Shown: positions 1-64,000 of the stretch, one piece after another
Layout: the number at the start of each line of letters is the position of its first letter
How positions within the stretch are numbered: the stretch's first letter is position 1
NCBI GenBank assembly: GCA_041661305.1
Contig: JBAZUR010000002.1
Location: 10,621-74,620 of the forward strand
Origin: Minisyncoccota bacterium
GTDB taxonomy: Bacteria > Patescibacteriota > Minisyncoccia > Phycocordibacterales > VMEP01
DNA length: 64,000 bases
Direction: 5' to 3'
Made by a program: the position numbers and the translations under genes
Notes under the pieces: model-generated
What the model saw: the letters and a program-made list of their open reading frames with translations, nothing else
Database searches by the model: none
What the model was told of the DNA's origin: nothing

Positions 1-474
1 AATGTTAATCCATTTTCCAGCTGTTTGATTGCGATTATTCAGGTTTTTATAGCAATCGGACTTTATAATGTTTTGGCGACAGGAATAGTCTTAGATGAAG
101 ACTCCCTTTATTCATTCGTTGTTTTTCCTCAGATAGTTAATTCTTTGTTTTTGGGAATAATTGATACACATACACCAAGCTACCTTTTAGCCTTTCTTGC
201 AGCAGTCTCACAATATTTTCTAGCCGCACTTTTACCAGCCCCACATAAAAAGGAAGGAAAAGAAGCCCCCACTTTTCAGGAGGATTTGGCTAGAAATATG
301 CATATGCAAATGAAATACGTTTTACCAGTTGTTATTCTTGTTATCGCAACAAGATTTCCAGCAGCAGTTGCTCTTTATTGGGTTGTAAGCAACCTCTTTT
401 CTATTGGACAAGAAATTGTTATAAGAAAAGGAATGGAAAAGTACGATGTGAAAAATCCACAAATTTCAGCATAA
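1..474 (+). CDS. yidC: Membrane protein insertase YidC, C-terminal part. The 5' end lies outside the window.
   Basis: The ORF runs to the window edge. The multi-TM C-terminus ends with the characteristic ...ALYWVVSNLFSIGQ motif, and the gene is followed by jag as in the usual yidC-jag pair. Confidence 0.7.
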   Translation, partial: NVNPFSSCLIAIIQVFIAIGLYNVLATGIVLDEDSLYSFVVFPQIVNSLFLGIIDTHTPSYLLAFLAAVSQYFLAALLPAPHKKEGKEAPTFQEDLARNMHMQMKYVLPVVILVIATRFPAAVALYWVVSNLFSIGQEIVIRKGMEKYDVKNPQISA

Positions 475-475
475 A

Positions 476-964
476 ATGAATACAGAAGAAATAAAAAAAA
501 TAATAGAGGAAACCCTTAAAAAACTCACGACTACTTTTGAGGAAGTTGAAATAAAAAAGGAAGATGATGGTTCTTATATTTTTTCAATTAAAACAAATGA
601 TGTTGATTTTCTTGTTGGTAAAGATGGTACTTCCCTCCTCTCTTTAAATCACCTCATCAAAAGAATGGTTGACCAAAGTTTAAGTAAGACAAAATCAGAC
701 GAACAACTCTCTTTTATTGTTGATGTAAACGGATACCAACAAAGAAAAATTGATGATTTAAAAAATAAAGCAAAAATGATGGTGGAAAGAGCGCGCTTTT
801 TTAAATCAAGTGTTGAGCTTGAGCCAATGTCGTCTTATGAACGAATGGTTGTTCATACCTTTCTAAAAACGTTACCAGATATCAAAACAGAATCTATTGG
901 TGTTGGTAGTGAACGAAGAGTTGTTGTTAAATACACAGAACCATCCAGTCTCGCCTCTCTTTAA
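476..964 (+). CDS. jag: Jag/KhpB-like RNA-binding protein with KH and R3H domains
   Basis: 162 aa, starting immediately after yidC. The C-terminal region carries an R3H-like motif (ERMVVHTFLK...GSERRVVV). Confidence 0.65.
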   Translation: MNTEEIKKIIEETLKKLTTTFEEVEIKKEDDGSYIFSIKTNDVDFLVGKDGTSLLSLNHLIKRMVDQSLSKTKSDEQLSFIVDVNGYQQRKIDDLKNKAKMMVERARFFKSSVELEPMSSYERMVVHTFLKTLPDIKTESIGVGSERRVVVKYTEPSSLASL

Positions 965-970
965 TAAATA

Positions 971-2218
971 CTAGAGAGACAAAAGCCAAAGAGAGTTATC
1001 TGTTTTGTTTATAAAAACAAATTTATCCCCATTTTGATTTATTTGTGGTGAGGTAACATCTATTTGTTCTCTTGAAATTTCTCGCAGGTTTGCTAGTTGG
1101 TCTGTTGCACCAGACTCAGTATCAATTTTCCAAACGGTATCAGAAAAACTGATCAATCCTTGGTACCACGAATCAGGGTAGCCACCAGGTACTCTTGGTG
1201 TAGTTTCTGGAACAGCACAATAAGTGCTTATGTTATTTGAAGACCAAACACATTTTTCAGAGAGGGTTGCTAAGCCAAGAGAATAGGTAGTTTTTGTTTT
1301 TTTGTTAAAAACAGATAAAGATAACCCACCTTCGTTATTTTCTGAAAAAACAGCACGATTTCCATCCGGGGAAAGTAAGGTGGTGAGCCCGTATTTTTTA
1401 CCAATAACTTTTATTAAAGCAGGGTTTTTTACTGTAATAGAGTAATTGAAACCAAAGACAGAAGAAGAAGGTTTTGTGTTAAGGAAAATAACATCACCTT
1501 CTACCCATTGAGGAAGCCACTCTGTGAAAGTAGACTGAAAGATTTGTGACTTTTTTGACCCATCAAAGAAAGAGATGCTTCCAACAGAAGAGTTACCATA
1601 ATTGATTAATGTAAATATTTTTAATTTATCTGGAGAAACAGCTATTTGGTTTATGTTTTCATCGATAAAAGAGCCAACAAGAATACCCTCATCAGAAGTT
1701 GTTGCGCTTGTTTGTATTTTTGCTGAATATGTTTGAATAATATTATCTTCTTCTTTTAGATAGCGGAGTAAAACACTTTCTCCTTTGTCGGAAAAAATAG
1801 CCTCGTGTATTTTTGGAATAGTTGTATTGGTTAAACGCTTACTTTCGAGGGAGGAAGTGTTTATTTCTTGAACGTGACCGTTCTCTTTTTCTACATAACG
1901 GACAATTGTTGAACTTGCTCTCTCAAAGACAATAAAACCAGCAGTCGGACGAGGCGATAATTTTAAAAGTTTCTGTTTTTTTAATTGATTAGTATTTGCC
2001 TCTCCTGTTTGTGTCCCCTCTCCATTGTTTGATACACCATCATTTGTACCACTACCTTTTTCTCTATTATCAAAAATACCAAACGGAGAAAAACTAGAAC
2101 CATTATCGCTTGTACCCAAAATGTTTGAACCACTTCTATTCAAGAAGAACCAACCTGTGCCAGCAAAGGCAACTAAAACAAGAGAAAGGATGATTGCTAG
2201 TGTGGTTTTTGTGGACAT
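971..2218 (-). CDS. Membrane-anchored secreted protein with PD40/TolB-like beta-propeller repeats
   Basis: N-terminal TM helix and a Gly/Ser/Asn-rich linker. The motif SPDG..vF recurs (SPDGNRAVF, SPDKLKIF, NGDKFVF). It is the last gene of the minus-strand cluster. Confidence 0.4.
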   Translation of the reverse strand: MSTKTTLAIILSLVLVAFAGTGWFFLNRSGSNILGTSDNGSSFSPFGIFDNREKGSGTNDGVSNNGEGTQTGEANTNQLKKQKLLKLSPRPTAGFIVFERASSTIVRYVEKENGHVQEINTSSLESKRLTNTTIPKIHEAIFSDKGESVLLRYLKEEDNIIQTYSAKIQTSATTSDEGILVGSFIDENINQIAVSPDKLKIFTLINYGNSSVGSISFFDGSKKSQIFQSTFTEWLPQWVEGDVIFLNTKPSSSVFGFNYSITVKNPALIKVIGKKYGLTTLLSPDGNRAVFSENNEGGLSLSVFNKKTKTTYSLGLATLSEKCVWSSNNISTYCAVPETTPRVPGGYPDSWYQGLISFSDTVWKIDTESGATDQLANLREISREQIDVTSPQINQNGDKFVFINKTDNSLWLLSL

Positions 2219-2226
2219 GTGTTTAT

Positions 2227-3141
2227 TTATGGTGTTGTTACGTGCCAGTGCTCAGAGTTTTCGTTGTAAAAACGAGCACCACCAAAAATACAGGTTTGAC
2301 CAATTGACGAACAATTATTTGGGTTTGTTCTTGTTCCGCTCGCTAGGCCAGTTTTAATTATATACTCAGTTATTTTCGGACCAGAGCTATTTTTACCAAT
2401 ATCGACTATCGGGCGGTTTTCCGCGTGTGTTGCATGTCTCCAAAACTCTGTTCCACCACTTACAACAACAACACAATCAGAACCACAAGCTTTTTTAAGT
2501 GTTCCTAAAAAAGCAATTGTGGAATCAGGGAGCAGTCCGACATTTGTACAGCTTTTTTGGCCATAAACAGTACAAGGGCTCGCATTTATTCCAACGTTAA
2601 GAGTTTTTAATCTATCTCTAACTCTTTGTTCGTCTTTTAGGATTGCGGCGATTCTATCTTTGATTGCTTGTGTAACTGTTGGGTCGCCTCCTATGACACC
2701 GGTAGTACTACGAGTGCCAGCACCAGAAGATACGCTAGGAGTAGTGCCAGTCATTGACGGCGCTGTTTTGGCGATATTTAGATTAAGGCTTACTAAATCA
2801 GGATTTATTGTATATAGGAAAATATAGATACCGAGAGCAAGGATAAGCCCCAAGATTGCTCCCTCAATTTTAGATTTGGCGTCCCCTATTTTAAAAGGAG
2901 ATTCGCTTGCCATATATTGAATTCCTCCGATAACTATTTGGATTACAGCAAGGCCAGCTGCAATACCAATGCCAATTTTAAAAATAAGATTAAGGTAATC
3001 AGAAAAGGATGTTTCGCTATTAATTACAGCAAATTGGTCATTATAAACTCCCGGTTCGAGTAATGTGTATTCTTGCGCGGAAGCAACCCCACAAAAAATA
3101 AAAAACGGAAGGATAGAGAGAAGTAAAAAGAATTTTTTCAT
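2227..3141 (-). CDS. T4SS-associated protein with a VirB2/TrbC-like two-TM hairpin and a C-terminal zinc-peptidase-like domain (VanY/M15 type, putative cell-wall hydrolase)
   Basis: Signal peptide, then two hydrophobic segments split by a short charged loop, which is the pilin-like topology. A Ser/Thr linker follows. The C-terminal domain has an H-x7-D spacing (HATHAENRPIVD) and a terminal SEHWH (ExxH-like) motif, plus 6 Cys. Confidence 0.4.
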   Translation of the reverse strand: MKKFFLLLSILPFFIFCGVASAQEYTLLEPGVYNDQFAVINSETSFSDYLNLIFKIGIGIAAGLAVIQIVIGGIQYMASESPFKIGDAKSKIEGAILGLILALGIYIFLYTINPDLVSLNLNIAKTAPSMTGTTPSVSSGAGTRSTTGVIGGDPTVTQAIKDRIAAILKDEQRVRDRLKTLNVGINASPCTVYGQKSCTNVGLLPDSTIAFLGTLKKACGSDCVVVVSGGTEFWRHATHAENRPIVDIGKNSSGPKITEYIIKTGLASGTRTNPNNCSSIGQTCIFGGARFYNENSEHWHVTTP

Positions 3142-3142
3142 A

Positions 3143-4138
3143 CTAACGTCCTTTAAAGTTTAACATAATATTGCCGACCGCCGAGAGCATTATTTTAGAA
3201 GGATTTGTTACTAGAAGAGAGATGTCTGCAGACCCACTTGTGCCAGATTGCTGTCTTACAATAAGAACCCCGGGATTTAAGTTCTCTGCTTTTACTGGAT
3301 TACCGTTAAGTGACCAGCTGTATTTTATTTTACTACTTGTTTTGTTGTTTGGAGAGAAAAAATATGGCTCAGCTGCTATGGAAAGTTCTTCGTTTGAGAG
3401 AGGAAGTGAACCTGAAAGTGCTTTTCCATATAAAATACCTAAAATAGGATTCTTTTCATAAAATAAAATTTTAGGCTCTACTATTTGAATTACAACTTCT
3501 TCTCTCCCAACTTTAAAATCGGAAGTATTTCTTGCCTCGACTCCTATTTGCTCGCTTTTTTTAAGGTAATCATTTTTTAAAAAAAGCGTGGAAACACCCC
3601 TGCCGGAAAGTGAACCTAAAACTTCAGAATCACGGCGCCATTTGTAAGAAAGCTCACTTGTTTTATATGTACCACCATTACTTTTCCAAATATTAGGAAT
3701 AGCTGTTATTTTTATTGATGATTCCGATGTTGGGAGAGCTTTCCCTTTGTAAAAAGGTGGAGTGTAAACATCCGTTGCCTGCCAAAGTAGGTTGATTTCT
3801 GATGGGTTTACTACCAAAGTTCCTTGTGCGGAGGTATTTCCTAACGTAGCACTAGCTTTTATTGATATTGGTTCACCAACTTCCCCGACCTTAAAAGAAA
3901 CAGATTTTTGACCAACATTTGAAGAAATTTTTTTACCGCCTAAAGACCAGGTTATGTTTGCGAGGTCTAGATTAAAGGAAGAGCTTGAAACTGAGGCTGT
4001 TACCACGTCTTGTGGCTCTGGGATCTCTGGTGAGATTTGAATCAAAAGAGAGGAGGACTGGCTAAACGTTACTAAAGGAAATATTAAAAAACTTAACAAA
4101 AGTAAATTCTTAAAAATAATTTTTTTGTTAAATAACAT
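3143..4138 (-). CDS. Secreted beta-rich hypothetical protein
   Basis: Signal peptide (LLLLSFLIFPLVTFSQS). No recognisable motif. It overlaps its neighbour in the minus-strand operon. Confidence 0.3.
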   Translation of the reverse strand: MLFNKKIIFKNLLLLSFLIFPLVTFSQSSSLLIQISPEIPEPQDVVTASVSSSSFNLDLANITWSLGGKKISSNVGQKSVSFKVGEVGEPISIKASATLGNTSAQGTLVVNPSEINLLWQATDVYTPPFYKGKALPTSESSIKITAIPNIWKSNGGTYKTSELSYKWRRDSEVLGSLSGRGVSTLFLKNDYLKKSEQIGVEARNTSDFKVGREEVVIQIVEPKILFYEKNPILGILYGKALSGSLPLSNEELSIAAEPYFFSPNNKTSSKIKYSWSLNGNPVKAENLNPGVLIVRQQSGTSGSADISLLVTNPSKIMLSAVGNIMLNFKGR

Positions 4139-4547
4139 TTAATTCTTCTACTTTCGTAACTATTTTTTTCAAAAAGATGTGGTTTTCTATGGTGCGCAAA
4201 ACAACAAGACTTAAAGCTGTTGCCGGAATAATATTAACGAAAGGGATTACCTCTATTATAAACTGTCCTGCGAGAACAGCCAACTTCCTTCCAGCATATC
4301 TACCAGTAAAACTAATGCCGTTCATAAATAAATAAAAAAAGAGTGTTATGTTAAAAAAAAATGTAAAGAAAACAGACATAGCCGAGAGAATCATGGTGAG
4401 ATTAAGTAAATCTAAAAGATCTTTGATTAAAGCAAAACCAAGCATAAGCATAAAACCAAAGCCAGTTAACTTTCTACTTTTTGTTAAGCTCCCCTCTCTC
4501 AATAGCTCAACGTTTTGTTTATTTTCTAGTTTTTTTTCTTTATTCAC
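4128..4547 (-). CDS. Small polytopic membrane protein of the T4SS-like cluster
   Basis: 139 aa with 2-3 hydrophobic helices. It lies directly downstream of the VirB4 ATPase ORF. Confidence 0.3.
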   Translation of the reverse strand: MNKEKKLENKQNVELLREGSLTKSRKLTGFGFMLMLGFALIKDLLDLLNLTMILSAMSVFFTFFFNITLFFYLFMNGISFTGRYAGRKLAVLAGQFIIEVIPFVNIIPATALSLVVLRTIENHIFLKKIVTKVEELNVI

Positions 4548-4568
4548 CTGTTTGTATAAATTGGCTTA

Positions 4569-6389
4569 TTACTCAGATTCGGCTGTAGCTAAGTCATTTT
4601 TGGCTTTTTTGATTGCTAGAACTTGCGATGGGTCCGAAGTTATTATCTGGTCTTCGGTGTACGAAGCAACAATTTTTAAAGCCACGTGCTTAAGGCCGGC
4701 AAAGAAGATTCCCTCTCCAACTCCCGATTCAAGAAGAAGATATTTTTCCTCGTCTGTTAAGTTGAAAGTTTTTTGAACCATATCAATAGAAGAAGGAGAC
4801 TGTTTTAAAAGAATTTGTATTGACGAGTTTGTAATAATAGGAAGGCCATATGGAGAATTAAGAAAGTCGCCGACATCTTGAGTAATTGTTGCAAGTCCCA
4901 AGTAATATTTACGGCCACGCTTAGCGATACTGAAAAGAAAAGAAGCTGTATCTTCTGATTTCATCATCCACCAAGCTTCGTCAACTACAAGGAGGCGTTT
5001 TTTAAGATTTTTACGAACAGCATTCCAGATATAGTGAGTAACAATGTACATTGCAACAGGTTTCAACTCATCCTCCATGTCACGCACAGAAAAAACAACG
5101 AATTTTTTGTTGATATCAACATTGGTTGGTTTGTTTATGAAACCAGACCAAGTTCCTTTTGTGTATTTAGATAACTTTTGAAGAAGATCTGCGCTACCGT
5201 CCATTCCAGAAAGGACCATTTCGAAGTCTGAAAGTAGTGGTGGTTCGATCGCAGAAAAGTCTGAATCAGCGGTAATGTCTTTGAGGTTATAAGTTTCCGT
5301 AATTGCGCGGTCGATAAGGGAATCTTCTCCCGGAGAAAGACCTCCGAGCATAATACGAAACAATCCGACGAGATTTACGATATTTGAACGCAAAACATCA
5401 GCAGCTGACTCATCTTCGCGAGGAACTGGAAGATCAAACGGGTTTATGTGGTGGTCTGAAGTAAGAGAAATATTAAAATAACGTCCACCTGTCGCTTCAG
5501 CCAAATATTCATATTCACGCTCTGGGTCGATAACGATAACCTCCGTATCAAACATAAGCGTGCGGATTATTTCAAGCTTGGTAGTGTAAGATTTTCCAGA
5601 ACCAGCCTTAGCAAAAATAATTGAGTTGTAGTTTTCAAGTGAATAACGATCAAAAAGAACAAGACTTGAATTGTGTCTATTTATTCCATATAAAATTCCG
5701 CGATCAGAAGTGAGGTCAAAAGAAACAAATGGGAAAAGAGAAGATAGTGGAGAAGAGTTTAATTTAGAATGGACACCTAGCTCATCTGACGCTATTGGAA
5801 TAACACTTTTAAATCCTTGTTCTTGTTGGAAAAGAGCTGGTTTAACATAAACCATCTTAGATTCAAGGATTGATTTTATTTCGGACTCTATTTTATCAAG
5901 TTCTGCCTCGGTTGTTCCGTATATCGTTAGATATAGACCGACATCAAATATTTTTTCTTGGGCTTGCTGAAGAGAGTCGCGAAGAGATTCTAGGTCTTGG
6001 TATGCAGTATCAAGCATAGGGTCGCGAACCATACCTTTCTCTTCGCGCATATGTATTTGGCTTTGAACCTCAGCAACTTTTTTCTGGAAAGTATGAAGAA
6101 TCTTGGCTGTTTCTATTGGGTGTATAAAAATTGAAACATCAAAAACCTTATCTAGGTTTATGATTGGAGAAAACCAGTTGTCAGCTAAAACTCTCGGATA
6201 AGAAATAACAAAAAAAGTACGCGCTATTTTGTCGCCGAGGTTTAGAGCCCTAGGCTCAATTTTTAAAGCCGAAGGGGCGATAATATCACGAAGCTCAAGT
6301 GTTGCTGCTTGATAGATTTCTTGTGGAAGAATCGGGGTAATTTCCTCCTCTTTTTTTTCATTTCCTGTTATGAAATCAAATATTCCCAT
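4569..6389 (-). CDS. virB4: VirB4/TrbE/CagE-family T4SS ATPase, ATPase portion (C-terminal two-thirds of VirB4)
   Basis: Walker A motif AKAGSGKSYTTK and Walker B motif LLVVDEAWWM. The region GLATITQDVGDF is also VirB4-like. Confidence 0.85.
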   Translation of the reverse strand: MGIFDFITGNEKKEEEITPILPQEIYQAATLELRDIIAPSALKIEPRALNLGDKIARTFFVISYPRVLADNWFSPIINLDKVFDVSIFIHPIETAKILHTFQKKVAEVQSQIHMREEKGMVRDPMLDTAYQDLESLRDSLQQAQEKIFDVGLYLTIYGTTEAELDKIESEIKSILESKMVYVKPALFQQEQGFKSVIPIASDELGVHSKLNSSPLSSLFPFVSFDLTSDRGILYGINRHNSSLVLFDRYSLENYNSIIFAKAGSGKSYTTKLEIIRTLMFDTEVIVIDPEREYEYLAEATGGRYFNISLTSDHHINPFDLPVPREDESAADVLRSNIVNLVGLFRIMLGGLSPGEDSLIDRAITETYNLKDITADSDFSAIEPPLLSDFEMVLSGMDGSADLLQKLSKYTKGTWSGFINKPTNVDINKKFVVFSVRDMEDELKPVAMYIVTHYIWNAVRKNLKKRLLVVDEAWWMMKSEDTASFLFSIAKRGRKYYLGLATITQDVGDFLNSPYGLPIITNSSIQILLKQSPSSIDMVQKTFNLTDEEKYLLLESGVGEGIFFAGLKHVALKIVASYTEDQIITSDPSQVLAIKKAKNDLATAESE

Positions 6390-6394
6390 GGTAT

Positions 6395-7057
6395 TTATTG
6401 ATTGAGCTTGATAGCTTTTTCTGTCTCTCCTGGATTAAAAATTTTATAAAAAACCTCGATAACCTCTTCGGTTCCAAGCTGGACAGCTCTAACTCCAAAA
6501 CGAGATAGCCCCTGAGCAACCACTGAGACACGCTGGTCAAGCTGTGAACGACTTTCTTCAAAAAGTTCTGTTTCAGCGATACGGGACTCCGCGGTTGGTT
6601 CTTTATTTCCCGTCATTCCTGGAATCGGAGGAAGTGAAAAACCACTACTACCCTTCCCTCCAATAGATGGGGCGCTATAAGGAACCACTATAAAAAAGTT
6701 TTTAGTCATAATGTTTCTTGTTTCAGCAAGGTTTTTTATAAAATCAATATATTCTCGAGTCTGTATTTTAAGAAGATCTTCTAATTGTTCTTTCATTCTG
6801 TCTTCAAGCATTGTTATGTATGGCTTTATGTCTAGCTTGCGAGATTGAATGAATATTTGAATTGAGAAATCCAATGAGTTTAAAAAACCTTGGAATTGTA
6901 AAATAGTAGCAGTCTGCTCGTCTTCTGATTTTAAAGCGAGATTTAAAGAAGAAGTCATGATTAGCGCCCTCAAAGAGCCGTCTTTTAAAACAACAACGCC
7001 ATCGCGTACTTCTTTAATAGGAACAAAATCTTGAGCTGCTTTAGATTGAATAGCCAT
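6395..7057 (-). CDS. virB4: VirB4 N-terminal domain encoded as a separate ORF (split VirB4)
   Basis: The stretch DFVPIKEVRDGVVVLKDGSLRALIM...EDEQTATILQFQGFLNSL matches the conserved VirB4/TraC N-terminus. It stops 5 nt before the ATPase ORF starts, and the two ORFs are in different frames. Confidence 0.55.
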   Translation of the reverse strand: MAIQSKAAQDFVPIKEVRDGVVVLKDGSLRALIMTSSLNLALKSEDEQTATILQFQGFLNSLDFSIQIFIQSRKLDIKPYITMLEDRMKEQLEDLLKIQTREYIDFIKNLAETRNIMTKNFFIVVPYSAPSIGGKGSSGFSLPPIPGMTGNKEPTAESRIAETELFEESRSQLDQRVSVVAQGLSRFGVRAVQLGTEEVIEVFYKIFNPGETEKAIKLNQ

Positions 7058-7155
7058 TGGTTATTTGTGGTTAGTATAGCAAATAGACACTAAAATGTAT
7101 GTTCACAAGGCTCTTTACTTCTTTTTTTCACGAGAAAAAACTCCTTTTTGTGAAA

Positions 7156-7578
7156 TCATTCTTCTTTGCTCGTGGTTAAAACATCAAGACCCCAAGAGAG
7201 ATCTTTTAGTTTACTATCAGAGAGGCGCGGAACCAAAGAATTGTCAGTGTCACCCTTCTTTGCTTTTTTTGTTATCTCCATTGGCCGATTTTCTTTTTTC
7301 CAAATATATAGTTTTTCTCCGAGGTAGTAGCGAAAAGCTGCCTCAACGCTGTAAATGAACGGTTTGTCATTTATTTTATAAAATGCAAAAGCAACTGCGA
7401 GGGCTACTATAGGAATCACAAAAAATAGAGTAATTACTAAAGGAAGAAAGCTGTCTAGTATTTTATACACAACAAAAGCCATTCCCGCTCCACCAGCTAG
7501 GTAAATAAATTGTTTAAAAGTAAATGGACCAAAAATCTTATCCTCTACTTCAATAAATTGCGGAACATGAAACTGCAT
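7156..7578 (-). CDS. VirB3-like / PrgI-family small T4SS membrane protein
   Basis: 140 aa. The N-terminus ...EDKIFGPFTFKQFIYLAGGAGMAF is followed by two TM helices, which is the PrgI/TcpE-like pattern. It sits immediately upstream of virB4. Confidence 0.5.
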   Translation of the reverse strand: MQFHVPQFIEVEDKIFGPFTFKQFIYLAGGAGMAFVVYKILDSFLPLVITLFFVIPIVALAVAFAFYKINDKPFIYSVEAAFRYYLGEKLYIWKKENRPMEITKKAKKGDTDNSLVPRLSDSKLKDLSWGLDVLTTSKEE

Positions 7579-7626
7579 TTAATTAGTATAGCGTACTATT
7601 AGATGTTTTAAAGTTGTTTAGGTTTT

Positions 7627-7718
7627 TATTTTTCTCTTTAAAAACACGTATAAAAATCTGCTGATTTTTTACTATACTCACGCCGTCGCGTTGCGTAATG
7701 TTTTTAAGGAGAAAAACT
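7627..7718 (-). promoter_or_regulatory. Copy A of a conserved ~90-nt element (IR-bracketed, promoter-like or structured 5' leader), upstream of the VirB3-like gene
   Basis: Shares CATTACG-17nt-GAGTATAGTAAA...TCAGCAGA...TTATACG with copies B and C. The flanking 18-20 bp inverted repeat and two internal hairpins co-vary between copies. Confidence 0.5.
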
Positions 7719-7791
7719 AGAGCTGAAGAAAAAGAAAGCAATACGAAGCCAAACTTCATAACAACGATTATCAGAATCATTGTTTCTGGAA

Positions 7792-8526
7792 TTAGATTTG
7801 TTCTCGATATGGATCCAGTTGGTACTTTGTCTCTTTTTTAGGAAGAGCGAAAGAGTCTGTTAGTTTTTGTTCAACTATATCAATTGGCGTAGAAGCACTT
7901 TCCTTTGCAGTAGAATTTTTTTCCTCGAGAACAGGTAGAACTTTTTGTGAAGAAATTTGGGGAATAGTTTTACCTGAAGAAAGTTCTCTTTCCGGTGTGA
8001 TTAATGGATTTTCAACGTCATTTAGTACATTTTCTCTTATAAGACTTTCGTTTTCTTCGGTTTCCATGTGCTTGTCTTCACTTACAATTTCAACACCACT
8101 TTCTTTAAATATGGTTTTATCAACAGGGTTTAGTGCGGTTTGCTCAAGTACATTATTTTGTGGAACATCTTCTCTGTATGCATCATGTTTTACTTCAACT
8201 AGCTCGGTTTCGCCATGTACCTTTTTTAACGATTCACGAATTGAACCAAAAATTTGCTCATTTATATCGTGGACAATTAAGCCGGCGATATCGTGAGTCA
8301 CACCAAGCTTTGACTCCACTACCCCCAAAAAATCTTTTGGGTTTGTTATGCCAAACATAACCAAGTTTGTTTCATCAACCAAGATTGTTAACTTATCAAT
8401 ATGGAGAGAGTATTTTGATCCAATTTCTCTAATTTTTTTACCAGTATCAAAACCAAAAAGAACATCTTTCACATCGTCTGGGAGATGCTCGAGCATTTGT
8501 TCAAGTTGTTGGTTTGTGTAGTTCAT
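7792..8526 (-). CDS. Acidic soluble hypothetical protein of the T4SS-like cluster
   Basis: 244 aa ORF with no TM segment and no recognisable motif. Confidence 0.3.
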   Translation of the reverse strand: MNYTNQQLEQMLEHLPDDVKDVLFGFDTGKKIREIGSKYSLHIDKLTILVDETNLVMFGITNPKDFLGVVESKLGVTHDIAGLIVHDINEQIFGSIRESLKKVHGETELVEVKHDAYREDVPQNNVLEQTALNPVDKTIFKESGVEIVSEDKHMETEENESLIRENVLNDVENPLITPERELSSGKTIPQISSQKVLPVLEEKNSTAKESASTPIDIVEQKLTDSFALPKKETKYQLDPYREQI

Positions 8527-8541
8527 CTTAAAAGTAATTTT

Positions 8542-10962
8542 TTACTTACCCTCTGTTTTTTTATTATCTTCTCTTGCTTTCATCCTTTCAAGACTTTCTA
8601 CAAATCTTTGGAGATTTCTTGCGTTATTTTTTGCTGTTTCTCTTTCAAATAGTAGTTTTGCGCGATCATTCTTATCTCCACGGTCGCCGAGTTCGTCGAG
8701 TTTCATTTGTATATTTATTGACTCTTTTGTAAATGAATCAATGGCTTCTTTCACAGATTGGTTGCTCCCCATCAAACTTTTTATCGTTCCTTCAAGTTTA
8801 GATATTTCTTGGTCAGATTTATATTTTGAGCCGATTTCTTTCTCTGCTTTTTTGGTTGCCCCGGCATTACCAAATTTTATTGCCTGTGGAATAATCTCCC
8901 CACCTTCAATATAGTTTTTATTTTTTAGTTGTTCAAAATATGATTTTTGGCGTTCTTGTGTTACCACCCTATTCTTTGCCTCTTCCGACGATTTAATTTC
9001 ACCCTCAATAATTGAAGACTTGTCGGTTTGCTTAAATTTCTCCAGCCTTAGAGCAAGTTGCTCCTTATCGTTTTTGCCGGCTTTTTCTGCGTCAGTTAAT
9101 TTAACATTATCGAGAATCTTTTTATCTGCAGCTTTTTTAGCCACCGCCTTTTCTTCCTCAGTTAACTTAACTGTTTTGGCTTCTAGTAGCTTTGCGATAT
9201 CAGCACGTTCTTTACCGCGTTCTTTTTCGGCACGGTCAAGGTCTCCGCGGAAACCATCCGTAAGATCTTTTGGTTTTTGTCCTAGGTCAACCTTGGCGCC
9301 AGTTGCCCCAGCAAGTTTAGAACCCAATCCTCCAATAAGTGGTGTTTCACCGGCGGCGCGAACATCAAAACTAGACTTAGCTACTCCTACGGTACTTTGT
9401 AGAGCTAGGCGAGCAAATCTATTATTTGAAGCCGCAGACTTAGCCCATTCTTGGTTGGCGACCCAAGAGGCCCCTGCTCCAACTGTTCGCCTAGCTATCA
9501 AACCGCCAGCTCCGCCAGCAAGTGCTCCTGCCCCGACAGACAGCATCCCAGAAATTTTTGATCCCGCTGATCCGCTTAGCTCTCGTGTGGTTTTAACTGC
9601 TGCGAGCAAAAGTCCTATCGCAATCAAAAAACTAAAGATTACACCAACGGTATTTACGTCTGGGGAAGTAAGCGCACTCGCCATGTTTGAACCAGATACA
9701 TTTTCTGTATATGTCGTAACAGTAGAACTTACACCTCCGCTTGCGGTTAACGCAGCGGCTAGATTTGTATTTTCTGTGTAGGTTGCAACGGTAGATTTCA
9801 TGCTTCCCGTGGTAGCTACAGAGGAAGCGCTATTTAATCCGTTATTTCCACCACCAAGAATTATTAGAATCATCCACATAAACATAAGGAAAACTGGAGC
9901 CACAAGAACTTGCTCCCAGAGTTGATCCCACCACATCTTGGAGTACTTGGCTGTTTTTGGGATAAGACCAGCTACGTAGGCAAATGGTGAAAGAGGAAGA
10001 AGAAGGATGAGGATTATTGCGCGCGACAAAAAGATAAACGCAACTGAAAGAAAAGAAAAAGCAGTAATAAGAATAAAAATCACACCCATTAACGAGATAG
10101 TTAATATTTGGAAAAAATCAACAGAGTTGGAGGCAAAAACCGATTGTATTTTTGTTAGTTGGAAAAACTTATCAGATATTCCCCCAGCGGAAAAGTTTCC
10201 AGTTTGAGAGGGGTCTATAATTCCTGAATAAAATTGAAAAGCTACAATGTTTGAGGTATCAATAATGACTTTAGTAAAAAAGAGGCTGAAGTTTATTAAA
10301 AGAGCGGCGATTATAATGCTTGGAATTAATTTTTTACCATCACCTATTTGAAGAATGTTTTGTATTGAAATCCAAAGGAGAGCAAAAATAAAAATAATAT
10401 TCGACATATCGCGAATAGTTCCCCAAGCAAGATTAATCCCAGGAGTTTTCTGTATAAATTCAGCCATGTTTAGGTTGAATTTAATTGATTGATTAAGTAA
10501 TACGCTGGCAAGGTCAAGAAACCAACTACTGAGCCATAGGGCGCTGTTTCCAAACCATACAGTTGTACATCTCATAGCGTTCCCTGTAGCTAAAGCGCTC
10601 CAAGTACCACAATCAAGTTTTACGTTTTCATTAGCAGTTCCGTCAAAAGCCGAGGCGGGTAAAGCTTTTGAAGTTTCTACTTGAATACAATTTAAGTATG
10701 CACCTGAATTCCCGTCTTTAAGATAAGCACAAGCTTGTTCTGGGTTTGCCGAAGAGCTTAGTGCGTCTGTTTGATTATCTCTGTTTTGAATATCTTCCTG
10801 GAGAATACAAGGTCCCCCATTTGGGTCTTCTACATAAGGAGCTTCACAGCTTTGCGCTTCCGCAACATTATTTCCAAGCAATGGTGGTAAAACAAAAAAC
10901 AAAAAAGCAAAAAATAATATTGCTGAGGAGTAGAATATTTTTTTTGAAAAAAAAGATTTCAT
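8542..10962 (-). CDS. VirB6/TrbL-like polytopic membrane protein with a long charged C-terminal tail (TcpH-like architecture)
   Basis: Signal peptide and a Cys-containing exo-domain, then at least 6 TM helices and a Gly-rich region. The C-terminal tail of ~300 aa is Lys/Glu-rich and coiled-coil. At 806 aa it matches the size of Gram-positive VirB6 analogues. Confidence 0.45.
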   Translation of the reverse strand: MKSFFSKKIFYSSAILFFAFLFFVLPPLLGNNVAEAQSCEAPYVEDPNGGPCILQEDIQNRDNQTDALSSSANPEQACAYLKDGNSGAYLNCIQVETSKALPASAFDGTANENVKLDCGTWSALATGNAMRCTTVWFGNSALWLSSWFLDLASVLLNQSIKFNLNMAEFIQKTPGINLAWGTIRDMSNIIFIFALLWISIQNILQIGDGKKLIPSIIIAALLINFSLFFTKVIIDTSNIVAFQFYSGIIDPSQTGNFSAGGISDKFFQLTKIQSVFASNSVDFFQILTISLMGVIFILITAFSFLSVAFIFLSRAIILILLLPLSPFAYVAGLIPKTAKYSKMWWDQLWEQVLVAPVFLMFMWMILIILGGGNNGLNSASSVATTGSMKSTVATYTENTNLAAALTASGGVSSTVTTYTENVSGSNMASALTSPDVNTVGVIFSFLIAIGLLLAAVKTTRELSGSAGSKISGMLSVGAGALAGGAGGLIARRTVGAGASWVANQEWAKSAASNNRFARLALQSTVGVAKSSFDVRAAGETPLIGGLGSKLAGATGAKVDLGQKPKDLTDGFRGDLDRAEKERGKERADIAKLLEAKTVKLTEEEKAVAKKAADKKILDNVKLTDAEKAGKNDKEQLALRLEKFKQTDKSSIIEGEIKSSEEAKNRVVTQERQKSYFEQLKNKNYIEGGEIIPQAIKFGNAGATKKAEKEIGSKYKSDQEISKLEGTIKSLMGSNQSVKEAIDSFTKESINIQMKLDELGDRGDKNDRAKLLFERETAKNNARNLQRFVESLERMKAREDNKKTEGK

Positions 10963-10965
10963 TTT

Positions 10966-13206
10966 TTAATAGTATGTGTTTTGGTTTCTTCCTTCTCTCT
11001 CTAATCTTTCTTTTTCTAAAATTGCCTGGTGCTCTGTCTGACAATTACTAAAAGCACTCGAGGCGGTATCTCTAATTGCTCTTATTTCAGAAAACTGCGA
11101 TGCCGCGGTTTCGGCCATATCAGGAGTTGGAACTCCATCTGAGCCGGAAATTGCCACGAGTGAATATGAAGCTGTCTGGAAATCAGTTCTTCCAGAAGTG
11201 ATAGCTTCCTTTAGTGCTGCGAAAGGAATTATTTTTAAAGAGATGGCACCAATCTCTCTTTCTAGTTTGCTTATTAAATCATTGTAGTATGTTTGTTGAG
11301 CAAAAAGTGAAGGTGAACTCAATTGACTATCCAAAGTGCTTGGGCAATAAGTTGCTGGGCTAAAGGATATTAAGGCGCTAGTAGTTGAAGCAGCTTCATG
11401 CACAACATTTAGTGTTTCATTACGTATACCAAGGTATCCCGCAAAAGCATTAGTTGTGTTATCTATACTAGCGACAATGTCGTTGATTGAATTAATTTCT
11501 TGGGTTCGACTCGCTTGGTTATTGGCAAGATTATCGTCAGTGTAGGAAAAGAAAGAACTTTCGGCTAAAGACTGTGCTAACGCGCGGTCTTGTGGAGAAA
11601 CATCTTCGTTTGAGTTTGCGTCTATGTTTGAAACGTTTCTCGATGGAGCGGTTGCTGCGGCGCGAAGCCTCTCCTCTATTGTTGAGGCTGGTGTTGTTAT
11701 TTTGGTCTTACGACAAGCACCAGGGACGACATCAGCACCTGTATCCAAACACTCCTTTATTGGGGGGACTCCGTCTTTTGCCTCTATCTTTGCGGCTTCC
11801 TCGGCTTCTGAGAGAGAAGAACCCAAATCTTCGCTTACTCGTAGGTAGTTTGCTGCAACGTTATTTTGAGAAGCCAAAACAAAACATTTAATAGAAGAAC
11901 AAACCGAGGTGTCACCATTTCGGTATCTTGTGGCATTTGTTGCGCCAATAGCTTTTGCCAGCGGATCTTCGTATTTCGCTATTCTGCCTGCAGCTGTTTC
12001 TGATTGTTGTGAAGCGATAACTGCTTTTATGTTTTCTTCTCTATAAGGAGAATTAGTTTTAGATAAATCAGAGACAAAAATCCTTGTTTGGTTTTGTGCT
12101 TGTTTTGCAAGGTAGTCATTAAAGTTTGTTAGATACAAAGGGTTGCCATTATTCCCAGTGTTTAACCACTTCATTTCATTTTCTTGCATTTTGGCGATCG
12201 TAATACGTGAGCTTGTGTAAGCTATTCTGTCTAAACAAGTCTGTTTTGTTTTAAGAGTAGATGTATCTTGTTGCAAAGTGTTTATTTGTTTAACGATTGT
12301 TTGTGGGTCTGTTGGCACTGTTCCACCCCCGCCGAGCAAAGAAAGAACACTCCCTACTCCAGGAAGAGCAGACCCAGCTCCACCGAACACGCTCCCCAGC
12401 TCTCCCGCAGTGTATCCTGCAGACATTCCACCCAAAGTATTTCCAAGGCTAACAAGAGAGCCAGAGCCAATTTCTGCTCCAAGATTAACAAGCATGCTTC
12501 CAGTATTATTTACTACCCCAGATAGTAGGTCGCTAGATAAAACACTAGTTACTATTTTGTCAGCACCACCGACAACATTTTGAATTGCTCCGTTAATACC
12601 ACTATTAACACCTCCAATTTGACCGTTTATATTATTCAGTGCTTCGTTAATAACACCGTTTGCTTTATTTTCTAGTGCGGTACCAACTTGGCCAGCTATT
12701 TTTCCTGCCGTGTTTCCAATGACACCACCGCCCAAAGCTTCATTAACAGACCCAGAAGCTTTTGCTCCAAGGCCGTTTATCCCTGCACTACTTAAAAGTT
12801 GCTGTCCAAGAGAGGAAAGAGTACTACTTACAGCTCCTCCGACAGCGCTACACCCTGAATCGGCAAGGTTTTTGGCAAGAGCTTCATTTGCTGTGTTTAA
12901 GGAAGCCGTTTTTATTCCCGTGGATAGCGTAACGCAACTGTTTGATTCATCGTAAATACCAGATGGACACGATTGAGCCGAAGAGGCCTCTGTTGAAGGG
13001 ACATAAGCTCCGGTTGCAGGGTTGTAGTATGAATCTGTGTAATCCGAAGTTCGAACATTTTCGCCTGTTGCTGGATTATAATATTCGTTTGTTTGCGCTC
13101 TAGTTATGTTTGTAGTTGAAAAGAAAGAAGAAACAACAAACAAATAAATAAGAAATATTGAAATTGTTTTTTTAACCATATTCCTTTTAGCAGAAAATAG
13201 AACCAT
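10966..13206 (-). CDS. Large secreted/surface protein with YYNPATG repeats and a long Gly/Ser/Ala/Asn-rich low-complexity region
   Basis: N-terminal TM/signal segment. The motif Y(Y)NPATG(E/A)(N/Y)V occurs three times. About 250 aa are of GxxG/SxxG type. The C-terminal domain is globular. Confidence 0.35.
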   Translation of the reverse strand: MVLFSAKRNMVKKTISIFLIYLFVVSSFFSTTNITRAQTNEYYNPATGENVRTSDYTDSYYNPATGAYVPSTEASSAQSCPSGIYDESNSCVTLSTGIKTASLNTANEALAKNLADSGCSAVGGAVSSTLSSLGQQLLSSAGINGLGAKASGSVNEALGGGVIGNTAGKIAGQVGTALENKANGVINEALNNINGQIGGVNSGINGAIQNVVGGADKIVTSVLSSDLLSGVVNNTGSMLVNLGAEIGSGSLVSLGNTLGGMSAGYTAGELGSVFGGAGSALPGVGSVLSLLGGGGTVPTDPQTIVKQINTLQQDTSTLKTKQTCLDRIAYTSSRITIAKMQENEMKWLNTGNNGNPLYLTNFNDYLAKQAQNQTRIFVSDLSKTNSPYREENIKAVIASQQSETAAGRIAKYEDPLAKAIGATNATRYRNGDTSVCSSIKCFVLASQNNVAANYLRVSEDLGSSLSEAEEAAKIEAKDGVPPIKECLDTGADVVPGACRKTKITTPASTIEERLRAAATAPSRNVSNIDANSNEDVSPQDRALAQSLAESSFFSYTDDNLANNQASRTQEINSINDIVASIDNTTNAFAGYLGIRNETLNVVHEAASTTSALISFSPATYCPSTLDSQLSSPSLFAQQTYYNDLISKLEREIGAISLKIIPFAALKEAITSGRTDFQTASYSLVAISGSDGVPTPDMAETAASQFSEIRAIRDTASSAFSNCQTEHQAILEKERLEREGRNQNTYY

Positions 13207-13211
13207 AGTTT

Positions 13212-14156
13212 TTACGGCTGTGTATTATTAAGTATAACACCACTTTTAAAATATATCTCTAGTGTTTTAGCGGTTTCTACCAATTTATTGCTATAGGAAA
13301 GATATTGATTAAGACCGTTCATCGAAAGAAGAGGGTCGGAAAAAATTTGCCCGACAATTTTCAGAGAATCAGCCGTTCCTCGGTAGTTATTTATCAGATC
13401 AAGGTGAAGCTCTGCTATTTTTTCTGGAACCGCGATTTCCACGGTGTCCTTGGCTATGTTTGTGTAGGCGTTTATGTAAGGAACTAGTTTTGTTTGCAAT
13501 GTTTGGTCGCTAGTTTCAAGAGAGGTAGAGATTACTGTGATTTCTTGTCCTAGGTTATATTTCGAATATTTTTGGATTACCGTTCCAAGATTTTTGCTGT
13601 AAGCTAAAATTTCTGCATCACTGGCGTTTTTTATAACAGTGAGGTCGTTTATTGTGTATAGGGGGCGTATCTCCTCTTGTTTTATGTTGGAATATATAAT
13701 TTTTGCGGTTTCTCGTACTGTTTCTGGGTCAAATTTTCCAGCGTTTTTAAGAGCTGAAGCTGCCACAAAAAACTGCTGACCGAACTGATCTGTCGCAGAG
13801 GTTGTAATCTCTCCACTCGTGGTATTTTTAGCCACATTTTGTTTATGAACTTCAGTTCCGTCTAATATTCCGTTGTTATTTGAGTCTTTATTGTTCGGAT
13901 CTGTACCATAAAGTGCTTCCTCCCAGTCTTTTAGTCCATCCTTATCACTGTCTTTGTTTATTAAATCTGCGACGGAGTCGTTTACCCCACCATTAATAAC
14001 CAAAACACCTTGTTCTTCTTGTTTTGTTTCTGTAATTAGTGGATTAGAAACTCCTTTGTTGGAAAAAACAGATAAACTTATAATTGTTAACCCTAAAATA
14101 GATGCGGCAACTAATTTTTTGTTCTTAAGAAAGTTTCGCACGGATTGAGAATTCAT
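13212..14156 (-). CDS. Secreted protein with thrombospondin type-3-like Ca-binding repeats; first gene of the minus-strand cluster
   Basis: Signal/TM segment. DSDKDGLKDWEEALYGTDPNNKDSNNNGILDGTE fits the D-x-D-x-D-G-x-x-D pattern. Confidence 0.4.
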   Translation of the reverse strand: MNSQSVRNFLKNKKLVAASILGLTIISLSVFSNKGVSNPLITETKQEEQGVLVINGGVNDSVADLINKDSDKDGLKDWEEALYGTDPNNKDSNNNGILDGTEVHKQNVAKNTTSGEITTSATDQFGQQFFVAASALKNAGKFDPETVRETAKIIYSNIKQEEIRPLYTINDLTVIKNASDAEILAYSKNLGTVIQKYSKYNLGQEITVISTSLETSDQTLQTKLVPYINAYTNIAKDTVEIAVPEKIAELHLDLINNYRGTADSLKIVGQIFSDPLLSMNGLNQYLSYSNKLVETAKTLEIYFKSGVILNNTQP

Positions 14157-14230
14157 AGATTGTTTAAGTATAGCAAGGAAATCGTTGTTTTTCTGTGGAT
14201 TCTTTGGTTTGTGTGGATATTCTTTTTTAA

Positions 14231-14316
14231 AATACTTTTGAAAAACACGTATAATTTTTTGCTAAAAATTTACTATGCTCGGCTCGTCAGCCTGCGCAAT
14301 GTTTTTCGAAAGTATT
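14231..14316 (-). promoter_or_regulatory. Copy B of the conserved ~90-nt IR-bracketed element, upstream of the gene at 13212-14156
   Basis: Core is CATTGCG-17nt-GAGCATAGTAAATTTTTAGCAAAAAATTATACGTG. It is flanked by AATACTTTTGAAAAACAC and GTTTTTCGAAAGTATT, a 16/17 inverted repeat. Confidence 0.5.
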
Positions 14317-14344
14317 TTGTTTTACTTTGTTATATAATAGTTGT

Positions 14345-14683
14345 ATGAGAAAAATGTTTCTTTTTCTGTTTCTAGGACTAATGTCGTTTTTGATTGCCTC
14401 ACCTTTATCTGTTAACGCCGCCTCAGTCTTTGGTGGAAGAATAATGAGTGTGATTCCTTGCACCTGCTCTCCTGGAATGGCAGTAATAGTCGGTCCTCCA
14501 CGCCCAGCAATCCTTCTTTATATTCCGGGAGCTTCTCGTTTATTTAGGTACGGAAGAATAATGCCCGGAGTGTGGTCATTAGGAGATTATTCTTCTGGCG
14601 GTACTTGTATGCAGATTGCTGGAAAAACTTGCGCCCCATACCCTCCAATACAAGGAACAATACTCAAAATAGGAACGTCATAA
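14345..14683 (+). CDS. Small secreted Cys-containing hypothetical protein
   Basis: An ATG lies inside the listed 14327 ORF and starts MRKMFLFLFLGLMSFLIASPLSVNAAS, a signal peptide. A TTGTTATATAAT -10-like box lies just upstream. Confidence 0.35.
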   Translation: MRKMFLFLFLGLMSFLIASPLSVNAASVFGGRIMSVIPCTCSPGMAVIVGPPRPAILLYIPGASRLFRYGRIMPGVWSLGDYSSGGTCMQIAGKTCAPYPPIQGTILKIGTS

Positions 14684-14692
14684 TCATAAGGA

Positions 14693-15475
14693 TTACAAAT
14701 GTTTTGTGATTTCTAGGAATTTTTTTGCGGAAACATCTTCTGCTCGCGTGTTTTCATTTAAGCCAAGCTCTGCGAAAGTTTTTAAGACAGCATCCTTTTT
14801 TGCAACCAAAGAGAGGTTGCTTGAAAGCTTTTTTCGTTTACTGCTAAATCCTGCTTTTAGTAATTCAAAAAATCTTTTCTCGTCAATTTTATTTTTAAAA
14901 GGTGATTTTATATTTTCAACAGTAAGGACAGCCGAATCAACATTTGGTTTTGGAAAAAAACTTCCAGCAGAAACACGACGCGTTATTTTTGGAATACCGT
15001 ACACTTTTACCGAAATAGACAAAACACTTTCTTTTTCGTCGCGAGCAATCACTCTTTCCGCAACTTCTTTCTGTACCATAAAAACCATTGTTTTTGGACG
15101 AGGGCCGGTTTCTAGAAAAAGACGAAAAAGTAAACCGGTTACGTTGTAAGGAATATTTGCTATCAATTTATAAGACTCTTCTTTTATTTTGTAATCATTA
15201 AAATCAAAATCAAGAATATCTCCTTGAACTAAGATTAATTTCTTATTAGAAATTTCCTTCGCGAATTTTTCCGTAAGAAAAGAAAATAGTTCACGGTCTT
15301 TTTCCACGGCGATTACTTGTTTTGAATATTTAAGTAAAAACTCTGTTAATATCCCCTTTCCTGGACCAACCTCAAGCACAATATCTTTTTTTGAAATATT
15401 TCCAGCTAAGGCAATATCCTCAGCAATCTTTTTGTTGGTTAGAAAATTTTGCCCTAGTGATTTTTTTGGTTTCAT
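14693..15475 (-). CDS. rsmA: 16S rRNA (adenine1518/1519-N6)-dimethyltransferase
   Basis: The N-terminus KSLGQNFL and the SAM-binding motif VLEVGPGKGILT identify the KsgA/RsmA family. Confidence 0.9.
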   Translation of the reverse strand: MKPKKSLGQNFLTNKKIAEDIALAGNISKKDIVLEVGPGKGILTEFLLKYSKQVIAVEKDRELFSFLTEKFAKEISNKKLILVQGDILDFDFNDYKIKEESYKLIANIPYNVTGLLFRLFLETGPRPKTMVFMVQKEVAERVIARDEKESVLSISVKVYGIPKITRRVSAGSFFPKPNVDSAVLTVENIKSPFKNKIDEKRFFELLKAGFSSKRKKLSSNLSLVAKKDAVLKTFAELGLNENTRAEDVSAKKFLEITKHL

Positions 15476-15476
15476 T

Positions 15477-17420
15477 TTAGTCTAGATATATTACCTTACC
15501 CAAAGATTCACTTCTCTCTGTCTGCTCAAGAAGCATTGGGTCAATGTCGTAAATAAATTCTGAAGGAGTCTCAACTTGGCGCGAGCCAAATATTGTTCGC
15601 ACCGTAGCAAAAGTTAAGAATACTTTTTTTCGAGCACGAGTAAGGGCAACGTAAAACAAACGACGTTCTTCCTCGGAGTCTTCTTCTGTGGTTGTTGGAA
15701 GATTAACCCTTGCGTGAGGAAAAAGATCTTGTTCAAGCCCAACAATAAAAACATAATCAAACTCAAGTCCTTTTGAAGCATGGGCAGTCATTAGACGAAC
15801 TCCATCTTTATTCTTCTTTTGGTCCATGGAATCTTGGTCGCTTGCAAGCGCTGCGTCAGAAAGTAATTTTTCAACTCCTTCGTCCGCTTCGAAAATATCA
15901 TATTTTGTTGCGAGTGATGCGAGTTCCATCATGTTCTCTAGTCGCTCTAAATCATCTTCCCCACCCTCTTTAAAAAATTTTTCCAACCCCGTTTCTTTTA
16001 TTACAAAACGAACAAGGTCCGAAGTCTTCATTGTTTCCGATGAATTTTTTATTTTTTCAAGAAGAGCCCAAAAAATTGAAATTCGTTCTTTCATTTTCGG
16101 AGGAAGAGAACCTTCTTTACCAGAAAAAATTTTAGCGATAGTTGCGTCCCCAACTCCTCTTGGTGGAACGTTAATAACTCTTTTTATATCTGAGAGTCCA
16201 GATGGGTTTCTTGCTGCGCGAATATAGGCTAAGACATCCTTAACCTCTTTTCGTTCAAAGAACTTCACTCCAAGCACACGGTGTGGAACATTAAGAGAAA
16301 GAAAACCTTCTTCAAGTGCGCGCGACTGATAGTTTGCGCGATATAAAACAGCAATTTCGTTTGAAGGAACCCCCTCCGCAATTAGTTCTAAAGATTTTTG
16401 AGCGATGAAGCGTGCTTCATCTGCCTCGTCATAAGCTTCAAAAACTGCAATTTTTTCACCCTCAACGTTTTTTGTAAAAAGATTTTTTTCTTTGCGAATT
16501 TTATTTTTTTTAATAATATCGTTTGCTGCTTGGAGGATGTTTTGAGTTGAGCGATAGTTCTCCTCAAGAAGAACAACCATTGCTCCTGGGTAGTCTTGTT
16601 CAAAATTTAAAATATTTCGTAGATTTGCTCCACGCCAACCATAAATATTTTGATCACTGTCACCAACAACGCAAATATTTTTTTCTTTCTTGGCTAGAAG
16701 ACGTGATAATTCGTATTGCGCAGTGTTTGTATCTTGATACTCATCGATGTGAATATATTTCCAAGTATTATGATATTTTTTCAAAACCTCTTCGTTGTCG
16801 CGTAAAAGAACAGCTGTGCGAGTAACGAGATCGTCAAAGTCAAAAGCATTTTCTTCTTTCAATAAGGTTTCGTATTTTTTCCAAACAGAAGAAAGTACTT
16901 TTGGAAAATAACCCTCAGCTGTTTCTGAATATTCTTCGGAAGAAATAACATTTCCTTTGTGGCGGGATATTGCCCAGCGTAGTCGTGCAGGGTCAAATTG
17001 CTTTGGATCTAAGTCTAGACTTTTAATTGCATTTTTAACTAACGAGACGGTTTCCTGTTCGTCCAAGATTGAAAAGCGGGCAGTTCTTTCTACGAGTGTA
17101 GCGTTTTCTCTTAAAATTTTTACCCCTAAAGAATGGAAGGTTGAGACAAGGGGGCCGTCTTTTAATCCAAAATCGGCAACCGAACGGCGTGTTTGGAGTA
17201 GCACAGAAACACGGTGCCCCATTTCCGCCGCGGCCTTATTTGTAAAAGTAATGGCTAAAATAGAGCTGGGAGTAACCCCTTTTTCTACTAAGTGAAGTAT
17301 TCTATGGGTTATGGTTTTTGTTTTTCCTGCTCCGGCACCGGCAATAATCAAAAGAGGGCCCTCCGTTTGAACAACAGCCTCTTGTTGTTGTTGGTTTAGC
17401 TCGTTTTTTAAGTCAGACAT
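15477..17420 (-). CDS. pcrA: UvrD/PcrA-family ATP-dependent DNA helicase
   Basis: N-terminal LNQQQQEAV...GPLLIIAGAGAGKTKTITHRI (Walker A) and UvrD-type helicase motifs along its 647 aa. Confidence 0.9.
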   Translation of the reverse strand: MSDLKNELNQQQQEAVVQTEGPLLIIAGAGAGKTKTITHRILHLVEKGVTPSSILAITFTNKAAAEMGHRVSVLLQTRRSVADFGLKDGPLVSTFHSLGVKILRENATLVERTARFSILDEQETVSLVKNAIKSLDLDPKQFDPARLRWAISRHKGNVISSEEYSETAEGYFPKVLSSVWKKYETLLKEENAFDFDDLVTRTAVLLRDNEEVLKKYHNTWKYIHIDEYQDTNTAQYELSRLLAKKEKNICVVGDSDQNIYGWRGANLRNILNFEQDYPGAMVVLLEENYRSTQNILQAANDIIKKNKIRKEKNLFTKNVEGEKIAVFEAYDEADEARFIAQKSLELIAEGVPSNEIAVLYRANYQSRALEEGFLSLNVPHRVLGVKFFERKEVKDVLAYIRAARNPSGLSDIKRVINVPPRGVGDATIAKIFSGKEGSLPPKMKERISIFWALLEKIKNSSETMKTSDLVRFVIKETGLEKFFKEGGEDDLERLENMMELASLATKYDIFEADEGVEKLLSDAALASDQDSMDQKKNKDGVRLMTAHASKGLEFDYVFIVGLEQDLFPHARVNLPTTTEEDSEEERRLFYVALTRARKKVFLTFATVRTIFGSRQVETPSEFIYDIDPMLLEQTERSESLGKVIYLD

Positions 17421-17569
17421 TGATGGAACTATAACACTTCAATCCTTATTACAGAAAAATAGAGAACTTTTTGTTTTTAAATAAAAAATATTACCAAGGT
17501 CATTCATTTTTTGATTACCCCCGAGCTATCCCCAGGTCGATTGACTTCCATCCACTATAGGGATACCAT

Positions 17570-17792
17570 TTTAGATGAGGACGGGAATACCTCGTCTAAA
17601 ACAGAAAAATGGCTCTGCTAGGCCATTTTTAGCCCTTTTAGGGCTTTAAGATAGCAAAATTGCTTGTTTTTCAACGGTTTTTGCCCACACGGGTCATACA
17701 TGAAACAAGTAGTTTTTAAAATAGGCTTATTAAACATCTAGAAAAAGACCTTGGTTGTGCTAACCAAGCGAAAAAACCCTTATTTTTAGGGC
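17570..17792 (+). ncRNA. Candidate structured RNA or leader in the divergent pcrA / LysM-peptidase intergenic region; strand undetermined
   Basis: A 390-nt non-coding gap holds several stable hairpins: an 11-bp stem at 17570-17600, a 9-bp stem at 17605-17630, 17631-17645 and 17750-17769. No gene ends here, so these are not ordinary terminators. Confidence 0.25.
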
Positions 17793-17812
17793 TTCTGTCA
17801 AAGAGGCTTCTG

Positions 17813-18832
17813 TTGTTGTTTATTGGTGTTTTATTGGTTATCTCCTCTCCTTCCACAGCTTCTGCGGGAGTCTTTTCTAAAATAAACGACCTTTTTTCTA
17901 AAAATGATTCTGAGCAGAGCAAAATAAGTAATTCTCAAAACATGGATATCTTAGAGGCTGTGACCGGTCCTGTTGGTCAAAGTTTACCAAGTGGTGGTGG
18001 CGATATTACTATTGTTGGAGGGATGGCTCTTCTTCCAGACGCTGGTCCTTCCGGAACACAGGTTGAGGTAAACGAAAAACCAACCCCTGCTTTTGGGCAG
18101 GTCAGTACATATACGGTTCGCGCGGGAGATACCCTCTCAAGTATTGCTAAAATGTTTGATGTTAGTGTTGGGACAGTTTTAAGCGCAAACGATTTAAAAA
18201 GAGGTGATGCTTTAGTTGTCGGACAGAAACTTATAATTTTGCCTGTATCGGGTGTTCAGTACACGATTAGTAAAGGAGATACGATCTCTTCTATTTCAAA
18301 GAAATATAAAGTAGATGTTGGTGAAATTATCGGGTTCAATGGTTTTTCTTCGGAGAGTGACGTCCTTCCTATTGGGGAATCAATAATCATTCCTTTCGCC
18401 GAAACAGAACAAAAGAGTACAACCATTGTTCCATCCAAGAAAATTGTTAACAAAGCACACGGCACTGGTGGGCCTGATTACACTGGGTACTTCATACGCC
18501 CAGTCTTAGAAGAGCTTGGTAGAAAGTCCCAGGGCTTACATGGATACAACGGTGTTGATATCGCAGCCAAAAAAGGAACTCCAATAATCGCCGCAGCCGC
18601 AGGTGAAGTTATTGTTGCAAGAAGTGGTGGGTGGAATGGTGGCTATGGATCGTATGTTGTTATTGCACACGGTAACGGAACACAAACTCTTTATGGCCAC
18701 ATGAGTTCAGTTGCTGTGGAGGAAGGATGGCATGTAAGCAAGGGTCAAACTATTGGGCAAGTTGGTTCAACCGGGCGCTCGACAGGATCACATCTTCATT
18801 TTGAGATTCGTGGTGCGAAGAACCCATTTTAA
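17813..18832 (+). CDS. Secreted LysM-domain peptidoglycan endopeptidase (peptidase M23)
   Basis: Signal peptide, two LysM repeats (YTVRAGDTLSSIAKMF..., YTISKGDTISSISKKY...) and a C-terminal M23 core (YGHMSS...GSTGRSTGSHLHFEIR). The ribosome-binding site AAGAGG precedes a TTG start. Confidence 0.85.
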   Translation: MLFIGVLLVISSPSTASAGVFSKINDLFSKNDSEQSKISNSQNMDILEAVTGPVGQSLPSGGGDITIVGGMALLPDAGPSGTQVEVNEKPTPAFGQVSTYTVRAGDTLSSIAKMFDVSVGTVLSANDLKRGDALVVGQKLIILPVSGVQYTISKGDTISSISKKYKVDVGEIIGFNGFSSESDVLPIGESIIIPFAETEQKSTTIVPSKKIVNKAHGTGGPDYTGYFIRPVLEELGRKSQGLHGYNGVDIAAKKGTPIIAAAAGEVIVARSGGWNGGYGSYVVIAHGNGTQTLYGHMSSVAVEEGWHVSKGQTIGQVGSTGRSTGSHLHFEIRGAKNPF

Positions 18833-18895
18833 AGAAAGAACGACGGGTAAGGATGAACGCCCAAAATTTCATTTGCGATCTAGATAATCGACCAA

Positions 18896-18928
18896 AACAA
18901 AAAAACTCCCCAGATGGGGAGTTTTTTG
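18896..18928. terminator. Bidirectional rho-independent terminator between the LysM-M23 gene and comM
   Basis: AAAAACTCCCCAGATGGGGAGTTTTTTG. The 7-bp GC stem is flanked by an A-run and a T-run. Confidence 0.7.
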
Positions 18929-18930
18929 TT

Positions 18931-20493
18931 TTAAGAGCGCGACAAGAAAGATTCTCTTGGTCGATAGCGGATAGCTTCTAGGATATGCTCGTCTAGAATT
19001 TCATCACTTTCTGCTAAATCGGCGATGGTGCGAGCGAGTTTAATTGCTTTATGATAGGCACGTGCAGAAAAGTTAAATTTTTCTGCACTTTGACGCAAAA
19101 GTTTTTCGGCGTTTTCTGTGATTCTCGACATTTCAATAATATCTTTTGCTTTCATTTCGCTGTTTAGGCGGCCACTTTTTTTAAAAGAAGCAAAGCGTTC
19201 TTTTTGGCGAGAACGAGCTTTCATTACTCGATTACGTATTGTCTCGCTTTTTTCACCGTCGCTTTCACCCGATAGTTTTTGATAGTCTATTGTGCCAACT
19301 TCAATCCACATATCAACTCGGTCTATAATTGGACCTGACAATTTTCTTTCATAGCGAGCAATTGCAGAAGCAGTGCAGGTGCACTGCTGTTTTTTATTAC
19401 CTCTATTTCCACAAGGGCAAGGGTTTAGTGCTGCGACTAAAATAAATGATGCCGGAAAAAGTGCGAATCCACGGGAGCGAGAAATGTTAACCACCCTGTC
19501 CTCGAGCGGTTGGCGTAGTGATTCTAGAACTCTGGTTTCAAACTCTGGAAATTCGTCTAAAAACAAAACCCCACGATGAGCGAGAGTGGCCTCTCCTGGT
19601 TTGGGAATTGCGCCTCCGCCGATAACCGAAACATAAGAAGCAGTGTGGTGAGGGGAACGAAACGGCGGAGTTGTGATGATTGTCTCTCTTAGTGTTCCAG
19701 CTGCTGAATGAATACCAGTCACCTCAAGCATCTCATCTTCGTTTAGATTTGGAAGTAATCCGCGAAACCCTTTGGCAAGCATCGTTTTTCCTGTTCCTGG
19801 TGGGCCATAAAGAGCGATATTGTGTCCGCCAGACGCGGCAATTTCCAAACCACGCTTCCCTGTTTCCTGTCCGCGAATTTCTGAAAGATCCAAATCAATT
19901 TCTGAAAATGTTGGAATAATTTCTGTTGGCTCTCTGTGGTCTATCGTTTCATTTTTTACCTGGGCACTTTTCTCTTTATTTTTTGAGAGATGGTTTAGTA
20001 ATTGTTGTAAGGTTTTAATTGGAAAAATTTTTATTCCACGAATAAGAGCTGCCTCTATTGCGTTTTCTTCTGGGACGTATAGTTCTTCAAACCCTCTTTT
20101 CTTTGCTTCTTCGGCAATAAGAAGAGTTCCTCGAACAGGCATAACTTTTCCATCGAGTGATAGTTCTCCAACAAATAATTTTTTTGCCGGGTCAAAAGAA
20201 ATATCTCCTGAAGCAATAGCGTAAGCAAGAGCAATCGGAACATCAAAAACAGGACCTTCTTTTTTCATATCAGCCGGAGCGAGAGAAATCACAACTTTTT
20301 CGTTTTTACTCTTTGGTGGTTTTAGTCCAGAATTTTTAATAGCAGCACTAACTCTATCCCGCGACTCCTCAACAGCCTTATCAGGAAGACCAACGATTGA
20401 AAATGAAAAAAGGCCGCGAGAAATATCGGCCTCAACATTCACCACGTGTGCTTTCAGGAATTGTATTTGGGCTCCGTGAACACGCGCGAAATT
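18931..20493 (-). CDS. comM: YifB/ComM-family Mg-chelatase-like AAA+ ATPase
   Basis: Walker A motif YGPPGTGKTMLAKG plus ChlI/MCM-like motifs. The likely true start is MNFARVHGAQ at 20493; the listed ORF extends upstream to 20550. Confidence 0.85.
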   Translation of the reverse strand, partial: NFARVHGAQIQFLKAHVVNVEADISRGLFSFSIVGLPDKAVEESRDRVSAAIKNSGLKPPKSKNEKVVISLAPADMKKEGPVFDVPIALAYAIASGDISFDPAKKLFVGELSLDGKVMPVRGTLLIAEEAKKRGFEELYVPEENAIEAALIRGIKIFPIKTLQQLLNHLSKNKEKSAQVKNETIDHREPTEIIPTFSEIDLDLSEIRGQETGKRGLEIAASGGHNIALYGPPGTGKTMLAKGFRGLLPNLNEDEMLEVTGIHSAAGTLRETIITTPPFRSPHHTASYVSVIGGGAIPKPGEATLAHRGVLFLDEFPEFETRVLESLRQPLEDRVVNISRSRGFALFPASFILVAALNPCPCGNRGNKKQQCTCTASAIARYERKLSGPIIDRVDMWIEVGTIDYQKLSGESDGEKSETIRNRVMKARSRQKERFASFKKSGRLNSEMKAKDIIEMSRITENAEKLLRQSAEKFNFSARAYHKAIKLARTIADLAESDEILDEHILEAIRYRPRESFLSRS

Positions 20494-20506
20494 CATAAAA
20501 ATAATT

Positions 20507-20863
20507 CTACAAGTGTGCCATGCAGGTCGTTGCTGCTGGGTTGGCCTCAAGTCTTTTTTCTTCTATTTCTTTTTCACAAACAGAGCAGATTCCGTATCCC
20601 CCATTTTTTATTCGGAGAAGGGCAGAATCAACCTCGTTTAGTCTTTTTTCTAGCTCTAATTGAGTGGAACTGACTTCTTCAAAATCTTCCATCAAATCAG
20701 CAACTTCATTTTTGTCGGAAAGACTTGCGTCCATAACAGAAGGAACTGGTTCCCAATCTTTTGGATTACCTGGAGTTCTTCTTCCAAGTACTTGCATCTC
20801 TTCTTCTAGAAGCTTCTTTTCCTCGGATAATTTTTGTTCGTACTTTTCGTAATTTTTTTCCAT
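20507..20863 (-). CDS. dksA: DksA/TraR-family C4 zinc-finger protein
   Basis: Coiled-coil N-terminus and a C-terminal GICSVCEKEI...ATTCMAHL four-Cys finger typical of DksA/TraR. Confidence 0.6.
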   Translation of the reverse strand: MEKNYEKYEQKLSEEKKLLEEEMQVLGRRTPGNPKDWEPVPSVMDASLSDKNEVADLMEDFEEVSSTQLELEKRLNEVDSALLRIKNGGYGICSVCEKEIEEKRLEANPAATTCMAHL

Positions 20864-20910
20864 GTTTTTATTTTATCACAATTTTTATTTTTTCAATTTA
20901 GTGTGCGGAA

Positions 20911-21891
20911 CTATCTAACCGGTGATTTGGCGGTTGAAAGGCGCGTGATTATCTCACTTAAAGTGGCTTCGTTTGTTGTGATAATTATAGTTTTCTTGTC
21001 TTTAAAGTAATAAATTAGTAGAGGTTGGCCGGTATCATCTCGTAATACTCTGACGTCTTTGTTTTTAATAACAGAATCAACAAACGCCCTTCTGTAAATA
21101 TCAGAACTATTTTGGGGGGCAATCCCGAACAAAGGAAGAATCTCCCCAGCCATATCGTTTTCCCAAGAATACATTCCAGCGGCTGCGTTTTCATAGAAGT
21201 TTGTTTTTAGCACAAGAAATGGCTGATTGCCATTAAACGAATGTATTCCAAACAAAAAACTATTATCAAGTGAGCGAAGAAGAGCCGGTGGTATTCGCGA
21301 TTCGATCATTGAAAAAAACTTTTCAGTATTTATAAGTGCAGGTTGTGACATATAGTCTTTCGTTTCCGTGAAATATATATTAACGAGCGAGTCTAGTCGT
21401 GGGGTGAGTTCTTTCACAGAAGCAGTCGCTTTTTTCCAAATTGTCTCTCTGTTGTTTCCGGTTATATCAACTCCAAAATCTTGTTCGGTTAAAAACAAGG
21501 CAGGGATACGTGTTGGACCAGTTTCAGTTCCGGCCCCGGGGGTAATTGTCTTTACAAAAAAGTAAGTAACCAAAAGAACTCCAGTGATTAGGAGAATAAC
21601 GCTTAAAGATATTAAGACGATGTTTTTTGAAGAACGAGGAGAAAGTTCTGCTGATATTTTGTCTTTACGCCCCTGCTCTGCAATGACCATCCTTGTAAGA
21701 GAAGTTTGGTTCTCCTTAACAGACCTGGCTGCATCGCTTTGATATGTTCTAATTGGAGAAATTTTAGGAGTAGTAGGTTCCTTCACAGTTTCTGGTGTGA
21801 CTGATTGATTTAAGTGAAAAGATCCAGGAGCTCCTACTTCTTTGTTCAGGGTTGGTTCTGAAATGTTATTTTGATCAGGAATCGTGTCCAT
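20911..21891 (-). CDS. Single-pass membrane hypothetical protein
   Basis: 326 aa. One TM helix (IVLISLSVILLITGVLLVTYFFV) follows a ~90-aa N-terminal region. No recognisable motif. Confidence 0.3.
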   Translation of the reverse strand: MDTIPDQNNISEPTLNKEVGAPGSFHLNQSVTPETVKEPTTPKISPIRTYQSDAARSVKENQTSLTRMVIAEQGRKDKISAELSPRSSKNIVLISLSVILLITGVLLVTYFFVKTITPGAGTETGPTRIPALFLTEQDFGVDITGNNRETIWKKATASVKELTPRLDSLVNIYFTETKDYMSQPALINTEKFFSMIESRIPPALLRSLDNSFLFGIHSFNGNQPFLVLKTNFYENAAAGMYSWENDMAGEILPLFGIAPQNSSDIYRRAFVDSVIKNKDVRVLRDDTGQPLLIYYFKDKKTIIITTNEATLSEIITRLSTAKSPVR

Positions 21892-21976
21892 GAGTATTAT
21901 TATACACGCACAGTCGTTTCGCGTTATAGCCTTTTAGGTAAACTAATTTATTTAATTAACTTTTAAAAATAATTAA

Positions 21977-24127
21977 CTAGGCGCCCGCTTGTGGAGTAGG
22001 AGGAGTATCTGGTTTCAGTCCCTTACGTGTCGCGAAATCAGGGTCAACATCTTTAATAGAAAGATTGATACGGTGCTTTTCATCAATTTCTTTAATGATT
22101 ACTTCTACTTTTTCCCCAATAGATAGGACATCGGTTATTCGGTTGATATGGAACGGCGCTATCTGTGAAACGTGAACCAAACCATCAGTGCGCGGTCCGA
22201 TTTCAACAAACGCCCCAAAGTCCATGATACGAGCAACAGTCCCCGTAAATCTTTCACCAACCTTATATTCCTTGGTGAGCTCTTTTATTTTTAGAAGTGC
22301 GGCTTCCGCGCTCCCGTTTTTACCAACAATTAAAACACCACCAGTTTCGTCGATGTCTATTTGTTCTGCTCCAGTTATAGACTTAATTCCGTTTATCATT
22401 TTTCCACCAGGCCCGATGATTAAACCAATTTGATCTTCCTTTACTTTGTGACGCAAAACTTTTGGCGCCGAAGCAGAGAGCATTGGTCTTGGTGTTGGAA
22501 TCGCCTCTTTTATTTTTGTGATGATTTGTAGCCGAGCATCTCGTGCATCAACAAGGGCTTCTTTTAAAACAGACAATGGAATGCCGCCAATTTTAATATC
22601 CATTTGTACGGCAGTGATACCAACTTCTGTTCCAGCAACCTTAAAATCCATGTCACCGTAGTGATCCTCTGGCCCTTGAATGTCGGTCAAAATTTTATAA
22701 TTTTCTTCACCTTCCATCATTACCCCCATAGCAATTCCAGCAACTGGTCTTTTTATTGGAACACCACCATCCATCAAGGCGAGGGTTGAACCACAAACCG
22801 AAGCCATTGAAGTTGAGCCGTTCGAAGCCATTGATTCAGAAACAATGCGAATAGTATATGGAAACTCTTCCTGGCTTGGAAGAACCGCAAGTAGTGCTTT
22901 TTCTGCCAAAGCTCCGTGTCCGATTTCTCGGCGATTTATATTTCCAACTTTTTTAATTTCCCCAGATGAGAATGGAGGAAAATTGTAATGATGCATATAA
23001 CGTTTCTCCGTCTTTATCTCAATACCATCAATTGTTTGCGATTCTCCTGGACCAGCGAGAGTTAAAGCAGAAAGAACGTGTGTGCCTCCGCGATAAAAAA
23101 TACCAGTACCATGAAGAACAGGAGAAATACCACCAGCTTGGGCAAATATTTTACGGACTTCTTTAAAACCTCTTCCGTCTGGACGCCTATCGTTTTTAAC
23201 CGCTTCGTTGTGAATAAAGTCATCTACTGATTTTTCAAAATACGAAAGCGCTAAAGATGTTTTTTCTTCTTTAAATTGCTCGGTAAAAATTTCCATCCAG
23301 TAGTCAAGAATTTCCCCGATAATTTTTCCGCCTGCTCCACCGCTTAATATTTCTTCAAAGCGAGGAGAAACTTTTTCAGTAAAAAAGCTTTTAGCTTCGC
23401 TCGATATTTCTTCTCGTGGAATTGTAATTTTTTTCTTGCCGATTTCGCGTACGATGCTTTCTTGGAAGTCTTGCAGTTTTTTTAGTTCTGGAAGTGCTTG
23501 TTCTAAGGCACTGGAGATAATTTCTTCCGGCATTTCTTTACCAGAGGCTTCAATCATATTTATTTTTCCATCACGACCACAAATAACAAGCTCGAGCTCT
23601 GCGTCATCGTGGCGTCGAAAATCATAATCCGGATTTATTTCCGGCGCATCAGTTCTGGAGTGTTTTGTTAAACGAATTGCTGCGACCGGTCCGTTCCATG
23701 GAATGTCCGATGTTGCGAGAGCAAGGGACGCTGCGTTGATTGCCAAAATATCTGGATCGTCTTTGTCGATAGCAAGAACAGTTATGATAACTTGTATTTC
23801 ATTTCTTATATGATCATCAAAAAGTGGGCGGATAGTTCTATCAATGATACGACCAGAAAGAATTGCTTCGTCTGACGGTTTTCCTTCTCGTCTAACAAAA
23901 CGACTTCCTAGAATTTGCCCAGCAGCATAAAATCTTTCTTCGTAATCAACAGTGAGTGGAAAAAAATCTATATTGTCTCGTTTCTCTTTTGAAATAACAG
24001 CCGTTGCGAGAACAATAGTTTTTCCATAAGACACAATAACTGAACCATTTGCTTGCTCGGTTAAATCAGAGAAAGTTGCGGTTAAAGTTTTTCCACCAAT
24101 TTCACACGAGAAGTTTTTCTTTTGCAT
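21977..24127 (-). CDS. pnp: Polyribonucleotide nucleotidyltransferase (PNPase)
   Basis: 716 aa with two RNase PH domains, KH and S1 domains, and a typical PNPase N-terminus. Confidence 0.95.
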   Translation of the reverse strand: MQKKNFSCEIGGKTLTATFSDLTEQANGSVIVSYGKTIVLATAVISKEKRDNIDFFPLTVDYEERFYAAGQILGSRFVRREGKPSDEAILSGRIIDRTIRPLFDDHIRNEIQVIITVLAIDKDDPDILAINAASLALATSDIPWNGPVAAIRLTKHSRTDAPEINPDYDFRRHDDAELELVICGRDGKINMIEASGKEMPEEIISSALEQALPELKKLQDFQESIVREIGKKKITIPREEISSEAKSFFTEKVSPRFEEILSGGAGGKIIGEILDYWMEIFTEQFKEEKTSLALSYFEKSVDDFIHNEAVKNDRRPDGRGFKEVRKIFAQAGGISPVLHGTGIFYRGGTHVLSALTLAGPGESQTIDGIEIKTEKRYMHHYNFPPFSSGEIKKVGNINRREIGHGALAEKALLAVLPSQEEFPYTIRIVSESMASNGSTSMASVCGSTLALMDGGVPIKRPVAGIAMGVMMEGEENYKILTDIQGPEDHYGDMDFKVAGTEVGITAVQMDIKIGGIPLSVLKEALVDARDARLQIITKIKEAIPTPRPMLSASAPKVLRHKVKEDQIGLIIGPGGKMINGIKSITGAEQIDIDETGGVLIVGKNGSAEAALLKIKELTKEYKVGERFTGTVARIMDFGAFVEIGPRTDGLVHVSQIAPFHINRITDVLSIGEKVEVIIKEIDEKHRINLSIKDVDPDFATRKGLKPDTPPTPQAGA

Positions 24128-24258
24128 CTTATTTTAAACCCACCGAATTTTAGGAGTAAAAATTTTTTAATATTTAAACCCTGTATTATTCTCCTGGCTT
24201 TTATTAATGGTAAGTTCCACTAAGTTTCGCACGGAAAGGATGGCTTTTCAACATAAAC

Positions 24259-24291
24259 AAAAAAAGAGACCATTTCTGGTCTCTTTTTTTT
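24259..24291. terminator. Rho-independent terminator downstream of the NYN-domain gene and before pnp
   Basis: AAAAAAGAGACCATTTCTGGTCTCTTTTTTTT, with a perfect 8-bp stem. Confidence 0.7.
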
Positions 24292-24297
24292 GAAAAT

Positions 24298-24840
24298 TTA
24301 ATTATTTGTAGCCTCCCCTTTTTTACTTCGCCTTGGCATTATTAAAAATTTCTTAGGGTCATCAGAAAGGTCAATGAAGTCGTCAGCAACAGCACGGAGG
24401 TTGCTTGAAGCTGATTTACCAAAAGCGATAACTTCAACCTGTACCCCAACGTTTAGCTTTAAATATTCAACTAGTGGGCAAAAATCCCCATCTCCCGAAA
24501 CAATAACAACAGCATCAAGCTTTGGTGCTAAGCGCATTGCATCGACAGCAAGCCCAACATCCCAATCTGCTTTTTTGGCTCCACCCCAGAAAATCTGAAG
24601 ATCCTTAACTTTTGTTTCTATTCCAACCTTCCCCAAAGCTTCAAAAAAGCTTTTTTCATCCTCACCTTCTGTTTTGATGACATAAGCAATAGCGCGAACA
24701 AGTTGGCGTACACCAACAGCTTCTTTCATTATGGCTCCAAAATTTACTTTTGCGTGATAAAGGTTGCGGGCACTGTGATAAAGATTTTGTGTATCTATAA
24801 AAACACCAACTCTTTGGTCTTTGTGTTTAATAACTGACAT
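24298..24840 (-). CDS. NYN/LabA-like (PIN-like) domain protein
   Basis: RVGVFIDTQNLYHSARN at the N-terminus and ...VIVSGDGDF later, which are typical NYN-domain acidic motifs. It sits between rpsO and pnp. Confidence 0.65.
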   Translation of the reverse strand: MSVIKHKDQRVGVFIDTQNLYHSARNLYHAKVNFGAIMKEAVGVRQLVRAIAYVIKTEGEDEKSFFEALGKVGIETKVKDLQIFWGGAKKADWDVGLAVDAMRLAPKLDAVVIVSGDGDFCPLVEYLKLNVGVQVEVIAFGKSASSNLRAVADDFIDLSDDPKKFLIMPRRSKKGEATNN

Positions 24841-24946
24841 ATATAAAAATTATTTACTTAAACGAACTATATTATTAAAAATTTAATTCTTCTATCGGTA
24901 ATGATAGAAGCTTGCAGACGGCCTGTCGGTAAAGACGGGCTATTTC

Positions 24947-25210
24947 TTACTTCAAGGCTAGCTTCTTAACGATAGAATCGTATCGTTTCTTGCTTTTCTT
25001 CTCCAAATACTTCAAATGTGTTCTGCGGTCAGCAACAATTTGAATAAGCCCACGACGAGAATGGTTGTCCTTTTGGTTTTTCTTTAAATGGGTAGCTAAA
25101 TCGGTGATTCTCTTGGTCAAAATGGCGATTTGGACCTCGGCAGAGCCTGTATCCTTGTCGTGAATCTGCGTTTTTGACATGATTTCAGCCTTTTTCTTCT
25201 TCGTTATCAT
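24947..25210 (-). CDS. rpsO: 30S ribosomal protein S15
   Basis: 87 aa; DTGSAEVQIAILTKRITDLATHLKKNQKDNHSRRGL is S15-like. It occupies the classic position upstream of pnp. Confidence 0.9.
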   Translation of the reverse strand: MITKKKKAEIMSKTQIHDKDTGSAEVQIAILTKRITDLATHLKKNQKDNHSRRGLIQIVADRRTHLKYLEKKSKKRYDSIVKKLALK

Positions 25211-25586
25211 GGGCCAAACTATAGCAAAAAAGCCTTATTTTTGCAAGGGCTCTCGGTAAAAACCTACTTCTTCAAGGGTTTTTAGTGGAGTTGGTTGAAC
25301 TTCGGGTCGTTTCGCAGATTTTTTAGCGCCTCACTGAGTTCTGCCTCTTGTTTGGCTGTTAATTCCTGTGTTTCAGGGTATTGTTCCTCCTTTTTTTCAA
25401 AAAGATCTTCGCGGCCTAAAAGAGAAGCATCTCCATGTGCCTCATTGTCGTCTGTCGGTAGTGATTCTAGTCTCATATTTATGTAATTTATATAACTATA
25501 TCATAAAAAAATAAAGGTATCAGATTTTTTCAAATTTATAGATACCATGCTTACCTTATTGTCGTGGTAAAATATTTTACGACATT

Positions 25587-26513
25587 ATGACTCAAGATTT
25601 AAAGAGCTTAAAACAACAATTTCTCGAATATATAGAAATAGAACGCGGGAGAAGCTTGAAAACAGTACGTAATTACGATGCATATTTAGAGCGTTTTCTT
25701 GTTCAAACAAACGCAAAACACCCCAAAGATATAACCGACGACTCTGTTCGTGAATTTCGTCTATGGCTTAATAGACAAGAAGGTCGGCGCGAGCGCGGAA
25801 TGAGTGCTGGAACTTTAAAAAAGAAGACACAGAACTATTATTTGATTGCGTTACGAATTTTTCTTAAGTATTTAATGAAAAGAGGAATCGAGGCGATGCC
25901 ACCAGACCGTATTGAATTGGCAAAGGTATCAGAACGCTCGCTTGACCTTATTTCTCTTGATGAATTAGAGAGATTACTTAAAGCCCCTAATGGCGATGAT
26001 TTAAAAAGTTTGCGTGATAAAGCAATTTTAGAACTACTTTTTTCTACAGGACTTCGTGTTTCTGAGCTTTGCTCTCTTCCCCGTGATATTGATTTACGTA
26101 AAGATGAATTTTCTGTTAGGGGGAAAGGTGAAAAAGTCCGCGTTGTTTTTCTTTCGGATTCGGCAAAGGAGGCGATTAAAAAATACTTAGCTAAGCGTCC
26201 GGATATGGAAGACGTCCTTTTTGTTGGCACTGGAAGTATTGGCAAGAAAAAAGGAGAAATAACACATCTCACAACTCGTTCCGTGGAAAGAATTGTCGCG
26301 CAATATGCAATTAAGGCGGGTATCTCAAAAAAAGTAACCCCTCACGTTATTCGCCACTCATTCGCTACAGATTTACTGGGTAACGGGGCAGATATTCGCT
26401 CTGTTCAAATGATGCTCGGCCATGCGAGTATTTCCACTACTCAAATCTATACCCACGTGACAGATAAAGCTCTTAGGGAGATACATAAAAAATTCCACAG
26501 CGGTGGAAAGTAA
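25587..26513 (+). CDS. xerC: Tyrosine recombinase of the XerC/XerD family
   Basis: 308 aa with a core-binding domain and a C-terminal catalytic region (RHSFATDLLGNGADIRSVQMMLGHASISTTQIYTHV) that carries the R..H..Y residues. Confidence 0.85.
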   Translation: MTQDLKSLKQQFLEYIEIERGRSLKTVRNYDAYLERFLVQTNAKHPKDITDDSVREFRLWLNRQEGRRERGMSAGTLKKKTQNYYLIALRIFLKYLMKRGIEAMPPDRIELAKVSERSLDLISLDELERLLKAPNGDDLKSLRDKAILELLFSTGLRVSELCSLPRDIDLRKDEFSVRGKGEKVRVVFLSDSAKEAIKKYLAKRPDMEDVLFVGTGSIGKKKGEITHLTTRSVERIVAQYAIKAGISKKVTPHVIRHSFATDLLGNGADIRSVQMMLGHASISTTQIYTHVTDKALREIHKKFHSGGK

Positions 26514-26540
26514 AAAGACGCCATACAATTTGGACGTCTT

Positions 26541-26828
26541 TTAGTTCGCGGAGGTGGAAGTGCTTACGTGCCACTCGACTAAACCAGGATCTCTCAGTCT
26601 GATGGTTACGAACATTTCTTCCGTTCCGTATTCTGGAAAGTTTTTTACGGCATGGTCGACGATGTCGAGAAGAGGGACACATAGAAATATCTTCTTGCAA
26701 GATCTTCCAAGATAAAGCCCTTCCCCGTTTGTACAAATTCCCCAGTTTCCATAATCGGAGACCTCCCCACTTTCCATCATTTGCCTAATCAAATATCTGA
26801 CACTACAAACACTATTTTTGGGTGCCAT
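26541..26828 (-). CDS. Small hypothetical protein
   Basis: 95 aa. A good Shine-Dalgarno sequence (AAGGAG) lies 8 nt upstream of the ATG. No recognisable motif. Confidence 0.35.
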   Translation of the reverse strand: MAPKNSVCSVRYLIRQMMESGEVSDYGNWGICTNGEGLYLGRSCKKIFLCVPLLDIVDHAVKNFPEYGTEEMFVTIRLRDPGLVEWHVSTSTSAN

Positions 26829-26885
26829 AGAACTTGCTCCTTTTTATGTAATTTCTAATACATATCATATGCTAAAATAATAAAA

Positions 26886-27659
26886 ATGAAAATCATCTCC
26901 TGGAATGTAAATGGGCTCCGTGCGGTACACAGAAAAGGGCTGTTTCTTTCGTTTATTAAAAAAGAGAAACCGGATATCCTGTGCTTACAGGAAACTAAAG
27001 CTGAAGAAGTTCAGTTACCAGAAGAAATCAGAAATATTCCTGGATATTTTTGTTACTTCTCACATTCAAAAGGACGTAAGGGATATAGTGGTGTTGGTAT
27101 TTATACAAAAATTGCGCCAGAAAAAATTGAAGAAGGAATGGGAATTAAAAAATTTGATGACGAGGGGCGATTGTTAGTTTTACATTTTAAAAAATTTATT
27201 CTTCTTAATGTCTATTTTCCAAATGGAGGTGGAGCCCCAGAGAGACTTAAATACAAGTTAGATTTTTACGAAGAATTTTTAAAACACATTGAAAAATTAA
27301 AAAAGGGAGACAAAGAAATTATTTTTTGCGGAGATGTTAACGTGGCTCATGAGCCAATAGACATTGCTAGGCCTAAAGAAAACGAGGGACAAATTGGTTT
27401 TTTACCAGAAGAACGAGCTTGGATTGATGAATATATCGCACATGGTTATCTAGATGTTTTTCGACACTTCAATCCTGAGAAACAAAATGCTTATACTTGG
27501 TGGGATATGAAAACCCGCGCACGAGATAGAAATGTTGGATGGAGAATAGATTATTTTTTTGCATCACGCGGTTTGATAAAAAAAATAACAGCAATTAAAA
27601 TACTCTCAAACGTTTTCGGCTCGGACCATTGTCCGATAGCACTAGAATTAAAAGATTAG
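26886..27659 (+). CDS. xth: Exodeoxyribonuclease III
   Basis: MKIISWNVNGLRA at the N-terminus and a C-terminal SDHCP motif identify the ExoIII/APE1 EEP fold. Confidence 0.9.
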   Translation: MKIISWNVNGLRAVHRKGLFLSFIKKEKPDILCLQETKAEEVQLPEEIRNIPGYFCYFSHSKGRKGYSGVGIYTKIAPEKIEEGMGIKKFDDEGRLLVLHFKKFILLNVYFPNGGGAPERLKYKLDFYEEFLKHIEKLKKGDKEIIFCGDVNVAHEPIDIARPKENEGQIGFLPEERAWIDEYIAHGYLDVFRHFNPEKQNAYTWWDMKTRARDRNVGWRIDYFFASRGLIKKITAIKILSNVFGSDHCPIALELKD

Positions 27660-27680
27660 AAACTCCTAAAGGACATTTCA

Positions 27681-29150
27681 CTATTTTACCCAGTGTTTTT
27701 TTCTTATCTCAGATACTTCTTTTGATTCCTCCTCCTCTTTTTTAGCCTTCCCCTCCTCGCCAAGTTTTTTTAGCTCGTCGATAGATAGTTTTATTAATAC
27801 AAGTGAACGTTTTTCTAGATACTCAGTGGTATTTCTGTCTGGCTCATCAAGTACTTCCTCAAGAAGTGCGTGTAAAACATAGCCAATCTTTGGTCCAGGA
27901 GTTTCATGTGTAACTTCCATAATACGTTTTCCGTCAATCTTTAGCATCGCTACCGATATCGGTGCACGCATCGCTTCTTCAATCATAGACTCATATTTTC
28001 TAAGCCGATACGGGGTCTCTTTTGGTCTGCCCATGCCGATACGGTCGCATGCTCTAACTTTCATTAAATCCCAAACATTTTCTGGTCCAACATTTTTTAC
28101 AATCCTTCTTACAGCGGAAAGGGTTATTTTTTCTACATCTGAGAAAAATAAATGATATCTCACTAGTTTAGAAACAACCTCTACTATATCTTTTGGAAAA
28201 CGCATCCTCTCCAGTATTTTTTTTGTTACACGTGAACCAACAACATCGTGCCCATAGAATGTATAATCTTTCTTTTCATCTGACCAACGCCTAGTTTCGG
28301 GCTTAGAAACATCATGAAATAAGGCTGCAAGTCTCACGTGTAACGGCCAATCTCTATCTGCCGAGTGCTGTAAAGCTCTTAGGTTGTGCTCCCAAACATC
28401 GTAAATATGGTCGCCATTCTGTTTAACCTTAATGCCAGCTTCTGTTTCAGGTGAAACATATTTGAGCACGCCAAGACGATTTGCTAAGACGATTCCTATC
28501 ATTGGGTTCGGTGACATTACTAGTTTTATAAATTCATCACGAATCCTTTCCAGCGCTATGTTTTTTAGGTTATTCACATTGTTTTCCAACGCTTTTTCTG
28601 TCTCGCTGTTAATCATGAAACCTAATTCTGCGGCCAAACGAACTGCTCTCATTACACGAAGTGCATCTTCGGCAAATCTTTCTTCTGGATTGCCAACTGC
28701 TCGGATAATCTTGTCCTTTATATCCTTTTGTCCGTTATACGGATCAACAATTTGTCCTTTAGTAATATCATACGCAATCGCGTTGATTGTGAAGTCACGC
28801 CTCCTTAGGTCGTCTTCTAGATTTTTACTAAAAACAACAGAGTCTGGTCTGCGGTAATCACTATACTTCCCCTCTATTCTGTAGGGAGTTATTTCTACAA
28901 TTTTTAACGTCTCGTCTGTTTCACTTTCATCTACAACACCAACTGTTCCGTACTCATTTTCGTAAAATGTTTTTGGAAAAATTTTTATAATATCCTCCGG
29001 TCTTGCATTTGTCGTGAAGTCCCAATCTTTTGGTTTTTTACCCGCTAAAACATCTCGAACACACCCCCCAACTAAATATGCTTCAAAACCGGCTTTTTCT
29101 AGAGATTCGCTTATGGCGCTTATGTTTTTGGGGATATTTTCAGGCTTCAT
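27681..29150 (-). CDS. cca: CCA-adding tRNA nucleotidyltransferase with HD domain
   Basis: GGCVRDVLAG and DWDFTT identify the polymerase-beta head. An HD domain follows. Total length 489 aa. Confidence 0.9.
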   Translation of the reverse strand: MKPENIPKNISAISESLEKAGFEAYLVGGCVRDVLAGKKPKDWDFTTNARPEDIIKIFPKTFYENEYGTVGVVDESETDETLKIVEITPYRIEGKYSDYRRPDSVVFSKNLEDDLRRRDFTINAIAYDITKGQIVDPYNGQKDIKDKIIRAVGNPEERFAEDALRVMRAVRLAAELGFMINSETEKALENNVNNLKNIALERIRDEFIKLVMSPNPMIGIVLANRLGVLKYVSPETEAGIKVKQNGDHIYDVWEHNLRALQHSADRDWPLHVRLAALFHDVSKPETRRWSDEKKDYTFYGHDVVGSRVTKKILERMRFPKDIVEVVSKLVRYHLFFSDVEKITLSAVRRIVKNVGPENVWDLMKVRACDRIGMGRPKETPYRLRKYESMIEEAMRAPISVAMLKIDGKRIMEVTHETPGPKIGYVLHALLEEVLDEPDRNTTEYLEKRSLVLIKLSIDELKKLGEEGKAKKEEEESKEVSEIRKKHWVK

Positions 29151-29223
29151 TATCTAAAAATATTACTCCAGGTTTTGATATTTTCCTAATTTTCCTTATG
29201 ATGTAAGGGTTCTCACAGTTTTA

Positions 29224-29295
29224 GCCCCCGTAGTGAAATGGATATCACGACAGTCTTCGAAACTGTTATTCCAGGTTCGAATCCTGGCGAGGGCA
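29224..29295 (+). tRNA. tRNA-Arg (anticodon TCG)
   Basis: Cloverleaf: acceptor GCCCCCG/CGAGGGC with one C-A mismatch at 5-68, D arm GTGA..TCAC, anticodon arm ACAGT-CTTCGAA-ACTGT, T arm CCAGG-TTCGAAT-CCTGG. No CCA is encoded. A promoter-like TTGATA-16-TATGAT lies at 29174-29201. Confidence 0.6.
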
Positions 29296-29482
29296 CACGA
29301 AGTGTGCCTGAAGCAGTGAGACGCCTGCGCGTCTCACGTCAGGATTCGAAAGCCGGAATATGTTTTTGTAATCAAAAACATTGAGGCGGGGTTGCAGGTT
29401 CTTAGTACGTGAAGAATGTACACATTTGAACGTGCTTAGAAACCTGTGACCGAATCCCAGTAGAAAAATATCCGTGACCTAA
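29296..29482 (+). repeat. tRNA-trailer module, copy 1 (after tRNA-Arg)
   Basis: Two hairpins, then CAGGATTCGAA (antisense of the tRNA-Arg T-loop/stem), then AAGCCGGA...GAGGCGGGGT, a variable hairpin, ...TGTGACCGAATCC and ATATCCGTGACC. It shares its core with copies 2 and 3. Confidence 0.45.
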
Positions 29483-29551
29483 TCTTTTATTGACGTAACC
29501 TCTATATTATTTGAACTTATTTAAAACTCTGTTAAAATACACCGATAAATT

Positions 29552-29622
29552 GCGGGTATGGTTTAGTGGTAGAACACGTCCTTGCCAAGGATGAGACGGG
29601 GTTTCGATTACCCCTACCCGCA
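29552..29622 (+). tRNA. tRNA-Gly (anticodon GCC)
   Basis: Acceptor GCGGGTA/TACCCGC, anticodon loop TTGCCAA, T arm GGGGT-TTCGATT-ACCCC. No CCA is encoded. A promoter-like TTGAAC-16-TAAAAT lies at 29508-29535. Confidence 0.85.
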
Positions 29623-29672
29623 CAAAGCGTTAAGAAAACATGCTAGGAATAGCATGTTTTCTTAACGCTTTG
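29623..29672. repeat. Perfect 23-bp inverted repeat (hairpin) immediately 3' of tRNA-Gly(GCC)
   Basis: CAAAGCGTTAAGAAAACATGCTA-GGAA-TAGCATGTTTTCTTAACGCTTTG. No T-run follows. Confidence 0.7.
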
Positions 29673-29989
29673 TGGGTCGGAGTATTATTGTTTACCAATA
29701 CAATAACTGTAATAATTTTTCTGTATTAACGGCTTACGGACAGTTTTTTGCAAGAAAGATAGAGACTTGTAAACAGTGCTACTTTAAAAAATAAGGCTAA
29801 AATAGGTCAAATCTGGGGATAAGTCAGTGGACAATGTTAATAAGAGACATAAAAACTGTCCAAGAAAATGGCCTTTATTTGTCTAAAAATGGCTTTAAAT
29901 AAGGATAATTTGTCTTTATTGGGACTTTCCTTTCTAAAAGTTTCACGTGAAACAAACATATCCAAAGTTGTGGTGTATAATTATTTTTT

Positions 29990-30400
29990 ATGAGCTCAAG
30001 TGTTGAGAGAAATCAAGCGAAACAGATGGTTGGAAGGGTCGGTGAAGATTTGGCTTGTAGATTTCTGGAAAAGAAAGGTTTTAGTATTGTAGATAGAAAT
30101 TACCGAAAGTTTACTGGGGAAATAGATATAATTGCGAAAAAGGACAAAACTTTGTACTTTATTGAAGTTAAGACTGTTTCCCGTGAAAACTTTGGCTTGG
30201 AAGACGTGTGGATTGGGCACCGCGCGGAGGACAATCTCCACCCTCAAAAATTAAAACGTCTTAGTAGAGCCATTAACTCATATCTTCAAGAGAAGAGGGT
30301 AGACGTAGATTGTAATTGGCAGTGCGACGCCGTTATTGTCAATTTGTTTACAAAGGAGAAAAAAGCAAAAATTAAGTATTTAGAAAATATTTTTGCGTAA
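29990..30400 (+). CDS. yraN: YraN/UPF0102-family endonuclease
   Basis: 136 aa; GEDLACRFLEKKGFSIVDRNYR...GEIDIIAKKD...YFIEVKT matches the family. An extended -10 box (TGGTGTATAAT) ends ~8 nt before the ATG. Confidence 0.7.
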   Translation: MSSSVERNQAKQMVGRVGEDLACRFLEKKGFSIVDRNYRKFTGEIDIIAKKDKTLYFIEVKTVSRENFGLEDVWIGHRAEDNLHPQKLKRLSRAINSYLQEKRVDVDCNWQCDAVIVNLFTKEKKAKIKYLENIFA

Positions 30401-30504
30401 TTTTTTAATTTTTATGATAGGATTGGTGGGTTGTCGTGTTTTATAAGCGTTTGTTTTAATGGCAGGTGGAAGGGAATACGTCTGCGTGGGGTCAAAAAAT
30501 GTTT

Positions 30505-30541
30505 CGGGGTGTAGTATAGAGGTAGTACGTCTGCTTTGGGG
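30505..30541 (+). repeat. Orphan duplicate of the 5' half of tRNA-Pro
   Basis: A 37-nt copy of the first ~36 nt of tRNA-Pro (30579-30614), differing only at the last base. A more decayed copy lies at ~30462-30490, where ...GAATACGTCTGCGTGGGG is recognisable. Confidence 0.6.
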
Positions 30542-30578
30542 TTGTGAAGATTTTCCGTTTGGTTTTTGGTTATATCGC

Positions 30579-30649
30579 CGGGGTGTAGTATAGAGGTAGT
30601 ACGTCTGCTTTGGGAGCAGATAGCCCGAGTTCGATTCTCGGCACCCCGA
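30579..30649 (+). tRNA. tRNA-Pro (anticodon TGG)
   Basis: Acceptor CGGGGTG/CACCCCG, anticodon arm TCTGC-TTTGGGA-GCAGA, T arm CCGAG-TTCGATT-CTCGG, discriminator A. It is flanked by a 16/17 inverted repeat (GGTTGTGAAGATTTTCC at 30537-30553 and TTGAAAAATCTTCACAACC at 30673-30691). Confidence 0.85.
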
Positions 30650-30930
30650 CGATGTAACTAAACGGTTTGTGTTGAAAAATCTTCACAACCAGAAGTCTGG
30701 GAGACTTCTGTGGAAATTTCCATAAGAAATTTAGATAGCCCGAGTTCGATTCTCCCATCCCGCACAGATTTTAGCGAAGCGAAAAGCTGGGCGGGATGAG
30801 CAAGCAAACTGCTTTGCTTGCGTGGAGAATCGAAAGCCGGAGCATGTCGCCCTGCGACGGCGAGGCGGGGTCGAGAGTACTTATGAGCGAAGCGAATTAG
30901 TAACTCGTGACCGATTCTCGGCACCCCGAC
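30650..30930 (+). repeat. tRNA-trailer module, copy 2 (after tRNA-Pro), including a chimeric tRNA 3' fragment
   Basis: At 30734-30766 the T arm is Pro-like (GATAGCCCGAGTTCGATT) and the acceptor 3' strand is Gly(TCC)-like (CTCCCATCCCGCA). Then GCGGGATG (antisense), a hairpin, GGAGAATCGAAAGCCGGAGC...GAGGCGGGGT, a hairpin, CGTGACCGATTCTCGGCACCCCGAC. The last 19 nt repeat the tRNA-Pro 3' end. Confidence 0.45.
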
Positions 30931-30949
30931 AATGTAGCTAAGTGGGTTT

Positions 30950-32101
30950 TTATCCCTCGATTTCTTTTGTTAATAAATCTATAAGCGGTTTAGATAGGAC
31001 TTCTTTGAAGTTTTTTTGAGCGATATCTAAATCTTGAGAGATAAATTCATTTAATGTTTGTCCGGTTTCAGTTTTTATTTCTCGGTCAATATGTCCAGGT
31101 GTTATCGCGAAAAGAACCCGTTCTCCAGTTGAGGTGTTATTTGTGCTTGTAGTTATTATTCCCTCAAGCTTGCCGGTTGATTGGTTGATAACAGCTCCAC
31201 CCGAAGATCCTCTCTGCGAAAGAATATTCCCTTCAACGGAAATAACATCTAGAAGGGCTTTATCATAGAAATTATAAAGCTCCTTAATAACTCCTGTGCT
31301 TGAGGTTAAGGAAAGGCTTGTTTGTATTGTGGCGCCACCCAAGAAACCAGCTGGATAGGCGATAATAAGCATTGGAAGAGAGCGAAGAACCAGTTCTGGA
31401 TTAATATTAGCTTCAATATAAGGGAACGATTGAGGTAATGGTTGTCCGTCTGGTTTACCAACCGCTCGTAGTAAGGCAAAATCGTTTTCACCGGTGCCTG
31501 TTGGATCTTCTTGTTTGATTGTTTGTTTATTTTCTTCTATCCATTTTTTTGAAATATAAAGTGGTTCAATTAAAAAAGTAGGGGAAGCGGGGGAGCCTTG
31601 TCTGGCAACACATGTTATGTAGTTTTTTACACCATAGTCTCGAAGGAGGAAATATTGTCCAATATGAGCATTTGTGAGGATAACCCCCTTGTTGTTTATA
31701 AAGACACCACTTCCAGAAAGAGGCTTGAAATCACCGCCATTTTGAGTGGTACAGAGTATGTTTACAATCGCCGGGCGAGCTTTTTCGTTAAGCTGTTCAA
31801 GCGGGAGGAGTTGTATGGTGATAGTTTTTGGCGTTGTTGAGGCTGGGATATTTGTTTGGACGAGCTTTTGTTTAGTTGTTGTTGATGTTTTTTGAGTGAC
31901 TAAGTTTTTAGATAATAGTTCTGAGGTGGTAGTTCCAGTCTTGGTTACTGGGGTTGTTGAAGATATTACGCTTTCAGTTTTTAGAACGTTAATCGGTTCT
32001 GTTTCTGTGGGTGTGGATGTTTTAGCAGGGAGTATAAAAAGAAGAGCAATAGTTGCGCCCAAAAGAATCTTTTTTATAGAAATTCCAAAAATTTTAAACA
32101 T
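30950..32101 (-). CDS. Secreted trypsin-like serine protease (S1/HtrA-like, no obvious PDZ domain)
   Basis: N-terminal TM helix and a Thr-rich linker. Catalytic motifs TNAHI, D and GSSGGAV are present. Confidence 0.7.
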   Translation of the reverse strand: MFKIFGISIKKILLGATIALLFILPAKTSTPTETEPINVLKTESVISSTTPVTKTGTTTSELLSKNLVTQKTSTTTKQKLVQTNIPASTTPKTITIQLLPLEQLNEKARPAIVNILCTTQNGGDFKPLSGSGVFINNKGVILTNAHIGQYFLLRDYGVKNYITCVARQGSPASPTFLIEPLYISKKWIEENKQTIKQEDPTGTGENDFALLRAVGKPDGQPLPQSFPYIEANINPELVLRSLPMLIIAYPAGFLGGATIQTSLSLTSSTGVIKELYNFYDKALLDVISVEGNILSQRGSSGGAVINQSTGKLEGIITTSTNNTSTGERVLFAITPGHIDREIKTETGQTLNEFISQDLDIAQKNFKEVLSKPLIDLLTKEIEG

Positions 32102-32169
32102 GAGGACTATTATATCTGGAAAGTTTACTTCACAGTACTTTATCTGATAATATGGCGAATACAGTATTT

Positions 32170-32240
32170 GCGGGATTAGTTAAATGGTATAACTCCAGTT
32201 TTCCAAACTGGTGTCGGGAGTTCGATTCTCCCATCCCGCA
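32170..32240 (+). tRNA. tRNA-Gly (anticodon TCC)
   Basis: Acceptor GCGGGAT/ATCCCGC, D arm GTTA..TAAC, anticodon arm CCAGT-TTTCCAA-ACTGG, T arm GGGAG-TTCGATT-CTCCC, discriminator A. Confidence 0.85.
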
Positions 32241-32385
32241 CTGAATTTTAACAAAACTAGCTAAGGCTAGTTTTGTTGCGGGATGGGAGAATCGAAAGCC
32301 GGAGCGCGACGGCGTGAGGCGGGGTAGCGGAATTTTCCAGCAGGAAAATATCCGTGACCGATTCCCATCCCGCACCAGATATACA
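32241..32385 (+). repeat. tRNA-trailer module, copy 3 (after tRNA-Gly(TCC))
   Basis: A 12-bp hairpin (AACAAAACTAGC-TAAG-GCTAGTTTTGTT), then GCGGGATGGGAGAATCGAA (exact antisense of the tRNA 3' end), AGCCGGAGC...GAGGCGGGGT, a hairpin, CCGTGACC and GATTCCCATCCCGCACCA (sense 3' end plus CCA). A terminator lies at 32390-32422. Confidence 0.5.
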
Positions 32386-32389
32386 AAAT

Positions 32390-32422
32390 AAAAAACCGCA
32401 TTTATGCGGCTTTTTATTTTTT
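32390..32422. terminator. Bidirectional terminator after the tRNA-Gly(TCC) module, also serving hup
   Basis: AAAAAACCGCATTTATGCGGCTTTTTATTTTTT. Confidence 0.6.
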
Positions 32423-32435
32423 AGAGAGTAGTGAA

Positions 32436-32708
32436 TTACTTCACTGCGTCTTTCAAACCCTTGCCTGCGCGAAACTTAGGAACGTTCATTGCTGGGACGT
32501 TAACTGGTTCGCCTGTGCGAGGATTGCGGGCGGTTCTTGCTGCGCGTTTCTTTACAACGAATGTTCCAAAACCTGCAACAGAGACCTCATCACCTTTCTT
32601 TAGTGATTTTACGATCGAGTCGAACACTGTTTCAACTGCTTGTTCTGCGGATACTTTTGTTCCGCCTAACACTGCATGTACTGAGTCGACAATTCCTGCT
32701 TTATTCAT
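32436..32708 (-). CDS. hup: DNA-binding protein HU
   Basis: 90 aa; MNKAGIVDSV...GFGTFVVKKRAARTARNPRTGEPVNVPA is the HU/IHF fold signature. Confidence 0.9.
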   Translation of the reverse strand: MNKAGIVDSVHAVLGGTKVSAEQAVETVFDSIVKSLKKGDEVSVAGFGTFVVKKRAARTARNPRTGEPVNVPAMNVPKFRAGKGLKDAVK

Positions 32709-32973
32709 TTTTTTAAGTAGCTACTTAAACGATTAATAATGCTCGACCGAGTTTTATTATGGTCATACACGCGTATGAACCGCCTTAAGACCACGCAAAC
32801 ATTATATATCAGGCCATTTTTTAGGCAATAAGGGGAAAATAAGACCAGTGAATATTCGGGTAGAAAGGTTTGTATTTATAGATAAAATTTATTTGTATAA
32901 AGAAAATCAAAACAACAAAAAATCAAGGGGTTTCCTTGATTTTTTGTTGAAAAATATGGCTTTTTTAGGTTTA

Positions 32974-34503
32974 TTATCTGGCGTACTCGATAACCCTTGA
33001 TTCACGGATAACGTTTATCTTTATTTCTCCAGGATACTTAAGCTCTTTCTCCACACGGAGCGCTATTTCTTGTGCCATCTTTTTTGCTTCTAGGTCGCTA
33101 ACTTTTTCTGGGTAAACAAAAACTCGCACTTCTCTTCCTGCTTGAAGGGCGTAAGTTTTTTCAACACCAGTAAATGAATTAGCGATAGCTTCTAGATCAC
33201 CCAATCTTTTTAGGTAATTTTCTGCAGTGTCGCGACGAGCCCCAGGACGACCACCAGAAATTGCGTCGGCTGTCTGAACAATTATTGATTCAATTGTTTC
33301 GTAAGGGTATTCATCGTGGTGTGATTGCATTGCTTGAATGATTCGAACATCAGCGCCATATTTTTGGAGGATACGACGGCCAATATCGACGTGAGTTCCT
33401 TGAACTTCATGGTCAACAGCCTTACCAATATCGTGGAGAAGGGCTCCTGCCTTTGCAATTGTGACATCACCACCAAGTTCTTCGGCAAGCATTCCTGAAA
33501 TGTGTGCCATTTCAAGTGAATGCTGAAGAACATTTTGTCCATAGCTTGTGCGGAAGTATAGTCGGCCCAAGATTGCAATTATACGAGGATCAACATTAAA
33601 GAGACCACATTCATAAACAGCTTGTTCTCCCTTTTCTTTGATTATTTTATGAATTTCATTTTTTGCTTTTTCAACCATTTCTTCAATTTTTACAGGCTGA
33701 ATGCGCCCATCAAGAATTAAATTTTCAAGTGCGACGCGAGCAATCTGCCTACGAACAGGATCAAAAGAAGAAATGATTATGTATCCAGGGGTGTCATCAA
33801 CAATAAGTTCAACTCCCGCGGCGCGTTCAAAAGCGCGAATGTTCCTACCTTCTTTTCCAATAATTTTACCCTTCACCTCGTCGGAAGGAATAGTGACGTT
33901 TGTTGTCATTATTTCGGCGGCTGTTGAAGCTGCGAGGCGCTGGATTGAGGTTGCTAGAATGTCTTTAGCTTTACGGTCAAGACGTTCAGCATTGGCTGTT
34001 TCTAGTTTTTGCATGCGAACAAGCATGTCCTCCTCGTACCTTTTTTCTAAGGTACTAAATAGTTCTGCCTTCGCTTCTTCTTCTGTTAATTTAGTGACGC
34101 GCTCAAGTTCGCGCTGGTGTCTTAAGAGAGTAGCTTCTGCTTCTTCCTTTAATTTTTTTACCTCTTCTCCTTTGTTTTTTAAACTATCAACCTCCTTGTC
34201 GATATCAATTTGACGCTGATCAAGAAGACCTTCTTTTTTTATTAAACGCTCTTCTGTTTTTTTAAACTCTGCCTCGTGCTTTTTTTCTTCTTCGCGAAGC
34301 TCTTCTGTCCTTGCCTCTGCCTTTTTTGTTGCCTCAGTGACTATCTTGCTGGCCTCTTCTTTGGCTTGAAGAGTCATGTGCTTGATTTGAAGCTCCATTG
34401 ACCCTTTTTTCCCCAAAAGAACGAGCCAGCGCAAAATATAGCCAATTGCGATACCAAGAATACCGGCTATGGCGATTAGCGCCAAAACTATTTTAAGACT
34501 CAT
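32974..34503 (-). CDS. rny: Ribonuclease Y
   Basis: N-terminal TM helix, coiled coil, KH domain (GKIIGKEGRNIRAFE) and HD domain (HSLEMAHISG...LLHDIGK). Confidence 0.9.
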   Translation of the reverse strand: MSLKIVLALIAIAGILGIAIGYILRWLVLLGKKGSMELQIKHMTLQAKEEASKIVTEATKKAEARTEELREEEKKHEAEFKKTEERLIKKEGLLDQRQIDIDKEVDSLKNKGEEVKKLKEEAEATLLRHQRELERVTKLTEEEAKAELFSTLEKRYEEDMLVRMQKLETANAERLDRKAKDILATSIQRLAASTAAEIMTTNVTIPSDEVKGKIIGKEGRNIRAFERAAGVELIVDDTPGYIIISSFDPVRRQIARVALENLILDGRIQPVKIEEMVEKAKNEIHKIIKEKGEQAVYECGLFNVDPRIIAILGRLYFRTSYGQNVLQHSLEMAHISGMLAEELGGDVTIAKAGALLHDIGKAVDHEVQGTHVDIGRRILQKYGADVRIIQAMQSHHDEYPYETIESIIVQTADAISGGRPGARRDTAENYLKRLGDLEAIANSFTGVEKTYALQAGREVRVFVYPEKVSDLEAKKMAQEIALRVEKELKYPGEIKINVIRESRVIEYAR

Positions 34504-34705
34504 AAGCGATCAGGAATCGCTCGCAAAAACGTTGCAATTATTAGGTTTTTTGACTATTACCCATCAAGTTTTCCGGATTGTAATTCATTCTGATTCTAAA
34601 AACGAACGTTTGTTTCAAGTGATTCATTTATTTATTAAGGGAACAATTTCATTCTACACCGTAAATATTAAAAGTAAAAACAACGTAAAGGCTCGAAGCA
34701 TATAG

Positions 34706-34733
34706 TAAAAAACGGCCATTTGGCCGTTTTTTA
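34706..34733. terminator. Rho-independent terminator downstream of clpP
   Basis: AAAAAACGGCCATTTGGCCGTTTTTT. Confidence 0.7.
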
Positions 34734-34739
34734 TTTTGG

Positions 34740-35333
34740 TTACTTTCCGTTACTGACTCTGGTTTTTATAATGTCATCAATGAGTCCGTACTTTTTTGCT
34801 TCCTCAGCTGACATGTAGTAGTCGCGATCAACGTCTTTTTCGATTTGCGAAAGAGGTTGCCCTGTGTTTTTAGCTAATATCTTATTTATAGAGTCTTTTG
34901 TTTTTAGAATATGCTTTGCTGAGATTGCAATATCAGAAGCTTGTCCTTCCGTTCCTCCCATTGGCTGGTGAATCATCACTTCAGCGTTTGGAAGCGCAAA
35001 ACGTTTTCCTTTAGCACCAGCGGAGAGTAATATTGCCCCCATTGAGGCTGAAATGCCGACACAAATTGTAGAGACGTCTGGCTTGATAAAATTCATTGTG
35101 TCTAAAATAGCGAGACCGGCAGTAACGTGCCCACCTGGCGAGTTTATATATAATGAGATATCTTTTTTAGGGTCTTCATTTTCAAGAAAAATTAGTTGAG
35201 CGATTATGATATTTGCAGTGTGGTCGTCAATTGGTCCACCTAAGAAAATAATGCGGTCACGCAAAAGACGCGAATAGATATCGTATGCGCGTTCTCCAAA
35301 CTGTGATTTTTCTATGACTGTTGGTATTAACAT
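34740..35333 (-). CDS. clpP: ATP-dependent Clp protease proteolytic subunit
   Basis: Ser-His-Asp context: [22 protein letters not shown] and [13 protein letters not shown]. Confidence 0.95.
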
Positions 35334-35478
35334 ATTTGTAGGCCTTAGCTTTTAGTACACACAAAATACAAATGGAGTATAGCAAAAAGCATATTTTTGG
35401 GGAAGTTGTATTTTTTACACGTTTTGTATTTACGAATTTTTCCTATAAGCTAAAACCTAACAACTAAAAGCTATTATC

Positions 35479-36174
35479 GTGAAATTACACAGATTTTTTA
35501 TCGAGGAGGAAATAGGGAATAGAAAAGAACTTGAAATTAAAACCGAGCATCTTCTTCATCAGTGGAGAAACGTTTTGCGTTTTGCTGTGGGAGACAAAGT
35601 TATTTTATTCGACGGAAAGGGAAGTGACTTTTTGTGTGAAATTAGTGCACTTACAAAAAACATATCCAATTTAGATGTTTTAGAAGAAACAAAAGGAATT
35701 ATTCCAAGTAAAAAAATTACACTGTTTATTTCTTTGATTAAAAGAGAAAACTTTGAATTGGTTCTCGAAAAAGCAACCGAGCTTGGTGTTTCTCGTATCG
35801 TTCCCGTTATTGCGGACAGAAGCGAAAAGAAATCTCTTAATTACGAAAGAGCCTTGAAGATTGTTGTTGAGGCAAGTGAACAGTCTGGAAGAACCAACAT
35901 ACCTGTTCTTGGCGAAACGATGACAACAGAAGAGGCGGTAGATAGATATAAAAAAGAATTATCTTTTTTCGCATTTGATCCGACGGGTTCTTTTGACTAT
36001 AAGCTAACAACTAAAAGCTACAACCTTGGGTTACTTATTGGGCCAGAGGGCGGTTTCACTCCTGCAGAACTTGAATTTTTTACAGAAAAAGAAGTACCGA
36101 TAATTAAACTAGGTGAGCAAATTCTTCGAGCAGAAACAGCAAACATTGTCGCTCTTTCTTGTGTAATGTTTTAA
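35479..36174 (+). CDS. rsmE: 16S rRNA (uracil1498-N3)-methyltransferase
   Basis: MKLHRFFIEEE at the N-terminus and C-terminal LLIGPEGGFTPAELEF...IKLGEQILRAETA identify the RsmE family. Confidence 0.85.
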   Translation: MKLHRFFIEEEIGNRKELEIKTEHLLHQWRNVLRFAVGDKVILFDGKGSDFLCEISALTKNISNLDVLEETKGIIPSKKITLFISLIKRENFELVLEKATELGVSRIVPVIADRSEKKSLNYERALKIVVEASEQSGRTNIPVLGETMTTEEAVDRYKKELSFFAFDPTGSFDYKLTTKSYNLGLLIGPEGGFTPAELEFFTEKEVPIIKLGEQILRAETANIVALSCVMF

Positions 36175-36180
36175 CCCTCT

Positions 36181-37215
36181 CTACTTCTGTTTTTCCAAAA
36201 ACTCAATTACTTTTTGGTTGGACATAATACCCTCAAGGTATGTTTCTGCGCGTTCACGGTCGGCACCAATGTTGTGTTCAAGAAGGTGTTCTAATTCTTT
36301 TGATAACTCTTCTTTTGGAACTTCGATTTTTTCTGCCTTAGCAATTTCTGAGAGGACAAGTTCTAGTCTTACTCTTTTTTCCGCATCTTTTACCCACTCT
36401 TTCTTGATTTCATCTTCTGTTTTTTTGACGTTTTTCAAATACTCATCAAATTTTAAGCCAAATTTTTCAATATCGTATTGTAGACGGGCAAACATTTTTC
36501 TCTGTTCCTCTTCGATAAGTATTTCTGGTACTTCAACTTCAGTTTTTTCGGCAATAGAATCAAGCATTGCAACACGAAGCTTTTCCTTTTGCATCTGCTC
36601 CTTTTCTAGTTTGATATTTTCTTTTAGTTTTTCACGAAAATCGGCAACATTTTCAAATTTGCCTAAAGTTTTTACAAAATCATCTGTTATTTCTGGAAGT
36701 ACCGGTTCTACCTCGGCGTCTCCTTCGTTAACCTCAATTTTTGGCGTACGCGATTTTTGTATTTCTTTTATAGTGTTTTCAACTTCTTCCTCGGTTACGG
36801 AAATAAGTTCATCCTTAGCTAATTCTTTTTTGGCGATTGATTTATAGTCAGGAAGCTTAACTTCTGGGAAAACGGCCGTTTTTAACTTAAAGGAAAGGGG
36901 ATTACCTTTGGCGATTTTGGTAATGGAAACCTCTGGTCGGCCAATTGGATCAATTTTATGTTCAGTTATGATTTTTGGATAAGCATCTTTTATTGCAAAT
37001 TCAGCCATTTCCTCAAGAACACTCATTTCGCCCATTTTTTGAATAATGTTTGTTTCTCCTGCTTTACCTTTTCGAAAGCCTGGAATGTCTACTTGGTCTG
37101 CTAAGGATTGAACCGCCTTCTTTCTAAAAGACTCGAAAACATCGGAAGGTATTTCGACCTCGATTTCAATTTCTGATTTTTTTAGTTTATTTATTGTTGA
37201 TTTCATAGCGAGCAT
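36181..37215 (-). CDS. tig: Trigger factor (short form)
   Basis: The ribosome-binding N-terminal domain carries GFRKGKAG, followed by a PPIase-like middle region and a C-terminal chaperone arm. The likely start is MKSTINK at 37206. Confidence 0.8.
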   Translation of the reverse strand: MLAMKSTINKLKKSEIEIEVEIPSDVFESFRKKAVQSLADQVDIPGFRKGKAGETNIIQKMGEMSVLEEMAEFAIKDAYPKIITEHKIDPIGRPEVSITKIAKGNPLSFKLKTAVFPEVKLPDYKSIAKKELAKDELISVTEEEVENTIKEIQKSRTPKIEVNEGDAEVEPVLPEITDDFVKTLGKFENVADFREKLKENIKLEKEQMQKEKLRVAMLDSIAEKTEVEVPEILIEEEQRKMFARLQYDIEKFGLKFDEYLKNVKKTEDEIKKEWVKDAEKRVRLELVLSEIAKAEKIEVPKEELSKELEHLLEHNIGADRERAETYLEGIMSNQKVIEFLEKQK

Positions 37216-37244
37216 CCTACCCGAAAATGGTACCTAAAGTCAAA

Positions 37245-37279
37245 ACAAAAATCCGACGATAGTATCGTCGGATTTTTTA
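37245..37279. terminator. Rho-independent terminator between the 37301-37612 gene and tig
   Basis: AAAATCCGACGATAGTATCGTCGGATTTTTT, with a 10-bp stem. Confidence 0.7.
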
Positions 37280-37300
37280 AAACAACTTGTAAAAATATTA

Positions 37301-37612
37301 TTATTGTAGCAACTCAGCTTCTATCCCTTTAACCTCAGCGCTTGTACTAGCGAGAGAATCAAGAGACTGCAAATCTGCTTCAGCTTGAGTAACATCTTCT
37401 GTCGGAAGCGTGGCAGTATTTTCTGTTGGTATAGAAGGAGTAGGTGTAATACCACTAGATTGCCAAACATAATATCCTCCAACGGCGAGAACTAATACGA
37501 TAATGATAATTGCGATTATTCCGCCAACTCCAGCCTTCTCTTCTGGAGCTGGAGTGATTGGGGCTGGATTCATTTCTTGGCTAATCTGGTTTATTTCATT
37601 TACTGGGTCCAT
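37301..37612 (-). CDS. Small single-pass membrane protein
   Basis: 103 aa with one TM helix (GGIIAIIIIVLVLAVGGYYVW) and a Thr/Pro-rich extracellular tail. Confidence 0.3.
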   Translation of the reverse strand: MDPVNEINQISQEMNPAPITPAPEEKAGVGGIIAIIIIVLVLAVGGYYVWQSSGITPTPSIPTENTATLPTEDVTQAEADLQSLDSLASTSAEVKGIEAELLQ

Positions 37613-37648
37613 GTTTTTGTTTTTTTATTAATAAAGGCTACTTAAGTT

Positions 37649-38632
37649 TTATTGTGTTTGGGTTGTTGTTGCGGTTGCAGAGGTTGTTGTCGCGACTGGC
37701 GCACTCTGTTTTTGAGGAGATAGTTTTCTAACTGCTGGTATTACGTTGATACTTAAGTCTTTTCTGGTCTCCTCAATTGCGTTACCTGCTTCATCAGCAG
37801 ATTTCTTCAATTGTTCTGTAGCGGACTTGATACTTTCCTTTGTCACTGTTCCAGAAAGTGAAGAAGCCAACGTTTTTGTTGATGTTACTTTTTGAGTAGC
37901 AATATCGATTTTACTTTGGGCGACAGAGAAGAGTGCTCTTGCGTCTGTTGTGTTTATTCCGTTCTTTTCAAAATTAACCAAGACGCGTTCGAGAGTACTC
38001 TCAGCTCTTGTGATAGCTTCGATTCGAGCGTTTAGGCTATTTATTCTTGTTTCAAAATAACCACGACTAAGCTCAACTCTTTTCTCGGCCAAATTATTGT
38101 TAGCTTCTTTTCTTGCAACAGTTGATGTGGCTTTTTTAAGACCCTCTCTAATGTTTTTTATTCCATCATGGACGCCTTTGGCTTGTTCCCGTGCTTTTTC
38201 AAAGGCTTCTTTTGCATTTTCATACGCATCTTTTTTTGCTTCACGTGCATTTTCATACGCATCTTTTCTTGCCTCTCTAATTCTCTCCAGCTCTTCTTTT
38301 GTGGCTTGAGATGGACTTGAGGTTCCTAAAATTGTGCGAATATTTTGACGAGAATCTTTGGCCTGTTCGCGTGCATTTTCTTGCGCATCCTTAAATGTTT
38401 CTCGTGCATTTTCCTGCTGTTTTTTTAATGCCTCACGTTTTGCTTCTTGTGCTCTTTTTAATTCTTCAAAAGCGGCCTGCTTAGCTTTAATTGAGTCTGG
38501 CGTTTCAGATGGTTGTGTCGTTGAAACAGCTGAAACAGATGTGACTGCTGGTACAGCAGTTGTTTCCTCAGCAAAAGCTACTGAAACAAAAACTAAACTG
38601 AACGCTAATACGGAAATAATTTTTTTATTCAT
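37649..38632 (-). CDS. Secreted coiled-coil protein with tandem KDAYENAREAKK-type repeats
   Basis: Signal peptide, then repeated AKKDAYENA(R/K)EA units, with a matching tandem DNA repeat near 38170-38290. The C-terminus is Thr-rich. Confidence 0.35.
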   Translation of the reverse strand: MNKKIISVLAFSLVFVSVAFAEETTAVPAVTSVSAVSTTQPSETPDSIKAKQAAFEELKRAQEAKREALKKQQENARETFKDAQENAREQAKDSRQNIRTILGTSSPSQATKEELERIREARKDAYENAREAKKDAYENAKEAFEKAREQAKGVHDGIKNIREGLKKATSTVARKEANNNLAEKRVELSRGYFETRINSLNARIEAITRAESTLERVLVNFEKNGINTTDARALFSVAQSKIDIATQKVTSTKTLASSLSGTVTKESIKSATEQLKKSADEAGNAIEETRKDLSINVIPAVRKLSPQKQSAPVATTTSATATTTQTQ

Positions 38633-38686
38633 AAAATGTAAATATTATTAATAATTAACAATGAAATCGATTGTCGTTAAGTATAG

Positions 38687-38721
38687 CAAAAAAGAGCTAT
38701 CTTAGTGATAGCTCTTTTTTG
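38687..38721. terminator. Bidirectional rho-independent terminator between ppa and the coiled-coil gene
   Basis: AAAAAAGAGCTATCTTAGTGATAGCTCTTTTTTG. Confidence 0.7.
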
Positions 38722-38744
38722 TGGAAAAGTATTAATCTCTAGAA

Positions 38745-39275
38745 TTACTCTATTTTGCCGTATTTTTCTTGATACAATTCAACCGAACGATCAAAAGCTT
38801 CCATTGCTTTGTTTTTGTCTTGCCAGTCACCAACAGTTACTTTTTTATTCTGCAATTCTTTATAAACAGTAAAAAAGTGTTTTATTTCTTCGAGTAGGTG
38901 CGGTTCGATGCTGTCGATATTGAGTGTATTTGCAAATCTTGGGTCATCTGCTGGAACAGCGAGTATTTTTGCGTCATCATCACCACCGTCGTTCATAGGC
39001 AAAACGCCTAACGGGCGAGCCTTTACAAGACACCCTGGAATAAAAGCTTCATGAGCGATAACCAAAACGTCGAGTGGGTCTCCATCATCCCAAAGAGTAT
39101 TTGGAACAAATCCATAATTTGCCGGATAGTGCATTGGGGAATACAGAACGCGATCAAATTTAATCAGTCCTGTTTCTTTGTCGAGCTCATATTTAACGCG
39201 AGAAAGTTTTGGGATTTCAACAACCACGTTCATATGTTCTTTTGTCCCAGGTTTTACGTCATGCCAAATGTTCAT
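38745..39275 (-). CDS. ppa: Inorganic pyrophosphatase
   Basis: VVVEIPKLSRVKYE..., ...YPANYGFVPNT and ...DGDPLDVLV match family I PPase. Confidence 0.9.
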   Translation of the reverse strand: MNIWHDVKPGTKEHMNVVVEIPKLSRVKYELDKETGLIKFDRVLYSPMHYPANYGFVPNTLWDDGDPLDVLVIAHEAFIPGCLVKARPLGVLPMNDGGDDDAKILAVPADDPRFANTLNIDSIEPHLLEEIKHFFTVYKELQNKKVTVGDWQDKNKAMEAFDRSVELYQEKYGKIE

Positions 39276-39323
39276 GTTTTTAAAGGTTATTTTTAAGGTT
39301 TTATTTTGTTGAGCGAGAATCCT

Positions 39324-40556
39324 TTATTCTAACACCTCTTTTAGTGGTTCTTCTTCTCCTGGAATGTTTTCTGGTGCGCCAAATTCAGCTTTTGCATCGT
39401 CGGACATTTCGATAACATCACCGTCTGTTTTTAAGATTTCTTCTCCCTTAGTACTAACAATATCTATTCTCCAGCCGGTTAGTTTGTTTGCGAGGCGGAC
39501 ATTTTGACCACCCTTACCGATAGCAAGCGACAATTGATCCTCCGAAACTTCAACGCGTGCTTGGCGCTCTGTTTCGTCGATTAGAACACTAGTAACTCGT
39601 GCTGGGGACAAAGCATCAGCAACAAAGCGCTTTGGGTCTTCTGACCATTCAATAATGTCTATTTTTTCTCCAGAAAGTTCTTGAATAACAGTTGATACAC
39701 GAACTCCACGTTGTCCAACACAGGCTCCAATAGGATCTACGTGCTGGTCTGTCGAAGAAACTGCAATTTTTGAGCGTGAGCCAGCTTCGCGAGCAACAGC
39801 TTTGATCAAAACAACGTCGTTGGCAATTTCTGGAGACTCTAATTTAAAGAGTTCTTCAATAAAACGAGGGTGGGTACGTGATAGTTTTATGTTAATTCCA
39901 CGAGGTGTTTCCTCAACTGCATATAAGTAAGCTCGAATACGTTCGCCACGGCGATAAAATTCACCAGGGATTTGTTCTTCCATTGGTAAAATAGCCGTTG
40001 TTCTTCCGAGGTCTAAGAAAGCGTTTCCGCGCTCTATTCTCTGAACGATTCCAGAGATAATTGTTCCTTGCTTGTCTGAGTACTCCTCCAAAACAGAGAA
40101 TTTTTCAGCTTCTCTAATGCGCTGAATGATAACTTGCTTGGCGCTTTGTGCGGCGATTCGGCCGTAATCATCTTTTGTTTCAAGAGGAAACACTATCTCT
40201 TCGCCCAAAACAGCATCCTTTTTTATTTTCTTAGCATCTTCAAGGAAAATATGGTGCTCAGGATTATAGCGCTCGCGGATGTCTTCAGAATCCTTTATTT
40301 TCTCTTCCTCTGAAGCATCTTCTGGAATAGGGTCTTTAACAGTTGTTTCGTCGGCAATTATTTTTACCTGGAGAAAATCTGTTGAACCAGTGTCCAAGTC
40401 AAAATGAGCCCGAACAATCTGGCCTTTTTTCCCGTAATCACGACGATAAGCCGCAGCAAGGGCTTGTTCAATAGCGTCTATTATTTTCTCTCTTGGAATT
40501 TTACGCTCTTCCTCAAGTTGCTCGAGAGCTGATTTTAAAACCTTTAAATCCATCAT
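39324..40556 (-). CDS. nusA: Transcription termination/antitermination factor NusA
   Basis: N-terminal domain, S1 domain and two KH domains in 410 aa. Confidence 0.9.
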   Translation of the reverse strand: MMDLKVLKSALEQLEEERKIPREKIIDAIEQALAAAYRRDYGKKGQIVRAHFDLDTGSTDFLQVKIIADETTVKDPIPEDASEEEKIKDSEDIRERYNPEHHIFLEDAKKIKKDAVLGEEIVFPLETKDDYGRIAAQSAKQVIIQRIREAEKFSVLEEYSDKQGTIISGIVQRIERGNAFLDLGRTTAILPMEEQIPGEFYRRGERIRAYLYAVEETPRGINIKLSRTHPRFIEELFKLESPEIANDVVLIKAVAREAGSRSKIAVSSTDQHVDPIGACVGQRGVRVSTVIQELSGEKIDIIEWSEDPKRFVADALSPARVTSVLIDETERQARVEVSEDQLSLAIGKGGQNVRLANKLTGWRIDIVSTKGEEILKTDGDVIEMSDDAKAEFGAPENIPGEEEPLKEVLE

Positions 40557-40699
40557 ATAGTAGATAATTCTTTAAATTTTTTGATAAAAAAATGCCCGTT
40601 TTTGACGGACTTGTTACTTGTTGAATGATACCAGTTTTTCCAAAAAAAGCAAATTTGGTGTATCTTATGCTCTGGTGATTCAAGCCCCTCTACAAAGGA

Positions 40700-41062
40700 G
40701 TGATATTGATGATTAAGTTCTTTGTTTCTGTCGTTATGATGGTGGTCGGAGTTTCTGCGTTTGCATTACCACCTTGGACCGGCGTTGAGGGTCCCGATGG
40801 AATTGTTGGCAAAATTCCTTTTACTGTTAAGTCAAACACGTTGCTAATTTCTTTCGACGCTTGGAGTTGCGTGATTAAGAAAACTGAAGAGGGAAGAATA
40901 GCAATGCGTTGCGTACATCCAATAGAAGGAGTTCAGGATTTTTCTGGAAGGGAGTATTTAATAAAGCGGTGTCCAGATAGTCCAGCTTACGTAAAATGGA
41001 AAAGCGGTAATAGTATCGACCCAGAATACTTCCTTCATTTATATAAAGAAGGATGTGGTTAG
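40700..41062 (+). CDS. Small secreted Cys-containing hypothetical protein
   Basis: Signal peptide and four Cys. It lies upstream of pilB, and a terminator-like hairpin follows it at 41064-41119. Confidence 0.3.
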   Translation: MILMIKFFVSVVMMVVGVSAFALPPWTGVEGPDGIVGKIPFTVKSNTLLISFDAWSCVIKKTEEGRIAMRCVHPIEGVQDFSGREYLIKRCPDSPAYVKWKSGNSIDPEYFLHLYKEGCG

Positions 41063-41191
41063 AATACCCCAGAAGTTAGTGGTTCTTTTTTGAATCAACA
41101 CTGAGGGGTATTTTTTTTGTATAAATTTTTCAAAGAGGAAATGCACACACGTTTTCGTTAAATCTTGCTATAATTTAAAGAACATTCTTCA

Positions 41192-42943
41192 ATGAACCTT
41201 GACGAAGCACAATTAAAAAAATTTATTCTTGATTCTGGTCTTGTTTCGCGTGCGGACATGGAGGCCATTGAGAAAAAATTTAAGAAAAAAGGACAGTCAC
41301 TTAGTGACGCACTTCTTTCTGAGGGAAAAATATCAGAAAATGATTTAAAAAGAACAGAAGCATACATCCTCGGAATACCATATATAAGTTTGAAGGGAGA
41401 AAAAATAGAGTTCTCAGTTCTTTCTTTAATCCCTGAACCAGTAGCAAGGCATCATAATATTGTTTCTTATAAAAAAACTGCGACAGAACTCGAGGTCGCT
41501 ATGCTTGATGCTGATGACCTTGAGGCAATAGAGTTTATTAAAAAGAAAACAGGATTAAAAATTTTGCCACGCCTAACAGATACAGAGTCTATTAAAGGAG
41601 TACTTCTTCAGTATCAAAAAAGTCTTAAGGCGGAGTTTGATGACATTATTCAAAAAGAGGCGAGTACTCTAAAGCTTATTGCAGAGGATGGTGGTGAAGA
41701 TATTTCGGAAAAAGAATTAAAAAAGCTTGCTGAAGATTTGCCTGTTGTGCGTATTGTCGACACGCTTTTAAATCACGCCATTATTCAAGATGCTTCCGAT
41801 ATCCATATCGAGCCTCAAGATGGTCAGCTTTTGGTGCGTTATCGTGTGGACGGAATTTTACGCGACGCAATGGTTTTACCAAAAACAGCAGGACCTGGAA
41901 TTGTTGCGCGTATAAAAGTTCTTTCAAATCTAAAGCTGGACGAAAAACGTCTTCCCCAAGACGGACGATTTAAAATAAATTTAAGCGACCAGAATGTTTC
42001 TTTTCGTGTTTCAACACTGCCAACTTATTTTGGTGAAAAGACAGTCATGCGCCTTTTGAAAGAGTCTGTTTCCGGTTTTACACTTGAAGGACTTGGTTTT
42101 CATGGCGACGGACTTGAGCAGATTCATTCTGCTACACGACAAACAGTTGGAATGATTTTGGCGACAGGACCTACTGGTTCTGGAAAAACAACAACTCTGT
42201 ATACAATTTTGGATATTGTTAATACCCCAGATGTAAATATCTCAACAGTCGAAGATCCAATTGAATATCAAATGAAGCGTATTAATCAGACGCAAGTTAA
42301 GCCAGAAATTGGTCTCACTTTTGCAAATGGTTTACGTTCCCTCGTTCGACAAGACCCAGACATCATTATGGTGGGGGAAATTCGAGACAACGAAACAGCC
42401 TCACTCGCCATTAATGCAGCTTTAACCGGACACCTTGTCCTCTCGACACTCCACACCAACTCCGCAGCTGGAGCCATGCCACGTTTACTTGAGATGGGAG
42501 TAGAGCCGTTTCTTCTGACATCGACCCTCGATGTTGTTTTAGCTCAGCGATTGGTCCGCAGACTTTGTTCCCAAAAAGAAAAATACAATCTTTCTGATTT
42601 GGAGTTACGTAATTTAGGGAAGTTGGTTGACCTTGAGCGAATGCTTAAGTTTTTACGTGAGGAAAAAATTATTGGACCGAAAGATGGTTGGGATAAGGTA
42701 TCTTTTTATAAACCAATGAAGTCGGCAGAATGTGAAGAAGGGTACAAGGGGCGAATCGGAATACACGAAGTGCTTAAGGTGACCCCGACGATTAAAGAAC
42801 TTATCTTAAAAGGCGCGACTTCGGACGAAATTGAATCGCAGGCAAAAAAGGAGGGAATGATGACAATGCTTGAGGACGGAATATTTTTTGCGGCACAGGG
42901 TGTTACAACGATTGAAGAGGTTTTGCGTGTCGTCTCGGAATAA
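41192..42943 (+). CDS. pilB: Type IV pilus assembly ATPase PilB / GspE family
   Basis: N-terminal GSPII_E_N-like region. Walker A motif GPTGSGKTTT, plus Asp and His boxes and a tetracysteine-like C-terminal region. Confidence 0.9.
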   Translation: MNLDEAQLKKFILDSGLVSRADMEAIEKKFKKKGQSLSDALLSEGKISENDLKRTEAYILGIPYISLKGEKIEFSVLSLIPEPVARHHNIVSYKKTATELEVAMLDADDLEAIEFIKKKTGLKILPRLTDTESIKGVLLQYQKSLKAEFDDIIQKEASTLKLIAEDGGEDISEKELKKLAEDLPVVRIVDTLLNHAIIQDASDIHIEPQDGQLLVRYRVDGILRDAMVLPKTAGPGIVARIKVLSNLKLDEKRLPQDGRFKINLSDQNVSFRVSTLPTYFGEKTVMRLLKESVSGFTLEGLGFHGDGLEQIHSATRQTVGMILATGPTGSGKTTTLYTILDIVNTPDVNISTVEDPIEYQMKRINQTQVKPEIGLTFANGLRSLVRQDPDIIMVGEIRDNETASLAINAALTGHLVLSTLHTNSAAGAMPRLLEMGVEPFLLTSTLDVVLAQRLVRRLCSQKEKYNLSDLELRNLGKLVDLERMLKFLREEKIIGPKDGWDKVSFYKPMKSAECEEGYKGRIGIHEVLKVTPTIKELILKGATSDEIESQAKKEGMMTMLEDGIFFAAQGVTTIEEVLRVVSE

Positions 42944-42951
42944 TTTAAATA

Positions 42952-44166
42952 ATGAGATTTTTTTATAAAGCAAAAACTGAGAAAGGCGTAATTGAAAACG
43001 GCTATTTAGAAGCTCCTGATCAGATTTCATTGGAGGGTATTTTACGCGAACGGAAACAAACTTTGGTTTTTGTTAGGGAAGAAAAAAAGTTGGCGTTTTT
43101 TGATATTACGACCCTTAATAACATGTTTGTTTTTGTGAAGCTTCATGACAAGATTATTTTTACAAGAAATCTTTCCGTGATGCTTTCGGCTGGGCTACCA
43201 CTCGCAAGATCACTGAGTATTTTGGGGAAGCAAACAAAAAATTATAAGTTTAAGATTGCCTTAGATAGCTTACTTGAGGATATTAATTCTGGAATGGGAT
43301 TGAGTGATGGAATGAAAAAGTTCCCAGCAATTTTCTCTAACCTTTTTGTATCTATGGTTAAAGCAGGAGAAGAGTCTGGTAGTTTGCCACAAGCTTTGCG
43401 TTCTGTTGGTGAGCAGTTGGATCGAACTTATACAATAAATAGAAAAGTAAGAGGAGCTCTTACTTATCCAGCGATAATCCTAATTGCGATTTTTGGAATT
43501 GCTATCTTGATGCTTATCTATGTTGTTCCTACTATTACGAAAACATTTGCCGATTTACATGTCGAGCTTCCTGGAAGCACTCAGTTTATAATTAATATTA
43601 GTTCTTTTCTGGTTAATCACACTACTACGTTTATTCTAGGGTTAGCTGGTTTCATTATGGCAGCTTACTTTGCGATAAAATCACGACGTGGAGGAATAGT
43701 TGTGAGTTTTATCGCGATGAAATTTCCTGTTATTGGAACAATTGTTCAAGAATTTAATTCGGCCAGAGCAGCGAGAACACTATCGTCACTCTTTTCTTCC
43801 GGGGTCCCTGTTCAACAAGCAATTTCAATTGCTGCAGATGTTATGCAAAATGTTTACTTTAAGGCGGTGCTTGTTGAAGCCGGGGAAAAAGTAGAAAAAG
43901 GAGCAACTCTATCCTCTGTTTTTAAAAGTCACTCCAATCTTTATCCAGTTATTGTGGGAGAAATGATTGAGGTTGGAGAGGAGACAGGAAAGCTTGCGGA
44001 GATGCTTATGAACGTAGCTGTTTTTTATGAAGAAGAGGTTGAGGCTGCTACAAAAGATTTGTCTACAATAATAGAGCCACTTCTAATGATTGTGATTGGA
44101 GCAGCTGTTGGTTTCTTTGCAGTTTCTATGATTACACCGATGTATTCCGTTATGTCAGGAATTTAA
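42952..44166 (+). CDS. pilC: Type IV pilus inner-membrane platform protein PilC / GspF family
   Basis: 404 aa with two GspF repeats and three TM segments, immediately after pilB. Confidence 0.9.
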   Translation: MRFFYKAKTEKGVIENGYLEAPDQISLEGILRERKQTLVFVREEKKLAFFDITTLNNMFVFVKLHDKIIFTRNLSVMLSAGLPLARSLSILGKQTKNYKFKIALDSLLEDINSGMGLSDGMKKFPAIFSNLFVSMVKAGEESGSLPQALRSVGEQLDRTYTINRKVRGALTYPAIILIAIFGIAILMLIYVVPTITKTFADLHVELPGSTQFIINISSFLVNHTTTFILGLAGFIMAAYFAIKSRRGGIVVSFIAMKFPVIGTIVQEFNSARAARTLSSLFSSGVPVQQAISIAADVMQNVYFKAVLVEAGEKVEKGATLSSVFKSHSNLYPVIVGEMIEVGEETGKLAEMLMNVAVFYEEEVEAATKDLSTIIEPLLMIVIGAAVGFFAVSMITPMYSVMSGI

Positions 44167-44200
44167 GGGGAAGATTAAGACGTGGTTTCGAGTTTAAATT

Positions 44201-44692
44201 TTGTTAATGAAAATATTCACACAACAATTAAAGAAGAACAAAAAAGGATTTACCTTAACAGAACTCCTTGTCGTAATCGCTGTTATGGCACTTATCGGGA
44301 GTATTGTTTGGGGAGGATTGTCTAACTACAGAGATGTTCAAGCTCTTCAAAGCACTACTGACGTAATTGTTGCAACATTAGGCGAGGCTCGTTCACGGGC
44401 TATTTCTTCTGTGGAGGCAATACAGTACGGAGTGCACTTTGAAGAAAAAAGTATTGTTATGTTTGAGGGGAGTCAGTACTCAGCTTCTAGCGCAAGCAAC
44501 ACAACGACTGTTTTGAGTAACGCAATTTCCGTCTCCTCAAGTGGACTAACCTCATCATCAACCGAAATTGTTTTTGAAAAAATTACAGGAAAAGGAAGCG
44601 CTTCAGGACAGATAACAGTGTCTTTGTCGGCAAATGAAGATAAAAACTTTGTGATTATTGTTGAACCAATCGGGATTGCGTATCGAAAATAA
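44201..44692 (+). CDS. Type IV prepilin (major pilin candidate)
   Basis: Class III signal KKG|FTLTELLVVIAVMALIG, with Glu at +5. Confidence 0.75.
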   Translation: MLMKIFTQQLKKNKKGFTLTELLVVIAVMALIGSIVWGGLSNYRDVQALQSTTDVIVATLGEARSRAISSVEAIQYGVHFEEKSIVMFEGSQYSASSASNTTTVLSNAISVSSSGLTSSSTEIVFEKITGKGSASGQITVSLSANEDKNFVIIVEPIGIAYRK

Positions 44693-44695
44693 AAA

Positions 44696-45178
44696 ATGAC
44701 AAGAAATTTTAAAAAAATGAATGGCTTTGGTTTGATTGAGGTTGTTATTGGAATAGCAATAATTTCTACTTCTCTATTTGCGATTATGTCAGCGGCAAGA
44801 GGAGCTCTTGATTTAAATCGCCGAACGATCGCAGATATTAAAAGTAAGTTTGTTTTAGACGAGGGGAGTGAGGTGTTACGCTTTATGCGAGATAACGCGT
44901 GGAATAATATTGGCGGACTTTCCACTTCAACTGTTTATTACTTAGCAACAACGACAACCGGTTGGATAGCAACAACATCTCCTCAAATGATTGACGGAAC
45001 TTTTTTGAGAATTTTTAAGATTGAAGATGTTTCCCGTGGGCCCGACGGTAAAATTTCTGAAAATGGAAGCTATGATAGTGGTACAAAAAAAATTACAGTT
45101 TCAGTTTCGTTCAAAGATCGTTTTAGTACAACAACAAAACAAACCATATTTTACTTAACTGATATTTTTAGCGATTGA
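44696..45178 (+). CDS. Type IV prepilin-like protein (minor pilin or pseudopilin)
   Basis: MNG|FGLIEVVIGIAII, with Glu at +5. Confidence 0.7.
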   Translation: MTRNFKKMNGFGLIEVVIGIAIISTSLFAIMSAARGALDLNRRTIADIKSKFVLDEGSEVLRFMRDNAWNNIGGLSTSTVYYLATTTTGWIATTSPQMIDGTFLRIFKIEDVSRGPDGKISENGSYDSGTKKITVSVSFKDRFSTTTKQTIFYLTDIFSD

Positions 45179-45179
45179 T

Positions 45180-45695
45180 ATGAAAATAGGGAAAAAAAAT
45201 AATTCTGGAGGATATACTTTGGCGGAAATGCTGGGGTATCTTTTTGCTCTCAGTATTATTTCTGTTTTAGTCATCAATTCTCTTTTGTTGTTGGCAAAAG
45301 CTTTTGTTTCTATGAAAACATCGCGAGCGATTGGAACAAGCGCGGTTGTTTCCATTGACCAGATAACAAAAGAAATAAGAAGTGCGGAAAGTGTTTCTCC
45401 TTTGAGTGTTTTAAAAACAAGTCCTGGTAAATTAGTTTTGATTATGCCAGAAGGGTCGCCAACAACTACTGTTGAATTTTCTTTAGGGAATTCAAACGCG
45501 CTTCACAAATTTGAAAATGGTATTGACCAAGGTGTTTTAATCGCAACAGGTACCGATATTTCCAATTTAGTTTTTAACGTAGCAACAACAACTAAGAGTA
45601 CTGCCGTATCTGTTGAAATGACAATCCGTGACAGCACAGAAAAAACCAAAATAATCGAAAGGTTTTATGGAACTGCGACAGTTAGAACTTATTAA
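45180..45695 (+). CDS. Type IV prepilin-like protein (minor pilin)
   Basis: SGG|YTLAEMLGYLFAL, with Glu at +5. Confidence 0.65.
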   Translation: MKIGKKNNSGGYTLAEMLGYLFALSIISVLVINSLLLLAKAFVSMKTSRAIGTSAVVSIDQITKEIRSAESVSPLSVLKTSPGKLVLIMPEGSPTTTVEFSLGNSNALHKFENGIDQGVLIATGTDISNLVFNVATTTKSTAVSVEMTIRDSTEKTKIIERFYGTATVRTY

Positions 45696-45838
45696 TATAA
45701 ATAGGACATACACAAATGGCGCATTTCTTTGTCATTCTGCGGAAAATGTCGTTCAGTGTATACTTAATACACATCAATCCATTCTCCTTGAACTCCTCGA
45801 ACTGCATCCATTTGAGTAAGTCCTAATAAAATATAAAA

Positions 45839-47140
45839 ATGGAAAAAAGAATTAATTTTAAAGATCAAAGAGGGCAGGCGGTACTTACTGTAGTGGTTTT
45901 CCTCCTTTCCATTGGAATGTCGATTATTTACGGAGTAGTTTCTCCAACACTAAAACAATCAGCTGTTGCTGAAAATTTCATACAGTCAGGACAAAGTTAT
46001 GCTACGTCTGAGTCAGGTATTGAGGACGTTATTTATCGTTTGAAAAAAGGAATGCAAGTTGGGGCGACAGAAACTTTGGTTGTTGCAAGTTCTACGGCTA
46101 CAACGATAATTACTCCAATTGGTAGTAGTGAAAAATCTCTTTTTTCGTCGGGAGATAGTTTTAGAAGGATTCGTAACATAAGCGCTGGTTTGATTGTTTC
46201 AAATGGAATTTCTTTTAATTACGGATTGCAGGTTGGAAATGGTGGCTTTGAACTTGAAAATAGTTCAAAAATAATTGGCAATGTTTATTCTGGTGGAAAA
46301 ATTGAAGGGGAGAACAGTAACTTAATTGAAGGGGATGTTATTTCTTCTGGGGCAACCGGCCGTATTATTGGCGTAAACGCAACAGGAAATGTTTACGCAC
46401 ACTCAATTAGTGATTCTCTTGTTGGAAAAAACGCTTATTATCAAAATATTACGAACACGACAGTTACCGGAACAAAATACCCAGGAAGTCCTGATCAAGC
46501 CGATGTTCCTATGCCAATTCCTGATACAGTTGTTGAGTCTTGGGAGCAGGAAGCGGTGGCAGGTGGCATGATTAGTTCTCCATGTCCGTACAAAATCACC
46601 AGTAATAAAACGCTAGGCCCCGTAAAAATTACTTGTGATGTAGAAATTTCTGGTAGTCCAGTTATAACGCTTAATGGACCTGTTTGGGTTACTGGGAATA
46701 TATCTTTTACTAATAGTGCAATTATTAAGGTGGCTTCAGCTCTTGGGGCTAAAAGTGTGGTGGTGATAGCAGATAATCCGAGCAACAGAATAACCTCTAG
46801 TCAAATAGATATTGCCAACTCAAATACGTTTCAGGGTTCAGGGCAGAGTGGCTCGTACGTACTTTTGCTATCTCAAAATAATGCAGCTGAGTTGGGTGCG
46901 CCAAAAGGGGAAAATGTGGCAATTAATATACAAAATACCGCCGGCGGAGCACTTTTAGTTTATGCTGGGCACGGAGAGATACAACTTAATAACAGTGCAA
47001 GTTTGAAAGAGGTTACTGCCTTTAGGGTTCACGCAAAAAATACAGCGTCTGTAACTTACGAAACAGGACTTGCTTCACTTCTTTTTTCAAGCGGACCATC
47101 TGGTTCGTGGACAATTAAGGGTTGGAAAGAAGCTCAATAA
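45839..47140 (+). CDS. Pilus-associated large protein with an N-terminal pilin-like TM helix (PilX-like N-terminus; possible tip or beta-helical adhesin)
   Basis: RGQAVLTVVVFLLSIG at the N-terminus. The body has Gly/Asn-rich repeats (GNVYSGGKIEGENSNLIEGDVISSGATGRIIGVNATGNVY). Confidence 0.4.
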   Translation: MEKRINFKDQRGQAVLTVVVFLLSIGMSIIYGVVSPTLKQSAVAENFIQSGQSYATSESGIEDVIYRLKKGMQVGATETLVVASSTATTIITPIGSSEKSLFSSGDSFRRIRNISAGLIVSNGISFNYGLQVGNGGFELENSSKIIGNVYSGGKIEGENSNLIEGDVISSGATGRIIGVNATGNVYAHSISDSLVGKNAYYQNITNTTVTGTKYPGSPDQADVPMPIPDTVVESWEQEAVAGGMISSPCPYKITSNKTLGPVKITCDVEISGSPVITLNGPVWVTGNISFTNSAIIKVASALGAKSVVVIADNPSNRITSSQIDIANSNTFQGSGQSGSYVLLLSQNNAAELGAPKGENVAINIQNTAGGALLVYAGHGEIQLNNSASLKEVTAFRVHAKNTASVTYETGLASLLFSSGPSGSWTIKGWKEAQ

Positions 47141-47183
47141 AAATATTTTTAGCGGACAACAACCGTGTGCTACAATTAGGTGA

Positions 47184-47957
47184 ATGAAAAAACTAATTGT
47201 TGGTAATTGGAAGATGAATCCCGAAACAGCAGAAGAAGCTAAGCGGATTGCTAGTGGGATTGTTAAGTTTTCTAAAAATATTAAAAAAACAGAAGTTGTT
47301 GTTTGTCCACCAATACTTTTTATTTCCGCTGTAGCTGAGGCTTCAAAGAAAACCAAGGTTTCTATTGGGGCACAAGATGCTTTTTATGAACCAAAAGGGG
47401 CTTATACAGGTTCAATTTCCGTGGATATGTTGAAAAGGATTGGGGTTAAGTATGTAATTCTTGGTCATTCTGAAAGGCGGGAGCTTGGCGAGACAGATGA
47501 ACTAGTAAATAAAAAAATAAAAGTTTGTTTGAAAAATAACGTGACTCCAATTGTTTGCGTTGGGGAAAAAACACGCGATGCTCACGGGTATTACTTAGCT
47601 TTTATGAAAAAAGAAATCGAGCATTCTTTAGCTGGAATTAAAAGGAAAGATTTAAAAGATATTGTCATTGCTTATGAGCCTGTTTGGGCAGTAGGTAACA
47701 AGGCCCTTAAGGCAATTAGCGCAGAAGATCTTTCCGAAATGGTTATATATATAAAAAGAACACTTGCTGATTTGTTTGGACAAACAGCGGCCTTGTCTGT
47801 ACGAATTTTATATGGGGGTTCGGTAAACAAAGAAAATGCAGGAGAGTTTTTTTACGGTGGTGGTTTGAGTGGTCTACTTGTAGGAAGAGATAGTTTAGAT
47901 ATTAAAAAATTTGCGGATATAATCACTCTTACCGAAGAAGCAGCTTCAATGAAATAG
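47184..47957 (+). CDS. tpiA: Triosephosphate isomerase
   Basis: VGNWKMN, GHSERR and ...YEPVWAVG are the TIM motifs. Confidence 0.9.
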   Translation: MKKLIVGNWKMNPETAEEAKRIASGIVKFSKNIKKTEVVVCPPILFISAVAEASKKTKVSIGAQDAFYEPKGAYTGSISVDMLKRIGVKYVILGHSERRELGETDELVNKKIKVCLKNNVTPIVCVGEKTRDAHGYYLAFMKKEIEHSLAGIKRKDLKDIVIAYEPVWAVGNKALKAISAEDLSEMVIYIKRTLADLFGQTAALSVRILYGGSVNKENAGEFFYGGGLSGLLVGRDSLDIKKFADIITLTEEAASMK

Positions 47958-47960
47958 AAT

Positions 47961-49073
47961 ATGCGTTTATCAACACTACCTAAAAATTTAAAGTTAAAAG
48001 GAAAGCGTGTTTTAATACGCCTTGATTTAAATGAGCCAATAGAAAAAGGGATGGTGGTTAATGATTTTCGAATACGGAGAGCACTTCCAACTTTGCAATT
48101 TTTAGTGAAAAACGGAGCACGAGTTGTTGTACTTAGCCACCGAGAGAAACCCGAAGATACAATTAAAGTTGCGGTTTTGCATTTAAATAAATTTATTAAA
48201 GCGGGGTTTGTCCCTGATGTTTGTGGAAGCGTTGCCGAGGAATCAATCAAAAGAATGGCAGACGGGAGTATTCTTGTTTTAGAGAACTTGAGACGCGAGA
48301 AAGGGGAAGAAAAAAACGAACTATCTTTCGCAAAGAAGCTTGCGAGATTTGGAGATATTTATATAAACGAAGCGTTTTCAGTCTCTCATAGAAAGCATGC
48401 GTCAATTGTTTCAGTACCAAAACTCTTACCTTCTTTTGCGGGTTTTCTTTTTGCTGAAGAAGTTTCTAATCTTTCTCGTGCTATTAAACCAAAACAGCCA
48501 CTTCTTATGGTTGTTAGTGGCGCCAAATCAGAAACCAAACTTCCACTCATAAAAAAATATTTGCCGAAAGCTTCAAATATTTTTGTTGGAGGCGCACTAG
48601 CCAATAGTTTTTTTAAGGAAGAAGGTTACGAAATAGGGAAATCTCTTGCCGATAAAAACACAAAAGCACTAAGCCCACTTTTAAAAAATAAAAAAGTATT
48701 TTTACCGGTTGATGTTGTTGTGAGAAGTGGGGAAGTTAAGTGGGCGGATGAGGTTTTAAAGAATGAATACATCGTTGATAATGGCCCAGAATCACTTTTT
48801 ATTCTTGAAAACATGATTGATAAATCAAAAACCGTTATTGTGAATGGACCACTTGGTGTTTATCAAGATGGATTTGGTGCTGGGACAGAAAAGCTTTTAA
48901 AAATTCTCGCAAAAGCAAAATGCGAAACTATTATTGGCGGAGGTGATACTTCGGCTCTTGTTTCTAAATTAAAACTTGAGAAAAAATTCTCATTTGTTTC
49001 GACTGGTGGCGGGGCGATGCTCGATTTTTTGATTAACGAAACTCTGCCTGGGATAAAAGCCCTAACTCGCTAA
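47961..49073 (+). CDS. pgk: Phosphoglycerate kinase
   Basis: RVDLNEPI and GGGDTS/GGGAM at the C-terminus, in 370 aa. Confidence 0.9.
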   Translation: MRLSTLPKNLKLKGKRVLIRLDLNEPIEKGMVVNDFRIRRALPTLQFLVKNGARVVVLSHREKPEDTIKVAVLHLNKFIKAGFVPDVCGSVAEESIKRMADGSILVLENLRREKGEEKNELSFAKKLARFGDIYINEAFSVSHRKHASIVSVPKLLPSFAGFLFAEEVSNLSRAIKPKQPLLMVVSGAKSETKLPLIKKYLPKASNIFVGGALANSFFKEEGYEIGKSLADKNTKALSPLLKNKKVFLPVDVVVRSGEVKWADEVLKNEYIVDNGPESLFILENMIDKSKTVIVNGPLGVYQDGFGAGTEKLLKILAKAKCETIIGGGDTSALVSKLKLEKKFSFVSTGGGAMLDFLINETLPGIKALTR

Positions 49074-49510
49074 TTATCTAAAATAATCTTTTTGATTTTT
49101 TCTGCAGTCGCAGACATTTCTCCCTCGTTATAATTTTTGCCATGCCAATGAGTGAAACCATCTCCAGTAAATCGGGGAACTAAATGAAGGTGTAGGTGGT
49201 AGACAAGTTGACCTGCTGGTCCGCCATTATTGTTTATGATATTTAGGCCGTCAGCGTTAACTCCATTTTTAACAGCACTAGAGACTATTTTTAGTGCCGA
49301 CACTATATTTTGAAGAGTTTCACTTGGTGTATCAAAAATATTTTGAGTATGTTTTTTCGGTATTAAAAGTGTGTGCCCGATGTTTATTGGATTAATATCT
49401 AAAAATGCCAAAGAGTGTTCATCCTCGTAGACTTTTTCGGCTGGAATTTCTCCAGCAATTATTTTACAAAAAAGACAATTTTTTTCTTCGATGGATGTTT
49501 CGTTGTTCAT
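49070..49510 (-). CDS. HIT-family (histidine triad) hydrolase
   Basis: CLFCKII near the N-terminus and the HLHLHLVPR histidine triad. Confidence 0.85.
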   Translation of the reverse strand: MNNETSIEEKNCLFCKIIAGEIPAEKVYEDEHSLAFLDINPINIGHTLLIPKKHTQNIFDTPSETLQNIVSALKIVSSAVKNGVNADGLNIINNNGGPAGQLVYHLHLHLVPRFTGDGFTHWHGKNYNEGEMSATAEKIKKIILDN

Positions 49511-49586
49511 GAATTGATTGTATGTAATTTAAGCTAATTTTCAAAGTAGAGGCTTAAAATTGTGTGTGGTAAAATGAGGGACCTTA

Positions 49587-51311
49587 ATGAAAGAAACCTA
49601 TAAAATAAAAAGCGAAATACCAGATGGTGCTCGAGAAAAGCTTGCCCAATATGGAGAATTTTTGGCAAAACTTTTATATCATCGTGGAATAAAAGAAGCA
49701 GATGAAGCTGAGAGGTTTTTAAATCCGGATTACGAGCGCGACACCAATGACCCTTTTCTAATTTTAAACATGGAACGTGGAGTGGAGCGTATTATGAGAG
49801 CTATCGAAGAAGAGGAAAGAATAGTTGTTTATGGAGATTATGATTGTGATGGAATTCCCGGCTCGGTTATTCTTCATGATTTTTTTAAAAAGATTGGCTA
49901 TAAAAATTTTTTAAATTATATCCCACATCGAAATATTGAAGGTTATGGATTAAATCGTGGAGCGATAGAGCAATTTGCCAAAGATGGCACAGCACTCGTT
50001 GTTACCGTCGATTGTGGAATAACTGATGTTCAAGAAGTTGCTTTGGCGAATGAACTTGGTATTGATGTAATTATTACCGACCATCATTTGCCACAAGCGA
50101 TACTTCCAAATGCTTATGCAATTATTAATTCAAAACAAGAAGGTGATACCTATCCCGACAACATGCTCTGTGGTGCGGGGGTTGCATTCAAATTAGTTCA
50201 AGCTCTTTTGTCTTTAGGGCGCGAAAAATGGGGGGTACCAACTGGATGGGAAAAATGGTTGCTTGATATGGCGGGTCTTTCAACCATTGCCGACATGGTC
50301 CCACTTCAAAAAGAAAATCGAGCTTTGGCTCATTTTGGAATTTCTGTTTTGAGAAAATCACGTCGACCAGGATTCCAAAAACTTTTACGAAAAATGTTTA
50401 TGGATCAACGACACATTACCGAAGACGACATTGCTTTTATGATTGCTCCGAGAATAAACGCCGCTTCACGGCTTGATGTTCCGTTTGAAGCATTTCGTCT
50501 TCTTTCTACAAATGATGAAACAACTGCTGATGAACTCTCTAGTCATTTGCAGAACATAAACGAAGGAAGAAAGGGGATGGTTCTTTCGATTATGAAGGAG
50601 GTTAAACAAACGATGGAGAAAAGAGAGCTGAGGGAAATTATTGTAATCGGAAGTCCTTCTTGGAAACCTGGGGTTGCGGGTCTTGTGGCAACGCGATTGG
50701 TTGAAGAATACGACAGACCTGTTTTTGTTTGGGGGTCTGATGAAAATAACACCCACCTTAAGGGTTCGTGTCGATCTGACGGCACGATTAATTTAGTTGA
50801 ACTTATGGTTAATGTTCCAGATGGAACATTTTTAGACGTTGGAGGTCACGAGTTTTCGGGTGGGTTTTCGGTTTCACACGAGGCGATTCATTTTTTAGAA
50901 GATGCACTTGTTAAGGCGTACCTTAACTTACCTAAAAAAGAAAAAGATACGGGGGCGATAGAAGTTGACGCGGAGCTAACACTTAATCAAGTTACCCGCG
51001 AAAATTATAAACATATTGAAAAGTTGGCACCTTTTGGTGTTGGCAACCATAAACCAACCTTTATTTTTCGTGGAGTTGTTCCAGAAGAAGTGAAAGCTTT
51101 TGGAAAAGGACGTAACCACTTGGAAATTATTTTCAAAACAGAAAAAGGAGATTTGGTTTCAGCGATAGGTTTTTTTAAAACGGCAAAAGATTTTGGCACT
51201 TTAGTTGAGGCGGGGACTCCGGTTGACATGGTGGCAACATTTGAAAAATCGATGTATCGAGGTGTCGATAAATTACGTTTGCGGATTGTTGATGTTGTGG
51301 CAAAAAGTTAG
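49587..51311 (+). CDS. recJ: Single-stranded-DNA-specific exonuclease RecJ
   Basis: DHH motifs (VYGDYDCDGI, ...ITDHH) and a DHHA1 domain in 574 aa. Confidence 0.9.
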   Translation: MKETYKIKSEIPDGAREKLAQYGEFLAKLLYHRGIKEADEAERFLNPDYERDTNDPFLILNMERGVERIMRAIEEEERIVVYGDYDCDGIPGSVILHDFFKKIGYKNFLNYIPHRNIEGYGLNRGAIEQFAKDGTALVVTVDCGITDVQEVALANELGIDVIITDHHLPQAILPNAYAIINSKQEGDTYPDNMLCGAGVAFKLVQALLSLGREKWGVPTGWEKWLLDMAGLSTIADMVPLQKENRALAHFGISVLRKSRRPGFQKLLRKMFMDQRHITEDDIAFMIAPRINAASRLDVPFEAFRLLSTNDETTADELSSHLQNINEGRKGMVLSIMKEVKQTMEKRELREIIVIGSPSWKPGVAGLVATRLVEEYDRPVFVWGSDENNTHLKGSCRSDGTINLVELMVNVPDGTFLDVGGHEFSGGFSVSHEAIHFLEDALVKAYLNLPKKEKDTGAIEVDAELTLNQVTRENYKHIEKLAPFGVGNHKPTFIFRGVVPEEVKAFGKGRNHLEIIFKTEKGDLVSAIGFFKTAKDFGTLVEAGTPVDMVATFEKSMYRGVDKLRLRIVDVVAKS

Positions 51312-51320
51312 AATAGCTGT

Positions 51321-52064
51321 ATGAAAAATAATCTTATTATCTTTGCTGACGGAAGCTCTCTTGGAAATCCCGGCCCAGGTGGTTGGGGTGCTGTTGTTGT
51401 GTACGAAAATAGTTCAAAAGTAGTTGAACTCGGTGGTGGAGATAAACATACAACCAACAATAGAATGGAGTTAACCGGTGCGATCGAAGCGTTAAATTTT
51501 TCTAACACAATAAAGGACGATGATCAGAAGTTGATTCTCCATACAGATTCAAGTTATGTAATAAATGGAATCACTAAATGGATTCATAATTGGGAAAAGA
51601 AAAATTGGATAGGTACTAATAAAAAAGAAATTTTGAACAAAGATTTGTGGGTGAAACTTTCAAAAATAGTCAAAGGTAAAAAAATTGAGTGGAAGCACGT
51701 GAAGGGCCATGTTGGAATTGCTGGTAACGAGCGAGCTGATTTTTTGGCCACGATGTGCGCAAAAGAACAAAGCTGGAAAAAAGAAAAATTTTTTACAGGT
51801 CCAATTTCAAAATACCCATATGATATTTTGAATACGAAAGTTAGTGTGACAAAGTCTGTGTCACGGGAAAAAACAAAATCAAAAAAGAAAAGTTCTAGTG
51901 CAAAGGCATACTCATATTTATCGTTAGTGAATGGCAAGCTCATGCGCCACGCAACTTGGGCAGAGTGCGAGAAGAGGGTGAAGGGTGTTCCAAAAACAAA
52001 ATTTAAAAAAGCATTTTCTAAAGAGGATGAAATCTCTATTGCGAAAGAGTGGGGAGTGAAGTAA
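51321..52064 (+). CDS. rnhA: Ribonuclease HI with a ~90-aa basic C-terminal extension
   Basis: IFADGSSLGNPGPGGWGAVV and ...HVKGHVGIAGNERADFLA. The Lys-rich tail is unusual. Confidence 0.85.
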   Translation: MKNNLIIFADGSSLGNPGPGGWGAVVVYENSSKVVELGGGDKHTTNNRMELTGAIEALNFSNTIKDDDQKLILHTDSSYVINGITKWIHNWEKKNWIGTNKKEILNKDLWVKLSKIVKGKKIEWKHVKGHVGIAGNERADFLATMCAKEQSWKKEKFFTGPISKYPYDILNTKVSVTKSVSREKTKSKKKSSSAKAYSYLSLVNGKLMRHATWAECEKRVKGVPKTKFKKAFSKEDEISIAKEWGVK

Positions 52065-52100
52065 AAAAATAAACGACTTGCGATGAGCGCAAGTCGTTTT
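52065..52100. terminator. Bidirectional rho-independent terminator after rnhA
   Basis: AAACGACTTGCGATGAGCGCAAGTCGTTTT, with a 10-bp stem. Confidence 0.7.
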
Positions 52101-52684
52101 CATTTCCTCCTCTCTTTTCCCGTCCTTATCAAAGGAATCCTTCTTCCGTTACCGATCTTTGTTTGAGGGAACCAAGATTTAATTTCAATTACTATCTTTG
52201 GGTCAAGCATCGGCATTTTCAGAACTGAACATCTGATTGCGTGACGATATAAATTCTCGTCTTGGTAGAAAGTTCCAGGCACTAAAAAGGTGTCTTTGTG
52301 CCAGGAAGTTTTGATGTCGCAATATGCAAGTATTTCGCAAAGATTCGCATATCGATAATCAAATTTATCCACCTCAATTTTTCCGCGAAGCTCTTTCTCA
52401 AACTGCTCAATCGAAACATTGCCTTCTGTGATTGCGAAGACGACGTCGACTAAGTATGGAGAATCCGGAAAAACAGAATAACGTGTTCCCGGTACACGAG
52501 AGACCCCGCGAGCGCTTAACTGTAATTCTAGTACGGCACTCTCATTGTCGTTTTTTTCAGACATCGCTGGGTGAAAAAATTTTGCGTAATGCTCGTATTT
52601 GGTCCTATTGACCAAGACCTTTCCACCAATTTCAATTTTCACAAAAGTTCCTTCCAAAAGAATTATCTGTTGATATTCTTTCAC
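52100..52684 (-). CDS. Hypothetical protein
   Basis: 194-aa ORF with no recognisable motif. It lies between rnhA and comEC on the opposite strand. Confidence 0.3.
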   Translation of the reverse strand: MKEYQQIILLEGTFVKIEIGGKVLVNRTKYEHYAKFFHPAMSEKNDNESAVLELQLSARGVSRVPGTRYSVFPDSPYLVDVVFAITEGNVSIEQFEKELRGKIEVDKFDYRYANLCEILAYCDIKTSWHKDTFLVPGTFYQDENLYRHAIRCSVLKMPMLDPKIVIEIKSWFPQTKIGNGRRIPLIRTGKERRK

Positions 52685-52702
52685 AAGCTTTTGTTTTTGT
52701 AT

Positions 52703-54226
52703 ATGTCTCTACTGTATTATGAAAAGGTGAGAAATATTCTATTTTTTGCGATATTTTTTGGTTTAATTGTCGGTATTGTTACTGAATCATATTTACGATT
52801 CGGTGGTTCTTTTATATTTTTGTTCTTGATTTTATCAATCGCATTTTCAATAACGAGATATTTTTTTGAAAGGAAACTCCTTTTTCATTCTTTGGCAATA
52901 TTTTTTCTTTGCGTTTCCTTCGGCGCAATACGCGCCGATTACTCAGAGTACAAATATAATTCAATTAAAAATGAACTCTCGACACTTGTTGGTACCCCGC
53001 ACGAGTTTAGTGGCATGGTTGTTGGAGGTGTTTCACACGGAGAACAAACAACAAAATTTTTTGTTTCATTAAGCGGGGTGAAAAGTAATGAAGGGAGTAA
53101 GAATATTGAAGGAATTATTTCTGTGGTAGCTTCTCGAGAGACTACAGTTTTCTATGGCGATGAAATAAGAATTTCCGGAACGATTACTGAACCAAAAAGT
53201 TTTGTTACAGAACGAGGGGATGTTTTTGATTACAGTGCATATCTCGCCACACGCGGAGCGCATTACGTGATGCTTTATCCAAAGATAAGTGTGTTAGGGG
53301 GAAATAAAAGCACGGGGATTATCGGTAAACTTGTTTCCTTAAAAACAGCTTTTGAGGAAAAAACAAAAGCAATTTTCGGTGAGCCAGAAGCTAGTCTTCT
53401 AAATGGAATTTTATTTGGAGCAAATGATTCACTTGGAGAGCCGTTAACGACAAATCTTAAAAACACATCAACAATTCATATTGCTGTGTTGTCTGGTTAT
53501 AATATCGCGCTTGTTGTCATTGCACTCTTGTTTATGACTTCGTTTTTACCAAAACTAATTAGTATCCTTTTTTCAATTATTGGAATTGTTTTATTTGTCG
53601 CAATGGTTGGAGTAGAGCCACCGGCCGTTCGCTCTGCAATCATGGCTATCGTCGCACTTTCAGGACTAATTTTAGGAAGACCGTATGATGCCGGAAGAGC
53701 ACTTTTTGTAGCGATAGCGCTCATGCTTTTTCAGAACCCAGAAATTTATGGAAATCCTTCGTTTATACTTTCGTGCCTCGCGACGTTTGGAATAATTTTT
53801 CTAACACCAATTTTTTCTTTATTGTTTTCGTCTATAACGAATCGTTACAATTTTCGCGAATTATTAGCAACAACTATTTCAGCCCAACTTTCAGTAACAC
53901 CTTATTTGGTTTATTTGGTCGGCGTTTTTTCGGTCGTGGCCCTGCCGGCAAATATTCTTGTTCTTCCTGTGATTCCACTTATTATGATTTTTGGGTTTAT
54001 CTCAGTTCTCGCTAGTTTTGTCGTTGGGGTAATTGCGCTTCCTCTTTTTGCTATTACGCACGTCCTGCTTTCGTATTTAATTAGCGTAGTTTCTTTTTTT
54101 GGAGGGCTATCGTTTGCTACGATTTCACTTGGAATAATTTCTGGAATTTATACCTTATTGTTTTATGTCATTATGGTTATAGTTTTTTTGTTTATACACA
54201 GAAAGGTAAGAGGAAATGAAAAATAA
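52703..54226 (+). CDS. comEC: ComEC/Rec2 DNA-uptake channel, membrane (DUF4131 plus competence) part
   Basis: Many TM helices and the motif HIAVLSGYNIALVV. The start was chosen at MSLLYYEK inside the listed 52571 ORF. The stop overlaps the next ORF at an A5 tract. Confidence 0.75.
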   Translation: MSLLYYEKVRNILFFAIFFGLIVGIVTESYLRFGGSFIFLFLILSIAFSITRYFFERKLLFHSLAIFFLCVSFGAIRADYSEYKYNSIKNELSTLVGTPHEFSGMVVGGVSHGEQTTKFFVSLSGVKSNEGSKNIEGIISVVASRETTVFYGDEIRISGTITEPKSFVTERGDVFDYSAYLATRGAHYVMLYPKISVLGGNKSTGIIGKLVSLKTAFEEKTKAIFGEPEASLLNGILFGANDSLGEPLTTNLKNTSTIHIAVLSGYNIALVVIALLFMTSFLPKLISILFSIIGIVLFVAMVGVEPPAVRSAIMAIVALSGLILGRPYDAGRALFVAIALMLFQNPEIYGNPSFILSCLATFGIIFLTPIFSLLFSSITNRYNFRELLATTISAQLSVTPYLVYLVGVFSVVALPANILVLPVIPLIMIFGFISVLASFVVGVIALPLFAITHVLLSYLISVVSFFGGLSFATISLGIISGIYTLLFYVIMVIVFLFIHRKVRGNEK

Positions 54227-55085
54227 TTTTAAGCAGTATTACGCATTTTTATTTATTTTAGTAATTCTCGTTATTAATGTTTTTGTTTGGTCGGCTGTTG
54301 TAAAGGAAGGGCGCGCAAAAGTTCTTACCGTTGCCTTTCTTGATGTTGGTGTTGGAGATGCAATTTATATAGAAGCGCCAAACGGGAACAGAATGCTTGT
54401 TGATGGTGGGCCCGACAGAAGCGTTGTTAGAGAGCTTTCAAAGTTGATGCCGTTTTACGAAAGATCAATTGATGTTGTTCTAGCAACTCATCCAGATAAA
54501 GATCATATCGGTGGTCTAATAGATGTTTTAAGAAACTACGATGTAAAAAATATTGTGACAACCGGCGCAACATCAACAACAGATACGGACGAGGTATTTA
54601 AAAAAGCGATTAAGGATGAAGAAAAAAGCGGGGCGGAAAATGTTGTTGCAAGAAGAGGGACAACAATAGAACTTTCACCAGAAGTTTTTTTCAGTATTCT
54701 TTATCCAATTTCTATTCATGCAAAAGACCAAACCAACGATACTTCTGTCGTTGGTATCCTTTATTATGGTAACGAATCGTTTATGTTGACTGGCGATGCT
54801 CCACAAAAAGTAGAGAAGTATCTTGTCGCGACGGATGGTAAAAATTTAAAAGCGACAGTTTTAAAACTCGGACACCATGGGTCAAAAACGTCTTCCAGCG
54901 AATCTTTCATTGGGAATGTTTCTCCAGATTACGCGATTATCTCCACTGCAAAGAAAAATAGATACGGACATCCACATAAAGAAGTAATTGATTTGTTGAA
55001 AAAATATAATATTCCGACGATTGCTACTTACGATTCAGGGACAGTAATCTTTAAAACAAACGGCGAAACTCTTACTCATAATTAA
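54216..55085 (+). CDS. comEC: ComEC C-terminal metallo-beta-lactamase-fold domain encoded as a separate ORF (split ComEC)
   Basis: VGVGDAIYIE...VDGGPD, HPDKDHIGG and ...LKLGHHGSKTS are MBL motifs. It overlaps the upstream ORF at ATGAAAAATAA. Confidence 0.75.
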   Translation: MKNNFKQYYAFLFILVILVINVFVWSAVVKEGRAKVLTVAFLDVGVGDAIYIEAPNGNRMLVDGGPDRSVVRELSKLMPFYERSIDVVLATHPDKDHIGGLIDVLRNYDVKNIVTTGATSTTDTDEVFKKAIKDEEKSGAENVVARRGTTIELSPEVFFSILYPISIHAKDQTNDTSVVGILYYGNESFMLTGDAPQKVEKYLVATDGKNLKATVLKLGHHGSKTSSSESFIGNVSPDYAIISTAKKNRYGHPHKEVIDLLKKYNIPTIATYDSGTVIFKTNGETLTHN

Positions 55086-55139
55086 ATTAAAAAACCCTTT
55101 GATGTTATCTTGGGGTTTTTTTGTGCTGTGAGCACAGAG

Positions 55140-55694
55140 CTATTTGACACAAGCTTTTGTGATTGCCGCCGAGGCAAGTTCCCGCATATTTCCGTAGATT
55201 GGGAAGTCGGGGTGTATTGCGGATTTGAAGTTGCGCACGACTCCATCAAGCCCCGGAAAATTCTTTTCTCCGCCAATCACGATTCGCAGGAAATGGTTGT
55301 ACATAAGTTGCCCGCGCCACTCTCCGAGCTCTCCACGAGTGTCCATTGCATATGGCAGGCCGTCGTTGCGAGGATGTTCCACGCTTTCTTCGGGTAGCCA
55401 AAAAATGATGCACCCGTGCGTTCCCGCGAGGTGAAGATAGTGGCGCTCCCAGTCGAGTTGGCGTTCGTAAACACCAGTTTTCCCGGATACCCTGAAGTTT
55501 CGCAGGAAATGATTTTGCCCGTAGCGCTGAGGAATAGCGACAAGGAAATCGCGATCGCCAATCTGACTCCTGATTTCACCACACATCGCGTATTGCCAGT
55601 CGCCACCACCTAAGACGGGTCCGGCAAGGAAGAATATGGGAAGATCTCCATATTCAGAAAGACCAACATGGTCTTTAGGAAGAACAATTTTCAT
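55140..55694 (-). CDS. Nucleoside 2-deoxyribosyltransferase / DNPH1-like superfamily protein (putative)
   Basis: IFFLAGPVLGGGDWQ resembles the (I/V)YxAGP..GG motif of the family, and LPEESVEH could hold the catalytic Glu. GC content is clearly higher than the surrounding DNA. Confidence 0.35.
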   Translation of the reverse strand: MKIVLPKDHVGLSEYGDLPIFFLAGPVLGGGDWQYAMCGEIRSQIGDRDFLVAIPQRYGQNHFLRNFRVSGKTGVYERQLDWERHYLHLAGTHGCIIFWLPEESVEHPRNDGLPYAMDTRGELGEWRGQLMYNHFLRIVIGGEKNFPGLDGVVRNFKSAIHPDFPIYGNMRELASAAITKACVK

Positions 55695-55755
55695 TGGAAG
55701 TACTCCTTTTGAGGTTGTCTATTTTCAAACTACATCAAACCAGTTTGTTTCGCAA

Positions 55756-55784
55756 GAAAAAATCCGCCACTTCGGCGGATTTTG
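55756..55784. terminator. Rho-independent terminator downstream of rpmB
   Basis: AAAAAATCCGCCACTTCGGCGGATTTTG. Confidence 0.7.
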
Positions 55785-55785
55785 A

Positions 55786-55995
55786 TTATTTAGTAGATGG
55801 GTGAAGGAGATGTTTACCTGCTTTCATACAGCGGGTACATATTTTTTGGCGCTTCCCGTCAGTCATTTTTGCCCATTGCAAATTAACCTGGGCTCGTACT
55901 TTCCCGGTTGGGTTGAATTTTGTCGCGCGAATTCGGTTTGAATATCCGCCTACGACCAAACTTCCTCGCTCACAAATTGGACAAATTTTTGCCAT
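55786..55995 (-). CDS. rpmB: 50S ribosomal protein L28 (zinc-ribbon variant)
   Basis: 69 aa, MAKICPICERGS...SNRIRATKF...CTRCMKAGK. It has the L28-like layout with a CxxC...CxxC zinc ribbon. Confidence 0.55.
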   Translation of the reverse strand: MAKICPICERGSLVVGGYSNRIRATKFNPTGKVRAQVNLQWAKMTDGKRQKICTRCMKAGKHLLHPSTK

Positions 55996-56018
55996 AGATT
56001 TAGTCGCCGTATGCTATC

Positions 56019-56654
56019 ATGTGCTTCATATATATGCAAGAAATTGACTTCATTTTCACAATCGCGGCCTTAATTATGTCGGTCGTTGTTCACGAAGTTT
56101 CTCATGGGTATGTGGCAGACATTTTAGGTGATGGAACCGCTCGTTTTTCAGGCAGGTTAACTCTTAACCCCTTAAAACACCTTGACCCGATAGGCTCTTT
56201 TTTAATTCCAGTCCTTTCTTATTTTTCGGCTGGTTTTCTTTTTGGTTGGGCAAAACCAGTGCCATATAATCCATATAATTTAAAAAATCAAAGATGGGGT
56301 GAGTTGATGGTTGCGGGAGCTGGTCCACTTTCTAACTTTTTAATCGCAATTGTTTTCGGTTTGATTATTCGCTTTTCTTCAGAGCTCGGGATAAATAGTG
56401 TCGCTTTTCTTTCCCTCTCTGCTTCGATTGTCTTTCTTAATATAATTTTAGGAGTTTTCAATCTGGTTCCGATTCCACCACTTGATGGTTCAAAGGTTCT
56501 TTTCTCAATTTTGCCCGTGAAACTTGGATATATTCAAGAGAATCTAGAGCGTTATTGGCCAATTGCTCTTGTTGTTTTTGTTCTTTTCCTTTGGCAGTTT
56601 ATTGCCCCAGTAGCTCGTTTTTTGTTCAGTTTTATAGTCGGAGTCCCGTTTTAG
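56019..56654 (+). CDS. Site-2-protease-type metallopeptidase (peptidase M50)
   Basis: HEVSHGYVA, an HExxH motif inside a TM helix, plus several further TM helices. The probable start is MQEID at 56034. Confidence 0.7.
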   Translation: MCFIYMQEIDFIFTIAALIMSVVVHEVSHGYVADILGDGTARFSGRLTLNPLKHLDPIGSFLIPVLSYFSAGFLFGWAKPVPYNPYNLKNQRWGELMVAGAGPLSNFLIAIVFGLIIRFSSELGINSVAFLSLSASIVFLNIILGVFNLVPIPPLDGSKVLFSILPVKLGYIQENLERYWPIALVVFVLFLWQFIAPVARFLFSFIVGVPF

Positions 56655-56738
56655 TTAGTTTTTACTAACACAAGTTTGTTTTCGTTTGATAACTATTATA
56701 TAAAGAATATAGTTTTGAACTTCAAATAAATAAAGGAG

Positions 56739-57218
56739 GTGCTTATGAACCCCGTTGAGATTCCTCAACCAAGAACCGTTTTGTCGGTTGAGGAATTTTT
56801 AGCCTCTCTCGACAAGACAAATCCTACGTTTCAAATGGTAGAAAGGGCGCTGACATTTCCCAATAACAAAACAAGGTGTATTTACAAAAAAGACTCGCAG
56901 TTATGCGAGATGGTTATGGGAAGAAAGAGTGTTTCTCGCTTACCAATTGTAGACAAGCCACTGCAGGTTGTAATTGAGGCCGGCGATTTCCACGAAGTAA
57001 TAACCGGAGCTCTGTATTCATATCACTTCGTCTTGAATGGTGGAGACCCGAACGAGCGCAATAGTTTGATTTGGGGAGAACTTTATTGTCGCGCGGGGTA
57101 CGGATACTACTTCACAGGAGCATATGGTAATGATCACTCAGTAATCATCTCTGAGCATCACTATAAGCCGGATAGCTTCGACAAAGACTTGCTGATAAGG
57201 CTTGGCTTTGATTTTTAA
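56739..57218 (+). CDS. Hypothetical protein
   Basis: Strong ribosome-binding site AAAGGAGGTG. A clean terminator follows at 57217-57250. GC content is above that of neighbouring DNA. No recognisable motif. Confidence 0.4.
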   Translation: MLMNPVEIPQPRTVLSVEEFLASLDKTNPTFQMVERALTFPNNKTRCIYKKDSQLCEMVMGRKSVSRLPIVDKPLQVVIEAGDFHEVITGALYSYHFVLNGGDPNERNSLIWGELYCRAGYGYYFTGAYGNDHSVIISEHHYKPDSFDKDLLIRLGFDF

Positions 57219-57250
57219 ACCCCACCGCCGCAAGGTTCGGTGGGGTTTTT
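57217..57250 (+). terminator. Rho-independent terminator
   Basis: AAACCCCACCGCCGCAAGGTTCGGTGGGGTTTTT. Confidence 0.75.
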
Positions 57251-57318
57251 AGCTTTTTCTTGTATAAATAAACGATTTTACCCTTAAAAACACTGGTTTT
57301 TCTTTCAAATAAACCCCA

Positions 57319-57410
57319 ATATTCCCCTTTGAAATGCATTACGGAGCGTGGCGACGCGAGTATAGTAAATTTTCAGCAGAAAATTATACGCGCATTTCAA
57401 AGGGGAATAT
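57319..57410 (+). promoter_or_regulatory. Copy C of the conserved ~90-nt IR-bracketed element, upstream of rpsL
   Basis: A perfect 19-bp inverted repeat (ATATTCCCCTTTGAAATGC ... GCATTTCAAAGGGGAATAT) brackets CATTACG-17nt-GAGTATAGTAAATTTTCAGCAGAAAATTATACGCG. A possible upstream promoter TGTATAAAT lies near 57268. Confidence 0.5.
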
Positions 57411-57484
57411 AAAAAGACTTGCATTAAAACCCGTTGAATAGTAGTATTTCCCCACAAGCCTCATTGAGGCAGTTTAATTTTTTC

Positions 57485-57910
57485 ATGCCAACAATCAATC
57501 AGCTCGCAAAACGAGGACGAAAGAAAATCATCCGCAAACCAAAAGCGGTGGCTTTGCTCAAGGGTTTTAATGCTATTCAGAATCGTCCAATTTATTACAA
57601 CTCTCCATTTAAGAGAGGTGTTTGTACAAAAGTTACAACAACGACACCAAAGAAACCTAACTCCGCTCTCCGTAAAATCGCCCGTGTTCGTCTTACAAAT
57701 GGAATGGAAGTGACTGCATATATTCCTGGAATCAAACACAATCTTCAGGAACACGCCGTTGTTGTCCTTCGTGGTGGTCGTGTTAAGGACCTAACTGGAG
57801 TTCGATACCACATTGTTCGTGGTGTACTCGATACGACAGGTGTTGAAAACCGCAAGCAGAGTCGTAGTCTTTATGGAGCTAAAAAAGCTAAGGCTGGTGC
57901 AAAAAAATAA
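57485..57910 (+). CDS. rpsL: 30S ribosomal protein S12
   Basis: [14 protein letters not shown]...PNSALRK...VRGG is the S12 signature. It has a short Lys/Ala C-terminal tail. Confidence 0.95.
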
Positions 57911-57913
57911 AAA

Positions 57914-58384
57914 ATGAGAAAAAAAGTTAAAAATCGAAATATCCCTGGACCAGACCTCCAATACAACTCTCCAAAAGTAGAGAAGTTTATAAACTATGTT
58001 ATGGGAAGCGGAAAGAAAAACACTGCTCGTAAGATTGTTTACGGAGCTTTTGATATTATTAAGGAAAAGACAAAGAACCCTAATCCGCTTGAGATTTTTG
58101 ATCTAGCTCTCAAGAACGCGAGCCCAGTGATGGAAGTTCGTTCGCGCCGAATCGGTGGGGCAAATTATCAGGTTCCTCGCGAAGTTAGACCAGAAAGACG
58201 CATGATGCTCGCATATCGATGGATGATTGATGCGGCGAAGTCAGGAAAAGGACGACCAATGCACGAAAAACTAGCCGACGAATTAATCGGAGCAAGTAAA
58301 AATGAAGGTGTCGCTATTAAGAAAAGAGACGATACCCACAAAATGGCGGAAGCAAACAAGGCATTTGCCCATTTTACCTGGTAA
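57914..58384 (+). CDS. rpsG: 30S ribosomal protein S7
   Basis: 156 aa; [35 protein letters not shown] matches S7. Confidence 0.95.
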
Positions 58385-58418
58385 TTTTAAAGCCCACGAA
58401 AGTGGGTTTTAAAATTAC
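58383..58418 (+). terminator. Rho-independent terminator at the rpsG stop
   Basis: TAATTTTAAAGCCCAC-GAAA-GTGGGTTTTAAAATTA, a perfect 16-bp stem. Confidence 0.7.
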
Positions 58419-58642
58419 AGTTGTAAAATGGAGCATCCAGCTCCAATTTTGCCAGTATATTTTTGTAACATATTAAATAAACAATAAAACATAACTGACA
58501 TTTTGCGAGGTGCGCGCGAATAGCGCTTACTTTTTTTGGCGAAGCGCCTCGCCAGCAATTCATTTTGCAAAATTGGGGCTGTGGCGCTCACTTCACTTGG
58601 TAGAAAAAGAAAACAAAAGACTCGCGAAAGCGAGTCTTTTGT

Positions 58643-58671
58643 TTGACATATTTCCTTAATTAATGTATTAT
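58643..58671 (+). promoter_or_regulatory. Consensus sigma70-type promoter for the small gene at 58716
   Basis: TTGACA-17 nt-TATTAT. It is preceded by hairpin 58615-58640 (AAAAGACTCGC-GAAA-GCGAGTCTTTT). Confidence 0.6.
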
Positions 58672-58715
58672 GCAAAAAGTTATTGTAGTCTAACCAAACA
58701 AACTGGAGACATACC

Positions 58716-58910
58716 ATGGGAAACAGAGCTTTGCTGAGGAATATTCCTCAAGAAATTCAAAAGCGTTACAACATCGGTCCGGAGGTTGAGGTGGTCGTGA
58801 GTGGTGAAAGCATGGGAGGTAATTTTTCATTTCAAAACCTCAGCGGTCAGCATGTTGGTATTGACGCTGTGGAGTTGTGTGGCACGGAAATCACGATTCA
58901 GTTCTTGTAG
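58716..58910 (+). CDS. Small hypothetical protein (64 aa) inserted between rpsG and fusA
   Basis: Own promoter, ribosome-binding site GGAGA, and own terminator (58937-58957, CACCCCGCA-AAT-TGCGGGGTG). Confidence 0.4.
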   Translation: MGNRALLRNIPQEIQKRYNIGPEVEVVVSGESMGGNFSFQNLSGQHVGIDAVELCGTEITIQFL

Positions 58911-59041
58911 TTCACGTGCCAAGACACACACTTAAACACCCCGCAAATTGCGGGGTGAGTTGTTTTGTTTGACATTAAATCCTAATTATGAAAGTTTAAG
59001 TGATAGTTGTTAGCTAACTCATTAACAGAAAAGGGGGTAGC

Positions 59042-59461
59042 ATGTTTTATTTTTTGCGTTCTTTGTGGCGGTCGTTTAAGTTTGGACACCTGATTCCTTT
59101 GTGGAACTCATTTCGCGTGCTTACTTCCAATGACCCCTGGGCTGGAAGTTGTGGTTACCGCGAAGCCAATCTTCGGTGGTACCTCGACATCATCGCGAGG
59201 GGTATGTCTGAGCGAGGGGCCATTGTGAAAACACGTTTCAATCCCGAGAAAAAAGTTGCAGAATTTTTCCTCGTCTCTACGGGGGAAGTAATTGCTCGAG
59301 TTCTTCTGCGAAACGACTACAGGGGCTTTGAATATCTTTTTCTTTATGTCGACCTTTCGGAAAAGCCCATTTTTTTAGCTAAACAAGAAAGGCCTGAAAT
59401 ACTGATTAAGCGAGGTTTGCCAACGTTCAGGATTAACCTCATGGATCTTAAATATTTCTAG
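59042..59461 (+). CDS. Hypothetical protein (139 aa) inserted between rpsG and fusA
   Basis: Strong ribosome-binding site AAAGGGGGT. A terminator follows at 59495-59526 (CAAGCACGC-TTCG-GCGTGCTTG plus a T-run). Confidence 0.45.
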   Translation: MFYFLRSLWRSFKFGHLIPLWNSFRVLTSNDPWAGSCGYREANLRWYLDIIARGMSERGAIVKTRFNPEKKVAEFFLVSTGEVIARVLLRNDYRGFEYLFLYVDLSEKPIFLAKQERPEILIKRGLPTFRINLMDLKYF

Positions 59462-59621
59462 CCTGCCTTGGCGACTAGAAATGAATAAAAACTACAAGCA
59501 CGCTTCGGCGTGCTTGCTTTGTTTTTGGGTTGTTAATTTAATCAAAATATGTAAATATGGCGGTTAATGCCGTCAAGGCCTTTTATTTTTTGTGCTTAAT
59601 TTAATCATTTAATTAATTTTT

Positions 59622-61781
59622 ATGAATCGCGACTACCCATTAGAAAAAACAAGAAACTTCGGAATTATTGCTCACATTGATGCTGGTAAAACAACCACGA
59701 CTGAACGCGTGCTTTACTACACTGGAAAATCACACAAGATTGGTGAAGTTCACGAAGGGGATACCGTTATGGATTGGATGGAACAGGAGCGTGAGCGCGG
59801 TATCACAATCACTTCTGCTGCCACAACTTGTTTTTGGGTTCCTACCTACGAAGGTGGAGATAAAGCGAAAGGATTCCGTTTTAATATTATTGATACCCCA
59901 GGACACATCGACTTCACTGTTGAGGTGAAGCGTAGTTTGCGTGTTCTTGACGGTGCTGTTGTTGTTTTTGACGGTGTTGCTGGGGTTGAGCCACAATCAG
60001 AAACAAACTGGCGCTATGCCGACGAAGGACGTGTGCCACGTGTTTGTTTTATCAACAAACTAGACCGTACCGGTGCATCTTTTGAAAAATCGTACCAGTC
60101 AATTTTGGACAGACTAAGCAAGAATGCAGTTCGCGTTCAGATTCCTATTGGTGAAGAAGATAAACACGAAGGCGTTGTTGATTTGCTTAAGATGAAGGCT
60201 TATCACTTTGAGGGGAATATGGGAGATGATGTTATTGAGAGTGAAATTCCAGAAAACCTTAAGGCTGATGCTGCAAAATACCGAAATGAACTCGTTGAAA
60301 AAATTGTTGAGAATGATGAAAAATTCTTAAGTGAATATCTCGAAGGAAAAGAAATCTCCATTGAGGATTTAAAAAAGATAATGCGTAAGGCTGTTATCGA
60401 AAACAAGATTTTCCCTGTTTATTGTGGTTCTGCTTTGAAAAACAAAGGAGTTCAGCTTGTGTTGGACGGTGTTGTTGAATACTTACCAGCTCCAACAGAT
60501 ATTCTTCCAGCAAAAGGTACTGACCCAAGAACAGGAGCAGAGATTACACGCCCCGCTTCAGACGAAGAGCCATTTTCAGCTCTTGCTTTCAAGCTTCAGA
60601 CTGACCCATTCGTTGGTCAGCTTACTTTCTTCCGTGTTTACTCTGGAACAGTTGAGGCTGGTTCATATTTGTATAACTCAACGACAGGCGAAAAAGAGCG
60701 TCTCGGCCGAATTCTTAGAATGCACGCCAATCAACGCGAAGAAGTGAAAAAAGTTTTTGCTGGAGAAATTGCGGCAGCCGTTGGTCTGAAAACAACAAGA
60801 ACATCAGACACTCTTTGTGATGAAGCGAACCCTATTCTTTTGGAGCGTATTGTTTTTGCTGAACCAGTTATTTCTCTTCGCATCGAGCCAAAAACAAAAG
60901 CAGACCAAGAAAAAATGGGTATGGCTTTGCGCAAACTCGCTGATGAGGACCCAACCTTCAAAGTTTCATCTGATACAGAAACAGGAGAGACAATCATTTC
61001 TGGTATGGGTGAATTACACCTTGAAATTATTGTTGATCGTATGAAGCGTGAGTTTTCTGTTGAGGCAAATGTTGGTAAACCACAAGTTGCTTACAAAGAA
61101 ACAATCACCAAAGAAGCAGAAGTTGATAATAAATACATTCGTCAGACTGGTGGTCGTGGACAGTACGGTCATGTGAAAATTAAAATCAAACCTCTTTCAA
61201 AAGAAATTCCTGAAAACATACCAAGAAACACAAAGCGTGAAAAAGGATTTGAATTTATCAACAATATCAAGGGAGGTGTTATTCCGCTTGAATATATTCC
61301 AGCCGTTGAAAAAGGTTTGCGTGAAGGTATGGATAGAGGAGTACTCGCAGGTTTCAAATTAGTGGATATTTCTGTCGATCTTTATGACGGTTCGTTCCAC
61401 GAAGTGGACTCGTCTGAAATTGCTTTCAAGATTGCAGCCTCACAGGCCTTACAGGAAGCAGCACGTAGAGCAGGCGCAGTTATTCTCGAGCCAATTATGA
61501 AGGTTGAAGTTGTTACTCCTGAAAAATTCATGGGTGATATAACTGGAAATCTTTCTTCAAAGCGTGCACAGATTGAAGGTATGTCAGACCGTGGAATGCT
61601 TAAGGTTGTTTCAGCAAAAGTTCCACTATCTGAAATGTTCGGCTACATGACGTCACTTCGCTCTCTTACCGAAGGACGTGCAGGGTTTACAATGGAATTC
61701 GATCATTACGACATTGTTCCTGCAAACATTGCAAAAACTATTATCGAAAGTAGAACTACCGGCTCTACAGAAGCCAAGTAA
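59622..61781 (+). CDS. fusA: Elongation factor G
   Basis: [21 protein letters not shown] and the full five-domain length of 719 aa. Confidence 0.95.
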
Positions 61782-61808
61782 TTAAAAGGTTTAATTTGGT
61801 AAAAATAT

Positions 61809-61838
61809 AAAAAGCGGACCACAAGGGTCCGTTTTTTG
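61809..61838. terminator. Bidirectional terminator after fusA and the convergent 92-aa gene
   Basis: AAAAAGCGGACCACAAGGGTCCGTTTTTTG. Confidence 0.65.
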
Positions 61839-61876
61839 TTTTGGTTTCTCGGAGAGAGATGTGCTTGCTGATGCAA

Positions 61877-62155
61877 TCAGCTTTCCTTTGCTACTTCGTG
61901 GCCGTAGACCTTTCCCATGAAAATGTAGTCACAACCATCAGCAATCAGCGCGTTCTCGAAGATGCTTGTGGGCTTGTCTGCACAAAGTTTGTTCACTAGG
62001 CCCCATACTTCCTGCGACACCTCAGAGGTGTCTTTGTTTTTCGGGAAGCGTAGCTTTATTTCTCCGGCAAATGCCAGTGAGGGGTCAGCCTCTGGTGCTG
62101 GGCAAGTGAAGCTGGGGATTACCTCCCCTGTGTCTGCGTTGAAGATTACAATCAT
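61877..62155 (-). CDS. Hypothetical 92-aa protein, GC-rich, antisense insert between fusA and tuf
   Basis: Ribosome-binding site AAGGAGAG 7 nt upstream. Visibly higher GC than its surroundings. No recognisable motif. Confidence 0.4.
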   Translation of the reverse strand: MIVIFNADTGEVIPSFTCPAPEADPSLAFAGEIKLRFPKNKDTSEVSQEVWGLVNKLCADKPTSIFENALIADGCDYIFMGKVYGHEVAKES

Positions 62156-62277
62156 CGCTTAACTCTCCTTAGCTTAGTTTAACGGTACTCTGCTCTGGAT
62201 TATTCATATTTCGTAGCTACTTGTCAAATTTTTCTATATTTTTGTTTAAAATTAAGCCCCATTCGTTTTGTTTTAAT

Positions 62278-62305
62278 TTGACACACCTTCTTAATTTGTT
62301 ATTAT
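62278..62305 (+). promoter_or_regulatory. Consensus sigma70-type promoter for tuf, followed by a leader hairpin-plus-T-run (62314-62335)
   Basis: TTGACA-16 nt-TATTAT, then ACGCA-AATG-TGCGT followed by TGTTTTTC, ~100 nt before the tuf ATG. Confidence 0.55.
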
Positions 62306-62433
62306 TGCCCCATACGCAAATGTGCGTTGTTTTTCTTTGCTTCCAAAAGGAGATTATTAAATAATTTGCTGGGAACAAGTATTTGGCAAAGCTCTCGCGC
62401 GTCGAATTTTTGTTCTCACATAATAAATAACGT

Positions 62434-63624
62434 ATGGCAGAAGAATTTAAGCGTGATAAGCCTCACGTAAATGTTGGTACCATTGGTCACGTTGATCACG
62501 GCAAAACAACTCTTACAGCGGCTATCCTACACGTCCTCAACCTTGCCGGTAAAAAGGTTAAAATGAAGTCGGTCGACCAAATTGACTCGGCGCCTGAAGA
62601 AAAGGCCCGTGGTATTACTATTGCCCTTTCGCACAACGAGTATGAGTCTGACACACGTCACTATGCTCACATTGATGCTCCAGGACACGCTGACTACATC
62701 AAGAACATGATTACTGGTGCTGCTCAGATGGACGGTGCAATCCTCGTGGTTGCAGCGACAGACGGTGCAATGCCACAAACTCGTGAACACGTTCTCTTGG
62801 CTCACCAGGTTGGTGTTCCTAAGATGGTTGTTTTCCTTAACAAGTGCGATATGGTTGAAGACAAAGACCTTATCGACCTAGTTGAAGAAGAACTTCGTGA
62901 ATTACTTGAGAAGAACGGATACGACAAAAATGCTCCAATCATCCGTGGTTCAGGCCTTAAGGGTCTTGAAGCTACATCAGCTGATGATGAATGGGCAAAG
63001 AAGATTCTTGAGCTTATTACAGCTCTTGATGAATACGTTCCAGTTCCAGAGCGTGATGTTACAAAACCTTTCCTTATGCCAGTTGAAGACATTTTCTCAA
63101 TCGAAGGACGCGGTACTGTTGTTACAGGCCGTATCGAAAGAGGTGTTGTTAAGGTTGGTGAGGAAATCGAAATTGTTGGATTGAAAGATACAGTGAAGAC
63201 AACAGTTACTGGAATTGAAATGTTCAACAAGACATTGAATGAAGGTATGGCTGGAGACAACGCTGGAATCCTTGTTCGTGGAATCAAGAAGGAAGACATT
63301 ACTCGTGGTCAGGTTTTGGCCAAGACCGGTTCTGTTACTCCACACACTGACTTTGAAGCAGAAGTTTACATTTTGAAGAAGGAAGAAGGAGGTCGTCACA
63401 CACCATTCTTCTCAGGTTACAAGCCTCAGTTTTACATCCGTACAACGGACGTGACTGGAGACGTGACTCTTCCAGAAGGTGTTGAAATGGTTATGCCTGG
63501 AGACACAATGAAGTTCAAAGTGAAGCTCGTTGCTCCAGTTGCCCTTGAAGAAAAACAGCGTTTTGCTATCCGTGAAGGAGGTAAGACAGTTGGTGCAGGC
63601 GCCGTAACAAAGATTACCGCATAA
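62434..63624 (+). CDS. tuf: Elongation factor Tu
   Basis: [21 protein letters not shown] and NKCD motifs in 396 aa. Confidence 0.97.
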
Positions 63625-63720
63625 ACTAGCTATTAGCTTCTAGCTTCTAGCTTTTAGGAAAAAAGAAAAATTCTAAATTACTAATGAAGCTAACAAGCTG
63701 AAAACTAAAAAGCTAAAAAC

Positions 63721-64000
63721 AATGGCTCAAACAGAAGAAAAAATTAAAGTAAAAAAGGTTGCATCAAAGGCTGCTCCAAAAGCACCTCGTGCTTCTAAAG
63801 CTTCGGCTAAGGAAGATGTTGTCGCCAAACTCCGCATAAGAGTGCGAGCGTATGAGAGCAAGATTCTCGACGCTTCGGTAAAACAAATTATCGATACAGC
63901 ACTCCGTTATGATGCGAAGCTCGTTGGACCAATTCCACTTCCTACCGAAATAAAGAAGTACACAGTCAATCGTTCATCATTCGTCTACAAAAATGCGCGA
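63721..64000 (+). CDS. rpsJ: 30S ribosomal protein S10, 3' end outside the window, with a ~35-aa Lys/Ala-rich N-terminal extension
   Basis: KLRIRVRAYESKILDASVKQIIDTALRYDAKLVGPIPLPT matches the S10 core. The ORF is truncated by the window end. Confidence 0.85.

Follow-up and report, generated by a model that had tools for sequence, protein, structure and literature searches.

Tyrosine-integrase islands and prophages, which enter by the Campbell route at T-loop or 3'-end sublocations, occupy the 3' half of tRNA genes. Because such an element brings a substitute 3' end of its own, the tRNA remains whole, and the 3' part of the tRNA becomes directly repeated on both sides; insertions can be stacked at one tRNA, and the locus varies between strains. 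The modules described here share these features, but they are only 100-280 bp long, carry neither an integrase nor any other gene, possess an inverted att copy and a covarying three-way-junction core, and have repeats that can take in the trailer and the terminator. A second likeness is found in integron cassettes, in which the fold of one strand rather than its sequence defines the attC site, with conserved bulged bases. As with the modules, the cassettes are mostly short units, few of them with cargo, their sites occur without a linked integrase, and new units of an array appear to be placed nearest a fixed entry point. Unlike integrons, the modules have no IntI/attI/Pc platform, no recombinase beside the arrays, and none of the R''/L''-L'/R' boxes or GTTRRRY core sites of attC; instead of a single imperfect hairpin they form a three-way junction plus a target-derived hairpin, and they enter at a tRNA gene.

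CTX phage and other folded-ssDNA XerCD elements carry two inverted att arms which, with a loop, form a hairpin mimicking the duplex target, and the inverted arm adjoins one junction after integration; the modules show the same arm layout, and their hairpin may mimic the target likewise. Their recombinase (XerCD) is encoded by the host and not by the element, and a comparable enzyme acting in trans may serve the modules. These, however, target a tRNA gene and not dif, are not phages, are about 50 times smaller, and their folded strand could be RNA. REP/REPIN sequences with RAYT, Rickettsia palindromic elements and MITEs are gene-less, multicopy, rich in strong hairpins, often nested or in tandem, and mobilised in trans or by an obscure route, as the modules would be. 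In contrast to MITE and REP sequences, the modules have arms copied from the target at each locus instead of conserved terminal repeats, the length of the target duplication is not fixed, and the target, tRNA position 56/57, is strict; no RAYT (IS200-like) gene was found by Pfam scans that covered 38 of the open reading frames of the window (the whole stretch of DNA analysed, 64 kb). Finally, tRNA-like RNAs such as YrlA, viral tRNA-like structures and the tmRNA domain share an acceptor/T helix and an NCCA tail with some copies, for example module 3. This combination is not family-wide in the modules, which have the core in place of a T-loop and match no Rfam tRNA-like family. No description matching the modules was found in the literature.

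Behind tRNA-Arg, tRNA-Pro and tRNA-Gly, the window contains a core of the form GAAAGCCGGA..GAGGCGGGGT..GTGACC (Table 1). The pattern GAAAGCCGGAN..GAGGCGGGGT has exactly three matches in the 64-kb window (29348, 30832 and 32294) and none in 100 shuffles of it, so no copy is expected by chance; GTGACC closes each copy (ends 29451, 30912 and 32359). The three tRNA-linked copies reported in the first-pass annotation are therefore borne out, and the antisense and sense copies of tRNA ends described there are real, as repeats I3, I13, I16, D2 and D4. With Rfam 15, only the four tRNAs of the whole window reach the gathering score. Over 29100-32500, with E-values up to 10, only spurious low scores were obtained (e.g., 27.8 bits against a cut-off of 97), and no module matched hammerhead, twister, hatchet, pistol, HDV-like, tRNA-like or IscB/TnpB-type guide-scaffold families.

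Table 1. Features of the three tRNA-linked modules and neighbouring tRNA genes (positions in the window)
Feature	Position	Strand	Basis or remark
tRNA-Arg(TCG)	29224..29296	+	ARAGORN, Rfam; module 1 copies its 3' part from position 57 on
Module 1 left part	29297..29347	+	sequence, inverted repeat I16
Module 1 antisense piece of acceptor end and trailer, GTGTGCCT	29302-29309		within left part
Module 1 P0 hairpin, CUGC loop	29316-29337		within left part
Module 1 P1 5' arm, CAGGATTC	29340-29347		within left part
Module 1 core: three-way junction, 9-bp P2, long P3	29348..29451	+	43-51 bits
Module 1 right part	29452..29484	+	direct repeats D10, D11; compare L079
tRNA-Gly(GCC)	29552-29623		ARAGORN, Rfam
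tRNA-Pro(TGG), intact copy	30579..30650	+	ARAGORN, Rfam
Chimeric junction: tRNA-Pro T-arm 5' part joined to tRNA-Gly(TCC) acceptor 3' strand	30733..30765	+	D1; also in L122
Module 2 left part, with spacer hairpin	30766..30831	+	inverted repeat I8
Module 2 Gly-type antisense acceptor arm, GCGGGATG	30791-30798		within left part
Module 2 P0 hairpin, CUGC loop	30800-30821		within left part
Module 2 P1 5' arm, GTGGAGAATC	30822-30831		within left part
Module 2 core	30832..30912	+	61.2 bits
Module 2 distal sense copy: tRNA-Pro positions 57-73 and ~18 nt of trailer	30913..30948	+	direct repeat with 30633-30668
tRNA-Gly(TCC)	32170..32241	+	ARAGORN, Rfam
Module 3 left part	32242..32293	+	inverted repeats I2, I3
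Module 3 spacer hairpin	32250-32277		within left part
Module 3 antisense arm, GCGGGATGGGAGAATC	32278-32293		within left part
Module 3 core, 66-nt short form	32294..32359	+	91.8 bits
Module 3 distal sense copy: tRNA-Gly positions 57-73, 2-nt deletion, then CCA	32360..32377	+	D4, I13
Intrinsic terminator-like hairpin and U run after module 3, common to convergent HU gene	32396..32423	+	I6

The core is a three-way junction on the tRNA-sense strand, with strong covariation. Tested twice, the fold gave 90.6% and 92.2% paired cells, against 35-45% with the partner slid; double-sided changes were present in 381 and 869 cells, compared with 113 and 251 after shuffling; P2a covaries in the matches reached by the covariance model only. 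One G.U pair is kept in 120 of 121 sequences, the unpaired junction nucleotides (GAAA, GGA/GA and GG) are near-invariant, and the loop motifs are strongly strand-asymmetric, in a sample whose pattern-based collection fixes 24 core positions and biases the view of conservation accordingly. The string (A)TATCCGTGACC, earlier listed as a separate motif, is the 3' strand of helix P3. The core is under strong purifying selection, with compensatory change.

The modules belong to a large family, apparently undescribed so far, that is present in hundreds of genomes of ultra-small (CPR) bacteria. Each of two whole-collection scans, of genomes and of metagenomes, gave at least 120 stretches of DNA, mostly behind tRNAs, in agreement with the novel family proposed in the first-pass annotation; the matches listed belong mostly to Patescibacteria, with some Elusimicrobia. 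In about 85-90% of the matches listed, a tRNA of nearly any isotype stands 9-200 nt upstream on the same strand (100 genome-scan matches and 96 of the 122 metagenome matches listed; at least 18 isotypes), and a copy of this tRNA from position 57 onward comes after the core. An immediate copy of tRNA positions 61-73 is present in 127 of 195 modules, and the junction has a fixed target position, 56/57. Within these loci, approximately half of the tRNAs are module-free. Many copies occur per genome, in repeat-like contexts, and cores only 2-3 of 66 nt apart occupy different isotypes in different classes; the core of module 3 differs by 2 nt from one behind tRNA-Val in a Nomurabacteria genome (L070). 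Related cores are also found away from any tRNA, and a related tRNA-independent family keeps the arms and not the junction nucleotides.

The arrangement of these gene-less units, of ~100-280 bp, is A-L-A'-core-A. The proximal A would be a replacement tRNA copy, from position 57 through the trailer, that now completes the working tRNA; L is a spacer hairpin and A' the Watson-Crick inverted copy of A, standing before the conserved core, while the distal A, directly behind the core, would be a displaced older copy. In 21 cases the antisense arm is Watson-Crick complementary to A, versus five in which it copies the tRNA 5' strand, and at differences between the sense copies it agrees with the proximal one 19 times versus seven; on both counts the arm is part of the element. 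The distal copies decay. The direct repeats continue 5 to at least 59 nt into trailer and terminator, with lengths from ~6 nt to at least 59 nt across the family. P1, whose arms in the window are the inverted repeats I13 and I16, can be as short as 4 bp or longer than 25 bp and frequently continues into the trailer (the ungapped run is mostly 2-9 bp, with a maximum of 17 bp), while the antisense arm is very variable in length and often broken by the P0 hairpin.

It had been claimed that each arm is antisense to its own tRNA. This holds for module 3, in which I3 is 20 nt long and 100% complementary, but not for module 2, whose arm (GCGGGATG .. GGAGAATC, 30791-30831) matches tRNA-Gly(TCC) and pairs over only 7 bp with the Pro sense copy. 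The left part of module 2 recurs behind tRNA-Gly(TCC) in L122 and L129, and its chimeric junction resembles the attL that a Gly-type module would leave on recombining into a tRNA-Pro gene. One module has moved from tRNA-Gly to tRNA-Pro. The closing sense copy, likewise ascribed to all three, is present in module 2 (D2, 48 nt, tRNA-Pro 3' end and trailer) and module 3 (D4, tRNA-Gly 3' end), but in module 1 it amounts to GAATCC (29452-29457), and 29458-29484 is what remains of an older module, the 3' half of its P3 (CAGTAGAAAAATATCCGTGACC) with TAATC behind it.

The loci also differ between strains. Behind tRNA-Gly(TCC), strains with an identical HU protein have three different arrangements, two of them with cargo, and a syntenic genome of ~83% identity has other module subtypes and other distal remnants at the same three tRNAs; orthologous tRNAs bear different subtypes or none. 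Tandem, nested and inverted copies occur, and remnants are left. Cargo between core and distal copy was seen in L118, L122, L129 and L131; a far copy exists in at most 14 of 195 modules, some of these being other tRNA genes, tandem modules or chance matches. This turnover agrees with the earlier suggestion that the 17-19-nt duplications are att-like traces of elements targeting tRNA 3' ends, and natural transformation followed by homologous replacement could produce the strain differences as well. Neither a free or circular form nor, in close relatives, a clean empty site was found. The neighbour searches, which covered 4-8-kb flanks and one 64-kb window, revealed no linked recombinase, transposase or reverse transcriptase, the clustered neighbouring proteins being housekeeping ones. 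A phmmer search of ~235 loci (1.47 Mb) with a tyrosine recombinase query gave four matches, three syntenic Xer-like genes and a weak one; the window's own tyrosine recombinase copy is 2.7 kb from the nearest module.

The modules probably represent, with a probability of roughly 0.55, an undescribed family of small gene-less integrative modules seated in the 3' half of tRNA genes. Integrated mobile DNA is favoured over a dedicated tRNA-trailer RNA because strains differ at the same tRNA in modules, remnants and cargo, because the tRNA-Pro module has a tRNA-Gly antisense arm and a Pro/Gly junction, because direct repeats enter trailers and terminators, because the antisense arm is an inverted copy matching the proximal tRNA copy, and because 44% of modules (87 of 196) stand behind a terminator-like hairpin with a U run between tRNA and core. 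Integration would follow the Campbell route, through recombination within A that mostly starts at the T-loop 56/57 junction; a newcomer would land beside the intact tRNA and shift older copies outward, to decay there. As the modules have no linked enzyme, it would be supplied in trans. The A:A' hairpin and the core would be the functional single-stranded structure of the element, acting either as read-through RNA or as folded ssDNA that presents a duplex target copy, an option likened to integron attC sites and the attP of CTX phage. Several points count against integrative modules: no recombinase, transposase or reverse transcriptase is linked, neither a free form nor a clean empty site was found, homologous exchange could also account for the strain differences, the matching of A' to each new tRNA is not accounted for, the terminator of module 3 lies after and not before it, and a functional RNA is suggested by the strongly conserved junction nucleotides, the frequent G.U pairs and the tandem G.A motifs.

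A rather unlikely alternative is a trailer RNA beneficial to the host, which would be co-transcribed with the tRNA, fold into a tRNA top-half mimic and serve 3' processing as an RNase P/RNase Z entry site, CCA-enzyme decoy or exonuclease barrier, the sense copy existing only for pairing with the antisense arm. The modules do always stand close behind the tRNA on its strand, their fold covaries with a conserved G.U pair, no mobility gene is linked, and module 3 combines a 16-bp P1 ending in ACCA with a terminator after it. However, ACCA follows the sense copy in only this one of the window's three copies, and sister strains have AAAAA or TAAAA there, so the helix ending in ACCA that the first-pass annotation described is confined to copy 3. 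Nor is an acceptor/T minihelix a family feature: since P1 varies in length and often takes in the trailer, there is no free NCCA end, and CCA is not enriched behind distal copies (10/55, against 6/55 behind tRNA genes). Co-transcription, suggested earlier for copy 3, is not general, because the terminator-like hairpin so often separates tRNA and core. The decay of distal copies, the arm that follows the proximal copy, the module-free half of the tRNAs, the differing or missing subtypes at orthologous tRNAs and the related cores away from any tRNA all speak against a trailer function.

RNA-guided homing is less probable again. Here A' and core would form an RNA, guide plus scaffold, used by a nuclease or recombinase whose gene lies elsewhere, insertion would be aimed at the guide-matched tRNA gene, and the sense copy would be the captured target. 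A variable target-complementary arm does precede a conserved scaffold, this arm differs from tRNA to tRNA although the cores are nearly identical, and the target junction is fixed; moreover, a dedicated guide lets type V-K CRISPR-associated transposons home to tRNA genes. On the contrary, no candidate effector gene lies within ~4 kb of ~235 loci, the guide would be sequestered in P1, its length is very variable with an arm often broken by P0, and no likeness to any Rfam guide scaffold exists.

Even more doubtful is a small self-cleaving or self-ligating ribozyme, with P1 as substrate helix and a break or join at the core/position-57 junction, which would process trailers or attack pre-tRNA at the RNA level. 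The compact 66-nt junction, with its near-invariant unpaired nucleotides and G.U pair, would suit such an activity, as would the many copies in repeat-like contexts and a substrate-like strand starting exactly at the inner end of P1; but no known class matches at E-values up to 10, the tRNA-independent relatives keep arms and not junction nucleotides, and the inclusion of trailers and terminators in the direct repeats argues for DNA duplication rather than RNA joining.

Ordinary decayed attL/attR scars of conventional integrase-encoding prophages or islands targeting tRNA genes would leave tRNA 3' ends directly repeated at loci that differ between strains and hold cargo genes, but they are hardly credible and already contradicted by a conserved, covarying core, the same 66-100 nt with compensatory changes in more than 240 loci of many lineages. 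The tyrosine recombinase search revealed no integrase tied to the modules, phage, plasmid and viral collections gave chance matches only, and a conventional attP has no antisense arm.

As minor observations on the tRNA genes themselves, the fourth one of the window, tRNA-Gly(GCC), had been left undiscussed in the earlier annotation, and the acceptor stem of tRNA-Arg(TCG) contains a C.A mismatch.

The window contains four tRNA genes, all of them on the plus strand, and three of these, tRNA-Arg(TCG), tRNA-Pro(TGG) and tRNA-Gly(TCC), are followed by a small gene-less unit (modules 1, 2 and 3, respectively). The parts are arranged as A-L-A'-core-A, where A is a copy of the tRNA from position 57 through the trailer, L is a spacer hairpin and A' is an inverted copy of A; the proximal A completes the working tRNA and the distal A is the older sense copy, behind the core. 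The two-part core (GAAAGCCGGAN..GAGGCGGGGT) has three matches in the window, at 29348, 30832 and 32294, and none in 100 shuffled windows, and every one of the three cores ends in GTGACC. A promoter-like site lies immediately 5' of each window tRNA, and module 3 is the only one of the three followed by a predicted terminator. The first-pass annotation had claimed that each module carries an antisense and a sense copy of the 3' end of its own tRNA. Both kinds of copy were recovered at the three modules by a repeat finder, for instance as a 20-nt perfect repeat (I3, the antisense/sense pair of copy 3) and as a 48-nt direct repeat (D2) of the tRNA-Pro 3' end and trailer. However, copy 2 has an antisense arm derived from tRNA-Gly(TCC) instead of tRNA-Pro, the sense copy of copy 1 is present but reduced to GAATCC, and the CCA reported after the sense copy is found in copy 3 but not in copies 1 and 2.

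Coordinates of tRNA genes, recombinase gene and tRNA-independent junctions (window numbering, except for L105 and L109, which are loci from other genomes or metagenomes)
Feature	Position	Strand	Source or remark
tRNA-Arg(TCG)	29224-29296	+	ARAGORN, Rfam
tRNA-Gly(GCC)	29552-29623	+	ARAGORN, Rfam
tRNA-Pro(TGG)	30579-30650	+	ARAGORN, Rfam
tRNA-Gly(TCC)	32170-32241	+	ARAGORN, Rfam
Xer-like tyrosine recombinase	25587-26513		2.7 kb upstream of module 1
tRNA-independent three-way junction	57320-57410	+	window
tRNA-independent three-way junction	14232-14316	-	window
tRNA-independent three-way junction	7630-7712	-	window
tRNA-independent three-way junction	L105 5641-5724	-	
tRNA-independent three-way junction	L109 4077-4154	-	

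The core is a three-way junction comprising, from 5' to 3', helix P1, a GAAA linker, P2a, an internal loop, P2b, a GG linker and P3. P1 is formed by the locus-specific arms, that is, the antisense arm and the distal sense copy. P2a is GCC/GGC, with an internal loop above it in which GGA faces GA; P2b has at least 4 bp and a loop of the GACG type; and P3 (GGUCGC.../...GUGACC) contains a conserved G.U pair, a bulged A and an apex that is usually CAGCAG, and joins the returning P1 strand with zero linker. The core covaries. In 68 genome sequences 90.6% of the cells are paired, against 38-45% after a shift of the 3' partner by 1-3 columns, with two-sided changes in 381 cells compared with 113 in shuffles. 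Among 123 independent metagenome matches aligned to the model, pairing reaches 92.2% against 35-44% in the slid alignments, double changes affect 869 cells against 251 in shuffles, 26 of the 30 pairs show compensatory changes, and the conserved G.U pair is retained in 120/121 sequences. The search pattern itself fixes P2a, which covaries (GAC/GUC, GGC/GCC) among the matches recovered by the covariance model only. The inner end of P1 tracks the tRNA, being TC with G57A58 (n=58) and TT with A57A58 (n=21), or is a tandem GA/GA instead (n=31). Single-sequence folding gives z-scores of -5 to -8 relative to shuffles, and there are 131 G.U pairs against 37 A.C pairs. The loop motifs are strongly asymmetric between the strands (CAGCAG, 87 vs 3; CGACGG, 92 vs 3; GCGAAGC, 36 vs 4), which identifies the tRNA-sense strand as the folded one.

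Optional parts of the module, as is typical of a structured single strand, include a P0 hairpin with a conserved AACUGCUU apex that splits the antisense arm, a mini-hairpin GUGUACUCAC within P1, and P2 arms in duplicate. The mini-hairpin (10-14 nt) separates T-loop positions 58 and 59 in the 3' strand of P1, right after GTGACC GA, at four loci (L006, L025, L045 and L046) behind tRNA-Trp and tRNA-Glu of different genomes. A composite module with two P2-type arms and a short hairpin between them (CUCAAUUGC..GCAAUUGAG) occurs at L079 7647-7783 and L094 4074-4211; its presence at different tRNAs of two genomes marks it as a heritable subtype and not a random nested insertion. The heptamer GCGAAGC, with tandem G.A flanks, recurs in spacers and in P2/P3 arms of many loci (e.g., window 30773-30782 and 30888-30897). 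GCGAAGC is known as an unusually stable DNA mini-hairpin, and its recurrence would hint, if faintly, at a role of the fold in single-stranded DNA. A kissing contact that would pair the CUGC loop of P0 with the GCAG loop of P3 was set aside, given that the AGCA loop is mostly missing from P0-bearing modules.

The core is found beside tRNAs in other genomes on a large scale. The three-part pattern GAAAGCCGG..GAGGCGGGG..GTGACC gave at least 120 matches in a GTDB collection with one genome per species and at least 120 in JGI metagenome contigs. Among the matches listed, the genome hosts are mostly Saccharibacteria, Paceibacterota/Parcubacteria and other Patescibacteria, together with seven or eight contigs of Elusimicrobia; chance matches in GC-rich coding DNA number about five or fewer per scan. 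A same-strand tRNA lies at most 300 nt upstream in 100 of the listed genome-scan matches, and a same-strand upstream tRNA accompanies 96/122 of those listed from metagenomes, with 10 more at contig ends. The tRNA-to-core spacer has a median of about 60 nt and the host tRNAs represent 18 or more isotypes, again among the matches listed. The tRNA's own sequence from position 57 on stands directly 3' of GTGACC, and positions 61-73 are retained with at most two mismatches in 127/195 of the listed modules. The two-part pattern had a single chance match in phage sequences, within a coding region, the three-part pattern had three in viral contigs, all GC-rich, and blastn found no match to the modules in phage and plasmid collections. 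Rfam 15 holds no comparable family at the gathering score or at E-values up to 10, and a literature search that included the core sequences returned no description of the modules; a paper on introns in the tRNA genes of Patescibacteria deals with the group I type, which interrupts the anticodon loop.

The modules turn over at tRNA genes. Contigs encoding an HU protein identical to the one adjoining module 3 show three arrangements downstream of tRNA-Gly(TCC): the short module of the window (L124); a different, P0-bearing module with a P3 remnant behind it and then cargo genes over about 1.25 kb (L122 and L131); and the L122-type module with GATTCTCC behind it, then a GrpB gene and, beyond two P3 remnants, the old distal copy (L129). 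The cargo at L122 4318-5600, also present in L131, encodes a 249-aa protein without a recorded Pfam family and small ORFs, and that of L129 is a GrpB-family gene (1848-2366) between the module and the old distal copy. Several related contigs stop exactly at the module, which suggests that these units break metagenome assemblies. The left part of the window tRNA-Pro module equals that of the L122 and L129 Gly modules, down to the antisense of the Gly acceptor, GCGGGATG, and at 30733-30765, upstream of the tRNA-Pro module, a Pro T-arm is joined to a Gly acceptor 3' strand. This junction is as expected if a Gly-type element recombined into tRNA-Pro through GAGTTCGATTCTC, which both tRNAs share, and the case can be read from the sequences as a documented jump. 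In L079, whose flanking genes are about 83% identical to those of the window and keep the Arg/Gly/yraN/Pro order, the same tRNAs carry different module subtypes and distal remnants; tRNA-Gly(GCC) has a full module there vs a 25-bp palindrome alone in the window. In both, the newest-looking module adjoins the tRNA and truncated ones lie farther out. Tandem, nested or inverted copies were observed at L007, L079, L094, L101 and L118. On the reverse strand of L118 (oriented 1327-4050), tRNA-Glu is followed by a module and, directly after GATTC, by a 1.6-kb cargo gene with repeated helix-turn-helix-like segments, then by three more tRNA 3'-end copies, another cargo and another module, which has the spacer of the first; judged by its sequence, this locus is a cassette-like array.

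Direct repeats reach at least 5 nt into the trailer in 21/99 cases, and several span 42-59 nt or more and take in an intrinsic terminator in full (L035, L116); repeats that run past the tRNA in this way indicate duplication of DNA rather than capture of a mature tRNA. Cores that differ at only 2-3 of 66 nt, the median among core 66-mers being 13, occur behind different isotypes in different classes: window Gly(TCC) and Nomurabacteria Val form one near-identical pair, and Saccharibacteria Ser and Parcubacteria Trp another. Neither a free form of the modules nor, in any near-identical strain, a clean empty site was found, and homologous replacement after transformation could lie behind some of the strain differences.

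The reading we favor, with a probability of about 0.55 as a whole, is that of a gene-less integrative module, A-L-A'-core, in which cargo is rare. Such a module would recombine within A into the 3' half of a matching tRNA gene, usually from the 56/57 junction (in a minority of tRNA-Lys cases the recombination point is the discriminator or the trailer), providing the new 3' end of the tRNA and pushing the old end out beyond the core; the remnant stacks would then build up through repeated arrivals and through deletions at microhomologies. The active folded form would be RNA or single-stranded DNA with roughly equal likelihood. Integron attC sites and CTX phage attP, which are structure-specific single-strand recombination sites, offer a likeness in the conserved fold of one strand, the perfect Watson-Crick hairpin that mimics the target and the lack of a linked integrase; an RNA is an equally good fit to the conserved junction, the G.U pairs and the tandem G.A motifs. 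A more tentative proposal is that the modules are autonomous-looking, gene-less hairpin replicators, each a dumbbell-shaped single strand of DNA or RNA integrating into the matching tRNA gene via a host enzyme. The free form would measure about 150-250 nt, its stem duplicating the 3' half of the tRNA gene and the three-way junction capping one end; the arms would be re-templated on each new target and cargo genes sometimes taken along.

The antisense arm bears on what the modules are. At G.U sites of the T-stem it is the Watson-Crick complement of the 3' strand (n=21) rather than the base of the tRNA 5' strand (n=5), so that it is a true inverted copy; the same counts exclude the module as a shrunken copy of a tRNA gene. 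Where the proximal and distal copies differ, the arm agrees with the proximal one 19 times and with the distal one 7 times, in a small sample with some related loci. This agrees with an element that brings A and A' as one hairpin, and disagrees with a trailer RNA in which P1 is the main object of selection. An unlikely alternative overall is an RNA dedicated to tRNA processing or acting as a decoy, which the conserved fold would suit. Thermodynamic prediction for the full tRNA-Gly transcript prefers the 3' half of the tRNA paired with the antisense arm, making the arm a potential hazard for tRNA folding and not an obvious help. A terminator-like hairpin with a U run stands between tRNA and core in 87/196 of the listed cases and is often the middle of the A-L-A' palindrome. 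The arm is not a primer-binding site complementary to a mature tRNA with CCA, as it runs on into the genomic trailer. CCA follows the distal copies in 10/55 cases and the tRNA genes in 6/55.

An enzyme linked to the integrative module was sought among 1,410 ORFs around 115 genome loci, compared all-against-all, with Pfam scans of the top clusters. Housekeeping families only were obtained, the recurrent neighbors being cysteine desulfurase, a translational GTPase, HtrA, RbfA, MiaA, L19, RluD and YraN, the last because the tRNA-Arg/tRNA-Gly/yraN gene order is conserved. In 1.47 Mb of flanks there were four tyrosine-recombinase matches, of which three are orthologues of the window Xer-like gene and the fourth is weak. 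The linkage of this gene to modules elsewhere, like that of the CCA-adding enzyme gene (window 27681-29150, opposite strand, directly upstream of tRNA-Arg) and of a type IV secretion-like cluster (2227-13206, with pilin, TraG-like P-loop ATPase and PrgI), reflects conserved synteny only. A guide-plus-scaffold RNA, whose effector would be unlinked, seems more improbable than a processing RNA. Slightly less credit is given to a small ribozyme that would act at the 56/57 junction; compared by eye, neither the hammerhead nor other ribozyme cores fit (e.g., CUGANGA is missing). Ordinary integrase scars, at the tail of the list, would account for the duplicated tRNA ends and are contradicted by the conserved, covarying core.

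Already known are att-duplicating integration at tRNA genes and, as further building blocks, structured repeats or recombination sites defined by structure. What is new is the combination, in a gene-less unit, of a conserved three-way junction, a hairpin copied from the target and strict targeting of the tRNA 3' half, which no described family unites; the chance that the modules form a genuinely new class of structure-directed mobile element is substantial, though less than even. Among the smallest and most streamlined genomes of bacteria are some from Patescibacteria and Elusimicrobia. If the integrative reading is right, a large share of the tRNA genes of the former and of some of the latter carry tiny unrecognized structured elements with a new conserved fold, which rewrite tRNA 3' ends, make hot spots of gene gain and loss, and break metagenome assemblies. 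Were the hairpin replicators real, a tRNA-targeted, structure-directed class would be new and CPR bacteria would capture cassettes without an integron integrase. The modules offer a testable system, either for structure-directed integration without a linked recombinase or for a new functional RNA tied to tRNA genes, and the covariance model lets annotators detect a feature that is now invisible.

Several further observations concern the window tRNA genes. The acceptor stem of tRNA-Arg(TCG) has a C.A mismatch at pair 5-68, and its L079 counterpart (about 6091-6162) has one at pair 6-67; these mismatches might have been left by element-borne copies that replaced the 3' strand. No core lies behind tRNA-Gly(GCC); the perfect 25-bp palindrome there starts within the 3' end of the gene and is followed by a degenerate antisense 3'-end copy GTGGGTCGGAGTATT, the two together occupying 29621-29692. 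The orthologue upstream of yraN has a full module in L016, L042, L079, L085 and L100, and the window arrangement may represent either a module in decay or a precursor without a core. An exact copy of the tRNA-Pro 5' half, up to the anticodon, is situated at 30505-30540, 74 nt upstream of the intact gene, and is present in L079 and L122 too. A perfect 15-bp inverted repeat (30540-30554/30676-30690) flanks the intact gene, and the old 3' part, joined to the tRNA-Gly 3' end, lies further downstream. It looks as if an insert of ~190 bp carrying a fresh tRNA-Pro had split the old gene in its anticodon loop.

A second family of junctions is independent of tRNAs. These share with the tRNA modules the P2 arm, with its GGA/GA and GACG loops, and the upper part of P3, with its bulged A and AGCA loop, but differ in the junction sequences, AU-UAC...GUA-UA...UAC-GY, and their closing helices are long and locus-specific. 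The window copies lie 60-80 nt upstream of genes for rpsL, a TSP3-repeat protein and a PrgI-like protein, and a riboswitch or leader role was rejected because these downstream genes are unrelated.

Follow-up and report, generated by a model that had tools for sequence, protein, structure and literature searches.

The tRNA genes of the window analysed here, i.e. the whole stretch of 64,000 nt from contig JBAZUR010000002.1 of a Minisyncoccota bacterium, harbour a family of structured modules on their 3' sides, which we interpret as non-autonomous mini-elements inserted between T55 and C56 of the T-loop in tRNA and tmRNA genes by means of a folded single-strand site and an enzyme acting in trans. 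We place the probability of this statement as a whole at about 0.5; the element model alone is very probable, and the single-stranded-DNA step, held more tentatively, falls somewhat short of even odds. Directly established are the anatomy of the modules, their structure and its strand, their linkage to tRNA and tmRNA genes, their turnover between relatives, the lack of an encoded enzyme and the maintenance of a and a' (defined below). The same core was found in more than 100 loci of Patescibacteria and Elusimicrobia, and the structured family appears to be previously undescribed: no description of the module was found in the literature, Rfam 15, with its models of self-cleaving ribozymes, tmRNA and HEARO/omega RNAs, recognised only four tRNAs in the window at gathering thresholds, and searches of the tRNA region at E values up to 10 and of a sister copy returned nothing relevant beyond the tRNAs.

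The modules follow one order, i.e. the tRNA 3' end (a), a spacer hairpin, the same end in inverted orientation (a'), a core and the 3' end once more in direct orientation (a''). The core is a three-way junction of the form GAAAGCCGGAG...GAGGCGGGGT...GTGAC, and the spacer between a and a' is variable, consisting of nothing, a hairpin or, rarely, genes. Element length ranges from ~95 to 250 nt across loci, the smallest (~95 nt) being that of L077. In the tRNA cluster of the window (29.2-32.4 kb), modules of ~100-170 nt lie behind three of the four tRNAs, the fourth being followed by a remnant, with direct repeats flanking the elements at 32223-32241 / 32359-32375 and at 30621-30668 / 30901-30948.

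At tRNA-Pro, an earlier note had described the gene, a copy of its 5' half identical but for the last base, a weaker third copy, a bracketing inverted repeat and a chimeric tRNA fragment, all of which are present in the sequence; the repeat, claimed at 16/17, was measured as 15 nt perfect. Three features were absent from that description: the Pro 3' end at 30912-30929, a 165-nt conserved structured block between the two junctions of the locus, and the same block 3' of tRNA-Arg (29337-29459) and of tRNA-Gly-TCC (32277-32375). The locus reads as follows.

30471-30491, +: weaker third copy, matching the tRNA-Pro 5' half at 17/21 positions
30505-30540, +: exact copy of tRNA-Pro positions 1-36 (36/36 identical; the 37th base differs)
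30540-30554, +: left arm of the 15-nt perfect inverted repeat around tRNA-Pro (repeat comparison)
30579-30650, +: intact tRNA-Pro(TGG) (ARAGORN; Rfam tRNA model)
30676-30690, +: right arm of the same inverted repeat (repeat comparison)
30733-30746, +: orphan tRNA-Pro fragment, positions ~41-55 (agatagcccgagtt), target side of the left junction
30747-30765, +: element-borne copy a, from T-loop C56 to the 3' end, Gly-TCC-type from 30755 on
30766-30790, +: spacer hairpin of the module, with tip GCGAAGC
30791-30831, +: bipartite Gly-type a', i.e. gcgggatg, the extra hairpin P0 (30799-30823) and ggagaatc
30832-30912, +: core of the module (covariance model R1, 57.7 bits, E 2.5e-17)
30912-30948, +: a'' and right junction, i.e. 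the tRNA-Pro 3' end from C56 (30912-30929) and a diverged copy of the downstream flank

The chimeric fragment is Pro-type at 30733-30744 (variable loop and 5' strand of the T-stem), Gly-TCC-type at 30755-30765 and common to both at 30745-30754 (ttcgattctc), which supports the earlier proposal of an exchange inside this shared T-loop segment. The stretch 30742-30772 is 94 % identical to 32218-32248, the a copy of the chimera is complementary at 20/20 positions to 32277-32296, and 30901-30948 resembles 30621-30668 (79 % over 48 nt) as a diverged copy of the tRNA-Pro end and its downstream flank. Judged by these alignments, the Pro/Gly chimera (30733-30765) is the apparent left junction of a Gly-TCC-type module in a tRNA-Pro T-loop. 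It may record an off-target event, in which an element built for Gly(TCC) recombined in the 8-10 nt T-loop/T-stem stretch common to Gly-TCC and Pro, leaving a dead Pro/Gly hybrid at the left and the Pro 3' end at the right; such a hybrid would be tolerated by the cell because an intact tRNA-Pro lies 83 nt upstream.

The other three tRNA loci of the cluster show the module in different states of preservation.

29224-29296, +: tRNA-Arg(TCG) (ARAGORN; Rfam tRNA 65.2 bits), its 3' end from T-loop C56 being copy a
29316-29347, +: P0 (29316-29337, gtgagacgcctgcgcgtctcac) and a' (29337-29347, cgtcaggattc) of the Arg-locus module
29348-29451, +: core of the Arg-locus module, i.e. GAAAGCCGGAAT, a long P2, GAGGCGGGGT, a long P3 and GTGACC
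29451-29484, +: decayed a'' (ccgaatccca) of the Arg locus, then the 3' remnant of an older module (gaaaaatatccgtgacc and taatc)
29552-29623, +: tRNA-Gly(GCC) (ARAGORN; Rfam tRNA model)
29621-29684, +: perfect palindrome with 25-nt arms, starting from the last bases of tRNA-Gly(GCC), then tgggtcggag
32170-32241, +: tRNA-Gly(TCC) (ARAGORN; Rfam tRNA model), with copy a at 32223-32241
32242-32293, +: spacer of the Gly-TCC locus with a terminator-like hairpin, then a' (32277-32293)
32294-32359, +: compact core of the Gly-TCC locus, 66 nt (R1 95 bits, E 3e-30), a member of alignment A2
32359-32375, +: a'' of the Gly-TCC locus (direct repeat of the 3' end, one base deleted)

At tRNA-Gly(TCC), a' and the initial GAA of the core are jointly complementary to the tRNA 3' end at 20/20 positions, and the element (32223-32359) folds as DNA at -49.2 kcal/mol (z = -10.9). 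The a' of the Arg locus matches, in reverse complement and with one mismatch, the T-loop and the 3' strand of the T-stem of tRNA-Arg, giving an inverted repeat of 93 % (29276-29289 / 29337-29350), and the adjoining core reaches 49.0 bits with R1 (E 2.5e-14) and an RNA fold z of -5.9. In the bipartite a' of the Pro locus, gcgggatg is the acceptor complement and ggagaatc the T-stem/T-loop complement. The palindrome after tRNA-Gly(GCC) is probably the a/spacer/a' hairpin of a module whose core was lost, tgggtcggag being a possible remnant of a'.

Linkage to tRNA genes was examined in the 109 copies defined by covariance model R1. A tRNA or tmRNA gene on the same strand lies at most 600 nt upstream of 94 of them (median 57 nt), and none of the 109 has an opposite-strand tRNA alone. 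The core was found downstream of 16 isotypes plus tmRNA, the latter at L017, L082 and L086. The direct repeat starts at T-loop C56 in 79/79 copies, is exact over at least 15 nt in 40 of these 79 and has a ragged right edge. Tandem and nested arrays with other core families also occur, each unit being followed by another tRNA 3' end. At L081, the order is gene, module, gene, module, most units elsewhere being empty, and the upstream cargo consists of ordinary genes, the ORFs there encoding L19, RluA, a methyltransferase and hypotheticals. Regular-expression matches outside the candidate phyla radiation (CPR; Streptomyces, Micromonospora, Rhodobacteraceae and others) fail the covariance model and are attributed to chance, as are two IMG/VR pattern matches in GC-rich coding DNA. 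INPHARED and PLSDB gave no blastn match to the element, and across IMG/VR, INPHARED and PLSDB it was found on no phage or plasmid able to deliver single-stranded DNA, a point against the proposed mechanism.

The core fold is well defined. Among 33 distinct cores, 92.8 % of cells are paired compared with 77 % in shuffles, and 18 of the 30 pairs change on both sides, a number equalled by at most 1 in 500 shuffles; register-shifted controls of the core alignment are paired at 37-45 %. One G.T pair is invariant (33/33 cores), and the folded strand is therefore the tRNA-sense strand. The unpaired bases GAAA, GGA/GA and GG are likewise conserved, i.e. the core has a strand-specific, covarying fold with invariant unpaired bases. 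Outside the core, a' is complementary to a and a'' at up to 20/20 positions. Of the 59 positions at which a'' has diverged, 37 show a' paired solely with the tRNA copy and 3 show it paired solely with a''; the maintained pairing unit is a plus a'. In 13/79 copies, a' is bipartite with a gap of 24-34 nt, and these carry the full acceptor complement and P0 exactly at the acceptor/T-stem boundary (7/8-48/49). The module has no T-loop. Beyond those 13, the pairing between a' and a spans just 6-9 bp, little for the binding of two recombinase monomers, which counts against the element model.

Comparison with relatives supports the earlier suggestion that the tRNA cluster is an integration hotspot. 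Between the window and L087, flanking genes are ~84 % identical and module content differs at every tRNA, as documented for Arg, Gly-GCC and Pro: in L087, there is another remnant at the site matching 29451-29484, an unrelated palindrome and a complete fresh module with a perfect a'' at the orthologous tRNA-Gly(GCC), and an exact 30-nt repeat at the position of the right junction of the Pro locus. In L093, the Pro site is empty and tRNA-Pro is clean. The arrangement is identical across the tRNA cluster in L123, which is the sole other contig found to encode the same YraN protein and the sole near-identical strain compared. The modules are thus not arranged identically in all relatives; an identical arrangement, according to the earlier note, would have implied that tRNA fragments accumulated by chance decay only. 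Once integrated, copies decay, nest and truncate. The turnover between relatives and the off-target chimera are indirect evidence that elements may excise as circles and integrate again.

Considering this anatomy, we propose that each element carries its own tRNA copy from C56 to the 3' end, a variable spacer, a' and a core ending in GTGAC; since it brings this copy, the interrupted gene would stay intact, and the displaced original 3' end would remain as a'' and then decay. The tRNA-sense strand would fold as single-stranded DNA, in which the a/a' stem may rebuild the target duplex and the core may mark the crossover point. A recombinase supplied in trans, possibly a host Xer-like tyrosine recombinase, would then exchange one strand with the tRNA gene, and replication would complete the insertion; CTX phage attP(+) and integron attC sites operate in this manner. 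One strand exchange of a circle would yield the order a, spacer or cargo, a', core, a'', exactly as observed. The heptamer GCGAAGC, a classic stable DNA mini-hairpin, occurs 17 times on the sense strand and once on the antisense strand, 7-fold over background, and cUUCGg and GNRA-type loops show no enrichment; this bias and the DNA fold of the element unit are hints of single-stranded DNA. A point against the element model is that it holds no account of how a new tRNA 3' end is gained in both orientations. It is tempting to speculate, if doubtful, that Patescibacteria and Elusimicrobia harbour an unrecognised class of mobile DNA, protein-less and occasionally gene-carrying, with a folded single-strand recombination site that holds both target strands; the universal T-loop would then serve as the docking site, and retargeting among all tRNAs would proceed by rewriting of the arms.

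Several known systems share parts of this design. In the attP(+) site of the CTX phage (IMEX), two inverted partial target copies ~70-100 nt apart anneal in one strand to rebuild a duplex target, the order predicted from a single strand exchange matches that of the module, and a dedicated integrase is absent. However, the IMEX targets dif and the module the T-loop of tRNA (16 isotypes) and tmRNA; the module has tRNA-specific arms, no recognisable XerC/XerD boxes and a conserved covarying three-way junction as its intervening region, and it measures 0.1-0.2 kb with no phage genome. If it folds as DNA, the module would resemble integron attC sites, which are set by strand-specific structure more than by sequence, with conserved unpaired features and variable terminal structure; integron cassettes are also non-autonomous and form arrays that grow beside a fixed docking site, comparable to the gene-module repeats of L081. 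Unlike attC, the module lacks R''/R' boxes (RYYYAAC/GTTRRRY), starting instead with the tRNA complement and GAAAG and ending with GTGAC/C; the IntI gene, attI and the Pc platform are missing, and arrays are headed by a tRNA or tmRNA gene. It is the sense strand that folds, most units are geneless, and the repeat rebuilds 18-20 nt of an RNA gene that is essential. MITEs and foldback repeats (REP/BIME, Correia, RUP) are likewise small, non-coding, multicopy, hairpin-forming and dependent on an enzyme in trans, and a sister family in the window resembles a plain foldback repeat. In the module, however, the arms copy the local tRNA and form no conserved terminal inverted repeat, and specificity for one structural tRNA position is extreme; its flanking repeat starts at a fixed position and ends raggedly, and is therefore no fixed-length target-site duplication. 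The IS200/IS605 PATE and TnpB omega RNA differ in that the module has no adjacent tnpA/tnpB and does have an 18-20 nt direct repeat.

The alternative that survives best, although we consider it unlikely, is that the module acts as a structured RNA, whose transcription would accompany or directly follow that of the tRNA. It would form a tRNA-like helix of acceptor stem, P0 and T-stem mimic, capped by the P2/P3 junction, which would be recognised by RNase P, RNase Z or the CCA-adding enzyme or would guide an RNA-guided recombinase; its a' and a'' segments would pair with the two strands of the tRNA gene, and mobility, if any, would run via RNA or be directed by it. In its favour, every linked copy is oriented like its tRNA, covariation is strong with G.U-compatible pairs (G.T pairs and tandem G.A motifs are compatible with RNA as much as with DNA), the conserved unpaired bases are similar to RNA tertiary motifs, and a' plus GAA amounts to a 20-nt antisense to tRNA positions 54-73. 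The location of P0 at the acceptor/T-stem boundary in the 13 bipartite copies makes the module resemble a stripped-down tRNA and therefore favours recognition as RNA. There is also a precedent for one RNA addressing both DNA strands, i.e. TIGR-Tas, which occurs in the same parasitic bacteria and conceptually has one nucleic acid matching both target strands (PMC12045711). TIGR arrays consist of 36-nt units with 9-nt spacers and alternating short (8-12-nt) repeats beside a Nop-domain Tas gene (PMC12045711); the module was rejected as such an array since it differs in unit size and spacer length and the Tas gene is missing.

Against an RNA, many copies stand behind terminator-like hairpins, as spacers often are, which would limit co-transcription with the tRNA, and sister copies lie in intergenic DNA. 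Integrated copies behave as selfish DNA does in their decay, nesting and truncation. The closing stem of a putative a'-core-a'' RNA is not preserved, since a' follows the tRNA copy instead; at hairpin tips, GCGAAGC of the DNA type is favoured over RNA tetraloops, and Rfam holds no match. In the neighbourhoods of the module loci, no gene for a reverse transcriptase, TnpA, TnpB or a guide-dependent enzyme was found near any copy, and a'' is without a non-encoded CCA; on these two grounds, a retron ncRNA, a tRNA-primed reverse-transcription product and an IS605/TnpB omega RNA were also rejected. Hammerhead, HDV, twister and RNase P P4-like folds were discarded as well, their junction strands being a misfit by eye and finding no Rfam support.

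Somewhat more improbable are ordinary double-stranded attP/attB scars, i.e. integrase islands that entered at the T-loop and were later deleted down to the att-proximal arm, the conserved core being an arm region or a small cargo gene. Tyrosine-integrase islands and prophages at tRNA and tmRNA genes do resemble the module in T-loop insertion, restoration of the gene by an element-borne copy, attL/attR direct repeats reaching the tRNA 3' end and tandem accretion; T-loop-to-3'-end identity blocks, tmRNA targets and tandem arrays are reportedly typical of such islands, as Williams is said to have described in 2002. A Phage_integrase ORF is moreover present in the same array as a module at L109. 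This integrase lies upstream of a separate, degenerate repeat and is therefore part of a different element. More generally, a tyrosine recombinase was found near modules at 1/88 loci (602 kb; phmmer, two seeds), the sole match being the syntenic Xer ortholog. The module, in contrast to the islands, has no integrase and essentially no cargo, its minimal form is only ~95 nt, and one core family serves at least 16 tRNA isotypes. Scars also account neither for a', a third and inverted att copy matched anew to each tRNA, nor for the strand-specific covarying three-way junction.

The explanation offered by the earlier note was a direct exchange between the resident tRNA-Pro and tRNA-Gly(TCC) genes, 1.4 kb apart, with a mobile or invertible protease segment bracketed by the two tRNAs and a Xer-type recombinase 4 kb upstream as the agent. 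Both ORFs are what that note took them for.

25587-26513: Xer-like ORF
30950-32101, -: trypsin-like ORF (protease)

Such an exchange is very improbable: the two tRNAs do share ttcgattctc, the 3' part of the chimera equals the resident Gly-TCC 3' end and the Xer-like gene is near, but the reciprocal junction lies ~150 nt downstream of the chimera, at 30912 and not in the Gly gene, the Gly-type segment brings a spacer, extra hairpin (P0), P2 and P3 that all differ from those of the resident Gly-TCC module, L087, L093 and L018 each have a protease homologue next to tRNA-Pro on the other strand (amino-acid identity as low as 42 %), and the Xer-type gene is syntenic in L087, with tyrosine recombinases unenriched near modules. 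Since the protease is conserved beside tRNA-Pro while modules vary, it is not cargo, and synteny in the relatives excludes it as such.

The genomes of CPR bacteria are tiny, and few mobile elements have been recognised in them. In many CPR classes and some Elusimicrobia, a single structured module is seen here 3' of tRNA and tmRNA genes, covering nearly every isotype, and it explains patchworks of tRNA fragments that otherwise resemble random decay. The module can inactivate single-copy tRNA genes or turn them into hybrids, as in the Pro/Gly chimera, is a source of dispersed repeats that can drive rearrangement, and may confuse tRNA annotation and genome binning. It also makes site-specific integration testable in a setting where no enzyme is linked and an inverted target copy is built into the element. 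If the folded-strand model holds, the attC/CTX principle would be extended to a new target and a new bacterial branch, raising the question of how the arms are adapted to another tRNA. Were the target set by the arms only, the element would amount to a naturally programmable system for integrating single-strand DNA under the guidance of structure, which could be fed by the DNA-uptake machinery that episymbionts depend on.

The duplicated 5' half of tRNA-Pro and the inverted repeat around the gene are left unexplained by the module and, from their distribution, appear older and lineage-specific. The 15-nt perfect repeat has a chance expectation of ~0.01 in 4 kb; by eye, it extends imperfectly to ~40 nt per side of the gene, and the entire 38-nt linker upstream of tRNA-Pro is an imperfect inverted copy of the downstream flank. 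In L087, the inverted repeat is degenerate (~10/15), the 5'-half copy is present but diverged and interrupted, and the third copy (30471-30491 in the window) is missing; L093 has no 5'-half copy. Duplication of a 5' half was seen in 1 of the 210 tRNAs examined and is thereby ruled out as a general trait of the module family, from which the copies at 30471-30491 and 30505-30540 are separate.

Finally, the window harbours three copies of the sister family.

57319-57410, +: sister copy, intergenic, upstream of rpsL (R1 44.8 bits)
14229-14318, -: sister copy (R1 35.7 bits)
7632-7713, -: sister copy (R1 32.7 bits)

The family has non-tRNA arms and lacks the third direct repeat, and it does not obviously fit the integration model. 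The copy at 57319-57410 has the same P2 and distal P3, and a perfect inverted repeat of 19 nt, composed of non-tRNA sequence, closes it. The intergenic DNA that holds sister copies, upstream of promoters, looks untranscribed.

The window holds four tRNA genes on the same strand, each called by both ARAGORN and Rfam:

29224-29296, tRNA-Arg(TCG)
29552-29623, tRNA-Gly(GCC)
30579-30650, tRNA-Pro(TGG)
32170-32241, tRNA-Gly(TCC)

The repeat finder recovered the duplications that the earlier note had described around tRNA-Pro, i.e. an exact 36 nt copy of its 5' half upstream (30505-30540), a weaker, further decayed copy (30471-30491, 17/21) and a perfect 15 nt inverted repeat around the gene (30540-30554 and 30676-30690). 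The Pro/Gly chimeric fragment is likewise real, since 30742-30772 shows 94 % identity to the tRNA-Gly(TCC) 3' end. Read base by base, 30733-30744 is of Pro type and 30755-30765 of Gly-TCC type, with the ten bases in between (30745-30754, ttcgattctc) common to both tRNAs. However, the resident tRNA-Gly(TCC) gene was not the exchange partner: the tRNA-Pro 3' end (cgattctcggcaccccga) starts again at 30912-30929, around 150 nt 3' of the chimera, and it is the inserted element that carries the Gly-type 3' end. Beyond this restart lies a diverged copy of the tRNA-Pro downstream flank (30621-30668 vs 30901-30948, 79 % by the repeat finder), and an orphan tRNA-Pro fragment (positions 41-55) is also present at the locus.

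The block between the two junctions contains a core, GAAAGCCGGAGC...GAGGCGGGGT...GTGACC, which is also found 3' of tRNA-Gly(TCC) at 32294-32359 and of tRNA-Arg at 29348-29451. With a denoting the tRNA 3' end from T-loop C56, every block is preceded by the reverse complement of the adjacent tRNA 3' end (a'; 20/20 complementary at the Gly-TCC module) and followed by a direct second copy (a''). Only a perfect palindrome with 25 nt arms and a possible a' stub are seen 3' of tRNA-Gly(GCC) (29621-29684), so that all four tRNAs carry this design or its remains. The Pro-locus element reads:

30747-30765, a
30766-30790, spacer
30791-30831, bipartite a'
30832-30912, core

It is no duplicate of the module that follows tRNA-Gly(TCC) in the window; among the loci compared, its closest relatives are a module at Gly-TCC in another genome (L013) and one at Pro in a further genome (L018).

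The three window cores fold into one shared three-way junction (z-scores -4 to -7), in which P1 is formed by a' and the tRNA segment, P2 by GCC, an internal loop, a hairpin and GGC, and P3 by GGT, a hairpin and ACC. In a gap-free alignment of 33 distinct 66 nt cores from different genomes, 92.8 % of the cells are paired, against 77 % in shuffles and 37-45 % in register-shifted controls, and both sides change at 18 of the 30 pairs, a number reached by at most 1 in 500 shuffles. One G.T pair is invariant (33/33) and another position holds eight G.T; as such wobble pairs would be mismatches on the opposite strand, it is the tRNA-sense strand that folds. On these grounds, the structure of the core is real and specific to one strand. 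GAAA, GGA/GA and GG, all unpaired, do not vary among the 33 cores.

A pattern scan with one genome per species returned at least 120 loci. Scored with a covariance model trained on the 33 cores, the first 100 of these loci gave 110 confirmed copies; GC-rich non-CPR pattern matches were all rejected by the model. Hosts among the matches listed are Patescibacteria of many classes and several Elusimicrobia genomes, and the family is thus not confined to Patescibacteria, unless the Elusimicrobia contigs are mis-binned. The Elusimicrobia copies (L011, L079, L089, L103, L107 and L111) are model-confirmed or pattern-matched, one genome contributing two contigs. A tRNA or tmRNA on the same strand lies no more than 600 nt upstream of 94 of 109 copies, and no more than 150 nt upstream of 85 (median distance 57 nt), and no copy has only an opposite-strand tRNA; 16 tRNA isotypes plus tmRNA are represented. 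In modules at tmRNA 3' ends (L017, L082 and L086, and L042 by sequence), a' is bipartite and complements both the acceptor and the T-arm of the tmRNA. The module had no match in Rfam and was not found in annotated phages or annotated plasmids, and a search of IMG/VR gave two chance matches only. The module at L064 (2335-2458) is an orphan: it has a tRNA-Leu-like 3' end after it and comes directly 3' of rplS (L19) and rluA, but no tRNA-Leu lies within 2.3 kb of it; rearrangement may separate some modules from their tRNA.

The direct repeat starts exactly at T-loop C56 in 79/79 copies (module GTGAC|C vs tRNA GGTT|C). In 40 of these, 15 nt or more of the repeat are exact; it usually ends no more than two bases from the tRNA 3' end, with five cases extending 10-39 nt beyond. 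The smallest element (L077) consists of the tRNA, tca, a 6 nt a', the 66 nt core and an 18 nt a''. In 13/79 copies, including those at the window's Pro and Arg loci, a' is bipartite, i.e. a 24-34 nt hairpin (P0) at the acceptor/T-stem boundary divides the complement of the acceptor 3' strand from that of the T-stem and T-loop. Where a'' has drifted from the tRNA (21 copies, 59 differing positions), a' pairs with the tRNA copy only at 37 positions, with a'' only at three, with both at 14 and with neither at five, counts that are inflated by single indels but clear in direction. Since a' tracks the tRNA copy, the conserved unit runs from tRNA C56 to the 3' end and on through spacer, a' and core, and a'' is a decaying leftover; the same pairing argues against a free-standing a'-core-a'' gene. 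Maintained pairing of a and a' is expected if the element, inserted between T55 and the original C56, brings its own replacement for the 3' end.

Tandem arrays of differing core families, each followed by the same tRNA 3' end again, occur at L022, L044, L051, L075 and L002. At these tRNA/tmRNA 3' flanks, and at L086, the other families stand in tandem with the GAAAGCCGG family and have a design of a', a GAAAG-type junction, hairpins and the tRNA 3' end again; in that of L022 the repeat starts at T54, not C56. Genes and modules alternate at a single locus, L081 (597-2648, minus strand), where a cassette-like series comprises a DUF305-like gene, a module, a'', a 210-aa signal-peptide protein, a module, the same a'' and a 138-aa signal-peptide protein, neither signal-peptide protein having a Pfam match.

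The cause of the chimera is, in our reading, a widespread family of structured mini-elements at tRNA/tmRNA T-loops, of which literature searches found no description; we hold this element model with high confidence. In the CTX phage attP(+) and integron attC sites, a single-strand hairpin re-creates a duplex and one strand exchange follows. By inference, the module resembles these sites, and the order of its parts fits: a circular single strand whose a'/a hairpin stem re-creates the target duplex would meet a double-stranded target, and one strand exchange would give exactly a, spacer, a', core, a''. We place the family among the integrative elements that target tRNA genes, as a variant whose folded site resembles those of attC and CTX. 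At the Pro locus, an element built for tRNA-Gly(TCC) would have recombined in the T-arm segment common with tRNA-Pro. The left junction would then be a dead Pro/Gly hybrid and the right one the Pro 3' end, with viability kept by the intact tRNA-Pro 83 nt upstream of the hybrid. The earlier note's integration hotspot and T-loop crossover are retained in this account; its exchange partner, its reading of the protease and its recombinase link are not.

The single-strand DNA step is held with moderate confidence only, as some observations speak against it or in favour of RNA: with P0, the long form mimics a stripped-down tRNA, the conserved bases of the junction resemble RNA tertiary motifs, and the short forms have a stem of only 6-9 bp. 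Folding as DNA is supported by GCGAAGC, an unusually stable DNA mini-hairpin, for which the module regions of all loci together give 17 occurrences on the sense strand and one on the antisense, seven times background, as well as by many terminator-like spacers, decay and nesting of integrated copies as in selfish DNA, and the fold of the element unit as DNA (-49 kcal/mol, z = -10.9). Modules show no enrichment of the RNA-type loops cUUCGg and GNRA. GCGTAGC at hairpin tips shows a 7:1 sense bias, the two motifs standing at 7-10 times background; the hairpin-tip sites of the window are 30773-30779 and 30888-30894.

Comparison with relatives, as the earlier note had proposed, revealed variable module content. 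L087 (around 84 % identity in flanking genes) shares the window's gene order, which runs from Arg through Gly-GCC, yraN, the 5'-half copy of Pro, Pro itself and a module to the protease; its Pro module has an a' of Pro type and lacks the Gly chimera, its Arg module and remnant both differ from the window's, and its Gly-GCC carries a complete fresh module in place of the mere palindrome. In L093 (around 70 %), tRNA-Pro is clean, with neither 5'-half copy nor module, and Gly-TCC carries its own module, while L123, from another sample and identical from around 29160 to 31946, has the same Pro locus. Modules thus turn over on the timescale separating these genomes, while gene order is stable. The protease, which the two tRNAs bracket, has homologues that adjoin tRNA-Pro and are encoded on the strand opposite to it in L087, L093 and L018 (83, 43 and 42 % aa identity); it is therefore a resident gene rather than cargo.

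The 5'-half duplication and the inverted repeat of around 40 nt enclosing tRNA-Pro are older than the split from L087 and were seen at no other tRNA among 210 examined. The 38 nt that separate tRNA-Pro from its 5'-half copy repeat, imperfectly and in inverted orientation, the 40 nt downstream of the gene, which places the gene in the loop of a long potential hairpin (30541-30690); the 15 nt core of this inverted repeat, perfect in the window, matches at only around 10/15 in L087. There, the 5'-half copy is diverged and its D-arm is split by a 57 nt foldback (7343-7410, cccgcccgtaccgaacg...cgttcgggcggg), another small palindromic insertion. L123 is 17 % divergent over 28126-29150, which holds 176 of 179 mismatches and forms the 3' two-thirds of a 489-aa ORF (27681-29150, minus strand); what adjoins tRNA-Arg is either a gene that is hypervariable or a sharp boundary of strain-level recombination (28126-29223).

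A link to the Xer-like tyrosine recombinase at 25587-26513 is unsupported: the gene is syntenic in L087, and no other tyrosine recombinase was detected in 88 module-bearing loci (602 kb). Since no enzyme is linked and the ORFs upstream of tRNA-less modules are ordinary (ribosomal protein L19, RluA, a methyltransferase and hypotheticals), the element is non-autonomous; a host Xer-type enzyme is still a candidate. An integrase at L109, lying upstream of a separate, degenerate repeat, was rejected as the module enzyme. Inside the tRNA cluster, and syntenic in L087, a YraN/UPF0102-family predicted nuclease (29990-30400, plus strand) with weaker NERD, Mrr_cat and Hjc matches appears junction-nuclease-like and suitably placed, a candidate only.

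A sister family shares P2 and the distal P3 with the module:

57319-57410, plus strand, sister-family copy
14229-14318, minus strand, sister-family copy
7632-7713, minus strand, sister-family copy

Its layout is ATTRCG, P2, GAGYATAG, P3 (...TTTTCAGCAGAAAA...) and TATACG, closed by perfect 15-20 nt inverted repeats of local, non-tRNA sequence, and the three window copies have no third direct copy of the arm. All are intergenic, one lying directly upstream of the rpsL promoter.
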